Positions 1-63,759 of a stretch of 63,759 nucleotides of DNA are shown here, piece after piece. The position numbers and the translations under genes are program-made. Within the stretch, counting starts at the first letter, position 1, and the number at the start of each line of letters is the position of its first letter. Below the pieces are notes generated by a model, which saw only the letters and a program-made list of their open reading frames with translations, ran no database searches and was not told the origin of the DNA. The DNA comes from Laetmonice hystrix (lineage: Eukaryota). The stretch is taken from positions 33,914,001-33,977,759 of the forward strand of contig OZ249437.1 in assembly GCA_965235115.1 (NCBI GenBank), read 5' to 3'.

Positions 1-3000
1 AGGATAGTGTATTTATAGTATTTCTGCACAATTTAATTGTAGCACAGGTATTGCTTCAGTATTGTCAGGGAGGCCCAGGACCTGTTATGTTTTTTTGTTT
101 ACTTATTTTTACTGCAAGGAGATAGTGAACTGAGCAAAGCAGACATTCTCATGTTAAAGCTCAGTTCACAGTCTCAGAGCAGTTGAAAATAACAGCACCC
201 CTCCCCCAAAATATAAAAGGGTTGGAAAGTATTAGTGTATAAGTATGCCCAAATTTCAGGTAAAAAGCACTAAGTTATTGAAACTGCTCTAGCTAGACGA
301 ATTCATGTCAAATATGCCAGAACTGAGGCAGAATCCGATTTGGGTTCCCTGAGTGACCCCTCCCCCCATTCCACCCTCATTATCCCTGCTCATCTATGAA
401 TTTGCCATAATCATTACAGGTGTAGAAAAAACTACCTCAAAGATGTGTGGTTCTGGCATTGATCAGTGGTTCATCAAGCATTTTAGAAGTCGGGTGTTAA
501 TATCATAAATCAATGTTCCAGCGTATCACATATGTTAAAGCTGTGTTTATCATTACAAGTGATCAATATATCCTGAAACTGTAGACAGCGCTTTGTACAT
601 AATAGAGTTGTGACTTGTAAAATTGCTGAATGATTGGTGAATTCTGACACAATCACAGGGCCTCTGGCGTATACGTTTCGGGTGTAGCAATTTGTGTGTG
701 AGATCGAACCATTGCCTTCAAACGAGGGACAAGTGATAGAGACCTACACCTGTCCAGGTAACAGACTTTTATAAGATTCGAAATAACTGAAAACAGTGAA
801 TCTCTGAAACAACTTTTTAAAGAAAACAACTGATCAGATTTTATGACACTATGTATAGTATTTACGTGTTTACCTGTTCTTTCTTCAAGACTTGTTATCA
901 AAACCGAGCCGCCACGTCTGTATAACTAATGTTTAAGAAATGCGACTTTGTTAAGCTCTGCTAAAACATTCGGGTATACAACTTCTACACATATTAAATT
1001 TATAGGACCTTTTAGATCTAACACAGGTCATAGTATCTGTAGTTCTAACCAGTTTGAATGAAAAAAACCGCAACCTTTTCATAAAACTTATGAGATTTGG
1101 TAACTTAGACAAGACTAAAACATTTGACCTTCTATCCAAAGTATATAGCAAATCAGACCCAGGTCGGTGTTTTTTTAAAGGTAGTTGATGAAAAAACGAC
1201 GACAGTCCAGCCTAGTCACACAACAAAACTGTCGGTATGCATGTTATTGAGGTGGCTCTGTGGAATAGCATTACAGCTGGTAATTTTACTGGCCCAACTT
1301 CAGCCACAAGGCATGCCAAAAAAAACCATATTCCATAGCATTAGCCATAGCATGACCAGGACATGAAAGGGATGTAGAAAGGTTACACGCTAGTTTTCAT
1401 AACGACAGTGTACTAGATACTTTAAAATACTATGTATTTTGGTATTTAGCTTTTATGTAGTCCACTGAAACTTTATAACTGCACAAGTGAAAGGGTTTAA
1501 AACTGCCATACATATTGCCTTCAAATAAAGATGTATACGTATCAGGTGTACCCGGTACAAAAAGTAGATCCGGCAGGTAGGCTATTTTCGTAAATAAATT
1601 GTCACTCGGATATGTAGGGTAGCGAGGTAAAGTTCCATATAATCATGTTAAATCTAAAGTAAAGCTGCAGAGGTTGGTAACTGGAATGTTCTTAGAAAAT
1701 GTTTCAGAGGGTTTTTTTTCAAATTCTTTTTACATAGGTATCTTTGTCATGAATGGATCATTTGGTGGGTTTTTTTTGCATCAGCTTTAATTTGGCCAAA
1801 TAATATTTTCAGATCAACTTTCCTTGCTTGATTGAAAACTGGTAGATCAGTTTATGCAACGAATATAGAATTGGTTTATGTAATTGGCTACATTCCATCC
1901 TTGAGGAGAAAAAACAAACAATATTAAATGTGAGATGTTAGCATGTTTGATACTAATATTCTTTAAGCTCGTATTTCGCCATACACGTGTAGTTTATAAC
2001 TTTCAAGGGGTTCAGTGTACTTGCAGACTGGTTACTTGCTCAATATTGTACGATGGAATAAGAGGAGTTTGCTAAAGAAACTATCTTTGTATGTTAACAG
2101 AGGTGAACTCCCGTAACCAACATGACTATAGGAAGGACCAGTTCCGAGATTAAGGGCTTGTAAATTCACGCACAGTTCCCTGTGGGAAGAAGACAGCTGG
2201 GCGTATTGGTCAGATTTGCTGAAATAGACAAACTTTGAGATTGTGTACACTGTATACGTGAAAACTCGATGTACTTGACCTATTCGGCAGAAGGATAGTT
2301 TAAAGATTGTTTACTTCTATGAACACGAAATTTGAATTTTACTCAGTATAATTATCTGTGATGCATATTGATGTGTCCAGGTGTCGGTGCCCTTGAAGCT
2401 TAGCAAGAGGAAACATTTCTGATTGAGCCGAATTACCATCAGTAGGTCCTCCTTAGTGATGACGCTATCTTTCCACCCAACGATTTCTATGCCCACGCGT
2501 AGAACAACCTGTACATAACTGTACATATATTTTTCTACTTCATAGACTTTGTTTCTTAATTTTGTAATGTCGACTTCGCTGTATGAGTGCAGATATTTAA
2601 GAAATTATGATTTGGTACGGAGGGAGCATGCTGCGCTTACAGTGGCTAAGTTCAGGAGAGGATATGGGGCGCGCAAGGATTTCGTTTTCTGTATCATTCA
2701 ACACAGAACGAATTACTTTTTCTTTAGTGTACAAATCAATAGTTTATTATACCGTGTCATTTTACTGACGTTGTAGAATAATCACAGTTATGCGTATTGT
2801 ATTGAATTCATTGTTGCCACTAGCAGAGCAGCTCTGTAGATACTAGCTAGGGCTCCCATTTTTGTGCATAATATAATTTCTTTGAAAGGGGAGGGGCATA
2901 GAACGTTAATGACGTAACTGGATCGGGTGTCAGTTACGGCGACGATTGTACATTCATAAACCGCAGCTTGAAGTGAAATTTGATTACATGTACATGGCAA

Positions 3001-4253
3001 GCATTGTTGAAATCTGTCGTATAAATTTGTAGGACATGGCAACCGTTGCTCAAAACAAATACCTGTGCTATGGAAATCGGTTGCCAATCTACCGAATGAA
3101 ATTAATTTACGGCAGTGTGTAAAATTGTGCAGTTAAGTCTAGATTTTGATTTGTCCTCAGCACTGCCGCCAATGTCTGTGTGCTCCCGGGTTGAGTGAGG
3201 TATATTATTATTTGTATGGTGTGTCTGTAGCAGATATGTAGCTGGCAAATATTGTACTTGTCGGCAGTCGGCTCTAGAAATTAGTGATCAATGTGCAAGT
3301 CCAAATTTAAGCTTCTTGCTGGACTTAATTTTTATCCACCTAGTAGGGCATTTTATGTACTGGTAGTGATAAGTACAACAGTGTATGAATTCGTCGAAGA
3401 AACCTTCAAATTCAAGGTTGGAATATTTGTTTTGAAAAATGACCTGTACATTTTCTGTTGGACATCTTTTTTGTAGAAATATACAAATATATTTTATTAT
3501 ATACAAACCACGAATGGTGCAACATGAATTGTGTACTTAGAGAATTTTGTAATAAATATCATGTAACCCAATGATGTATATTGAGGTTTATCTATTCAAG
3601 GCTGCATAGGTTCCATCGGAGGGAAAGCCAGAGAATGTTTGAGTGGTATATCCCACCGTGGTAACTTCAAACCCGAGAAATTTTGTCGGAAGTAAAGATC
3701 CATAGCACTGACATTATCCCTGACTCCTAACCTCGGTCACGCCTCATGTGGACGTGATGGCTGACTCACATCAGCTTTTTAAATCGACCATTCATGGAAA
3801 CTTTACACATGTGGCTTCTAATTAATTAATATACGTGGATAATATAATTAGGCTTAGATACACCTTTCCCAAATGTGACCATTTTGGAAGCTCTGGTTTT
3901 GCGCCTTTTTGAATGGTTATCAATCAATGCAATGTATATGTATGTCAAACTATCTCGTTCAATCGTTTCTTGAAATCAACAGGGATATAAGGCCTTGAAA
4001 TGGGGCGCGAGACGTAGGCTACTAGGAGCAGAAACAATTATATCTCCACATTTATACAAACATAGAAACAGGACAAGAACACTGAAATAGGGACTTTGGT
4101 CATATTTTTATTATTTCCGGAATGACATTGTTCTCACTGTCACCAGTAGGTGTTTGAATTTCATGCTCGCACATCACAGAGGCCTCGATTCTGATTGGTT
4201 AACCCCACTCCTCCCAGGGGGCGCCATATGCTTCAACTTTCTCTCCTACACAC

Positions 4254-4442
4254 CAGGGGTGCGTTTCACAACATGTCGTTAGCTTGTATCATTAACACCA
4301 ATGTATTTTCAACAGGACAACGACGGTTGTGAAACGCACTCCAGGGGTGCGTTTCACAACCTGTTGTTAGCTTGTATCGTAAACACCACAATGGAGATTT
4401 TTACGCACGACAGGGTTACGATTGTTGTGAAACGCACCCCAG
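4254..4442. mobile_element. Two tandem PIF/Harbinger-like MITEs (4257-4341 and 4345-4439) sharing CAG target duplications
   Basis: TIR GGGTGCGTTTCACAAC ... GTTGTGAAACGCAC(T/C)C on both units, with CAG at 4254-56, 4342-44 and 4440-42. A 3-bp CWG TSD and G-rich termini fit PIF/Harbinger. Confidence 0.8.
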
Positions 4443-5647
4443 GGTTCGCATTCCACGATCTGGTATAATAAACTACCACCTACATAACTGTAATGTTTGC
4501 ATACAAAACACCAGCAATTCAAATTTAACGGCATCAACTCTTTGAAAAACTGTCATTACGTTTTCTTCTTATTGCTGCATTGTACAGTGAACATCTGCTA
4601 TGACGAACGTCAACTGCAGAAAAGGCTCTTCATATAATATACAGAAAATCAATAGAATGGAATGTGGGCTAAATAATTAAGAAGTGAAATTCAGGAAGAT
4701 AAGCAAAGAAATTCAATGCTGGAATATAGATTATCACTTACAAATCTCATTTTGGAATAGCCAAGTATAGGAATGACCTTACAGCAGCAGGCACATAAAT
4801 CTACAAGGAATACACAAAAAATAATCCATGGCATTTAACCTGGAAGAAGTTTTGACTTAGGCTGAGATTGGACAGTAGCCAAAGTCACAATTATGGTCCC
4901 ATTTTTCAAATCAATTACATTGTCGATATGAATTGAAAATCCTTGGCGTAACATTGAAGATGGAAAACTCCACTCACTCAATGAACAGTTGAAATCAAAT
5001 ACACACATTTGTTGAGGTAAATGTTTCAAAACAAGCATTTGTTTAGGCAGTTGCGGGCAGCTCTTATTCACTGCAACCACATTTTTGAAGTCAACCAGTC
5101 AAGTTCCAGACACTAGTATCTTGTGGTTGAGGTTTAATCCACCATGACCCCCAGAGTAGATTAAATATAACTACAGTGCAAAGCTGATACAGTTTAACAG
5201 AATTCTCGCAGCCATTGATATTGTACCGCAATAATAAATTTTACTTCTATTGCTTTATCTAGCATATTCTTTTTTATCAACTAACGAGTTCCTTGCAATG
5301 TTTCGCCTAAAAAAAATCTTTTCAAAAATATAGCACCTGTTCCTAATTTAATGCTGACTTTCACTCTTTTTTTGCAATACATGTATAGCATGCTGACACA
5401 ATGAAATACAGGACTCATTTACCAAATATTCCAAAGGTTTTGGCCGTTTTCTTCCACAACTTACAACCACAAGAAAAAAAAACACCTGCAAATGCAGTAA
5501 GAAATTGTCGTGATGACAGTGAAGAATCATGAAAGCTTCATTTTGTGCACAGTTCTGTCACATAATCTCACTCATGACATCTGAAATTACATACATTTCT
5601 ACTGCTACATTTCTGCCCTACTTATAAAATTATTCTTGTACATACAA

Positions 5648-5653
5648 TTTATT
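5648..5653 (-). terminator. Candidate polyadenylation signal (AATAAA) of the MRLC gene
   Basis: TTTATT on the plus strand about 200 nt past the MRLC stop codon. Motif and position only. Confidence 0.45.
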
Positions 5654-5849
5654 TCCTGCCCATGTACAACGGCTGTAATGTTGAATGTATAGAAAAGATG
5701 CGCCGATATACAAATATTAATACCTCAGATTGTGTTTTCCCTTTCCGGGGAGCAGAAGCGCCTGGTGTGGGAAGCCGACATTGTTCTGTATTTCTATCCT
5801 CTCCAATGGACCGGACCTGTGAACGCACACGTGTGAAGATGGTGGATGA

Positions 5850-8800
5850 CTAATCGTCATCCTTGTCCTTCTTACCGTGTTTGAGGATACGTGTGAATTC
5901 AATGTAGTCAAAGTTACCACCCTTGATTGGTGCCTCCTTGTACATCTCATCAACCTACAACAATCAATGTGGGGATCAGGTAAGAACCAAATTCCTGCAT
6001 TAAATTCTATTATATAGCAAAGGCAGCACACTGACCAGTTTTAACAAATTACCATATTATATTCATATGAAAGCGATATTTCACTCCATGTGAAAGCACA
6101 GCAACTCATGTCCAAAGCAGCTAGGTTACTTTAAAATGACCTGGCTAACTACATAAACTCAATGCCCAGACCTCAATTCAGTTACGTTGTATATTTGAAA
6201 ATCTCCAAAATGGACTTTGGCAATAAAGAATAGGGTTTTGCACTTCAGATGACACTGTGATATTAAAACATACTTAGAACACAATTTAGTAAACTGAAAG
6301 GTCCGACCATACTGACCTCCTCGTCTGTGAACCGATCTCCCATAGTCGTGAGCAGCTCCCTTAACCGATCCTCATGGATCCAGCCTGTACACACAACAAC
6401 ATTTATGGACTTTTTATATTTGATGAAGGCTGAGAATATGTACCATTATAGAACACCTTTATACATCTCTCCTGAGTACCCCTGCAAACGTTCCCTCTGC
6501 TCTTTTTAGAAAAAAAAAATTCGGTAAAGATTTCACCAGCTTATGCATACTAAATAACTTATATACTTTATATTTCAAATGTATACTTTGCCTGGTTCCA
6601 CACAATTAATGAGATCCATCATGACAATATTTGGTGAGGAAAACTGGTGATAGAACACAGCATTTAGATATTTCTGCATGGAAGATAATTTTGATCTCAA
6701 TATATGTATATTCTAACATCATAAAACTAGGACGATCCACATTACAACTATAGCCACAATGTCTAAATCATGTATGCACTGACATGCTGTCATGAGTTGG
6801 TCATCCGATCGTGCCATGTGTGACGCTCAGGGATCATAATATGTCACCTTGGGCCAGAGCTGAACCCATTCAGGCAACATAATATAACGTCCAGATGTCA
6901 CGTACTGTGAGTAAATTTGTCACTTTGGTGTACACAGAAGATTTCCCAGATACGACAGGCCAAGTGACCTTGTTGGCCAGGGAAGGACAAACACGGGATA
7001 CTTTTATTACATGAGCCAGTCTAGTAATAGGACTTGTCTGCTGACAAATTCTATCAGTTGATTAGGAGCCTTATCTGTAAGTGAAACCTATGGCCCTTCT
7101 TAACTGCAGTCCCTTATATTAAACACACAGACACGGCTGGTAATTCTGCTATCTTCATGTGTGTCAACTAAGAAACCACTGTGCAAACAGAGCCAGGAAA
7201 ACCTTTACCTGATATTGTCTGGAATTGACCTGATAATTACTGTATAAGTAAGTGCTCCACCAAAATCAGCACTGTTTGGACAATGGGGAAATGTTAACAC
7301 ACTCAATACAAGGGCAAGAACCATTTTTGCCTTACAAATTGTCAAGCCTTGAAATAAAAATTGCTTTTATTTAAAATAAAACAAACCTGTGTTTTCTTCG
7401 TCGAAACAGCCAAAGGCATTCTTGATGACATCCTCGGGGTCTGTGCCATTGAGTTTCTCTCCAAACATGGTGAGGAACATGGTGAAGTTGATTGGTCCTG
7501 GGGCCTCCACCATCATACCATCCAGGTATGGGTCGGACGGGTTCTTACCTGAAACGTCAAGTTATTATGTCACAGTCAGGGAAAACGGTAACGTCAAAAA
7601 AGGCTCAGATTCAGACTAAAGGCATGTCAATAAAAGTATGTGGCAGGACAAAGGGCTGAAAACAGACCCCTGTCATTCATATCAGTTTATTATTATGATC
7701 TACAAGGTCAGCCTAAAACATTTGGAAATTTCCTGGGATAGTATATTTTGTGTGAAGGACCTATAAGGCATTTTTTGGTGGGAGATCCACACCCTAAAAA
7801 AGGTAAGAGAGCCTTGAAGTCTTACATTCCATACACATTCTTGTCCGACTTCTAAGCTGGGATCTGAAAGTCCTAACTTAAAGTTAAAACCTTTTCAGGG
7901 TGCTCCAAGCCAGGACCAAGACAGTTTATGACCGCCCTCACTACCCACTGATCTGAGACCGCTGACTCAGGAAGGGTCAATCGGATCATCAGTTGTGGAA
8001 TTTAAAACCCTGCCTGTTTACAAAACTGTGTCAGGGTCCAGCCCTGGGCATTTAGGGTCACTGCGGGTCACCACAGGGTTGTGAGCGTCTGCCCGATGCA
8101 GGCTTAGCAGACCATGACCAGCTCCTGCCCCACATGGGCTCCAATGCGGGCAGGCGGCCTGCCTGCCTGCCTTCCGTCTTCTCAGCACAGCTGTATGTAT
8201 GCGGTAACGACAGCCCCCCCCCCCCCATCCTGCTGGATGCCTTCATACCTAATATGGACATCCTCAGGTCTATGTATACCCGGGAGCTTCACCGCAGCCT
8301 CGCCGCAAGTGAACTAAAAACATTTACAAAATGACAATATATGCACCTGGTCTCCCCCAGTATTTACTTCATGCGTGGCGCAATACCACCATTTGCCATA
8401 CAGAAATGGCACATATATCTTGAAGGTTCTGAAAATATTTCCAAAAGAATACTATGCCCATCTCTGTTATAAACTATGAGACCCATGCAATCCTTCAATT
8501 CTCCACATACACGGCATGCTCCCACCTTCTCTGTGAAATTACTGCATGCAAGGCTAAGTGCTTCCTTCCAATATCATGACTTGATACTTTTTATGAGTGA
8601 CATAGCTATGTGATTATTCAGTCAGTGTAACCATTCATTAGGTCGCGGTCTGACGTTAGCCAAACACTGTAACAGTGCCGCGAGGTCAAGCCAACACAAA
8701 CTCTAACAGGACCTGCCTCTACAGTGTCTTATTTCGCAGGACGTCCTGTGTTACGACATATAAATGTCTGAACTCTCGGCGCTAATGTTTAATGCTGCGA

Positions 8801-11800
8801 TAACAGGACTACTAACTTCCTAAATACTGCCAGATAAAATGCCAGTAGCAAAGAGCAACAGATTGAGATTTCCTTGGAAACACAGCCTCAGGAATAATGT
8901 CTGATACTAGTGATGGGATCTTGGTTACTGCTTGCACAAAGGCCAAGTTGTGGCAAGTGACATTTGCAGATGTCTGTAAGCCCTGCGCTGCCATCCACTT
9001 CCCTGCCGTTTCTCATGTGGCATTTGCAGAATGTGAACGGAACTGAGAAACCAGACATGTGCCCTAAAGTTGACAGCCACTACCAACTTAACTTTATACC
9101 CACTCATTTCTGTTTATTTTCTTAACTCTGTATTATGATTTACCTTTCTTTGAGTATGCAGGACATGAAAATGATTACTTTGTATTATCCTACTCAACTG
9201 TTCCTTTTTAAAGTACAACATGTAATTATAAAGAACCTGCAGTATCATAATACATATTATCATTACTGCCAATAATGGTCATTAATTAGTAATTTAAGTG
9301 GCATAAAATGTGAAGCATATAAAATGATTTTAATAACACTGTCCGTAAGTAAGACTTTTGTGCTTCTGTAGCAGTCTTTGCAAAATGTAGCCTGTGGCAG
9401 TGGGGGCAGCTGGAGAGGGTGGGAGCAGGGGTTAGGAGGGAGCGAGGGGTTAGGAGGGAGCCCTGGCCTGAGGTATTGTTATCGGTAACTGGGGCCACTG
9501 AAAGGTCACAACATGCAGGCAGGCTTTACTTACAGCTGCACCCACCAGGAACTGAACATATTTAAAGTTGACATTATAAGACAGATCTAAAATATTTAGG
9601 GCTCTGGCTACTGAACTCATCAAACAGTGGTCTTGGTTCTGAGGATATAGGGACAAATAAAGGAATCTACGGATTTATACCCCCATAAAACATGAACTTG
9701 TTTTAGTGGACACTCCAGCTATATACCTCTGTTCTTTGGGAGTTTTACTTATATATGACACATTCTGTACGGATTGTTGCATCAACCTTCCTAAATATAC
9801 ATTCATTTTTCAGAATTTGATGGCATTATGGATTCAGGTGGAATCCAAGATCCATAAAGACTTTCTAAAATTAAAATCAGTGAAACCACATTCAGTAAAA
9901 CATTACTTGGTATTTTGCTTTACATCAAAATACCTCAAGGCATCAGTCACTGACTCCATGCAGCCAATACCTGCATCCTCTGGCAAGTGACAATTTTTTT
10001 TCAGGCAAATAGCCAAATAAATTTACATGTTGCTGCATAAAACAAAAGCATTCATTACAAATACGAGTGGTGCCTTTTTTTACCTTTCACCATCCATACA
10101 GGACCCATTTTAAAGAAACAAATCACATCCATAACGCCATGTGTATGTCAAGGCATGATGGCATGTAAATATTCAGTGCCAGGCCAGTGACCATCGAACT
10201 GAACTATCCTGGACTATTACCACAGTCAACACCTAAAATGGGGCAAAGCAAAGTTAAACCCCCAGCATGGAATCAAGTTGTTCATACTGGCTACTGTAAC
10301 ACATATAGGGAAATTGCCCGACCTTGAGTCAGGCCCAAGAGAGCGGAACAATTTCTGAGTGCAGGAATTTCTGTGGCTGAGTCAGTGTTCAGGCAATGAC
10401 ACATGTCCCTCTCTAAGTCACACCGAGGCTGAGGTCAATGGGTTCACAAATAGAGGGAATGCGAGGACACCAGTCAGCACTCAACACACCAACACTACAT
10501 TATTGATGCTAACACTAACAGTGGTGCTGTTCTGGTTCTAACCCCCTGAAATAGGTAGGAGGTATTCAATAACCCTGATCCAAATGGCACCAAAGTCCTT
10601 TTTTATCTAACAAAAAAAAATCATTTGGAAGTTCATGAATTTTAAAGATAGTAGCACCTCAATCTATTGAAATCAAGGCCTATGAGAAAATGAGTATGAA
10701 TGTCCTGAGTATGCTTTTAGACTGCACCCTCTGCACATGGCAAGATGGTATCAATAAATGGGACGGTTAAATTGATTCAGTAGTGCAATAGTAAAACATG
10801 AACAGACTTCAATCAATGAGTCATGTATTACCTTGTTGGTTCATGTTCTCTATCTATACCTGCTCCTCCTCTTTAGTTATGATCTGGGCATAGTCTCTGT
10901 ATAGTGTATCCTGGCCTTACTGACACGGGATATATATGACTTACTGGTAATAAGCACTGGTATGGTTTGTTGGAATGATGACTAGGAAGCCTCATTTAGT
11001 GAGCAAGTTTCTTGTAGGTCTGCATGTTCTATTTTTACTAAAATATGATGGACGAACGTTACAGGATGGTTGGTAGGATCTTTTCCTCTAACCGAGAACA
11101 AACAACACCCAAGGCTTGAAATAAGTTTGGAGGGGCCTGGAGCAATTTTGCTATTCATTGTGTTTGTTTGAGGAGCAATTTTTGATTTGCAATTTCCTGA
11201 GACTTATGTAAATAAAATGAATCAAATATTGTAGTGTTTGATTTAAAAAAAATAAAAATTAGAATAACAATCATTGGAAATAACAGTCACTTCAAAGTGG
11301 ATAAAATTACAAGGGCTACAGGAAAAGCAATTGAAAGGCTGGATGAATATAATATTTAGTATCAAAGCACAACATCACTGATAACACTTGTAATTAGACA
11401 AACAGGTATGGATCCAGCGTTTTGGAAACTGTGTGTGTGTGTGTGTGTGGGGGGGGGGGGGAGACAACAGAAATATGGCAGAAGTGGTGTCCAAAATGGG
11501 CAATCATGAAGCTCTTAAATTGGGAATAAGTAAGGAAAATTAATGCCAAATGGGGGAGAGGGGGCTGCATTGATTAATATAAAGCTAGTTTTTGTGCTAG
11601 GGTCTAGACTGGGATAGAAAGTACATCTCCATATCTAGGTATAGACCTCAGGGTTCTCGCCAGAAATTTTCGACAGCGTAGTGGTCAAACTAAGGGCAGA
11701 GCCCTGGTTAGGGGTACAGGAGGGGCAAACCCCAAACTCAGGTAATTTAGGCTATTTTAGAGCCTTATCTTGCGGTCTAGATAGTCAGATGAGAAAGGTT

Positions 11801-13592
11801 TGTTAAACTGGACAGTAAACAAGCGACATTTTACCGGTATTCCTTTGGGTTCTGTTGAATTTAGACAAGTTTTTGCCGCTACGCTGGTCAAGAGACAATG
11901 TAGCGGCCTCAAAGACAGTGTAGTGGCCTAAATACACAGCGTAGCGGCCCACTACGCTGAAAAAGGCTGGCGAGAACGCTGGACCTGGACTAGACTATGT
12001 TTATTAGCTGTTCAATGCCTCATGAGAAAGGTTCATGTAACCACCAGCATCTCACCACATGGGGATGCGGGCATGTGGCGGGACCAGGCTCACAGACCCC
12101 TGCAACTGGTGATTCGCAATTTTGCTATCCATGAGTTAGTTATGTATCGCAAAACGTGAATATTGGATCGCAAACTGTGATGCGATACCTCTTATTTTGA
12201 GCCTTGAACACCCAATGCAACAATGACATGTTATCTTTAAGAATTTCATGACTGACCCTAAGACACCTACATATTCACAAAGCGAGTTGTCTTGAAATCA
12301 TCCATCACCAGTAGACACTAGGTAAGGTCTATGTTGGCAGAAAGTGCGGTCTTGTGATTTTGTAAGGCATGTTATCAATTAATTAAATAAATGAAAAATA
12401 GTAGATTGACATCATTCCCAGTGATGTTAATCTACTAAATTTGTATGTCTGGCACCTTTTATAGACGGCCAACTGTGAATGGTATTATGGGAAGCATGGG
12501 CAACAGCTGCCTGTTGAGCTCAATACCGTACCTGACTTGAGCCGAATGGGCACAGAGTCTGAGACATTATGCACTGTAGCAGCATATGTGTCATGGAGCT
12601 TGACATCTGCCTGTTTACTATCTACAATCTAGACTAACAGGAAATTATCCCTGAACAAAAACCAAAGGCAGGATCTTTCAACCTGTAGGCACATATATAT
12701 CAGCGCACTAAAATACATGTTGCCTACAAGCCTGGTTATTAATTCATCCAGTAGAACTATCCCAGGTCATACCCGTCCTTCACCAGAGTACCCCACGAAG
12801 ACATCTAGGCTCCTGTGTCATCTCATCTCCAGATTTTGCTAAAACATGCAATTCTGGGGTGCGTTTCTTATCATGTCGTTAGCTTGTCGTATCGGTAACG
12901 TCAATGCAATTTCTTTTTCAATGGGGATTTTAACCGTGACGGGATAACGATAGATGAGAAATGCACCCCTGGTGTACAGCTATGGCTGAAATCTTCCTAT
13001 TGCCAGATGTCCGGGGCATGGTTGGGCAAGTCCAGCAGACCAAAGTAGACAATAGCCCGATGGCTTGTGCCCTGATCCAACATAGCCTTAATAATGTCAA
13101 GTATAGATGGTATGTAGTGGAATTTTGTAGTCACTTGTCAGGACTGTGGCAAGTGATCAATTTGAAAAATCGGCCACCTATGGTGTTAGAATGGCTGTAA
13201 ATGTTATTGCTGAACTGAGCTGAAAGATAGCTCGGTGGCTACTAGTGGGTGGGCACTTTAGATCCAAGCTTTGCTTAGCATGTGGGCAATTAGTGAGGGG
13301 CATGCAACGCGTGTACACAAAAGTGATGTATACATGTTTCTGTGGAATTATGGAATAGTTGACAGGTGCATAAACATGGCACCTTTTATAGAAAACAGTT
13401 ACACTCACCTAGAGATGCAAGCATGTCATGGAGGTCTTCTTTGTCAATAAAACCATCACGATTTTGGTCGATCATGTTAAAAGCTTCCTTAAACTCCTGT
13501 ATTTGTGCTTGATCAAACATGGCAAAGACATTGGAGGTGGCACGTTGGGCCCTCTTCTTGGTGGCCTTCCCTTTAGTTTTACGGCTCGACAT
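5850..13592 (-). CDS. MYL12/sqh: Non-muscle/smooth-muscle myosin regulatory light chain, 172 aa, 4 coding exons
   Basis: join(13592-13409, 7548-7387, 6384-6317, 5954-5850) = 519 nt, all GT-AG, phases 1/1/0. Translation [67 protein letters not shown]...[23 protein letters not shown]...[48 protein letters not shown]. The T18/S19 phosphorylation motif and EF-hands are intact. Confidence 0.97.
11649..11981. mobile_element. hAT-like MITE in an MRLC intron
   Basis: TIR CAGGGTTCTCGCCAG ... CTGGCGAGAACGCTG, flanked by the direct repeat GACCT (5 bp). Confidence 0.7.
12854..12971. mobile_element. Third copy of the Harbinger-like MITE family (12857-12968)
   Basis: GGGTGCGTTTC ... GAAATGCACCC with CTG on both sides. 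The internal CATGTCGTTAGCTTGT is shared with the copy at 4257. Confidence 0.75.
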
Positions 13593-13784
13593 TTTGAATG
13601 CTGTAGATGGTCCCTGGAAAAGAAAAGAAATCTTTTGAAACATCAGCAGGTATGGGACAAGTACGAATGAATTATTATAATTGCAAAAAGATTTCTTTAA
13701 GGTAGTCAGGCCTGCAATTACAGAAAATTAAGATACAGTAGAGCGGTCAAAATTAAGGATTTTCCCACGGAAGCAAAAAATAGC

Positions 13785-14000
13785 TTCCACAGGAAAAAAC
13801 CCACACCCCAGGGCGAACCCCTACTTTTATCGATAGAGCGCAAGAGATCTTTAATGTGCCCCCCCCCCCACATAGATGTATGGTGACACAGCAGGCCTTT
13901 GATAAAGCAGTCGGTAACACTGCTATGCAGGAAACTCCAGTGCAGCCACGGCTTAAACTCGTAACCTTTGGTCCAGCTTTCTAATCACTGCGCCACCCTG
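13785..14000 (-). mobile_element. tRNA-derived SINE
   Basis: The minus strand reads TGGCGCAGTGATTAG (A-box-like, 13995-13981) and GAGTTTAAGCC (degenerate B-box, 13960-13950), followed by a non-tRNA body. There is no intact cloverleaf, and the 3' boundary is approximate. Confidence 0.55.
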
Positions 14001-14040
14001 GAACCCCCGCTCCATTTGTACTTCCCATGGCATCTATGAT

Positions 14041-14358
14041 CTAGAAGACCCAGCTTTTTCCGTTAGGGGGGGTTCAAGGTGTTTATGGGTAACACAGACG
14101 TGACTGTACGAGCGTCGAAGGCGCAAAGTCTGCAAGCGCCGTAGGCGCGAAGCGTTCCTAGGGGGGTCCGGAAAATTTTGAAATTCAAGGTGTAATTTGT
14201 TGCAATCCGATGCATTTTGGAGCACGAATCATGCCGAGCGCAGCGGGGCAAAAATTTTTTTTAGGTAGTTTTTATCTTGCAACTGAAAGTTAATGTTAAG
14301 TTAAAATGTGTGTATCTCCAAAATTTTAGGGGGTTCAAACCCCCTGGATCCGCCAGTG
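14041..14358. mobile_element. GGATCC-terminus MITE remnant, one end clear
   Basis: The right terminus CTGGATCCGCCAGTG matches the termini at 17580, 17831 and about 50760. The left end is degenerate. Confidence 0.5.
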
Positions 14359-14609
14359 AGACCCATAATGCTGCTGCCAGACTTCGGCGCTCTATATGGT
14401 TATACTATCTACTAAATCTGCAAAGTAGGGTTTTACGCAATATCCTACATTATTACCTCGGTGACAAATGGAAGGTACGTGCAAAGTTTAATTAGGCAAA
14501 AGACACTCACTGCTATGTGAGAAGTGCTGAAAAACGTCTCTATGGGAGTTTGCATAGACCCCTTAGCCCCTAATCCCCCATCCCATCTCAACTGTCACTG
14601 TCAGTCACA

Positions 14610-15421
14610 CCAACGAGTATAGAATAAAGAGAGGTGAAACTCCTGAGCTCGGCAGATCAGAGACTTCCAGTGCCCCTTATCAGTACTCATTAATCTGACC
14701 ACCGTCTCCACATCACAGACTTGCTGTACCAGGCCGACGGGACCACTTGCTGGGCGCCTGCTGGGCAGCAGGCCTTTGGTGTTCCATGGTATTTTGGCGG
14801 GAAGCATTGGGAAGGGTCAGTTTCCGGCAACGCCTGTCAGGGCCTCTGGCCTACATAATTTTAGTACCACAAATATGGAAAATCTTTGGTTGCCAGTTTC
14901 AATCACTCAAAATAGTATTTGACTGATCCTATGCATATAGGGAGATTCCCCTCTAGATAAGCTTTCAGATGGTGTGCAGAATGTCAAGGTCAGTCTCCAT
15001 GTGGCTGCATAGTGACCGGTTGAAAGAGGTGAATACAGAGAAATTTACCTGACTTGTCTGTTAGAACCTCAAAATAGGAAATGTTATAAATGTAGGACAC
15101 CTTTCTAACATTAACATTACATAAAAAACACATGTCTTTAGTAAGTTGTCCGTGCTGTTTCAGTATCCAATTCCAGAAACAGTGTTTAAAAGAGGATGGA
15201 GAGTGCTGCCTGCTTGGTGCGACAGTAGCCTGCCTTGGTTCTAGTTAACCCAAGTGGCCACCGTTCCGTCACCTCCCTGTAACCCGAGTAACACCAGATG
15301 CTGGTCATCTCTGACCAACAAATGACCACATGCTGGGCGTGACCAATACAAAACAACATCGGCCCACGGTCCCCCATAAGGGCCCCACGAGTTTCACCTC
15401 TCTTTATTCTATACTCGTTGG
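14610..15421. mobile_element. 812-bp non-autonomous DNA transposon with perfect 33-bp TIRs
   Basis: CCAACGAGTATAGAATAAAGAGAGGTGAAACTC (14610-14642) is the exact reverse complement of 15389-15421. TCACA flanks both sides (14605-09, 15422-26). Confidence 0.85.
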
Positions 15422-17579
15422 TCACACACATTAATTTTGTGACTGACCTGCCACCTGGTCAGAGCTCCCTGAAACTTAGCCTGCCTTAGCTTGCCTTAGC
15501 CTTTAAAAATACAGTGTTTCTGATCTGTCGTCACGGTGTCAAAATTGATGACAGAGCTGGCTAGCTGTCACAGACTGCAACTTTCTACAGTCTGAAGTTA
15601 TGTGCAATTTTTAAAATTAATGTTATGTGGCCAGTGCTGGGCTTATACTGGACAATTCAAATGAACAAAGTTTCTGACATTAATTTATTTTTGTTCAATT
15701 TCATTTAGGTAAATAACTTCCTTTTTCACTCTCAGCCCTAGTTCAGTTTCTAAACGGTGTCTTCCAGAACACCGTTTAGTTGTCGAGTGACGCTGGCCTA
15801 GCGACTCGTGGACGCTCTGCGAAGAGGTCCGTTATCGCAACTTTGCGGCCTTCGTTTTGGTACTAAACTTCTTCAACGGAGTATGAAATCGATTTTTATA
15901 GAGAGCCACAGTATTGAAATTTCTATTCCGACTTTGATTATAATTATTGGACAAATATAACGTCCACACGGTCCGGTTGTTTACGAGCATGTCGGGTCCG
16001 TAGGTCCGTCAGCCATCTGCGGTGCACCGAGTGACCGGGAACTGATAAAAGTTAGATCGGTACTGGTACCCGAAACGGGTAGCTTCACTCTGTGCCGTCA
16101 GCGTCTGCTTGAACAGAGCGCGACCTACTTATGCGGTCCGTTCCGGATCAACTGTAGAATTGGAAAATACGCACACCCGATAAACTGGGTCACCGCTCGT
16201 CACCCGCGCTGCGCTGTATTTGACCAAACAAACTGAGAATTTCACCTACTAAGATAACATCCAACGAAATACATTTACGTATCTGTTGAAGTAACCTCTT
16301 TTGTGTACTCTCAGCAAGTTTCAGTGCCAAAAGTGGTCTGAAACATGACTTTGAGGCGATGATGCGCGATAGGACCGAGATAGAACCCCGACAGCATAGC
16401 AGTCGCTGGCGCATTTGTACTCGACGGTCAGAGTCCGTATGGACGTAAGGACTAGGACTCTGACTTGTTGGAGTATCTCAGCCCAGGAATATCCCTGCAC
16501 TGGTACGTAGCCACTGCCTTGCTTGGCTTAGCTTAGGAAAGGCTGAATTTGCTGAAATAAACTTTAGTCAGCTCCTCGAGACAGAGGAAGCTTGCCAAAG
16601 AAAAGGAATTAAATCGACACATATCATTACATGAATACTGTCCAGATACAATTCTAAAGGCTGACTAACAGTAGGGACGGTGGTCATTTTTTCAAACTCT
16701 GTATATCTGATTGAGACTGAGTTCAATCGATAGATCTCAATGAGACGATTCTAAAAATGTATACTTTTCCTATTGTACGATGAATATTTTTTGAGTTATT
16801 GACCAAAAACTGAGCAAAAAAAGGGCCCCGATTTGAACGGCGCGAGCCCGATATCCCATTTTTTGTGAAATTAACTGAAAATAGGATTTCAAGGTCCAAT
16901 ATTTCTTTTTAAATTTATAATGAAATTATTTTTTCTCCTTTACACTCATAAACTATACGCAGACAGTCAATATAACTAGTTGTTTGTTATTTTAATAATT
17001 TATTCTGTTAATAACGGTCAATCCAAAATGGCCGAAAGCCTAATTTTGCTTTCATTTTCACGGCGGTACGAAACAGACAAAACTGGAAAAATGACCAAAA
17101 ATAAACTTTTTCAAATCTAGTTTTTTTTAATCAGATATCAATCTAGGGGTCTTTATTGGTTATAAACAGTGTTTTTTAGAGGTATATGTAATAATTTTCT
17201 GCATGTAACAGGCCACTAAAGTTACCTCCACTACAGCAGAATTTTTCAGATGCAGTTCCAGCATGGTCACGTCTGAAATCGGATTCGGCGAGCAGTGACA
17301 TTCACAATTGATACAACACAAGATTAAAGAAGTGAAAATCCTATGTAGAGATAATTTGAGACATTGTATAATCTTTAAGAACTAGTAAAAGTTCAGGAAT
17401 AACCTGGTTAGACCCCCTAAGATATTTGGTACACAAGATTTGAATTTTCATTCTTGCCCCAACAGGTCATCATAGGGAATATGAAATTACCGGTATTAAT
17501 AATACATTGATAAAGGATAAGAACTGATCCATAATGAAGACAAGAGTGTACGGACTAACCATCACAATGATATAACTAT

Positions 17580-18021
17580 CAGTGACGGATCCAGGGGGTG
17601 CAGGGGGTGCGCACCCCCCTCTCGCCCCAAGTGCCCTTTTCTCCGCCCCCCCCCCCCCCAGTACCCTTTTTTATATTTTTACGAAAGATTTTTAAAATTT
17701 AAATGTCCAATTGTCTATTGGCCTATTATGGGCCTAAAGGCTGGTCTATATCGCGTATTTGGCACTGTAATTTTCATTTTTTTCTTGGGGAGGGCTTTGA
17801 CGCTCGTATGACACCCCCTTTATCAAATTCCTGGATCCGCCCCATGACTGCCCCCACACTCAGAAATTTCTAGCTACGGCCCTGTTGATATGCCACTTTT
17901 TGTTTAGGCAAATATGGGCAAATCACTGGGGGGGTTGTTGTTGTTGAGAAAGTCTCCTTTTTCCATAGCCACCCCCCCCCCCACCCCCACCCCCATCTTG
18001 AAAATCCTGGATTCTCCCCTG
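17580..18021. mobile_element. Compound hAT-like MITE with several nested termini
   Basis: Left terminus CAGTGACGGATCCAG. Right-type termini CTGGATCCGCCCATG (17831-45) and CTGGATTCTCCCCTG (ends 18021). ACTAT flanks the outer ends. Confidence 0.6.
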
Positions 18022-20332
18022 ACTATCTGACTATGTATATAACTTCATAAGAGGTGTAAAGAAACTAGACACAACCTCATTTTTGGGTTGCAGGGCGATG
18101 ATGGATGACATAATCCTCGCACTATTCACTGTTTTGCAAGAATTTGTCATCATCCTCGACCCTTTAATTCAATTCAATCACTGTTTTGCAAGAATTCGTC
18201 ACTCATCACCATAAATTTCGGTGAAGTGTACATGTGGAAAACATGCCGAAGCAAGGCCTGCCATTCCAGTTTGTTGGGAAGTCTGTGCTGTCGGATCCTT
18301 CCAAGCAGGGCACAAAAAGAAACCAAGACCAGGAGTATGAGAAGAACAAGTGGCAAAGGACATTCCAAGCATTACAGTACAATTCTGGACAACTAGAAAT
18401 TCCTGTGGACAACCTAGGTTCAATATGTCCGGAGGACAACCCCACCAAAAATCCTTAAATTGAACGCTGTCTACAGACAGCATAAAACCGATAACGGAAA
18501 TGCTGCAGAAGTAATTTTGAATTTTATAAATACCGGAAGAAACAAGAATTACTTGGTTACAAGTTAGACCCCTCAGAAGTTTGGTGCACAAGATTTGAAT
18601 TTTCACTTGAGCGGTTGAGTTACAGCAAGTCGAGAACTCTAGTTACAGTGAGTCGAGTAAGCCACCAGTTACATTGAGTCGAGCGAGCCTCAAGTTAAAG
18701 TGAGTCGAGCGCTCGGAAAAAAATTATTCATGTCCTTTCCGAGCCACCGTATTAACCTGAGAAAAGATCTGAAGTAGACCTATATCCATGCAGCTAAAGA
18801 AAGTTATTTTTTTATTCAATGAAAACTTTGTTGGAAATTAAATTGCTGCTAACTGACATTTGCTCTATTTTGGGTATTTCATGCTATTCAATGTTATTTG
18901 ATTGGTTTTAGATGTTAGCAGAATTTCATCAATTTGAAATATGGGTCATAAAAAGGAAAAGGGGGCGGGGGGGGGGGGGCATTAATTTTATGGGCCTAGC
19001 CCTGCCAGGTCTAAGACCAAGATGTGGAGAGCCAGGCTGACAGCTACGTGTAGTATTTAAACTTGCTTAAGTATGAAAAGTGTTGAACCTTTCCCTGAGG
19101 AAAACCCATATTTTTGCTCAAACTTACATTCTTCTAGGGGGGGGGGGCTAAAATTACGTTGAAAACATGTAGGCCAAAAGAGAATCAGGCTAGCCAAGCC
19201 AGGCAGTACAGAGTCTCAGTGAGGCCCATCACCACTGTTGTATCTGTCAGTCAGCAGGATAACCCCCCAGCTTTCAAGGCTGTAAAAGTTTTGGTAGGGG
19301 GTGAACACCCAACCCCACCCCACCCCCTAAATGCGCTAGATGTTTTGACTCTAACCTCAGCATAAAATCTGGACCGCCTCCCGTTGTGACGCACGGTATC
19401 TGGCGGCAGACGCACGGGCCCCTCTCCCGGGCCTGTACAGCGACAGCCGCCGGGACGTCTTGACCTAGTTACCGGTAGGCGCTCTGCAGAAGACGTGCCG
19501 TGATCGGTGCAGACACAGGGCCCCACATGTGAGGCTTGCGCACGGAGATTAATTTAGTAAATAAAAAACTGAGTTGACTCATTGATAGTAGAGATCCTTA
19601 GCTTTAAAATGATATCTGAGTTTTTAAGATCTGACAAGTGTAACCTATTTTTCGAGCAGTTTGAATAATTCAACAAATCCGTAAGTAAACTAAAAATCAT
19701 CACAGAATAAAAACTCAGATATTTTCTGAATCCTGAGATCATTGTCTATCCGTTACAGCAATCAGCTACTTCCTATCTATAAAAGCCACGTTGCGCACAG
19801 CGGTTGTTGCCGCATATGTCTTTTGCCCATAGCGAGCGCAAAACGGCAAAAACGCGATTCTGACGTGAATTTGATCGGTGATTGTGAGAAATCGTCTAGA
19901 ACTAGCAGGCTGGAACTTGCCTGATCGACAAGTAGAGGTGTACGACTGTATGGTCAGAAAATTTCAGACTGCTAAACTGAATATTTAGAGAGATACAACG
20001 AGTTAAACACAGGCCGCCGCGTGAAAGAACATAGCCAAATTCCGGCCGCGCAGAGCGTTCAAATCCAAAACGTCAAGTTCCGACGTCGCTACTAACAGAT
20101 CCAAGAATATGCGCGGAATTTAGGTCACGCAACCACCTGCCCGCGGGATCCGCTCAACGAACCGGGCCCGCGATACAGTGGTACGCCAGTGGACACTACT
20201 TAACGATCTTAAATTACTACTTGTGCTATTATTTCGCCAAAGACAAATCCCCCACGCACGTCTTCAAATATATCACAGATCAGGATAATTTCATCCTTCG
20301 TCTTGACTCTTGGATATGGGGGTTAAACTTAC

Positions 20333-20400
20333 CCTGTGATTCGTACACGACCGCCGTTTACGATTTCCCGTTGATACCGGATGCGTTTTCACGAGCTATT
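20333..20400 (-). other. Candidate non-coding first exon of the MRLC gene
   Basis: Strong minus-strand donor CAGG|GTAAGT at 20332-20327 in CpG-rich DNA. The MRLC ATG exon has an acceptor just upstream (TTTTCCAG, exon start 13613), so a 5'UTR exon is expected. The 5' end is approximate. Confidence 0.5.
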
Positions 20401-20727
20401 TCCTGGTTAGGGGTTACGCATGCGCTGGGCAATTAGGGCGCCTTCGACCTAGTTTTATTTTTAGAAAACTTTAGAAAACAAGATCAGGGAACCAGCCCAT
20501 TCAATATGAATAGGAATCTCTCAAATGTTCCAACATCTTTATTTCTTTTGATTTTGTAGTAGTCGCAACATTTAGGTCGATTAAAATCCACTAATAAGTT
20601 TTATAGAGGTTTCTGTCAGAATACCCATGATTCCTCAGTAAGATATGGCGGCTTCCATGTCAAGCTGCTGAATTTGTTTTTGTTTCCCCTCTTTATCGAT
20701 GTCAATACTTATTATCAGCCGCTAGAA
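20333..20727. promoter_or_regulatory. Putative bidirectional promoter, MRLC (minus) / MED23 (plus)
   Basis: CpG-rich, with an NRF1-like CGCATGCG at 20417-20424 and a YY1-like ATGGCGGC at 20645-20652. The two genes are divergently oriented. Confidence 0.5.
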
Positions 20728-23700
20728 ATGGCTCAGCCATCGGTAGAAGATAGAATACAGGAAGCGGTAGACCAGTTATTGGTAAGTATATATTGTATTG
20801 GCCAGAGGAGTCAACCCGTGCACAAGTTAGAATAGGCCGCTCAGGCTCAGCACACAGCCAGGTACACAGGCCGCCTGTGTCAGGCAGTGTGTGTAGCCGG
20901 CAGCCGGAGGATGCCGCCGGTCTGTAACGTGCTCGCATTCCCAACCCCACTCGTAGCCATAGGGGTCTCTGCTGGTTGTTCCACTGGGCCTGGCACAAAG
21001 GGCTGCCTGCTATTGGCATTTGACCATACCCTATACTATAGCGGTTAACTTAAGCCTAGGTCAAAGCAAAACTAATTAGCCCCAATAATCAATAAGACAG
21101 CAATAATAACCCATTGCATTGACATTGCCAGGCCTAGCCAAACACTTTGACTTTGTTAACTTTTACTCAGTCTTAGACAGTGGTATTGTAGGCCTGTATT
21201 TAGTGGGCATTTGGCGGGGTTATGTGACCGCATCAAGCTTCAATCCTATTATTGGATAATGCTCTATGGCAAAATAGCCGACTCTCCAACACCTAATTAA
21301 CACCCAATTTGAGACAAAAATATAACTAACCCTAGGCCTGACTACCCTAAGTTCTAACCCAAGCAGTTTGTTTGGATTCGATAATTAGTCAAACTAAGAT
21401 CATTTTATATAGCCGTTGCCACCTAAATATAAATTTTCTTGTTTTTATGCAAAATTCAACAAATGCTATATCACCTTTTGCAAGAAAATTCACCAAAAAT
21501 GATTTTTCCGAGACAATTTGAGTAACTAATAGCCATTGATGACATGGCGACAGAGCATCCTCCCATGCTCGGGGTTGAATCGCTTCCAGTGATTGCCGAG
21601 GCCCCTGAACATTAGTCCATTTATAAAATTAAGATCCTATTGTCTCCATCACCATGAAACCTGAGCCAGTTGGGAGAAGGACTAAGTGTAACTTAAACTT
21701 AATGTACGGTCAGTTGAGCAAATCAAATTCACCTGATAAACGAGGTTACTCAGGAGACCGTTTCCGAGGTGGCACACGTCACTTTGGGTAATCTCTCGAA
21801 TGAAATCACAATTATTGCTTCAGCAGACAAGGCTTCATGAGATATTATTCTATTTTAGGCAGAAGACAAAACTTATCACATTCAGTGGAAGTAATACATC
21901 AGACAGTCCTTAGAAGCTATTTCAAATGATTTAATTTTTGTCTATTGCAGAAGGTTGAATCAGTAGAAGAGGCATTTGTTGGATTTGTGGTACTTCGTGA
22001 CAGTCTGAAGAAAGATTGTTGTGTGGAGCAGCTCCGTAAAGTTTGGGCTACATTACCAAAGGTGAGATTATGAGGTGTCAAATTTGAAAGAAATCGGGAT
22101 TGTTTTGTTCTAGTTATTGCTTGAAATGTGATTACTCCAAGATGGCTGCCAAGCGGCCATTTTAAATTATATCAAAGATACTTTTCACGTGCATAATCCA
22201 CAGACTGTCCCTGATTATTGTGTAAAGTTTCATACAATTTGACCCTTGCACTTTTGAGAAATCGCTGTCTATGGATGTATGTAGGGACGTATGGATGGAG
22301 GGCGAATTAGAAGCCCCTGCCCCTTCGGGTTGGGGGATAAAAAGATGTAGCTTTGTTAGTGTTGCCAATTTTGCATTTTACTTTTATGCATAACAGATAT
22401 TCAGAGAGAGACAGTCAAGGAATTTTAGAAAGTAACAAGCTTGATTTTAGTTATTACAAGTGTATTGATTTTTATGTGATATGTGATTTGTAGGAGCACC
22501 CAGAACTTGCAGTAAAATGTTTTGTCAGCTGCATCCACAACCAAACTAATGATAAGAGAGCCAAGCTTCTCTTCGACGTGTTGGAGCCCATGGTTGAGAA
22601 CCACATTATTCCAGCTAAGTAAGTCATTTTCAATTCTTTGCTAATAGTACTGGACAGAAGTTTGTGAAATATGATCAGAACAAATTCTTTTGCCACAGAT
22701 ATATTGACAAAGATCTAAAGTTAGGATTATCATCCAGATTACAAAAAAGTCTATCATCCTTTGGCATCCAAACTTTTGAACAGAAAAAAAGATTATCATC
22801 ATGAATGAAATGTCGCTATACATTGTTTGACCATTTTAGTCTGTCAGGTTTGAATTGTTCTTCACATTGCAGGTTGGTCTGTGAGGCTCTCTTGTTGTCA
22901 GATAAGTTGACATGGAAAGTGTCTCACAAGTGGGTCTCTACCTTCAATGTAGTCCGAAGAATTATTGGCGGCGTTGATTACAAGGTGAATTTTGTATTCT
23001 ATGTACATATTTTATAGAAAGCATGTTTCCCGATTGCTACTTAATATAGAAAGGTACTGTATAACAGTTTAATTTAGGGGCATAAAATTTAGCGAAAATC
23101 CTGGCTCCACCCCTGTATCTCAGAAATTAGCTTTATTAGCACAGGCCCCGAGAGAACCAGCTCTATAACTTTATCTGGAATAACTTCCCAGTTGCAACGG
23201 GGTAGTATGGGAGGATTTATTGGCAAAATTTAGCAGCAACTATTGTTAGTGAAAATGGCACAATCGCTAAATTAAATACCTAGCATGAAACAAATTAAAT
23301 ACCTAGCTTGAGACAATAACACATCTGGCATGAGATGGTACGTAATCTCACTTATTTATTCCCCAGGGTTGTCGAGACTTGCTAAGAATCATTCTGGAGA
23401 AGACCTTGACAATTCCTCCAGGAGAAAACATTTGTACACTACGCCTGGTTGAGTGTGTCACAGAGGTAACTTGGTTGGCTCGCTAAAATTACTTTCAAGC
23501 ACATTCTTGATGCATATTGCCAGATTGGTATGGAATTTGTATAGTAAATAATCTTTCAGTTTGATAAAATTAGAACCATTGAAAAGAATAGACAGCATTT
23601 TAAGGAAAGCTGTGGGCAATCCCACCTCATTGAGTAATAATTGTTGGTTTTATTTTAGGTTGTTTGCTACATCCTAGACAGGAATGCCTGCCTCTTGCCG

Positions 23701-26700
23701 AGTTATTTTGCAGTAAATGAGATCACAAAGTTATGTTCAGAAGACAGACCATGGCCACACTGGGTAAGGAATTCCTTTCTTCTATAAAAGACATGAGTCG
23801 ACAGCAGCAGTGCAGACTGATAGAGAGTCACGAGAATGTTATCTCCCTTCAGAAGCATTGCAGTGGTATTAACTACTTTGTATTCAGTATCCTATTCTTT
23901 CTGGGTAAAAAAAGGACTAAGACTATAAATTGATGGTAGTTCACAGAAAACATTAGGCTGATATTGTAAAAATTTCAATGTAAATAAACAGACTGATCAA
24001 ATCCATAGGTGAAATCTTTAAAAGTGAAACTATTTTTATTTGAAATAATGATGTTACACAGGAATGGGTTAGTGGTGTCTTCATTTCACTCTGAAAAACC
24101 TGTTTGTATTTCAGAAAATGGGACAGATGTTGAGTGAATTTGTTCAGACCTTTCGGGCAACAGCGCAAATGGTGACTGTGTCAGGTATACTCAACTTCTT
24201 GATCTGAAACGATATTTTGACATTCAGCAGTTTATTCAAGTTTAAATGAATTAGTGTCGGAAATATTTACCCTTTTAAAGTCGAATACATGTTCCTACTA
24301 CATCTGGGTTATTACACCTGTTGTGTGATATTAGATTGAATCTATATTTCTGACAAAGGAAACTTTACAATAATGTGTTTTTGTCACATAGTTTCTTGTG
24401 ATAAAAATCAAATGTGAATGTTGTTCTGTATGTGTTTTGTATAGGACGGTCCAACCTGCTGCCGGTGGTCGGGCATTCCTGTTCAACAGCTAATGTATGG
24501 AAGCTCAACCCAAACACACTGCGCTTTCCACTCAGTGGCCCCCTGCCTTACGACAAGGTGAGCAGGTGTAGCCATGTATCCGTGTTTCATATGTGCTTAT
24601 GGGAGTGGTATTTGAGATACAAATTGAGCCTTACACATGAGTTTTTGTACATGGGAGGTGGATATTTTTGTCCCCCCCCCCCATGAGTTCATGGAATATA
24701 TTTGTTGAAAGTATGCACCTCCCAAATAACATCATAAAATTGGATAGAGCTTTAAAATTTTGACCTCCTGTTATGCTTTAAAAAAGACATACCCCCTTCC
24801 AGAGAAATACAGATATAATAGGTAGTTCACTTCACTGGAGTAATGTCCACTTTACAACACTCAAGCTTGAAAACACGCACCAAAGTTTGTTATCATTGAA
24901 ATCAGAAAGTTTATTGACCAAGTCACATAAATCATTAAATTCATATATATGAGGCATGAGGTGAACTCATTCAAAATATAAAAACTCCAGTGCCTTTGCA
25001 TCAGAAATAAATAAGACCATGATGTTGTTTGGTTAAAGCAATAACTTCCAGTTGTATAAAAAAAAGCTGATCATAAACCTCCAGAAACAGATAGGAACTG
25101 GAAAGATGGGCTGAATTTTTCAGTATTCTATATCAAGATTGTCCTCAAAGCAGCTGCATCAGTAGATTTGATCATTTTATGGCGCAACTTGTCAAATAAG
25201 CCTTTGTTTGATTTAGTTTCCTTTTAAACTCCTTGGGATTCTGACTTTGACAAACTTTGATTTCTGTGTCTACAAGGTTCAGTTTCCATGCTCACTGTTA
25301 AAGAAGCCCTGTTAGTATAGATGACTGCTACTTTGCTTAGTTATTAAGTTTTCAGCCTTCATATTTTCCGTTGGCAGACGCTTGAGCAGGTAATTATTAA
25401 TTTTTTTTACAGCAGTCTGTCCCACAAATCGGTGTTACCATACTAGATATATTACTTTTTCCTTTTATTATGTTTCCTATTTTTGCATGTCTGAAGATTG
25501 TATGGTTTTAGACCATCATGGCTTATAGGTAAATAGGCTACGTTTAAATAGGTTTACAAACATTCTTGAAATAGCATCAACACATAAACCATTGATTCAC
25601 AGCATACTACGTTTTAAAAATCTTTTAAACAGACCTGTTTGTACCTTTTTTGTTGAATGACAGAAAAATATTTATAGGTGCTTCCACATCCAGGTCATCT
25701 TTAACTCATTTTAGTTTGGAATACAATGTCCATATTTCGGATTCCTTTCTAAAGTGCAGCTGCTTGAAGCCATAACTACCAAGAGTGGCTTACTATTCAG
25801 TTGCTGAAAGCAAGGAATTTTGTGACTTTCCAAAAATCTTGTTGGGGAACTGATAGACTTGTGGACTGTACCTGCTGGGGCAGTAACTAGTGAAACACTA
25901 TTTTGGTTACTTTTTTTACTTTGGTCAGAGGTTTCAAAGCCATAAAACTTTAAAGACCTTAGGGAAAATGTATTGCATGAACTTGCCATGATTTTGTGCA
26001 GTGTTACACGTCGCTAAGATTAAAGGAATGTATTGGTTTCCATTATGCCAAACAAAGGTAGCAAGAGTGTACGTTATTAGAATTGTGAACTTATTCTGGG
26101 TCTCTATTCCTAAATTAAGGTTATAGTCACTGCATTAGTTGATGTGGCAAGATGCTATTTGACTATTTCCTGTGTAGCAAAGGGGTATGACCTTTGACAT
26201 GATGATTCCATCATTTATTCCCTAGTCCTGCCACACTATGGCTTGTGCTTGTAGGACTAAGTATTGTGCTTATTACCAGTAATTCCTGATAAAACTTACA
26301 TGAAGGGTTTAGAAATCTGAAAGCAGCACCTGTCAAGTTGAGATAGTCTTATTTAGCCCATGGCCTTAGTATATATCTTGGAATGTTACTGATCTTTGAT
26401 TTTAAGTGCACAACCAAGCCTGCCTCTCAACCTATGCACCTATCTTAGAGGAGATTTATTTTATGTCAGTGATGGTCGATTTTTCAATTTAAGCGTATTA
26501 CATCAATACACTTGCCACAGGCTACTGCCGTGTTGGTCAATTAAACTCATCCATCCAGCCATGTTGGCATATTTTAAGAAGATCATTTTTCAGTAGGTAG
26601 CAGAAATCATTACAGTCAGTATTATTTGTAATATCTTGGACACTGACCTAAATGATGAGGGGTGAAGACGTCTTGAATTGTGGAAGTTGATATTTCAGGT

Positions 26701-29700
26701 CATCCTGAGAAGAGGACACATTCTGTGGGATCTTTATGTTATAGAACGAAATGATGAAAAACAGTCTTTGTAGAATGATTCAATGTACCCCTGGCAATCA
26801 TTTTTACTTTTTATTGTAATTACTGAACCTGCCTATTTTTAGATGTTGATGGTTGTTACAATTCTCAACCTGCGTTGTAAGCAAGTGCACATTTTAAAGA
26901 AAACTGTGTGTTTTGATTGTTGCAGGATTTGTACGAGGCCCAAGCCCAGCTGTTGCGTTACGTGCTAGAACAACCTTACTCTCGTGACATGGTCTGCTCC
27001 ATGCTGAGCCTCAATAAACAGGTACATGTACATTACATGCTATGCTTCCGCCCCTAGCCTAAAAGAAACTGATCAACTGGAAAGATGGTATGAGAACAGT
27101 GTTTTTTACCATCCATTTGGTCAAAATCTTACCTTTTGCAGCTTCCTGCCAGTGCCACTAGGGGGCAGGCCGGTCACCATGCAAAGCTTCTTGTTCCTTA
27201 CACGAGGGGGCCAGCAACCCAACAATTTGTGGCCACTTGTGGACATCAGTGCTTGCTTTCAGATAGCTTTTTATTATGAAACCTTAGTTTTGTTTTTCTC
27301 AGTCCAGTTTTAGTGCAGTGAAATCACTTGTACTGTATACTGCGGGGAGAACTCATCAAATGCGCATTCAGGACCACACAAGTTTTGGTTTGATGAAAAG
27401 AAAGGTTTCAGTCAAACTTTCTTTTTATTTTATTTGCACATTGAAGAACCACAACAATCATACCAGCTCTACAGATAACATAGAACTGCCTTAGTAACTC
27501 AAGTGGCACCAGCCTAAAATTGACAGGTATTGGATAGACCCTGCCAAGACTAGGCTTAGTCCATGGGCAAACGTGATGGGGCATGAAATCGTGAAATCGA
27601 TGTCACCAACTTGTCTACAGCCCCTTTACCCATATATATATTCCTCTAAGAGTAAACTTTCTTTATACATAATCAAGAAGGCATATAAGTCAATACTGTT
27701 TTTACCATATATCCTTTGAATATATATATTGTTTGGCAAGTGCCCTCCAGAATTCATAGACAACCGGGCAGTAAATCTTTCTTGCCGGTCCTTCTTACTC
27801 CCTAGACAAACTATGGGATCACACTGGGTATCACTTGGGAGTGGGACTGCGTCAAGGCTCGTTGCATAGGGACGGTTTTAATCCAAGAAATGTTTTCAGA
27901 GAGGACCAAGGATACCTTTACTCAGGCAGCATAACAGGCAGCTTGTAGGCCTAATGAATTTGGTGATGACCAGTTAATTAAGAATTATGGATTTATGCCT
28001 TTTAGATCCGATTGTTCTTTGTTCTTTATGCAGTGGAGCAAGAAAATAGAGCGCTCTTCAGGAAACAGCATCATGATCAGTGTCAGTATATAGGTTACAT
28101 CTGAGTGGACCAAAGTCGACAAACCATTCGCAGAAAAATGAAATTATTGTATAAACACCCCTTTCTATAAGTTTGATGCGTTTGTTTTTAAGTACATTTT
28201 TTTCCAGTTTAAAGTTCGTTTCTCTGTTTGGGTTCATGTGTGGAAATTTTCAATGCTGCCAACTGTAATGTAAGAATAATATTCTTAGTGATTATGAGGT
28301 AGTAATTAAGTAAAATAGTAAATTGAAAACGTTTTTCAAAAATGCTCATAAAAATTCTGTACTGAATGATTTCCTAGACGTTGCAGTATCATGTACTGAG
28401 GTAAATGATTATTGTAAGGTTCTTGACAAATACATCTGTGGCGCTGTAATACATAATTATAGAAATATGCACAAAAAATTAATGAGACGAATTTTAAGAT
28501 GACATGCTGGTTTTTTGTTGCATATTTTCTGTTATACAAAAATGGTTGGCAGCATTGTAAAACATCTGCTACTGTTTGTTGGTTAACTACAGCGACAAAT
28601 GACTCCTTAACTTTATTTCAGTTATACTTTCTTTGAATCGGTCTTTTCATTGCATCATTGCTAGCTTCTGTGCCTGAAGTTTTACACATACATCCAGTCA
28701 CACACACACCTACAACCACTCCGAGTTTGTGTGTTTAATCACCTGTGACACAACACCCAAAACATTCTACCCTAAATAGGATGTATGTTTATGAAAATCA
28801 ATTCTGGTATCTCCAGCTGATGGCTCTTAAAGTTCATGTATGTTGCAGCCAATGAACAATTTTTGGAAGGACTTGAATAGCTAACTTCTGTTGTAAAGCC
28901 CAGAAGTATGCCCAGACAAATCTTTATCGGTTCTAGTAATTGTAGTAGCGAATTGTATTATATTATAGTGGTTTCTTCAAATTGTATATATATTCCCAAA
29001 TCTGCTGACAATTTATAATTCATTATGCTTAAGAATCAGTACTGCTGCTGCAGAACAGTTTATCGAACCTTAATGAAATGCAAATGCTGTGCAGTACTCA
29101 CAGCATGACTGGAAGTATGCTTTATTGCTGGGTATAAGTTGTACAGTGCTTTAATATGGGTGTTACTAATACGCGTTCTTTTTAACAGGCAGTGTATTGA
29201 GTGTGAGAAAATAAATTTTTGTGAAAGTGAGTTGATGCTGTCTTCCCTATTGATAATCTAGCTATTGTTAAGAGTGCCTTGCCCTACTCATGAGAAACAG
29301 TGAGAGTTGTATTTTCTATTTGTTCTTTAAAACTTTGTTTGGGGGGGGGGGCGTCTCCTATGTCAGCTATCTTTAGAACCAACAGTTGGGCACAGCAGCA
29401 GGGTAGAAAGCCCTGTTCTGTTATATTTGATCAGCATAATCCAGATTATAACAATTTGTGGGGGGATGTTTCATTGGAGGTGGGGTCTAGAACCTGTACG
29501 CCTTCCACTGACCTTTGTGGTGGGCAGCAAAACACATTCAGACAAAACTGGAGATAGATGGCAATTATTTCTTTATTGTCTGATCTTTCAGTCATCGAGA
29601 CACATTACTTTTACTGGAGCCTGTTCTGCACAGCGTTTCTTTAGCATATTGTCTCATTTTGCCATTGTTGGTCAGTCCCGTATTCAAGGATGGTGTGCAA

Positions 29701-32700
29701 GTCATTTTGTTTTGGCTTAGAACCCGGATCCATATGAATCAATTTTCTTGTCTCCAGTTTATGTATTGGTGCTGGGCTAACATGCATTCGCTAAGGCTTG
29801 GTGTAAGGCTGCCATGTTAAACTGGAACTCCACCATGTGCAACATGTAACAAGTAAGGTGTTTTGGGAAGTTCAGTAGAACAGACACTCCCCTCCTCGAG
29901 GAAAACAACATGAGTTGTTTAGTGAGCTGCAGCCTGCAGGACAGAACTCTTTACAGAAGTCTTTACTCAACCAACCCCATCACTGGCTTCTGCAACTCAA
30001 CGTCAACATAATTCTTATGTGTGCTTACTGCAAAGTCTTTGCCACGGAAGGTGTTGGGTTCTGTGCTTCCAGGAGATTCATTAGGGAAGAAGGCCAGAAC
30101 TTCCAGTTTAGACTGAGCGTGGGAGATGACAGACAAGATGCTGGTACTCCTTGAGTGTGGAGTTCGGGCATAGGGAACTGTTTCTCTGTGTTTCTCTTTT
30201 ACAGTGGTCCACATCGGGTAGATGGGCCAACGTACCTGTAAAAGAGGCCATTCCAAGTACTCCTGAAACCTCTGGGCAAAGAGCTCCTCTCCCCCAGGGC
30301 TTGAAGCATGTGGAGACTAGCCGTACATCACTTTTTAAGAAAGTAAGCTGTCAAATGGTGTCTGACAGGAGTCACAAAGCTTTTGGGCAGAAACCTGGGT
30401 TCTTTCAAAATATTGAAAGATTTTCAGCCACGGTCCTGGTTCCAAGGTTATGCAAAATGCATGACCGAGGTGGCTTTACTGGTTGCTATGTGAAGGTGGT
30501 CTGAGTGTTTTAGATGGTGGTAGGCAGCATTGGACATGGTTATATGTCTGGGATCTCCATCATTCATTACATGTTCTCTCAGCTGACGGGGACCAGAAAG
30601 GAATGCACAAACCGGATTCCCCACCATTCGAGAGGATTTCACTCAGAGAGGTGGGGTGTTGGTGAAAAACGCCCCGGTTACTATTGACTTACTGCAGGAA
30701 ATAACTAGCAAAAGGGAACAAGGCCAACAAGATCTACATCTCGAAGGATAGAAGTGCAAAAACATGAGGGATTAGTGTCTCAGTCCTGTCGGTGAATAGA
30801 AGAAATCGGTGAAGACCAAGAAGAACGTCCGTTCCGATGGTTGTGCACTTCACACTGCACACTTTTGTAGTGTTCTTTGTTGTACAGACTGCTCCCAAAC
30901 TAGAATGACACCTAATGATATTTTATTTGTGCCAAAGGTGGGCCCAAGATGTTTCGCCAAATTCTGCATCTTTTATGTGTGATTGACAGTCATATAACGG
31001 GCATGGATATATTTACACAATGAGTATCAATTTCCATAAGTCACTGATTTGATTGCTTAATACTGTTACTCTTGTCCCTCCTCCTAATTTCGATTTAACA
31101 CTTAATTGACATCTCAGGTTTTAGTTTAGAAAAAATTGTTGGATGTTTGATTTTACCATTTCTAAGCGTTGTTCAATTTAAGTGACTATTTATTATTGTG
31201 ATAATCCTGAATCTTTCATGTATGATTGAGGACTGGGAAAATATTATCAATGAATTTTATCTTTAGAAAATCTTTTTTTTTCAAAATTTTTTTCTTTTTT
31301 AAGAGATGTTTTTAAAAATATGGAGCAGGAGGTCGTGATGTTGTAGAGACCTGTTTGTAGGCGCGTTAAATTTATACCTGACACGTCAGGCCTGCTGACT
31401 GCAGGTTGGGGTGTGGACAACCGTGTGTTTAATTTACACCTGACACGTCAGGCCTGCTCTCACTGATAGGTTAGGGTGGACACCTGTGTGTTTAATTTAC
31501 ACCCGACACATCAGGCCTGTGCTCACTGATAGGTTAGGGTGGACACCTGTGTGTTTAATTTACACCCGACACATCAGGCCTGTGCTCACTGATAGGTTAG
31601 GGTGGACACCTGTGTGTTTAATTTACACCTGACACATCAGGCCTGCGCTCACTGATAGGTTAGGGTGGACACCTGTGTGTTTAATTTACACCCGACACAT
31701 CAGGCCTGTGCTCACTGATAGGTTAGGGTGGACACCTGTGTGTTTAATTTACACCTGACACGTCAGTCCTGCTCTCACTGCAGGTTAAGGTGGACACCCG
31801 TGTGTTTAATTTACACCTGACACGTCAGTCCTGCTCTCACTGCAGGTTAAGGTGGACACCCGTGTGTTTAATTTACACCTGACATGCCAGGCCTGCGCTC
31901 ACTCATAGGTTAGGGTGAGTTTGTTTAATTTACACCTTATCAGGCCTGCGCTCACTGACACCTCATTAGGCCTGCGCTCACTGATAGGTTAGGGTGAGTT
32001 TGTTTAATTCATACCTCGTCAGGCCTGTGCTCACTGATAGGGTGACTGTTTAATTTACACCTGACACGTCAGGCCTGCTCTCACTGCAGGTTAGGGTGGG
32101 TTTGTTTAATTTACACCTGACACGTCAGGCCTGCTCTCACTGCAGGTTAGGATGGGTTTGTTTAATTTACACCTGACACGTCAGTCCTGCTCTCACTGAT
32201 AGGTTAGGGTGACTGTTTAATTTACACCTGACACGTCAGGCCTGCTCTCACTGCAGGTTAGGGTGGGTTTGTTTAATTTGCACCTGACACGTCAGGCCTG
32301 CTCTCACTGCAGGTTAGGATGGGTTTGTTTAATTTACACCTGACATGTCAGTCCTGCTCTCACTGATAGGTTAGGGTGACTGTTTAATTTGCACCTGACA
32401 CGTCAGTCCTACTCTCACTGCAGGTTAGGGTGGGTTTGTTTAATTTACACCTGACACGTCAGGCCTGCTCTCACTGCAGGTTAGGGTGGGTTTGTTTAAT
32501 TTACACCTGACACGTCAGGCCTGCTCTCACTGCAGGTTAGGGTGGGTTTGTTTAATTTACACCTGACACGTCAGTCCTACTCTCACTGCAGGTTAGGGTG
32601 GGTTTGTTTAATTTACACCTGACACGTCAGGCCTGCTCTCACTGCAGGTTAGGGTGGGTTTGTTTAATTTACACCTGACACGTCAGGCCTGCTCTCACTG

Positions 32701-35700
32701 CAGGTTAGGGTGAGTTTGTTTAATTTACACCTGACACGTCAGTCCTGCTCTCACTGCAGGTCAGGGTGGGTTTGTTTAATTTACACCTGACATGTCAGTC
32801 CTGCTCTCACTGATAGGTTAGGGTGAGTTTGTTTAATTTACACCTGACACGTCCCGCCTGCTCTCACTGCAGGTTAAGCAGCGCTGTGCCGTACTGGAGG
32901 ACCAGCTTGTTGATCTCGTTGTCCTCGCCATGGAACGATCTGAGAATGATGACGCCAGTGCAGATGATGCAGGGATCAGCCAGTTGCTATGGCAACATCT
33001 GTCCAGTCAGGTCATCTTCTTCGTCCTGTTTCAGTTTGCCAGCTTCCCACACATGGTTCTTGCTCTGTTTGAAAAGGTACTGTGATTCCGACCATGTCTT
33101 TATGTTAAACTTATATTGCCTGCCTCCATTTTGCCACCATATCTGAATATTCCTGTCTTGAATAAGATTTGTTCAGCACTTGAGAGCAGTAAACGATGAT
33201 TATGAGAATACGTTTAACTCCAGTTTTGCGGTTTCTTGTTTAATTTTTGTAAATCGCTTTTAGATAAACTTGTAGTCATAGTGATGAAAATTAAAAATGG
33301 TTAAAAAATAAGGCTGTAATAAAGAAAATTTCGATTTCAGCTGAAGGGGAGGAACCTTAGGAAAGGGCGTGATCACTTGATGTGGGTCCTACTACAATTC
33401 ATTTCTGGCTCGATCCAGAAAAATCCGGTGAGATCCAGAAGAAATTCTGACTAGATTTTTAGGATGCATTTAGATCTAGAACTTTTGAGTTTGTAACCTT
33501 GCTATTTAGGATTCACCTTTTCCTCATTTTCCCCTAGGAATTGATTACGAGACTAAGTATAACTAAAAAAAAAAAATCTGTGGTGCAGACCAAAGGATGA
33601 TGTTTTTGTTCTGACTTGGGATGCACTTATTTGTGCTGCAGCTTGAGGACTTCCTGCCGGTATTGGGACTGTATGACCTGCTGTATCCTGAGAAGGACTT
33701 GATCGCCGTGCCAGACGTGAGCAAGGCATCCTCCACCCACAGTATGGCAGTGACCTGTATCTGGATCCACCTGAACAAGAAGGCACAGAGCGACAAGGTC
33801 CGCCTCCAGCGCCCCATTCCTAATGCTCTCAAGAATCACCTGGAGTAAGTATAGCAAATTACTACATGTAGAGTCAGACCTCATTTATCCCAACAGCTTG
33901 GTGCCCATTAAAATATATTCTGATTGTGAAACATCTGGATCACTGAATCATTTTAAATAGAAAATGGTAGAAGAGGTTACCTGAAAGTGTGTTCGGATTG
34001 TGAGGTATAGATATTAAAGAAGCACGGATTAACGAGGTTGAATTGTATAAATAAAGTCGAGCTAACATAATTAATAATAGTTTTTATGTTTGACTCATCT
34101 AAGGGTGATAGCCTTGAAATAAGTTCATGTCAGAGTTAAGTTGATTCATTTTGAGCAAAACTTCTGGATTTTTGGTTATTGTCTGATCATGGATATCTTT
34201 TACCCATCCTTGTTTATTAGCCACTTTGCCAGGATTTTTATACCAATGAAGTCATTTTCTAGGGATTGGCTGATTCTAATATTGGTAGCAATGATAATGC
34301 TATTAATACAAGAGGATCTCAATGTTTTTCAGTTACCTGCAGCAGTCATTGAAAACCAAGAACCTTCAGATGACTGACTACCGCATTGCATTGCTCTGCA
34401 ATGCCTGTAAGTATTGGTAGATACAATGTCGATTTCTTCTTGTTTCTTCCTGGTCAAGCCTGACTCTCTTTGTTACCAGGAACAGCATCGAGCCAAAAAA
34501 TGCCATCAATCTGTGGAGGCAAAAACATTTTATTTAAGAGAGTTTCCAGTTCCCATAATCCACTTTGAATGCACATCTTTTTCTTGGGTGATAAATGTGA
34601 CACGTTTAATTTATTTTCACTTTTACTGATCCTCGTTTCATAAACCTTCACTTGGTTCAATGTTATTACCCTTTGTGGCCATTTCAGACAGCACCAACAC
34701 AGATTACTTTGCACTGCCAATGGGAATCTTGGTGGAAAGTATTTATGGAACCACACAGCAAACCACCCTGTTGCCAGGCAACATCACCGCATCCAGCCCG
34801 ACCCAGCCACTTCCGATGAGCATGCTCGACTCCCTGACAGTACATGCCAAAATGAGGTAAGGAATGAAATCAACATTCAACACCCAGGGCTGTTATCAGT
34901 TTGATTGGTGGGGAGGATCAGAGTACCTGGTGATAGCCACAGACCTTGCAGCAAATGACTGCCAAACTGTAATATGAGGCATAAAATGCAATATACAGCA
35001 AAAGGAGAATGAAAAGAGGATAAACTAATATAGAACAAAATATGTGCAATTAGTTGAAAAGTGTTTCTAGCGTTTTCAATTTTGAGAAGAAAAACAGAAA
35101 GAAAGTCTGTAGTGAAAAGCATAGTACATGTAAATATATCGACATTCTCTGTGATATCTTTCCAGCAAGTTGTTTCTTTTTCATTTTTAAAATTTCAAAT
35201 GTTTTTCTCAACCAGTTTGATCCATAGCATCGTGACCCGTGTCATTCGCCTGGCACAAACCAAGTCTAACGTGGCGCTGGCGCCGGCCTTGGTGGAGACG
35301 TACAGTCGTCTACTTGTCTACATGGAGATCGAGTCTCTAGGCATCAAAGGATTTATCAGTAAGTCCAGCTCGCTTGGTTAAATATCAAAGTCGAGGAGAA
35401 AAATTTTACGAGCAAATCCTTCCTAAATCGGGACAGATTTTCCAGCCTTTTTTGATGTGCATTCACATGTCTGTGTACTGTAATATGTATGTGTAAAAGT
35501 GTACCTGTTTTATTTAAATGGAAAAGCAGCAGAAAGTAGAATCAGGTGTTACTGTTTTAGTATCAGCCCTCATTTATCAGGAGTGAGTAAGGTCAAACTG
35601 TGTTGTTGTTTCAGGTCAGCTCCTGCCCAGCGTTTTCAAGTCCAACGCGTGGGGCATCCTTCACACCCTGCTCGAGATGTTCTCATACCGTCTCCATCAC

Positions 35701-38700
35701 ATCCAGCCACACTACCGCGTCCAGCTACTCAGTCACCTTCATACACTGGCCTCAGTACCTCACACCAACCAAAACCAACTCCATCTCTGGTAGGACTTAT
35801 TTCTCAGACCGTCTCTTCACAAACCCAGAGAATATAGAGTATAAATTAAACAAGTGAAAAGAAGTGTCATAATGGTCCACAATGTTGAGATTTAGAGTGA
35901 AGTCCAGATCACAACTTGATTTAAAGATTCAAAATGTAATCCATCATTATCTGGGTTTGAAATAAAAGGAAACCTATAGAATAAAAATTAAACAAAAGGT
36001 AGACTTGGCCAAATGGCAAACACTAGGACAATTTACACAATAATATCATTGTCGCTGACAAACTTCAATTTTCCCATAGTGTTGAGAGCACGGCACTGCG
36101 GCTGATAATGGGACTAGGAAGTTCTGAAGTCCAACCCCAACTGTCGAGATTGGCCAATGAACCGAAGACAATGGTACTACTCTCTGGGGAAAGTGAGGAA
36201 CTGAATCGAGCCTTGGTGCTGACACTGGCACGGGCCATGCATGTTACAGGTATGTTTTAATGGTTGTAACTACAAAGATGGGCCCATAGGAAAGTAAGTC
36301 GTTGATTTCATCCATATGAGAGGAGAGGGTTTGACATCAGTACCATATGACAGTGTGAGATCATTTTGTTCCCAGGTTCAGAGACGATGTCCAGTATCTG
36401 GTGCCGTGAAATCCTACAGACCATTATGAAGCACACGCCACACTCCTGGTCAAGTCACACCCTCGCTTGCTTCCCACCCGCGCTTGCTGACTTCTTCCAA
36501 CAGAATGCGGTCACGCGTGATGACAAGGCGACCACCAAAAGAAACGTCGACACTGAATATCGCAAATGGAAAAGTGAGTTGGTTTTGACGTGTCAAATTA
36601 GTTAGACTTATAGATTGTAGCGTGTAGCATTTGGCCTGTTTAGGCGTCTGATTGGTCTGCTGGCTCCATAGGTTACAAGTTATTACATCATATTTTGATG
36701 TAAAATACCCACACAGAAACATCATTTATGAATTATAGGAATGAATTTAATTTGTAAGTCTGTAAATGACACCATCTTTAGTCATTTGTTTCAAATGTCA
36801 TGTACTATGTGAAGTGTTTATTCCAACTCTTACCTCTGAATCCAGGTATGGCGAGTGAAAACGATCTCATTGCCCATTTCTCTATGCAGGGAACACCGCC
36901 ACTTTTCCTTTGGTAAGGCAGTGATTGCGATTCTTTCAGCTTTTCAAATGATAATATGTGACTGATGATACAATTCCTAATTAATGAGACTAATTAATAC
37001 GGCGACAACAGGAGTTGTGAATTGTACATGAAATATTTCACATGATTGGGTATCATGGTTGGCAAGGTCTACTTTGAGTTGATCAGTTTGGATTTTCTTT
37101 CAGCATACTCTGGCGCTCTTTGCTGGAAGACAACAGGATCTCCCCTACGGCCTACAAGTAAGTCATTGCTGTAATTGACTCTCTTTTTCCCTGTCCTGTT
37201 TTGAAATTTCTGTAGAAACACGTTTTTTCTTCTGACATCAGGGTTCTGGAGCGGCTAGGACCACGAGCGTTGTCAACCCACCTTCGCACGTTTGCAGACT
37301 ACCTGGTGTATGAGTTCTCAAGCTCAGCTGGTGGAATGCATGTCAACAAGGTGCACATTCTACCTTCATCTCTGAATCATGTGAATTGGTGGGAATAAAT
37401 TTAGCAGGGGTATCTTCCTTAAGTGTTCCTCAGATAAAAAATCACTATATTTTGGCAACATCTTGCATTTTTGTATTTCAGTGTGTGGAGAAGTTGAATG
37501 ATCTGATATGGAAATGCAATGTGGTGCCAATAGACCGACTTGTCCTCTGTCTGGTAAGTTTGATATCAATGCCTGCATGTAAGGTGACATTCCTCTCTCG
37601 ACCTGTATTATACACGTTTGGCTTGCTTCATACCTTTTGATATTACGATTAGCGGTTTCCCTGACCTTTCAAGAGAGACTAAACCATGTTTGGAAAAAAC
37701 TGTAAAGTTCTTATAAAGCAATGTAGTGTAAGCTATAAAAATACAACACACCCTCAGTGTATCTGTTCCTGTATCTTTCAGTGATGTATCTGAATTTTAT
37801 TACTGGCTGTCTAACGTGGTGACGATTTTGTGATGACATTTGTAGGCACTGCGGAGTCTGGAGGGTAACGAGGCACAGGTGTGCTTCTTCATCATCCAGA
37901 TCCTGCTGCTGAAACCCAATGACTTTCGCGCACGTGTCCAAGACTTTGTCAAGGAAGTGAGTTGGATATTCAGTGAAAGTCTCCCTTTAATTTAATTAAA
38001 TTTCTGGACAGACTTCTTGAGTTGGAAGGCAGCTGTCTTTTGTAATTGCAACCACATCTATTTGAACAGAGAAATAAGGTTAATGTATTTTGATACTGAC
38101 AGATCATCAAATGGGAAAGAGCTATAAAAGACCTGCTTTTAAACATTTGGATTTGTGCTTATGTCATTCCTACTGTTTTTTTTGTTTCATTCATACAGAA
38201 TTCACCAAAGCACTGGATGCAGAGCAACTGGCATGAGAAACACATGCACTTCCACAAGGTAGGAACCCCAGTCTTCTGGTGGCATTTATCTTCTAGACTT
38301 GTTCCGAATAGTTTTAATTTATGCTTGAAATTTACCTCATACCAGTATTGTAGTTAGGACTTTTAATACTGCATTTCAAATTGATTGCAATGTCCCATAA
38401 ACTTCACAAATCATCAAAGCTTATTATTGTGACAATGTTTTTCTTTTAAAAACCTCTTTGAATTTCCGATTGTATTGTTTTGTTGCTTCAGAAATACCCA
38501 GAGAAGTTCTACTTCGAGGGCCTGCAGGACTTGAGCCAGCAGCCCCAGCCTCAGTATCTGCCAATCTACTTCGGCAATGTTTGCCTTCGCTTCCTGCCAG
38601 TTAGTACCAGTCAGCCAAAACACCAGTCTTGATTTACTGCTAGAGATCACCTTCATATCTCTTTAGTTCTTCATTTAATTTCTAAACATAGGGTTAATAA

Positions 38701-41700
38701 TTTCATTATCATCGGCAAACCAGGCCTTTTATCCAGTATCTGTAGGTTAGATATAATATCTAGAGTGGACTGTAAGGAAGGTTTGTTTTCTTTTGTTTCC
38801 TCAGGTTTTTGACATCGTCATACACAGGTTTCTGGAGTTACCTCCAGTAACCAAATCACTGGAGAGCCTGTTTGATCACCTCGGGGGCCTCTACAAATTC
38901 CATGGTAATACCATTGACAGTTTATCATTCCATGTGCAGTCAGACCTCGTTAATCTGTGCTTCTGTAATTCGTAATTCTTTAATCTCTATACCTCACAAT
39001 CCAACACACTTTCTGGTAACCTCTTCTACCATTTTCTATTAAAAATGTCTCAGTAATCTGTATATTTCACAATCCGAACACATTTTAATGGGCACCAAGC
39101 TGTTCGGATAAACGAGGAACTACTGTACTCTGATCTGGAAGGTTTACTATTTAATCTTGGATGATAGGCTTTTAAGGAGAACGAATTTCATGCTGAGCAG
39201 GAAGTTAAACTTTGATAGAATCTGTTTTAACACAGCTAATCCAGCCAATTAGTCTCATCCGGCCAATTAGTCTACTCCAGCCAATTAGACTAGTCAGTTA
39301 ATGCTAAGGCTTTATGGGCGTTATGCATGTACAGAATTCCCGCTAAGTAACTGGTTGATGTACATGTTTACTGATCCTGCTGTATATCTCCCGACAGATC
39401 GGCCAGTCACCTACCTCTACAACACATTACATTACTATGAACGCAAGCTGAAGGACAGGGCACCTCTCAAGAAGAAACTTGTCCAATCCATTATTGGTGA
39501 GTGTGCAGTTAGGACCACAACATTTTCTTATTGCATAACTGACCTGTAGGCTGCAGTTGGAGTTAACTTATCTGGTGCGAAATTTGACAGTTCTTGAAAG
39601 TTCACTGAGGTCTTGAAAGTTCACCGAGGTCTTGAAAGTATACTCGAATGTTTGGAACTTCCATTTTAGTCAGAAATCTTAAATAAAAGTTAGGGTCATA
39701 AATATTGAAGGAATCTTTGCAAGTTTTTAAGATTACAGTGTTACTCCTGTAATTTTTCCCTCACAAAGAAGTAACTAAACATAAGGTGTGTAAGTTTGAA
39801 AATGTTTCAGTGGGATCCTGACTGTTTATTTATGGTTATTAGGATCACTGAAGGACATACGCCCACCCAACTGGTGTTTGAGTGAGGACTACCACAAGTA
39901 TTTGAACAGGGGCACTGACGATACAACCTGGGTCCCTGACCATGAATACTACAGCCGACTCATACAGAGACTTGTAGACAATATCCTTTTTGTGATCTGC
40001 ATCAAAACCTACAACGTTTATAGATACATGTATCTATTTCTGTAGGTTGCATACTGCTCAGTGTTCTCAGTAAAAGGAAATCCTTTTTTGCAGACACAGC
40101 ATACTCGTCCACTTGCAGATAGAGCATGCAGTGTAGCACATCAGAGTCGAAATTCCTACATTCAAGTATACTTCTCATTTTAAATAATGGATAAATGGAA
40201 GTGTTATGTGACCTTAACGGCTTGCTACCAATGGCAGGCAAAGTGCCGCCTCCCTTCCCAAACTGTGATTGGCGGTTCAATGAGTTCCCGAATCCTGCAG
40301 CTCACGCACTCTATGCCACCTGTATTGAACTGATGGCATTACCTGTAAGCAGCCAGAGTGTGGGAAATGCTCTCCTTGATCTCATACTGAAAGGGTGAGT
40401 TGACTGTCATCAATAGAAACCCGTTTGATGTTCCTCATTATGGCATAGTTTTTCCCAACTGTTAATCCCTTAATCTCCGTTCATAAATGGAATATATGAA
40501 GACTTAATGTGTTCCTACAGGGCTACCCAGATTCCACGTGCCAAAATCATGGCTTGGATGAACGCCATTGGCTTGGTGCTTACTGCCCTCCCGGTAGGTG
40601 GTTACAGACACACAACACACTTCACCAGTTTCTGAAGCGAGACTAATTAAAACAAGAAAAATGTTACCTTGAAATATAATTACAGGTTACATGGATCTAA
40701 AGTGTCTTAAAATTTTGTAATTGTTTTTGAAGCTACAGAATTACAAAGTGTCATTTCGAACTGATAATTTTCCTCCAGGATGGCTACTGGATGGTGCTTA
40801 CAGACCGCATTATTGAGACACTGACTGATCCAGTGCTGACGTCTCCACCGCCAAACTCGCAACCCTTCCACATGTTCAATTTCACGGCCAGTCACCGGGT
40901 TGTAGGAGAACAACACTGCAGTTATGTACTGGCCCTCTGTCATGCTGTGTGGCAACATGCAAGCATTGGACAACTTTCTAGCCTACCCTCGTAAGTGTTT
41001 CTTACTTTTTTTGGTCTGTGTGCGGTTCTTTGATTGTAATTGTCTAAGATGCTTATGTAATGCAATTAAACCAGTGGTGTATCCAAAGGTCCTGAATAGA
41101 AATAGCTATTTACTATTGACTAAATAGCTGTTTATCATTGTTTCACACTACATGTAATTTGATTTAACAGGGTCTGAAATGTTTGAGAAAAAAAAATGCA
41201 TCACAATTTTTGCTAAAAAGTACCAATTTTCTATAGGTAAATTAATATTTGTATTTGGTAGAGTAATATGTTCAGCAACACCAGGGTAAAAATGCATTGC
41301 ACAGGTTAGAGTTTTACATCGCAAATTGCAATGCGATACTGAACATCATGGACAAATGTGATATCTGTTTAACAAATGTGATATCTGTCTGAATCACATT
41401 GAATTTTGGCCAGTGGAAAAATGCCATGGGTTTGCCAACCCTGGAATAGATGAAGTTGCTTACAAAATTAACATGAGTGATCATGTTCCATTATTGTAGT
41501 CTACTACATGAGAAGCTGAGGCCTCTGATTCAGACAGAAGAACAATATCTCTTCATCTGTCATCTGGTCGGACCCTTCCTTCAGCGTATACATGCTGAAC
41601 GCACTCGGTGCTTACTAGAGGTGAGTGAGTCCATCTGATCTACTAAGTCTTATAGACTTTTCTTCGATCTATGTATCGGTAATTCACTAACAAATCTTTT

Positions 41701-44700
41701 TTTCCCATTTTGTCAGCTGATGGAGTCAAGTAGAGTGACCGTGTGTGTTGTATAGTGAACTCTTGGTTGCTGTTTCAGCTGACAGTCGAGCTGTACGAGT
41801 GTTGAGTAGAGTGACCACATGTGTTGTATAGTGTGACAACTCTTGGTTGCTGTTTCAGCTGGCGGTCGAGCTGTCTGAATGTGTTGAGTAGAGTGACCAC
41901 ATGTGTTGTATAGTGTGACAACTCTTGGTTGCTGTTTCAGCTGGCGGTCGAGCTGTCTGAATGTGTTGAGTAGAGTGATGTGTTGTATAGTGTAAGAACT
42001 CCTGGTTGCTGTTTCAGCTGACGGTCGAGCTGTCTGAATGTGTTGAGTAGAGTGATGTGTTGTATAGTGTAAGAACTCTTGGTTGCTGTTTCAGCTGACG
42101 GTCGAGCTGTCTGAATGTGTTGAGTAGAGTGACCACATGTGTTGTATAGTGTGACAACTCTTGGTTGCTGTTTCAGCTGGCGGTCGAGCTGTCTGAATGT
42201 GTTGAGTAGTGTGACTGGGGGTGTTGTATACCGTAGTGTAAGAACTCTTGGTTGCTGTTTCAGCTGACAGTCGAGCTGTAAGAGTGTTGAGTAAAGTGAC
42301 CACATGTGTTGTATAGTGTGACAACTCTTGGTTGCTGTTTCAGCTGGCGGTCGAGCTGTCTGAATGTGTTGAGTAGTGTGACTGGGGGTGTTGTATACCG
42401 TAGTGTAAGAACCCTTGGTTGCTGTTTCAGCTGACAGTCGAGCTGTATGAGTGTTGAGCAGTGTGACCATGTGTGTTGTATAGTGTGACAACTCTTGGTT
42501 GCTGTTTCAGCTGACGGTCGAGCTGTCTGAATGTGTTGAGTAGAGTGATGTGTTGTATAGTGTAAGAACTCTTGGTTGCTGTTTCAGCTGACGGTCGAGC
42601 TGTCTGAATGTGTTGAGTAGAGTGATGTGTTGTATAGTGTAAGAACTCTTGGTTGCTGTTTCAGCTGACGGTCGAGCTGTCTGAATGTGTTGAGTAGAGT
42701 GATGTGTTGTATAGTGTAAGAACTCTTGGTTGCTGTTTCAGCTGACGGTCGAGCTGTCTGAATGTGTTGAGTAGAGTGATGTGTTGTATAGTGTAAGAAC
42801 TCTTGGTTGCTGTTTCAGCTGACGGTCGAGCTGTCTGAATGTGAGGGGTAGAGTGATGTGTTGTATAGTGTAAGAACTCTTGGTTGCTGTTTCAGCTGAC
42901 GGTCGAGCTGTCTGAATGTGTTGAGTAGAGTGACCGCGTGTGTTGTATAGTGTAAGAACTCTTGGTTGCTGTTTCAGCTGATGGTCGAGCTGTCTGAATG
43001 TGTTGAGTAGAGTGATGTGTTGTATAGTGTAAGAACTCTTGGTTGCTGTTTCAGCTGACGGTCGAGCTGTCTGAATGTGTTGAGTAGAGTGATGTGTTGT
43101 ATAGTGTAAGAACTCTTGGTTGCTGTTTCAGCTGACGGTTGAGCTGTCTGAATGTGTTGAGTAGAGTGACCACGTGTGTTGTATAGTGTAAGAACTCTTG
43201 GTTGCTGTTTCAGCTGACGGTCGAGCTGTCTGAATGTGTTGAGTAGAGTGATGTGTTGTATAGTGTAAGAACTCTTGGTTGCTGTTTCAGCTGACGGTCG
43301 AGCTGTCTGAATGTGTTGAGTAGATTGATGTGTTGTATAGTGTAAGAACTCTTGGTTACTGTTTCAGCTGACGGTCGAGCTGTCTGAATGTGTTGAGTAG
43401 ATTGATGTGTTGTATAGTGTAAGAACTCTTGGTTGCTGTTTCAGCTGACGGTCGAGCTGTATGAGATGTTGGAGGTGGTCGATAAGAAGGTGGATCACAT
43501 GAACCACATGGATCCCATAACAGACTTCCTGTATCCTTACACCATAACCACCGTACACAAAGTAGTTTACCAGGGGTACTCCCCCCCCCCCACCTGCTTT
43601 CAGGGATGAAAGTTTTCAGGAAATTTCCTGAAATCAGGAAATTTGAAAAAATCCCCCCCCCCCAAAGAAATAACACCCAAAAAAGGAAATAGGCCTAGAT
43701 CTATAGGCAAAAGAGGTAGGCCTAAGCCAAGGCTAAGTATTGCCCTGGACTGTGTGGTGGGCAATTAATATCAAATGAAACAATATCCCCTTCCAGGACG
43801 TTTTTTAACACCATGCAGCTCAATATATCTCTACCTGCCAAAGTTCGTTTATAGATGGGGATATTAGAGTGTCTCAAACCCGTCCAGTGTCACGGGTGCC
43901 ACCGTGCATAGGCCGGTCTGCCGGGGGTGCTGGTCCCTGTAGCTGTGGTCACATCGCTCACATAGACCGGCCCGCGTGGGCTGACTTCTACCGGCACGCG
44001 GTTGCGTCTGTCCCGTCTGGCAGGCACGGCCCCGTGTCGCTGTGGTGAGAGCGACTCACCTCAGGTAATGACTTCAGGCAAAATTGATGGTCAGGCAGCT
44101 GCGAAGCCCGTTGATTCAGGCTTGCCATTATGCCATATCCATGCGCGAGTTTTGCCTGAGCGCTCACTTAGTGATAGCAACGAGACTATACACAGACCGG
44201 TCTGTCTAGTCCCGGTGATAGTGATTAGGCTGACGAACTACGCACCATCACAATGTCACTCCTCACAGGAAACTGGGTCAATTTAGTTCTATGAATCTGC
44301 CTAGTATATATGTCAGTAAGTTCTCATAATGTGTTCTTGCATATAAATTTGAGGATAGTGGCATTACGTAAGTGGTTTTCACTGAAGTTTTGGGGTTGTC
44401 AGGACTTTTCATTACATTTGTCGCTCAGTGCAGGTGTCCTGATAAGACCGGCGGAAGTGACAATTTTCACAACAACATGAGTGGCACATGGACACACGGG
44501 CTGAACCACACTCGACTCAGCGAAGCCTGTGTTGCTTGGCTGAGAGCCGCTGAGGGTCGTGACTGCTGAGGGTCAAGACTGATGGACAGCCTGTGTGGTC
44601 AGTCTAACACATGGAAGCTGTTTGACAACGTAATCGGTTGCATTTTGGACGCTAAAAGCCGACTGGATTCCAATGTTGGAGAGAGACGGCAGAGCCAGGC

Positions 44701-45501
44701 AGAGGTTGACACTGACTGTGACTGAGTGACAGGCAAGCAACAGCCTTGAACAGGGGCATGGACTGATGAGTGATGGAGTCTATCCAGCAAATTTGCAGGG
44801 GTGGGGGGTTGAGGGGGTGGGGTGGGTGGGGGGGGGGGGTGGCGACTAAATACTGAGGGCTAGGCCCTATAATATATAATAGCTAGGAGGCCTTATCGGA
44901 TCATGATTGTCTGCTGTTCCTAGCCTGACTTTTTTTTAAGGGGGGGGGGGGGTAAGCCTTGGATGTGCGCATGAACAAATATTAATTATGGACATTGGCC
45001 CCCGCCGCTCCCCCCCCCCCCCCCCCCCCCCCCCCGGTCAGAATTTCAGGAAATTTTACAGCTGGCCACTTTCATCCCTGTGCTTTAGAAATATGTAAAA
45101 CATTTCCAAATAGTTAAAATTAACTTATCCAGCACCTGCTTTAGAAGATATTTAAAATATTTTAAAATTATCTCATAGCTCAGATACGAGAATTCGTTTT
45201 CAAATGTATAAATAATTTTTAAGAAATTTTTTTCTAAATTAAACAAAAACCTTTTTGGAGGTACAGTTTGAGAGTACGAGGTTTTTGAATGTCAGGTAAG
45301 AATAAAATAGCCCTGGGGCTGATCAGGTCAGATAAAGAGATCATCCTTAACCAGTGCGCCAGGTATCACATCAAGTATATGTTTGTAGGAGATGGGGTTA
45401 AGAATGAAGTGGAGAAAGTGATTCGGAACCTGCGCCAGGAACTCCAGCTCCGACTACGGTTCATCTCTCATCACAGCAAGGAGGAAACAGCAGCGGTCTG
45501 A
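20728..45501 (+). CDS. MED23: Mediator of RNA polymerase II transcription subunit 23, 1340 aa, 34 coding exons
   Basis: join(20728-20781,21951-22061,22494-22618,22873-22984,23367-23465,23659-23763,24115-24184,24445-24557,26926-27021,32873-33076,33341-33427,33642-33844,34333-34406,34688-34856,35216-35358,35615-35789,36080-36249,36376-36573,36846-36912,37104-37157,37242-37350,37482-37553,37846-37956,38199-38258,38492-38599,38805-38904,39398-39496,39843-39980,40229-40394,40521-40593,40779-40990,41500-41620,43445-43530,45363-45501) = 4023 nt in an open frame. MED23 motifs recognised: RRIIGGVDYKG, RYVLEQPYSRDMVC, GRDHLMWVLLQFISGSIQKN, ALVETYSRLLVYMEIESLGIKGFI, YLPIYFGNVCLRFLPVFDIVIHRFLE, CDWRFNEFPNPAAHAL. 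Confidence 0.98.
31365..32878 (+). repeat. Minisatellite, about 26 units of 55-63 bp, built from the 3' splice site of MED23 exon 10
   Basis: Unit approximately GTTTGTTTAATTTACACCTGACACGTCAGGCCTGCTCTCACTG(C/AT)AG|GTTAGGGTGG. The last unit is the functional acceptor CAG|GTT AAG CAG CGC TGT (VKQRC). Confidence 0.95.
39981..40228 (+). other. U12-type AT-AC intron of MED23 (intron 28, 248 nt)
   Basis: 5' end ATATCCTTTT, branch CCTTAAC at 40212-18, 3' end ...GCTAC|. Splicing restores LVD-T-MAGK as in vertebrate MED23. Confidence 0.93.
41716..43460 (+). repeat. Minisatellite, 22 units of 77-87 bp, built from the 3' splice site and first codons of MED23 exon 33
   Basis: Unit approximately GTGTTGTATAGTGTAAGAACTCTTGGTTGCTGTTTCAG|CTGACGGTCGAGCTGTCTGAATGTGTTGAGTAGAGTGAT. 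I counted 22 TGTTTCAGCT acceptors. The last continues as CTG ACG GTC GAG CTG TAT GAG ATG (LTVELYEM). Confidence 0.95.
43531..45362 (+). other. U12-type GT-AG intron of MED23 (terminal intron 33, 1832 nt)
   Basis: 5' end GTATCCTTAC, branch TCCTTAAC at 45344-51, AG at 45361-62, and no polypyrimidine tract. Splicing restores DF-L-YHIKYMF. Confidence 0.92.
43601..45080. mobile_element. 1480-bp hAT-like non-autonomous element inside the U12 intron
   Basis: TIR CAGGGATGAAAGT ... ACTTTCATCCCTG, flanked by TGCTTT (6 bp) on both sides. No transposase ORF is seen. Confidence 0.75.
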
Positions 45502-46710
45502 TGGGTGCGGGTAGAAACATCTCACAAAACATGTTCCTAAAAAAATCAATTTTTTTTTCAGGACCTCCTGACCTCCAACTTCCGACTCTCTATCAGTTCA
45601 GGCATATTTTAATCAGTTTCTACGTCAGTTGACAATTCATGAAAGCAGCCATATGTTGTTGTAAATCTGCAAAGATTACTAAAGAAATTGATGAGAAAGT
45701 ATGATGTCACTAGACAAGAAAATCACTGTGATAATGCAGAGTTTAAGCAGTTTGTTGTACGAGTCTTCGGCATGGACATGGTTATTCCATAAAATCTACA
45801 TAAGTTTTTCAATCAGTTCAATTATCATAAAAGATTTCGATATACGTACAAGATACCTATATAAATAAGTGCCTTTTTAGGAGAGGTTTTGACAGGCTTA
45901 TTCAGTGACTTCAGAAAATCCAGGTTGATTCGAGTTCTTCCGTCACCTCAACTTATTTGATAGAAATCGTCAGCAGTTTGCCCCGGTAAACTTCTTGAGA
46001 CTTGAGGTCTTTTGGAAAGAAATTTTCATCCAATATTTTATATCTTATTAAAGATGTTCAATGGCAGATTATTCCCCCCCCCCGAAGCCATCAGTGGAGA
46101 CAGGAATGAAACACATACATGTACTCATCTGTTCACAATGTAAATATTAGTATGCCTACCATAGTTCATACCACTGTAAATAATGTAGAAATGCGTGTAT
46201 ACTCGATCAAGTATTAAAGTTGAGTGACTAAACATTGTACTTCTAGCATATCCGAGGCCATCTGTGTTATTAAAAGAGGACACAAGATGTCTAGGTTGTA
46301 GTACTTTCCTGTTAACGAATGGAATAATTTATTGGCAGCTATGTTTCAACTCGTTCCACTGCCAGATTCGGAACGAGATGGTCATGGTTTAATCAATAAA
46401 AAGTTGTCGCAGGGTTTATCGTGGCGTTTGTTGTACTACTCTAATTTTTTGATTACACGTACAGTCAATTATGATACAGTATGACCTGGAGGTTCTGTCC
46501 CTCCATTGGCAAACCCTACTTCCATTTCAATTTGACCCTTACACCGACTCTTCTTGACTCGGGCCTGTATGCGGGTTCAGTATCCAATCGAAGAAAAATC
46601 GTCCCCTGTCCCAAAAACATGAAAAATATATCTTTAGCATGTAGTCTATGTAAACCTGCGCACATCGCTTGGAATGGTGTTCATTGAGACATAGGCTGAA
46701 TCAGTCTTAA

Positions 46711-47018
46711 AGCCACTCTCCCACTTATACGTAGTCTGCGCCGTAATCCCATGTAACATAAATACGTGCAATTATGGAAGGAGAGTAGTGAGGCGAGGGG
46801 CACTACACAGGGGGTACACTGACTCAAGTTTCTGCATACGTGAGGCATTACATAGCCATTCACATAGGATTACAAGAAAACGTAGACCATCGCGTAGATC
46901 GTTACGAGTATGTGAGACTATGTAGCAGTACGTGAGACTACGTACCAACGTACCCAGTAACTCTCGCATGACTTGCAGCGTATTACGGGAATGACTACGT
47001 GTAAGTGGGCGAGCACCT
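46711..47018. mobile_element. MITE with imperfect TIRs (Kolobok- or Harbinger-like)
   Basis: AGCCACTCTCCCACTTATACGTAGTC versus GACTACGTGTAAGTGGGCGAGCACCT, with flanks TTAA and TTAG. Confidence 0.55.
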
Positions 47019-47506
47019 TTAGGGATAACTTGCTCTTGCCCAACAAATTCCTTTGACTCGTGCTAACTCTACGTTTTTTTTATGGAAGGGGTGCCAGTCC
47101 AATTTGGCTACACTGGGGGTTAGGCCAATCGATGCAGCTGGTATTTTCCATGGTTTTAACAGAAAACATAACGAACGTAGTTCATATCAGAATGTCTTTA
47201 CTGGAGTTCGCAAGATCTCAGAGGAGTGTACACAATTTCATTGATTTATAAATTATACATTGAACAATTCATTTATTTGCACCTGTTGCACTTTAGCTCA
47301 TAGCACATCATCACTTGGCCAACGTTGGCCCACCATAGGTAATTCTGTCTGGGCAATGACTTTTTGTCCACTGGTAGGCCAACATTGGTTCACTGCTCAG
47401 CTCAGCCACCAGAATGATGTTGGCCAGATGACAGGAACTGACATTGACCCGACAGCCCGCCCACTAAAAATTCAACGGCCTAAAAACTTTGTGCTGTTCA
47501 GAGTTG

Positions 47507-50500
47507 TTATCTTTTTTGTTTTTTGCTTTTCTTTTTCTTACAGGGCTCACTCGGTACATTTTCTGTTCCTTCTTCAACTTCGACTTCATCTTCTTTGTCC
47601 AGTTTCCTTTTCTTTTTCTTCTCCTTTCCAGTTCCTCTCTCTATTTCACAGCAATCCTGATCAGTATGGTTGTTGTCATCCAAGACCTCTACCTCCTTTT
47701 CACTTCTCTTTTTCTTTTTTTTGCGTCGCTTTTTAGTCCGTTCGTCACTCTGTACACACTCTACATCTGCTGCACCATCGTTCTCTTTTGTACTTCTTGC
47801 ATGTTCATCACCACTGTCATCACTTCTACAAGGGTCTGAATCATTCTCACTAATTTTGGGAGTAGAACTGGCACTTTCCTCATCAACGCACTCCTTCTTA
47901 GACTTTTTCTTCTTCTTTTTCTTCTTTTTTTTACTTAGATCATCTGTTACCACTTCAATCACATCCTTTTTGTCATCACCATTTCGTGTGTTCTGCTTCT
48001 CTGAGGCTTTTTGACTGTCAATATCATCAGATACTTTGGAGCTGTATTTGGCCAAAAAGGACCGCTCTTGTTCTTGTATTCTTGCTAACTTTGCACTTGC
48101 TGTGATACCATGACGGGCACCCCTAGACAGAAAACATTGGTGATTTGATGTTACATTGAAGCTGTTGGCTTAACTGACATGAGAAAAGTTATGAATTGAA
48201 AGACAACATAACTTTCATTACACCTTCAGGCAAAGAGTTCAAGGTTATTTTGGTGCATTAACACAATCATGTTAGCATGTAAGATTCCAAGAACATTTAA
48301 TATTAGCTATAAATTTTAAGTTACAGAAGGGAAGTAACCAAACTTACTTGTGTGCTGTTCTTCCTTCACAGATTTTGAATAGCTCTTCATCTGTACATTG
48401 CCTTTTTTAAAAGAAAATAAATAATGAGTTATAGGCTTTCCCCCCAGCACAAATGTTTTGAATGATTTGCATATAACATACAGAAATACTTTATTCAACC
48501 ATTATTTGGAAATTAACCAGTACCTGTGTTATGTGCGATTTCTTTTCAAATGCACAGACAGCAGGTGTACCCCAGTTACTTTCAGAATGTCCGGAGAAGA
48601 GAAATGTTGTATAGTACTTAACTGAAATTGAACCCAAGCCCTAAGATTTCTGCACCCATTCACATAGCATAAGGTCTCAACACCCATGCCCACTCGGCCA
48701 TTGCCACTTCCATTAGTGTGTATGTGTGTGTGTGATAGAACTGTTGTAACCTATATTTTATCACAAGCCACTGAATCACTCTCTACCTGAGATTTTCATT
48801 TTTCTCTTCATCCTCCTCTGAGTCACTTTCACTGCTAGCTTCAGCCGTCATCTTCCCATCATTCAGTGTAGCCGCCTGAAAGTGGAACAAGTAGCTGAGT
48901 CACTAACAATCATAATCTTAAAACCTTGAGGCTTTCCATGAAATATCAAACTCCTTCTTCAGCAGGTCTCGTGTTTCTGATAAAATACTGCTGCCTGGGT
49001 GAAAATGAACAAATCTTGTATTGGATAACATCTGATGAAGATGAGTGGATCAATCATTACCCTTCACCAGCTACTTTAACCCACACAGTATATTGTTATC
49101 ATATATCAGTAACCTGAGTTTGTTGTTGTTATAAATGCCACTTTGTGCCGTCAGTTTACCTTTATAAACCGTCCATACAGCATCTCTTTGTTAGCCAAAG
49201 CTTTGCTCAGGGGTTTCTTTGTGCTCACAGCCAAATCCTCTTCAGTCTCCACCTGGACTCCCTCCTAAAAAATGACAAAACTCTGTCCATCATTACAAGA
49301 AAAGCGTGAAAATGAACCATATGTAGACAGGATATGGATGCTTAGGAATCTCAGCTTTAAAAGGGACCAGATAAATGTTTAAACAAAATTAATGACTGTG
49401 TTGGGGGTGGGGAGGGGGGAGGGAAGTACTGCTATCTGCACAAGTTTGGCAGAAACTGACTTACCTGGGAATTGTTAACTTTGATGTTGTTGGCAGCTTT
49501 GTTAAAGACATTTTCCCACCAGTGGTAAGTAAACTCATCACCAGGATTGTGGCCTACCTGAAAGGTTAAGAGTACAAAAATGTGAACTGGCACAAATTAT
49601 TTACCAAAAAAAGCAGCATATTTATTACCATTAAACAGTTGAAGATAGACAGGCTACAAAATTTATATTACATAGCATGGATACATTTTGTCTGTATTTT
49701 AAACTCCATAACTAATACTTTCTATCACAGTACATTTCAAGAGCAAGAATACTGGCTATAGTCATGATAAAACTTACCCCAGCTGTGTCAAACTTGAGTT
49801 TCACCTTGATGGCATCTGTCATGCCATGTTCAGCTCGCCCGAGTCCTTTTCCTGTTAGGGACATCAAAACAACGAGTTACAGTCAGAACGTCCACGAGTC
49901 AGAACGTCCACGGTGCCACTGAGTCAGAACGTCCATGCAACATGGTCAGAACGTCCATACCACTTTGCAACTCACACATATCGACATTTCCTTTCTGCCA
50001 ATGTCATTGAATGAGCCTTTTTGGGGGCCCTGGCCTAGATGATAGTCGTAACTATTACCGTAATAGATCTATAGTAGCTAAGCAGTGGGTCTTTTTTACG
50101 AAACGGAGCCTTGCTAACGATTTAAACCGAACGAAACCGAGTTCCTATTGAAGTTAACACATCTCTGAGTAGGGTACTGGCGTAGCCTAATGTGTTTCGG
50201 GTAGCCGCAGGCCTCGACCAACTGTTATGTTCAGTAAAGCTAAAGATGATCAAACTCAACAACTCCCCCAAAACCAACTAACTTATTCACCCTCATGTGC
50301 CTCTCTATCATTAAAGTTTACCCCATTACCGACTGATGGGGCTGACATGGCCGCTAGCTGTCTGGGGTGCTGAAGGGAAGGGAGAGAACTTACCGCTCGG
50401 TTTCGTGAAAAAGACCTAGATCTACCACCTTTTGACTGCTACAAAGTACAAGTCTAGATCATGGACTATACCCTATAATATATATGGGCCCCATAATATA

Positions 50501-51335
50501 ATTCCTAAACTTCTTTTGAAACCACGTGCTTGGACTGTGGTTGTGAGCCAAAAGCATGTACGTTGTGACCCGAAAGCGTGTACGTTGTGACCATTTTTGG
50601 ACGTTGTGGCTCATGGACGTTGTGACTCGTGGACGTTCTGACCGGGACCCAAAACAACTCATTAAAATATTCATTTATGACATTATGACAAGTGATAGTA
50701 GTGTTACTGGCCTGACATGTACTACTAGCCAACTATAGGGATACACTTTACTGCAGTACAAGTGGTGGATCCAGGCCAGGGGGGTGCAGGGGGTGCACAC
50801 CCGCCTCCGGATTTTCGATGACAGTTTTTCTCTGTTCTCGCATGCCAGGTTTTTGTTTGTTTGAAGAATTGACCAAAAATATCATAGCCTAGGAAAAGAA
50901 TTGACAAAAAATTATATGGTAGGCTAGGCCTAAAATTTAGGCTAAATGCTCATCGGCAGACGGCCCATCGGCAGATGCTAGGAAACAGCGGGTTTTTTTT
51001 GGTCTTCTAAAATTTCTGGGGGGGGGGGGGGGGTGGGGGTGGGGGGGTGTCATAACGCCTTTCTGACTTCTTTTTATACATGTACTTGTAATTCTTGCGA
51101 GTCCAGTACCATAGGTCTTGATTGCAACTGTAAGTGTAACAACGTTCTCTATTATCGCCCGGTACTACGGGGCACTGCCCCCAGTATCTTTCGACAGACA
51201 TTAGAGAAGGCAAGGCTGAATGTGTACATATTGTGTATTTATGTGTTTATTATTTTACACATAAAACTAAAGCACTGATCTGATTTTACCTTCACTCCAG
51301 CCATGTTTCTCGAGCTGAGATCTTGCGAAGTCCAT
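47507..51335 (-). CDS. GPATCH4: G-patch domain-containing protein 4, 358 aa, 7 coding exons
   Basis: join(51335-51290,49851-49778,49557-49465,49264-49160,48875-48787,48401-48348,48122-47507) = 1077 nt. Reads [65 protein letters not shown] ... MLYGRFIKAATL ... [35 protein letters not shown], then a Lys-rich tail. Confidence 0.93.
49874..50650. mobile_element. 777-bp TIR element with subterminal repeats in GPATCH4 intron 1
   Basis: GTCAGAACGTCCACGAGTCA and its exact reverse complement TGACTCGTGGACGTTCTGAC lie near the ends, with repeated GAACGTCC / GGACGTT motifs. AAAACAAC (8 bp, or CAAAACAAC 9 bp) flanks both sides. Confidence 0.75.
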
Positions 51336-51752
51336 GGCCCATGTGGCGTCGGGCTCAAAAGGGCATGCAACCCACCTGGTGGACAATAAAAGAAGCACCA
51401 GAATTGTGCCACCAGGCGGCGTTAAACTTACGTATAGCCGGATCGCGCCCCCGATCCCCGTCAGATACTACCCTCAGAGGGAGCATGCAGTGTCCTGGCC
51501 CCTCAGGGATTTGGTGGCAGACAATAAAGTATAGGCCTATTTAGACTCTAGTAAAGAATTATCGAGGGATTTATGAGCACAATTTGCGGTTAAATATGGC
51601 AAGGGGAACCTTTTTTCCCCTTTTTTTCGCTATATGACCATTAATCAAACTATTTTCCTTCCATTTCGACTATATTGTTTTACATATGGAACAAACTATT
51701 TTTTATGTAGTTTGATGAACAAACTGTCCCCCCCGTGTTTGGTGAACAGATA

Positions 51753-51784
<32 letters not shown>

Positions 51785-52129
51785 CCATAGCCCCCCCCCC
51801 CCCCAACGTATCAAATGGTCCGCCCCTAATGATACCCCCGATACTCCCTGGCTATCGGCCTGACAATGGACACCAGGTTGTAGGCCTACATTGCGTCTCA
51901 TGGATAGATAAGGAACAAATTTATAATTGAATAAATATAGCCTAGGCCTAAATTAACATTCATTAGCCTCTCTCTCAAAAAAAATCTAAGCATCCGTGGT
52001 CTTCATTCTAGAGTTAGAACTTCCAGAACTTCTACTGAAAATCACCAGAGACAGAGTGTAGTAAATTATTACACTCTCTGAAACCAGCAACAGGTCGTTT
52101 TGAGCCTGCCCCTGGAAATAGAACAATAA

Positions 52130-52480
52130 GCATACGGATTATGACGTTTTCAGACGTCACAAAAGCTATTATATAGGTCATGACTGGGACGTCATAATCT
52201 ATCTTATGACGTCACAGACTTGCTTTTATTACTGTATCAATAACTGGGACGTCATAATCTTTCTTATGATGTCACAGACGCGGCCTTTACATTGAACAAC
52301 TGGCTACAATATCGCGGTGAAAAACGGTTCTAACTATGAATTGTAGACGCAAATCGAATAATTTATATTGAGTACATGAATATTTTAACATAAAGAAATC
52401 ATCGAATAACGTTTGAGAAATTGATTCTTCAAAAACTGTAACACCCATAATCCCAAGAATTTGTTGATGTGACGTCATAA
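52130..52480. promoter_or_regulatory. Cluster of CRE/ATF-like GACGTCA motifs between the divergent GPATCH4 and orphan genes
   Basis: Full TGACGTCA at 52207-14 and 52470-77. ACTGGGACGTCATAATCT is repeated at 52183 and 52243. Confidence 0.35.
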
Positions 52481-52615
52481 TCCCAATAGGTTGTCATGGA
52501 CAGTGTGAAGACTGTTCACAACACAGATCTGCAGTGCGGTTGCACAAGCATTGGCTGCGTCTTTCGTTGATGAATATCAATTGTTCCCTCCATTGACGTA
52601 CAAATTCTGCTCAGC

Positions 52616-54644
52616 ATGGTTCAGCAGACAATGGACGGTTCCATGAAGTATCACAAGATGACCCGCCTTGGCCGAGTGGTTGGATCCTTCGGGAGATCTT
52701 ACCGGGCATGTTGGTTGGGCATCGATCAGTTTGATGATGACTTTTACGGCACTCCAACAAAATCCCCAATGCCAATGGTATGCTCCGTCGGAATTTTTCT
52801 GACCCTTGCACGCCCGGGGACAAAGATTTTACTGATGTCCAAACGTTAATAAATAAATACAGAATACTGACATACTCACCAGGTCAAACTCAGTATTTTT
52901 TTTTTACCTTTGTGTGTAATTGAGTATAAACTTAATTAGAGGTAGACGGTAGAGAACCTTTTTTTCACACAACTTACAGGCCTAGGCTATAACGTTATAA
53001 TGACAATTTGTTATTCAGGGTGGCAGTGACTCCCCAAAGTTCACTGACATCAACCTAATCAGTTACATACAAGACAGACTTCCCTGGGAAAAAGTTTCTC
53101 AGCAGGAGGCGGCCTTCGAACCCAAAACTAAAGGTAGGCCTTTGCAACCATCTTGACAAAGTTATAGCCCCATAAAATTAATGATGGATGCATGGCCTAT
53201 AAGATCTAGCCTCTCTTTGTCTAAATTTTGTCTGCCTGCCTGCCTCTCACTCTCTGTCTGTCTTGCTCTGTCTGTCTGTCTCTCTGTGGCTCTGTTTTTT
53301 TTCACATCGCAGTAGGCCTATGTATAATATTTGGGTATATTCCCCGTGATAACTTATGCCCCACGAAATTTGTTCGAAAGTATAGATCCATGCATGGTCC
53401 TGACCTAATTATCCCTAACCCCGGTCCCTACACCTCCCAAAAACATATCCTATCCCTGACCTTAACCCGAACCCCCACCCAAAATTTTGTGGGGAAGTTA
53501 CCATGGGGGAATAACCAATATATTTGTCATTGACTGTCTACATCAGAGATTCTTAGATTGGGGTAAAAAAATCAACACAATTCTGAGATTTAAAGAGACG
53601 CGTCACTTTTCTCAGTGGCGCCACCTCGTGGCAATTGACGAACTCTATTTTTACACGTTGCAACGCGTTTTTTACGTCACTCATGCTGTCAACAACACGG
53701 CAATGCAGAGGCAGAGTCAAGTCTGGCCGCTTCGCATCCCAGAAACAGTTTGACAAAAGGCTTCACGATGCCAGAAAAATGTACTTGACTATGTGTTTTA
53801 ACATTGGAGTCTATGGGACCGATAAGACCCTTGGTAGTGAAAATGTCGATATCTCATGAATTTCCATGGTGACATATGATTTTTTTAATCTAAAGTGTTC
53901 AAAACAAGTCATGCAACAATTCTGAGAAGTATTTTCAGAATCTCTGGGTTAGAAATGTCTGAAAAGAAACTTCTCTCTTCTAATTCGAACCAAAAATTTC
54001 ACGTATCTCTCTCTACTGTAGACTGTATACATAGTAGTGCGAATTGAAGGCCTATCTTCAAATGCTCATAACTCAGGATCCGATATGGTGACCCGCCATT
54101 TTCTTTGCACCAAAATACTCGAAAAATGTAGAATTATTTTATGTGAAAGTAGCCTGAAAATCTCTGGGTCAGAAATTTTTGGCTTATTGGTGTCGAGTCC
54201 CTTTAATATCGACTATTTACAGATCGGCTGCGTGGTAAAGCAAGGTCTGCTTGGCGCCAAATTAAGAAATGGTTCAGCCGAGCCAAACCAAGCGGGGCGA
54301 TTATCTACCTGCCCGAAACCAGTGGCTCCATCTGGTACGTCAACACGCCAGACACAACTCCTGTCAGAGAAAACGAGGGTGACGTTTTCACTGATTTACC
54401 AGGAGACGGCAGCGTGAAGCTGGACGTTCTGTCGAGCCGTGACGTAGGCCTAGTCAAGAATATTGACGTAGTGTCGGAAAACTCGTCAGTGTACAGTGTT
54501 GGTGGTCAGTTTGACGAGAAGAACGGTGTTAGGTCCTCCATCATGGACCATACAGCTCTGGAGGTGGCGCGCCGTGACAATAAGCTTCCCATCAATGTGA
54601 ACCACTCACCTGTCAAGGTTCTTGTTAATAACTGGATGGAGTGA
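52616..54644 (+). CDS. Uncharacterised 232-aa protein, 3 coding exons
   Basis: join(52616-52777,53019-53133,54223-54644) = 699 nt. Splice sites ATG|gtatgc, tattcag|GGT, AAAG|gtaggc and tttacag|AT, phases 0 and 1, and the frame stays open throughout. AATAAA near 54764. No domain recognised. Confidence 0.7.
53340..53511. mobile_element. Tc1/mariner-type MITE (TA TSD)
   Basis: Imperfect TIRs TTCCCCGTGATAACTT ... AAGTTACCATGGGGGAA with TA on both flanks and a CCCTAACC-like core. Confidence 0.55.
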
Positions 54645-55560
54645 TCATGAGGTGTGGACCTAGGCCTACCAAATGTGATAAAAATAAGAAGAGATGAGTG
54701 TCGATTTATAGGCCTCCCATTCTTGCACGGCGACACCAATGATGGTCTATGAAATAGTTAAGCAATAAATGCGCTGAATTTAATGGACATTATGTGTTAT
54801 CTATGCTAAGCAATCTTTCAAGACCAAGCCTCCCCCTTGCCCCCCCAAATCAAAGCCATTCTGTATGGGTCGGTGTCACACAAATTAGGCCCCTATGTAT
54901 CCCGATCATAGTTTGGCATCTGATTAACAGTTTGAAGTAGATCTATATCAAAATTGTCCTAAACCGTTTTAAGAGCCTATAGCGTAAAACATAATAGGAC
55001 GTGCCCAACTCATTCCACAGGTTCCCCATGAAAGTTTGATAGACTTCCTAATGGCTTCTCTCAATGCAGGCACATGTTAACTTCTAGTAGTACTTCACGG
55101 TCGGATTTAATCAATAGTCTCCTACTGCAACGGTCCTACACGTTTGCGAACACATAGGCCTAGGCCTAATGAGCGTGTACTTTTTCAACGGCCAGCAAAT
55201 TCTCATTGGCACTCACTATAGGAGAGATAACATGAACGTAGATGGATTTATACATTTGTTTAGACCTATACGTCAGAGATTCCTGGGAGATTTTATGGGA
55301 AGTTTAACGTGTCACAAGGCAAGCTGGGGTTCGCCGTAGTTGATCACTATACTATAGCAAGTAATTCGTACAAAGGTCAGTTTACCTGCCTGTACACCAC
55401 CTAACTACGGACCTCGAGCCTTTAGAGGCCACATCTGACTGCTACACCCCAGCCCCTCGCCAAAAGGGCAGTAGTCAGCTATGTGACAATATTCATAGCC
55501 TCTATGGCGACAGTAACCACCTGTATTATGAATGGAAGAGAAGACATCCTGAGATCCTTG

Positions 55561-58500
55561 ATGAAGACTCGGACGTACAGAGGGACGGTGAGGATCATAT
55601 TACTGATCCTCTTTGTTCTGAACATCGCCGCCATGCCGCTAGATTTGTTACCGTTTGTTATCGATGTGGACTTTCAACTCAACAGAACTGCCATTGCCGG
55701 CATAACAACGCTTCCTTCAGGTAATGAGGTTGGCCTCCTTTCATTTTACCGGTTCACATAGGTAACCGTAAGGGTGTAGTATAGCGGTTCTCCGGGGTTT
55801 TATTATAGCCTATACATAATACAAAATGTATGAAAATTGGGGTATAGGTATACGCAGGGGAGGCAAAATAGCCATTCGCTTATGTGTAGAGGTCTCAATA
55901 ATAATCATAGGCTAGGCCCCTATATGGGGCAATATTCGCCCACTAATAGCATGCATGCAGGGGCATGCACCCTGGCTCGATGGAACTATAGAGGCACCTG
56001 TAGATCTAGATCTAAATTATTTTATGTCTGCTTCATAAATTTTCAAGATTTCTGGTTTGAAGTCACGATGAGCAAACAGGTCAACACCTTAAATAAATCA
56101 AATATTTACAATCTCCTCTTCACACTACGATGCCGTAGAGGGTTTCCCCAGTCAGCCAGGTGACTCCATTCTGATCGATGTCCCATGTTTATCCCCCCCA
56201 GGGACCCCCTGCAGAGATGACATGGGTAACATCCGTGAGGACGGTGATAGTTGGATATCCTCGGAGGGCTGTGATCGCATCTACTGCCAACACGGTTGGA
56301 AGGACAACTACACCGTCACCTACCAGTAAGACGTAGATCTAGGCCCTACCGCCCGTCCGCCTGTACTATACCACCCCCTTTTGTTGGGAAAAGGTCAAAA
56401 AATCAATATTTTTCCTAACCCGTGAGTTATCCCTATTCCCACCTCCATTTCATGGGAGGGGGGAATTAATCAGTAAGAAAGTGTACCGACTGCCCTGTAT
56501 AAAAGTTGAAGTAACTGACAGAGAAAACCACACATTTAACTACTGCTTTTGTTCCGCCAGGTGTCGGGAGGTGCTCCCGAATGAGAACCTTGATACCATA
56601 AACTGCCGCGAGGTGTCGCATCCGTCACGACCGTTCCCCCATTGCTGTCCCTACATCGACTGTGCATACAGAAATGTGACACCGACTGATCCGCCAAATG
56701 GTAAGTAGGAACTCGAGCTAGGATTTTGAAAGAAGAGGGCAGGGACTCATTAAAAAAAGACATATTAAAAACATTTCAACGAAAAAGGGGCCTTCAAAGT
56801 GTGGGTCCACATTTTAAAAATGATTTTCAAAAAGCGGGGCCGTGGGGGCGGGGGGGGGGGGGGTTAACAGTGGACGGATCCAAGTGTTAGATAGGACATG
56901 TCCTAACTAACATTGTAACACTACAGATGGTAAAAAAATCTTTGGCACCCAGGGGGGTTACAGACACCCAACCCCCCAACCCATAGGCACGGCCCTGCAA
57001 CCTCTCCTGGTGATACAACACATTCATTAAGCCTCGTGCAAAGACATAGGCAAAGAATTGGGAGTCATCAACATGAGAGCCTATCCCGACCCTCATACAG
57101 GTATAGGACCTGAAATAACTCTGGCAGTCATCAACACGAGAGCCTATCCCGACCCTAATACAGGTATAGGACGAGAGATAACTCTAGCAGTCATCAACAC
57201 GAGAGCCTATCCCGACCCTAATACAGGTATAGGACTCGAGATAACTCTGGCAGTCATCAACACGACAGCCTATCCCGACCCTAATACAGGTATATGACTC
57301 GAGATAACTCTAGCAGTCATCAACACGAGAGCCTATCCCGACCCTAATACAGGTATAGGACCTGAGATAACTCTGGCAGTCATCAACACGAGAGCCTATT
57401 CCGACCCTAATACAGGTATAGGACCTGAGATAACTCTGGCAGTCATCAACACGACAGCCTATCCCGACCCTCATACAGGTATAGGACTCGAGATAACTCT
57501 GGCAGTCATCCACACGAGAGCCTATCCCGACCCTAATACAGGTATAGGACCTGAGATAACTCTGGCAGTCATCAACACGAGAGCCTATCCCGACCCTAAT
57601 ACAGGACCTGAGATAACTCTAGCAGTCATCAACACGAGAGCCTATCCCGACCCTAATACAGGTATAGGACTCGAGATAACTCTTACTATTATCTTTCAGT
57701 TTGTCGGGATTTGTCTCCGGAATCCTCTTGCAAGATCTGGGCAGATGACCTGAACGGGTGTCACCCCACCAGTCATGTTTACAACTTTACGCGAACTTAC
57801 TGTAACGCCACCTGCGGGTAAGCAAAACGGTTTTTATACGCTTAAGAAACAGTAGGGACCTGCACACGCACAGTTAAATCCTTTCAAATCTCCAAACAGG
57901 TATGCCCCTTCTCTTGAAACTTTATTTGGTAGGGTTTCTGGATTACTAAAAGAATAGATTGCCAGCGAGTTGTGGACTGTCTGTTAGTGTAGATCAACAG
58001 AAGTTAACACTGTCGGGCGACAACGTGTAGGCCTAAAGTGGGCGTTCTACGACCCCCTCATCGCTTGCAGCTTATAGCGACTGACGACGTGCTTCTCAAA
58101 TGACGAGCAGGCGTCGTCCTAAAGTCTCAGCAGTCTCTCTCGAACCCCCACCGTTGCCACCCCCTTCCCATCATGCCCCTTCCCCTTTACACCGCCCCCT
58201 CACGTGACTCAGTATTTTGGACGTCCAACTACATGTGCCCGGACTTCTTTTTCCTTTTTTTAATTTTTTCTATGTGATTTGCCACACACTTACGTAGGCC
58301 TATAGGCCTATTCCCTGACGGCCAAAGTCCGGCCTCCGCACGTGGGGGACACGTTACCAAATTGTCGGCTGCTGTCCTTGCTGATTGGTGACAACATTTT
58401 CACCGCATGAGTAACCTGATAACCTTTAATCAGGAGCATACGTCCGTAAAATACGGCACACATAGGTTGTTGGCATAACTATTTAAGTACCGACATGTGA

Positions 58501-60613
58501 TTTCTGTTTGCATGCTGGATCATGCCGAACGGCTGCCTTTGTCAGTCTTACTTTAGTTGAAGGAAAAGAAAAGGAAATGTGGAGGAAAAAGGGGAAAGTT
58601 GTCGAGAAAAATATGCAGTGCCAAAATATGCAGTGACGTAAGTTTGAGAAGATTATGTCAACAAACCTAGCATGACGGAATAGACGGTAGCTATGATGAT
58701 TTTGGAAACTTCTAATGAACTTTATTTTTTTTTAGTAAAATAGCCTTTATATATGCTACCAATGTGACAATTACGAGAGTTCTAAAAGCAAACGGGAAGA
58801 TATGATATAAGGAAAGTCGGATACCACGGTCCATGGAGTTCAGAACTCCAAGAACCGTAAAATTAAAAATGCAAGACATACATGTATATGTTGCAAAACG
58901 TGCTGAATGTCCCAAAACAAATGACAGTCGGCACTTCATGAATCACATCTGCTTAAAGGCGCAATAAATAAAATACAATCATCATTTAAAACGACGCTTT
59001 CAGAATTCTTAATATATTTTCAACCTCTCTGCATATATCGTGGATGTAAAATATTTTGCAGATATGTGATATCACAAATGGCCAGTTACTAGTAATTAAA
59101 GATGGTGACCACTTTCCCGGGTCCTTTTACTTTCAAGTGACACTCCAGTAAGTAACGAGCGAACTTGGGTCACCAGTTGAATTTTGTACATGTGCAACAG
59201 GTCGGTTCATACGGTCCGCACGTGTTGGGAGTCAAAGGGTCATAATTAACACCACTGTGATATCGACATCAAGATGTTACTTTTCCTTTTGTAATAGTCT
59301 CCACCGAAGACCCCTCTATGGAGACAGTTTACATTGATTTAATTAAAAGTACCAACCCTCTCTGAAGTTTCTAAAATGCATTATATACCCCCTAGGGTAG
59401 TTAGAAGATTGTCTCGGTATAGACGGCGCACGAGTTTCTCTTCGCTTACCGCAACTCGATCTTTGCCGACGCAACATAAAGGGTGACGTTCCGTCACCTT
59501 AGATGGAAAGGTCCTTTGGTCCTTGGCTTCTCAGCGGGTCCCGTTTTAGGGGGGTTGTGGGGGAGGGGCGTTGGTGGCTGTCGTGCTCGACCCCGCCCCA
59601 AGCGTGGCGACCCCCCGCCTCCGGGCTGGTCACGTCAAATCTGACCGGTCGACTCGACCAGTAGTTGATGAATGGTTCTAAGGTCTCACCCACTCTCCGA
59701 GTCTGGACCACGTCACGCTGAACTCGGACGCCTCGGGCAGCCATTGCTCCATGACCAGTGGCCGGCTTGAAACGAACCCGGCTCTTTTCTCCATTAATTC
59801 TTGTCACCCGGTCTTCCTTTTATGAAGCTCTTTTATATGTGAATTTCTTTTTCATTATATTTTTTTTCCATGTTTAGTATTTAATAAAACAGTCACGCGC
59901 CTATCATTTTTGCTTGGGCTATAAAAATCAAAAGGTCTCTCAGGCCCCAAGACCTGACATTTCATCATAATACCCCTTCAATACATCTTCACGGTAATAA
60001 CATCCCGAAAGATGCAAACATTTTGTCCACCTCAATAATCTTAAGGTCTGTCTTCAACACGTATGAGCACCCCCTCTCCCCAAAACAATCGTTAAAAAGG
60101 AGAAGACAATAAAGGAATGAAGAATAAAGGTAGCTAACCTTTGACAAGACACTGTGTATGCAGATTTAGAGTAAACTTTGGTAAAGATAACAAATAGATA
60201 CGGTATCAGATATCACCACTATAAGATCGATCTTTTAGTTCTGACAAATGACGACATAATTATAATGCATTCTATTATACCAAATAGCTATTTTATGGTA
60301 TGGATAAAAATACGGGTCGTATACTACTGCTAAATACAGAGGCTCCTATCTGATCGTCAATATCGCCTCAGCTAGAATAAATGTTACAAACAAAAACTTA
60401 ATTAATTAATAATCAATCAGAGATATAATTTTTTCTAAAATTATCATTATCTAAAAAAAGTTTCCATTTTATGCTTTGATCGACTCCGAAACAAGTCAAG
60501 GATACTCACCTATAACGACGTCAGTCTTAAGCTGGATAGGGAATAAAGCGATCGATGGACAACTAATATTAGTTCATGGATTTATTTTTCTTATTTTTTC
60601 CAGATTTTGCTGA
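55561..60613 (+). CDS. Secreted protein with a single von Willebrand factor C (SVWC) domain and a C-terminal ShKT domain, about 183 aa
   Basis: join(55561-55720,56202-56325,56561-56700,57700-57817,60604-60613) = 552 nt, phases 1/2/1/2. Hydrophobic signal IILLILFVLNIAA. Eight-Cys module CRDDMGNIREDGDSWISSEGCDRIYC...CREV...CREVSHPSRPFPHCCPYIDC. Six-Cys module CRDLSPESSCKIWADDLNGCHPTSHVYNFTRTYCNATCGFC*. The start could instead be an upstream in-frame ATG (55528). Confidence 0.85.
57063..57683 (+). repeat. Minisatellite, 10 units of 63 bp, abutting the acceptor of the ShKT exon
   Basis: Unit GAGATAACTCTGGCAG|TCATCAACACGAGAGCCTATCCCGACCCTAATACAG|GTATAGGACCT. The last unit ends 16 nt before the exon start at 57700. 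Confidence 0.93.
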
Positions 60614-61860
60614 TAGAAAGAAATGCATGGCACATCAAGTCGCAAAGTCTTCGTAACGTCTGCAGGAATTACTGAGCAATGACGAGGCTGTACTAAGGCG
60701 CCCAAGGCACAGGACTGCTTTAGCCAAACTTACCACAATGATTGAATGATACTTCACAGCCAGCCTGCGGGGACTGAAATGGGCGATAAAGTTGTAAGCG
60801 CCCAGATTATTATAATGATCCGAGTAAATGCTGGCAGTTCCCAGTTTCCAAAAAGTTCTCCCCATGTATCTATTCTTACTCTGTCCTCGTGGGGACACAT
60901 GTTAAAAATAATCGTCTGTAATCGTGCAAGACCACTTTGCTGTTCGATATAAGAAGCGACGAATGGGGCAAGGACAGAAGTGGTAATCATCGGTGTATGG
61001 CGCAGATGAGTTCGAGGTGTTTCGGAGCCTTTTCTCATCAACTGAACCACCTCCGACTTTGGAATGTCCAACCGGGAACGAGTTTTTCATTAGTTTTTGT
61101 TTTGGGGTAGATCAGTAGGGAAACAAGATAGCAGGAACTCATGTTGCTAAGAAACTTTGGGTCTCTAGGCTTACAGTTCCATGTGGGCCGCCACATTTGA
61201 CGGCATGACGTTAGAGGAATTTAACGATAAAAATATATCATGAAGACAGTACATTTTCTTTTTTTCACAGCTCCTATCGTTGGTCCAATTTTCCCGTCAC
61301 ATTTTGATGACCTCCTCACGCCCTCATATCCATAATGTAGTTTATATTTAGATATATAGTATAAAGTTTATCCATAGGTTATAAGTTTATGTTCTGCAAA
61401 GACTATATAGCCTTGTGGCGTTGTTGGCGGTTAAAATCCGGATAGAGTTGTCAGTTTGCACCTGTACAAATGCCGCGTATTGCATCTAGTTGAATGAGAA
61501 AGGTGTACAGCTGGCCAAAGCTGCCACAGAATAGGGCCCTTATATAATAGCAGGTAGCGCAGTCCTATATGGTTTCTGGGCATATGTAAGTGTTTTAAAT
61601 ACATTTTCAAATGTCAAAGTAGAGTTACTCCCGATATAAGCCTATAAACATTACCAAGGGGCTGATTCCGAAACCTTTTAATTGGATTGCTGAACCATTT
61701 GACAAAGAAAATCTGTTCTTCCTCCCAGTCTCTCTCCATATTAATAGGAGTTTATGAAGGCAATGATGTAGTGTAAATTATGAATAAAGCTAAATCGATC
61801 CGTCGTATATGTTTCAAATGTTTTTTAAAATAAGGGACGCGTATGTTTTGGCGACAGTTC

Positions 61861-61958
61861 AACACAGTTCTTGGGCCCGTCCAAGAACAACACCGTTCTT
61901 GGGCCCGTCCAAGAACAACACCGTTCTTGGGCCCGTCCAAGAACAACACCGTTCTTGG
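61861..61958. repeat. 28-bp tandem repeat, 3.5 units, each a hairpin
   Basis: AACACCGTTCTTGGGCCCGTCCAAGAAC, with the internal inverted pair GTTCTTGG / CCAAGAAC. Confidence 0.9.
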
Positions 61959-62627
61959 AGGGCACCTGTGAAATATCATAACGTGCCCGTACATGGTTTG
62001 CCTCAACTCTGCCCGGCTTGACTGTCAACGGCCACTCTTCGTGTCACTCGACGGCCAGAATCGAACTTCTTTGTAGGAAAGAAAATCCCAGCAACGCCAA
62101 ATGTTAGTTCTATATATTTTCATGTTTTCTTTTTATATTCCTTTTAACACTCAGTATGGAGGAGTAACTGAGAGAACAAAAATGACATCTCGTATTACTA
62201 ATGTGTAGGTGAATGCACGCACTAAACCTCGACCAAAGATTTTTGAGCTATAGTGGCATGCTCGCAGGCGTTCTAGTAGAGTATGCGCCAAACAGACGCC
62301 AATATTTCCGTGGCAAACCGCCGGCCACGTAGATAATTAACCCCAAGAGGCGAAGGTTTAGTTGTACAATTTCGGGTGACCTCAATACACATATGGTTGT
62401 TATCACAGGACTGGATATATGTTTCCGCGTAACCCTGTGGGCCTGCCGATAACATAGCTCCATTTTTCACAGGTATTGGCGTGTCGAGTATGGGAAACAG
62501 ATGCTTAAATGCGAAAAGTTTATGATTATGATTATGATTACGATGCCAGTGACAACGCCTTGTAATCATCATTGAGTATAATAAATTATAGAGTGGATCC
62601 TTTTGTTCACGCTATAGAGGGAAACAG

Positions 62628-63363
62628 CAGTGGTGTCGGGGGGGGGGGGGGCAGGGGGGCTAGTGCCCCGGTGTAACAATTTCAGATTACCCCCCCCCCC
62701 ATTGAAGTTACCCCCCGGTAATCTGAAGCTAGCTTCAAATTACCCCCCTCCCCCCAGTTTCAAGTTACAAAAATAAACTTCGGATAAAAAATGTTTCGCG
62801 CGTTAATTCAAATAGACCTAACCCTAAACTTACCTTAACCCTAACCGAGGGGCTTTTTGAAACCAACTTCAGATTACCGCGGGGTAATTTGAAGCTAGCT
62901 TCAGGTTACCCCCCGGTAACCTGAACAGGGGGGTAATTTGAAATTGGGACACCGGGACCCGGACTAGTTGTGGGGCGATAGGAATGTGTCAGTAGGGGAT
63001 CCAGGATTTTGAGAAGGGGGGACTCACCTAAAAAAATATCTTGAGGAGTAAGGGGGCCCGTGAGTTGTGCTGTACAGGGGCCCGAATTTCAGGTTACCCC
63101 CCCCCCCCATCAGATTACCGGGGGGGGGGGGGGTAACCTGAAGTTAACTTTAAATTACCCCCCGGTAATCTAAAGTTGGTTTCAAAAAGCCCCTCGGTTG
63201 GGGTTAAGGTAAGTTTAGGGTTAGGTCTATTTGAATTATCGGGTGTGTGGTAATTTGAAGTTAACTTCCGATTACCGGGGGGGGGGGGGGTTAACTTCAA
63301 TGGGTGCGTGTGTGTGTGTGTGTGTGTGTGGGGTAATCTGAAATTGTTACACCGACGCCACTG
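62628..63363. mobile_element. 736-bp hAT-type MITE with long inverted arms (foldback-like)
   Basis: Termini CAGTGGTGTCGG / CCGACGCCACTG with an exact 8-bp TSD GGAAACAG (62620-27, 63364-71). Internal inverted blocks include AATTCAAATAGACCTAACCCTAAACTTACCTTAACC and its reverse complement near 63200-63237. Confidence 0.85.
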
Positions 63364-63759
63364 GGAAACAGTGGTAACGCTTAATTAAAACGCGACACAC
63401 ATGACGGTCGGTCGGTCCAGCGCTTCATTACAAGCGACCCCCGCAGTATGATCGTCCTCACCTTTCTGATGGTTATCTGACCAAACCCGGCCTCACACTG
63501 TCACTCGACTTGCCCCGAGTTGACCTAACCAGGTTGGAACAGGTAGTTGTGTATAATAACACGCGCTCGCTCCGCCACAGTAGAGACTGTAACTTGGTAA
63601 CTATATGTGTGGGGAGTATAAAGGGTGGATGATGTGAGCGCCTCCACCTCTTGGTTTTTGTTCTTAGCACATTGTGAGTCATGATGCATATATATCAACA
63701 ATTACATAGGCCTATTATTTATTCATCCCGTATCTATCAACCCCCCATCCCTCAGCCCC

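Follow-up and report, generated by a model that had tools for sequence, protein, structure and literature searches.

A putative five-exon gene predicted to encode a secreted protein with an SVWC and a ShKT module

Positions 55561 to 60613 on the plus strand of the window, a term used here for the whole 63,759-nucleotide stretch of DNA analyzed, very probably hold an intact five-exon protein-coding gene of SVWC plus ShKT architecture in an animal genome. Exon 1 (55561 to 55720) carries the start codon, a signal-like N terminus, and an acidic spacer and ends in phase 1. Exon 2 (56202 to 56325; ending in phase 2) encodes the N-terminal half of the SVWC module with its cysteines 1 to 3, and exon 3 (56561 to 56700; ending in phase 1) encodes the C-terminal half with cysteines 4 to 8, including the x-P-x-C-C motif, plus a short linker. 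The first five cysteines of the ShKT module are found in exon 4 (57700 to 57817), which ends in phase 2, and a 10-base terminal mini-exon, exon 5 (60604 to 60613), brings the gene to its stop codon at 60611 to 60613; all five exons lie on the plus strand. Joined, they give an open reading frame with a predicted product of 183 amino acids, and neither a stop nor a frameshift occurs within the joined frame. The four introns all conform to GT..AG and have phases 1, 2, 1, and 2. Most of intron 3 is taken up by a minisatellite of 10 copies of a 63-bp unit (57059 to 57683, no strand assigned), which is noncoding in the model. The first AATAAA 3′ of the stop lies at 61783 to 61788 on the plus strand and is a candidate poly(A) signal by consensus match only; if used, it implies a 3′ untranslated region of ∼1.2 kb.

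The splice signals of this model exceed chance expectation by a wide margin. Each of the four donors reads GTAAG/T, compared with 3.6% of the GT sites in the window, and all four acceptors rank in the top 0.3 to 4.3% by pyrimidine tract. Exon 5 finishes a Gly codon and adds Phe and Cys before the stop, which yields the canonical C-x3-C-x2-C end of a ShKT domain. AG sites after exon 4 number 321, and no more than 10 of them give G-x-C in phase; the acceptor of exon 5 has the best pyrimidine tract of all 321, and the stop follows at once. Across the six reading frames of the window, the ShK-like cysteine pattern occurs a single time.

A preliminary description of this locus had proposed an eight-cysteine single-VWC module, and the profile searches bear this out. 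Joined exons 2 and 3 matched the Pfam SVWC family (PF15430) with 33.4 bits (E value, 5.5e−8) over profile positions 1 to 66 of 66, where the gathering cutoff is 27 bits. Searched singly, exon 3 stayed below the threshold at 19.4 bits, and exon 2 gave only a weak match to TILa (E value, 0.035). The cysteines are residues 57, 77, 82, 96, 110, 123, 124, and 129. In a regular-expression search, residues 57 to 129 fit exactly the published SVWC pattern, C-(18,23)-C-(4)-C-(10,16)-C-(6,23)-C-(8,13)-x-P-x-C-C-(1,5)-C (PMC11515477), with a spacing of 19/4/13/13/12/0/4 and x-P-x in front of the CC pair. The eight cysteines presumably form four disulfides.

The six-cysteine ShKT module that had also been proposed was recovered over essentially its full profile (positions 2 to 37 of 37): joined exons 4 and 5 matched ShK (PF01549) with 22.9 bits (E value, 1.3e−4), a narrow margin of 2 bits over the Pfam cutoff of 20.9 bits. 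Exon 4 alone gave a subthreshold 13.7 bits, and it was the addition of exon 5 that raised the score. Pfam, which the preliminary description had named as a check, places both joined domains above their curated cutoffs, and, with the single exons below those cutoffs, joining contributes 14 bits for SVWC and 9 bits for ShK. The ShKT cysteines are residues 143, 152, 162, 176, 180, and 183, spaced with a C-x3-C-x2-C ending. Three disulfides are presumably formed, and we assume the C1-C6, C2-C4, and C3-C5 connectivity described for ShKT domains (PMC6409789). Between the two modules, the linker previously called Pro/Thr does contain both residues, but it is just 13 residues long with three Pro and two Thr. 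No dibasic cleavage site was identified in this linker or ahead of the ShKT module, and the SVWC and ShKT modules therefore probably remain one chain.

With regard to intron phase, the SVWC exon pair shows 1-1 symmetry and the ShKT module is entered in phase 1. The phase-1 module borders are thus as first claimed, but each module is additionally interrupted by an internal phase-2 intron. The gene would most likely have arisen by exon shuffling, when ShKT exons were joined in phase 1 to the 3′ side of an SVWC gene that had stood alone.

Database searches for relatives were negative at several levels. A phmmer search with the 46 amino acids of exon 3 against 1.84 billion representatives gave no match at an E value of ≤0.001; a query of this length needs ∼41 bits or more, so that only near-identical kin are excluded. 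No database protein sharing three 5-residue words was found for exon 3 within its 121-amino-acid stop-free stretch (proteins of 67 to 212 amino acids), for the joined SVWC domain (44 to 140 amino acids), or for the joined ShKT domain (25 to 79 amino acids). As no three such words were shared with database proteins of 44 to 212 amino acids, the SVWC module appears to be a very divergent member of its family. A metagenome scan returned pattern matches, none of which was confirmed by tblastn. Matches of the joined domains to PDB sequences, namely, alphavirus E1 chains (E value, ≥0.34) and calsequestrin (E value, ≥0.72), were at chance level and were set aside as noise. Within the window, no paralogue of the gene was found, Pfam searches of 27 long stop-free stretches elsewhere revealed nothing but one EF-hand exon, and the Rfam and tRNA scans were empty. 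A scan for NF-κB-type consensus sequences located four sites, fewer than expected and none near the gene. A literature search for the SVWC and ShKT domain pair yielded no report.

The reading we favor, with a probability of about 0.6 for the whole, is that of a secreted SVWC-ShKT humoral factor encoded by an intact, exon-shuffled five-exon gene, in which ShKT is an accessory module. With the gene model and the two domain calls upheld, "secreted SVWC + ShKT fusion," the phrase of the preliminary description, remains a fair account of the predicted product.

The two modules might instead be used mainly apart, which we consider unlikely. The chief product would then be a stand-alone SVWC protein of 143 amino acids, arising when intron 3 is retained or polyadenylation occurs within it, and the ShKT module would appear only in a minor isoform or through skipping of the SVWC exons. 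Such an arrangement would be in keeping with the stand-alone nature of SVWC proteins as a rule (PMC11515477, PMC13115929), and the locus offers some means to it: read-through from exon 3 hits a stop after two codons, ATTAAA lies 49 and 64 bases past the intron 3 donor, and skipping of the phase 1-1 SVWC pair keeps the frame from exon 1 to exon 4. However, AT-rich introns often contain ATTAAA, and intron 3 has strong splice signals at both ends, with GTAAGT as its donor and the acceptor at exon 4. Exon 4 also begins in phase 1 and contains neither a start codon nor a signal, so that either exon 1 or exon 3 has to precede it.

Improbable, too, is a toxin or venom component, with the SVWC module as a carrier or pro-part and a ShKT module that would block or modulate K+ channels in prey, a predator, or a parasite. 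Predicted secretion of the product would suit this role, and the Kv blockers of sea anemones, like secreted venom proteins in other phyla, are built on the ShKT fold (PMC6409789). Action on channels is also possible for ShKT domains that lack the canonical residue pair, an example being MMP23, which has Arg/Leu there and acts on Kv1 (PMC6409789). The module itself argues against this role. Its C3-C4 loop (C162 to C176) has no Lys, with one Arg, two Tyr, and the sequon N170-F-T in its place, and a second N-glycosylation sequon of the domain lies at N177. The module is slightly acidic (pI 6.0) and contains a single Lys and two Arg, and no dibasic site is present to free it. Tandem duplication is common for toxin genes, whereas this gene is single copy in the window and shows no such duplication. 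The toxin effector suggested by the preliminary description is weakened by the missing C3-C4 Lys, the two sequons, the pI of ∼6, and the lack of a dibasic site.

Secretion is predicted from the N terminus, where four basic residues are followed by a 13-residue hydrophobic core (residues 12 to 24). The proposed signal peptide is upheld to the extent that the basic n-region and the hydrophobic core are signal-like by inspection only; the choice of start is less settled, with alternative in-frame ATGs upstream of 55561 at 55504 and 55528. Initiation at either of these would lengthen the N-region to 22 to 30 residues and make it more signal-anchor-like, and a type II membrane-anchored form that displays SVWC-ShKT on the cell surface from an uncleaved hydrophobic stretch could be envisaged. 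Upstream, the frame stays open as far as 55426, and 55528 alone has a purine at −3. The core, however, is followed by Pro and Asp, and a length of 13 residues is typical of signals that are cleaved and short for crossing a membrane; behind the core there are also small residues (Ala-Ala). We regard the anchored form as having only a slight chance of being correct. In the favored, secreted reading, the predicted product of ∼183 amino acids would enter the secretory pathway and leave a mature part of ∼160 amino acids. This mature part is acidic in the predicted protein and holds 14 cysteines and five N-glycosylation sequons, one of them an N-x-T in the 32-residue acidic spacer of exon 1, an exon for which the Pfam scan gave no match. 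The remaining sequons are at N89, N133, N170, and N177.

That the locus is no working gene at all, whether its exon-like pieces came together by chance or the gene died recently or is not expressed, would accord with the failure to find a relative in very large protein collections and with single-exon Pfam matches that are not significant window-wide, but it is very unlikely given two different Cys-rich domains rebuilt to full profile length across correctly phased introns, strong splice signals at all four donors and all four acceptors, a joined frame free of stops and frameshifts, and an exact match to the published SVWC spacing.

As for function, SVWC proteins are secreted immune signaling or recognition factors (PMC13115929, PMC11515477), and ShKT is known as a C-terminal add-on of secreted M12 and CAP proteins (PMC6409789). 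By analogy, the product may tentatively be read as a secreted humoral binding factor of defense or stress type, a reading to which we give somewhat less than an even chance. Contact with the ligand or receptor would be made chiefly by the SVWC module, as it is in the cytokine-like and pattern-recognition SVWC proteins of arthropods, and ShKT would be no free pore-blocking peptide but an accessory to binding at the C terminus, as it is in astacin-ShKT and CAP-ShKT proteins. The defense effector of the preliminary description is plausible by analogy solely with arthropod SVWC/Vago and molluscan granularin (PMC13115929, PMC11515477). Its statement that SVWC is known mainly from protostomes agrees with the literature.

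A bolder reading, which we hold to be improbable, is that of a lineage-restricted humoral factor physically coupling a Vago-like cytokine or recognition module to an ion-channel-modulating one, in an architecture absent elsewhere and perhaps in a phylum without described SVWC proteins. If true, one secreted protein would both recognize a target or receptor and alter channels on host immune cells or on the invader. The locus as it stands is an ordinary exon-shuffling product and not a clear toxin, and it opens no long-standing question. If the gene is expressed as modeled, it would provide an SVWC protein that is not "single-domain," the already long list of secreted modules that gained ShKT C-terminally by phase-1 exon shuffling would have one more entry, and the repertoire of invertebrate humoral factors would have a small, clean example of diversification. 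The case would carry more weight if the source animal belongs to neither of the groups for which SVWC genes are catalogued, the arthropods and the molluscs.

Compared with known systems, the product resembles arthropod SVWC/Vago and molluscan granularin in being small and predicted to be secreted and in having an eight-cysteine domain with the x-P-x-C-C motif and a full-profile Pfam match. The SVWC members described so far come from arthropods and, in a few cases, from molluscs (PMC11515477). It differs from these proteins in that SVWC is not the sole domain, since a ShKT module follows in the same predicted chain, and in carrying no RGD or KGD integrin motif.

With the sea-anemone ShK toxins, the C-terminal module shares six cysteines, the C-x3-C-x2-C ending, and membership in the ShK profile. 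ShK-type Kv-blocking toxins are basic and are released by a processing protease. Those of sea anemones are free peptides of ∼35 residues that carry Lys22-Tyr23 in the C3-C4 loop (PMC6409789). Unlike them, the module described here sits in a larger chain, is near-neutral to acidic, bears two sequons, and has 9 residues between C2 and C3 and 13 between C3 and C4, both loops being longer and the second lacking Lys. Judged from its sequence, the SVWC-ShKT protein would thus depart from ShK-type Kv-blocking toxins both in the pore-blocking Lys-Tyr pair, whose absence was judged by cysteine loop, and in not being a free basic peptide.

The same module has its counterparts in the astacin (M12)-ShKT and CAP-ShKT proteins and in MMP23, where ShKT likewise lies C-terminally behind another extracellular module of a secreted protein and where, in many cases, it is without the canonical Lys-Tyr pair (PMC6409789). 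The difference from these proteins lies in the partner, which here is SVWC and not a protease or CAP.

A 552-base reading frame was joined from five plus-strand segments (exon 1, 55561-55720; exon 2, 56202-56325; exon 3, 56561-56700; exon 4, 57700-57817; exon 5, 60604-60613), with all borders GT..AG and introns in phases 1, 2, 1, and 2. This SVWC-ShKT gene, encoding a Cys-rich product of 183 amino acids (aa), is intact, as its predicted exons were joined without bridging any stop or frameshift. GTAAG or GTAAT is present at each of the four donors but at only 3.6% of the GT sites in the window. When all AG sites were ranked by pyrimidine content, the four acceptors fell within the best 1.7%, 4.3%, 4.3%, and 0.3%. 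G+C was somewhat higher in the exons (0.47 to 0.55) than in the introns (0.42 to 0.47). Exon 5 comprises 10 bases located 2.8 kb downstream of exon 4. Gly-x-Cys in the required phase follows 10 of the 321 AG sites after exon 4; the acceptor at 60604, with a stop directly after Gly-x-Cys, has the best pyrimidine tract among the 321 (joint first). The five-Cys ShK-like pattern occurred once across six frames of the 63.8-kb window, and no second copy of the gene model was identified in the window using tblastn. Intron 3, between the two modules, is mostly filled by a minisatellite (57059-57683; 63 bp × 10) that ends 16 bases before exon 4.

Scanned exon by exon, no single exon of the gene reached a Pfam cut-off: exon 3 scored 19.4 bits for SVWC (cut-off, 27), exon 4 scored 13.7 bits for ShK (cut-off, 20.9), and exon 2 gave a weak TILa match only. 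Once joined, exons 2 and 3 matched SVWC with 33.4 bits (E value, 5.5e−8; profile positions 1 to 66 of 66) and exons 4 and 5 matched ShK with 22.9 bits (E value, 1.3e−4; positions 2 to 37 of 37). Joining thus added 14 and 9 bits, respectively, which supports the splice model, and the two domain calls of the preliminary description were borne out above both cut-offs with full profile coverage. The eight Cys of the SVWC part (residues 57 to 129) are spaced 19/4/13/13/12/0/4, with x-P-x preceding the CC pair, a regular-expression match to the family pattern (PMC11515477). The six Cys of the ShKT part (residues 143 to 183) are spaced 8/9/13/3/2, ending with the canonical C-x3-C-x2-C, the last Cys adjoining the stop. 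The anticipated Pro/Thr linker is present (3 Pro and 2 Thr) but short, at 13 residues. Likewise, phase-1 module borders held: phase-1 introns flank the SVWC exon pair on both sides (1-1 symmetry), and the second of them leads into ShKT, although each module is also split by a phase-2 intron. Overall, at a probability of roughly 85% as judged from sequence, the gene and its two-domain product can be taken as real predictions.

It is possible that the SVWC and ShKT modules are also used separately, as their own products. Read-through of the intron 3 donor would run into a stop two codons later, and the product would be a canonical stand-alone SVWC protein of 143 aa; ATTAAA occurs at 56749 and 56764, 49 and 64 bases downstream, at the start of intron 3 (56701-56770). 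Skipping of the symmetric SVWC exons would in turn yield a signal-ShKT product.

The proposed signal peptide is represented by a basic N-terminus (four Lys/Arg within the first 11 residues) and a 13-residue hydrophobic core, the highest hydropathy window of the 183-aa product, but its start codon is uncertain. An acidic spacer of 32 residues separates the core from the Cys-rich part. Two upstream ATGs, 55504 and 55528, share the reading frame of the ATG at 55561. No stop interrupts this frame as far upstream as 55426, and 55528 alone of the three carries a purine at −3. An upstream start would lengthen the N-region to 22 to 30 residues and could conceivably create a signal anchor; however, since the core is short and followed by Pro and Asp, a cleaved signal peptide is the favored prediction.

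Exon 3 (46 residues) gave no matches at an E value of ≤0.001 among 1.84 billion representative proteins, a search in which so short a query detects near-identical sequences only. In word-indexed searches, no candidate shared three 5-residue words with exon 3 (candidates of 67 to 212 aa), the joined SVWC domain (44 to 140 aa), or the joined ShKT domain (25 to 79 aa), and a metagenome scan was blank. PDB sequence matches of the joined domains were at chance level and were rejected. Together, the word-indexed, exhaustive, metagenome, and PDB searches indicate that the predicted product is absent from these collections within the length ranges covered (≤212 aa for the domains) and that any kin among candidates of ≤212 aa would be too divergent for word seeding. 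No SVWC-ShKT pairing was named in the literature searched. Both modules are known, as is the joining of ShKT to other secreted modules by exon shuffling; to our knowledge, there is no known SVWC-ShKT protein. The gene would carry greater weight with a source animal outside arthropods and molluscs, or if its expression were linked to a defined defense response.

Recognizable domains were sparse in the window, with one Pfam match from 27 long stop-free stretches. An EF-hand exon at ∼13404-13592 (minus strand), inside a stop-free stretch at 13389-13727, matched PDB chains of vertebrate MYL9/MYL12B at ∼85 to 90% identity over 63 residues (E value, 9.7e−33). The matched part is the N-terminus of the non-muscle/smooth-muscle myosin regulatory light chain, so the exon is predicted to be the first coding one of a gene of this type, and the window therefore derives from an animal genome. 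No tRNA or Rfam matches were found in the window. Long stop-free frames at 47245-48169, of up to 220 aa (minus strand) and 163 aa (plus strand), had no Pfam match and no record in an exact-product look-up. Minisatellites were frequent, including one at 31968-32876 (56 bp × 16, or alternatively 167 bp × 5.5) and a large one at 41757-43469 (77 bp × ∼22 copies, or 236 bp × 7). The latter lies where GC skew, measured in 2-kb blocks, peaks for the window (+0.285), and it generates long spurious open frames on the minus strand. The palindromic octamer TAGGCCTA occurred at 16 sites, compared with 0.71 expected, a count reached in none of 100 shuffles; 12 of the 16 lie in 50925-58310 (e.g., 55155, 55161, 58028, 58295, and 58303), around and inside the SVWC-ShKT gene. 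As their flanks are unrelated, the sites are not copies of one repeat, and the excess could reflect oligonucleotide bias or a putative binding site.

The SVWC family has been described in arthropods as secreted factors with cytokine-like or pattern-recognition roles, and a few members are molluscan, among them the opsonin granularin (PMC13115929, PMC11515477). ShKT, a promiscuous module, forms free channel-blocking peptides in anemones; far more widely, it is present in MMP23 and as a C-terminal addition to secreted proteins of the astacin and CAP types (PMC6409789). Here, the ShKT module has a pI of 6.0 (near-neutral to acidic) and contains two Arg and a single Lys directly after C2. It carries two N-glycosylation sequons, N170 and N177, the former inside the C3-C4 loop, which has no Lys, and no dibasic site was found ahead of it in the 183-aa predicted product. 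Because of these features, and by family analogy, we tentatively favor a humoral binding protein that would be secreted and glycosylated, with SVWC as the main contact and ShKT as an accessory binding module. The same features argue against a free pore-blocking toxin and place the toxin effector suggested by the preliminary description lower than the humoral binding protein. Channel modulation by ShKT is nevertheless compatible with a missing Lys-Tyr pair (PMC6409789). In ShK itself, Lys22-Tyr23 lies between C3 and C4, whereas the module described here has no Lys in that interval.
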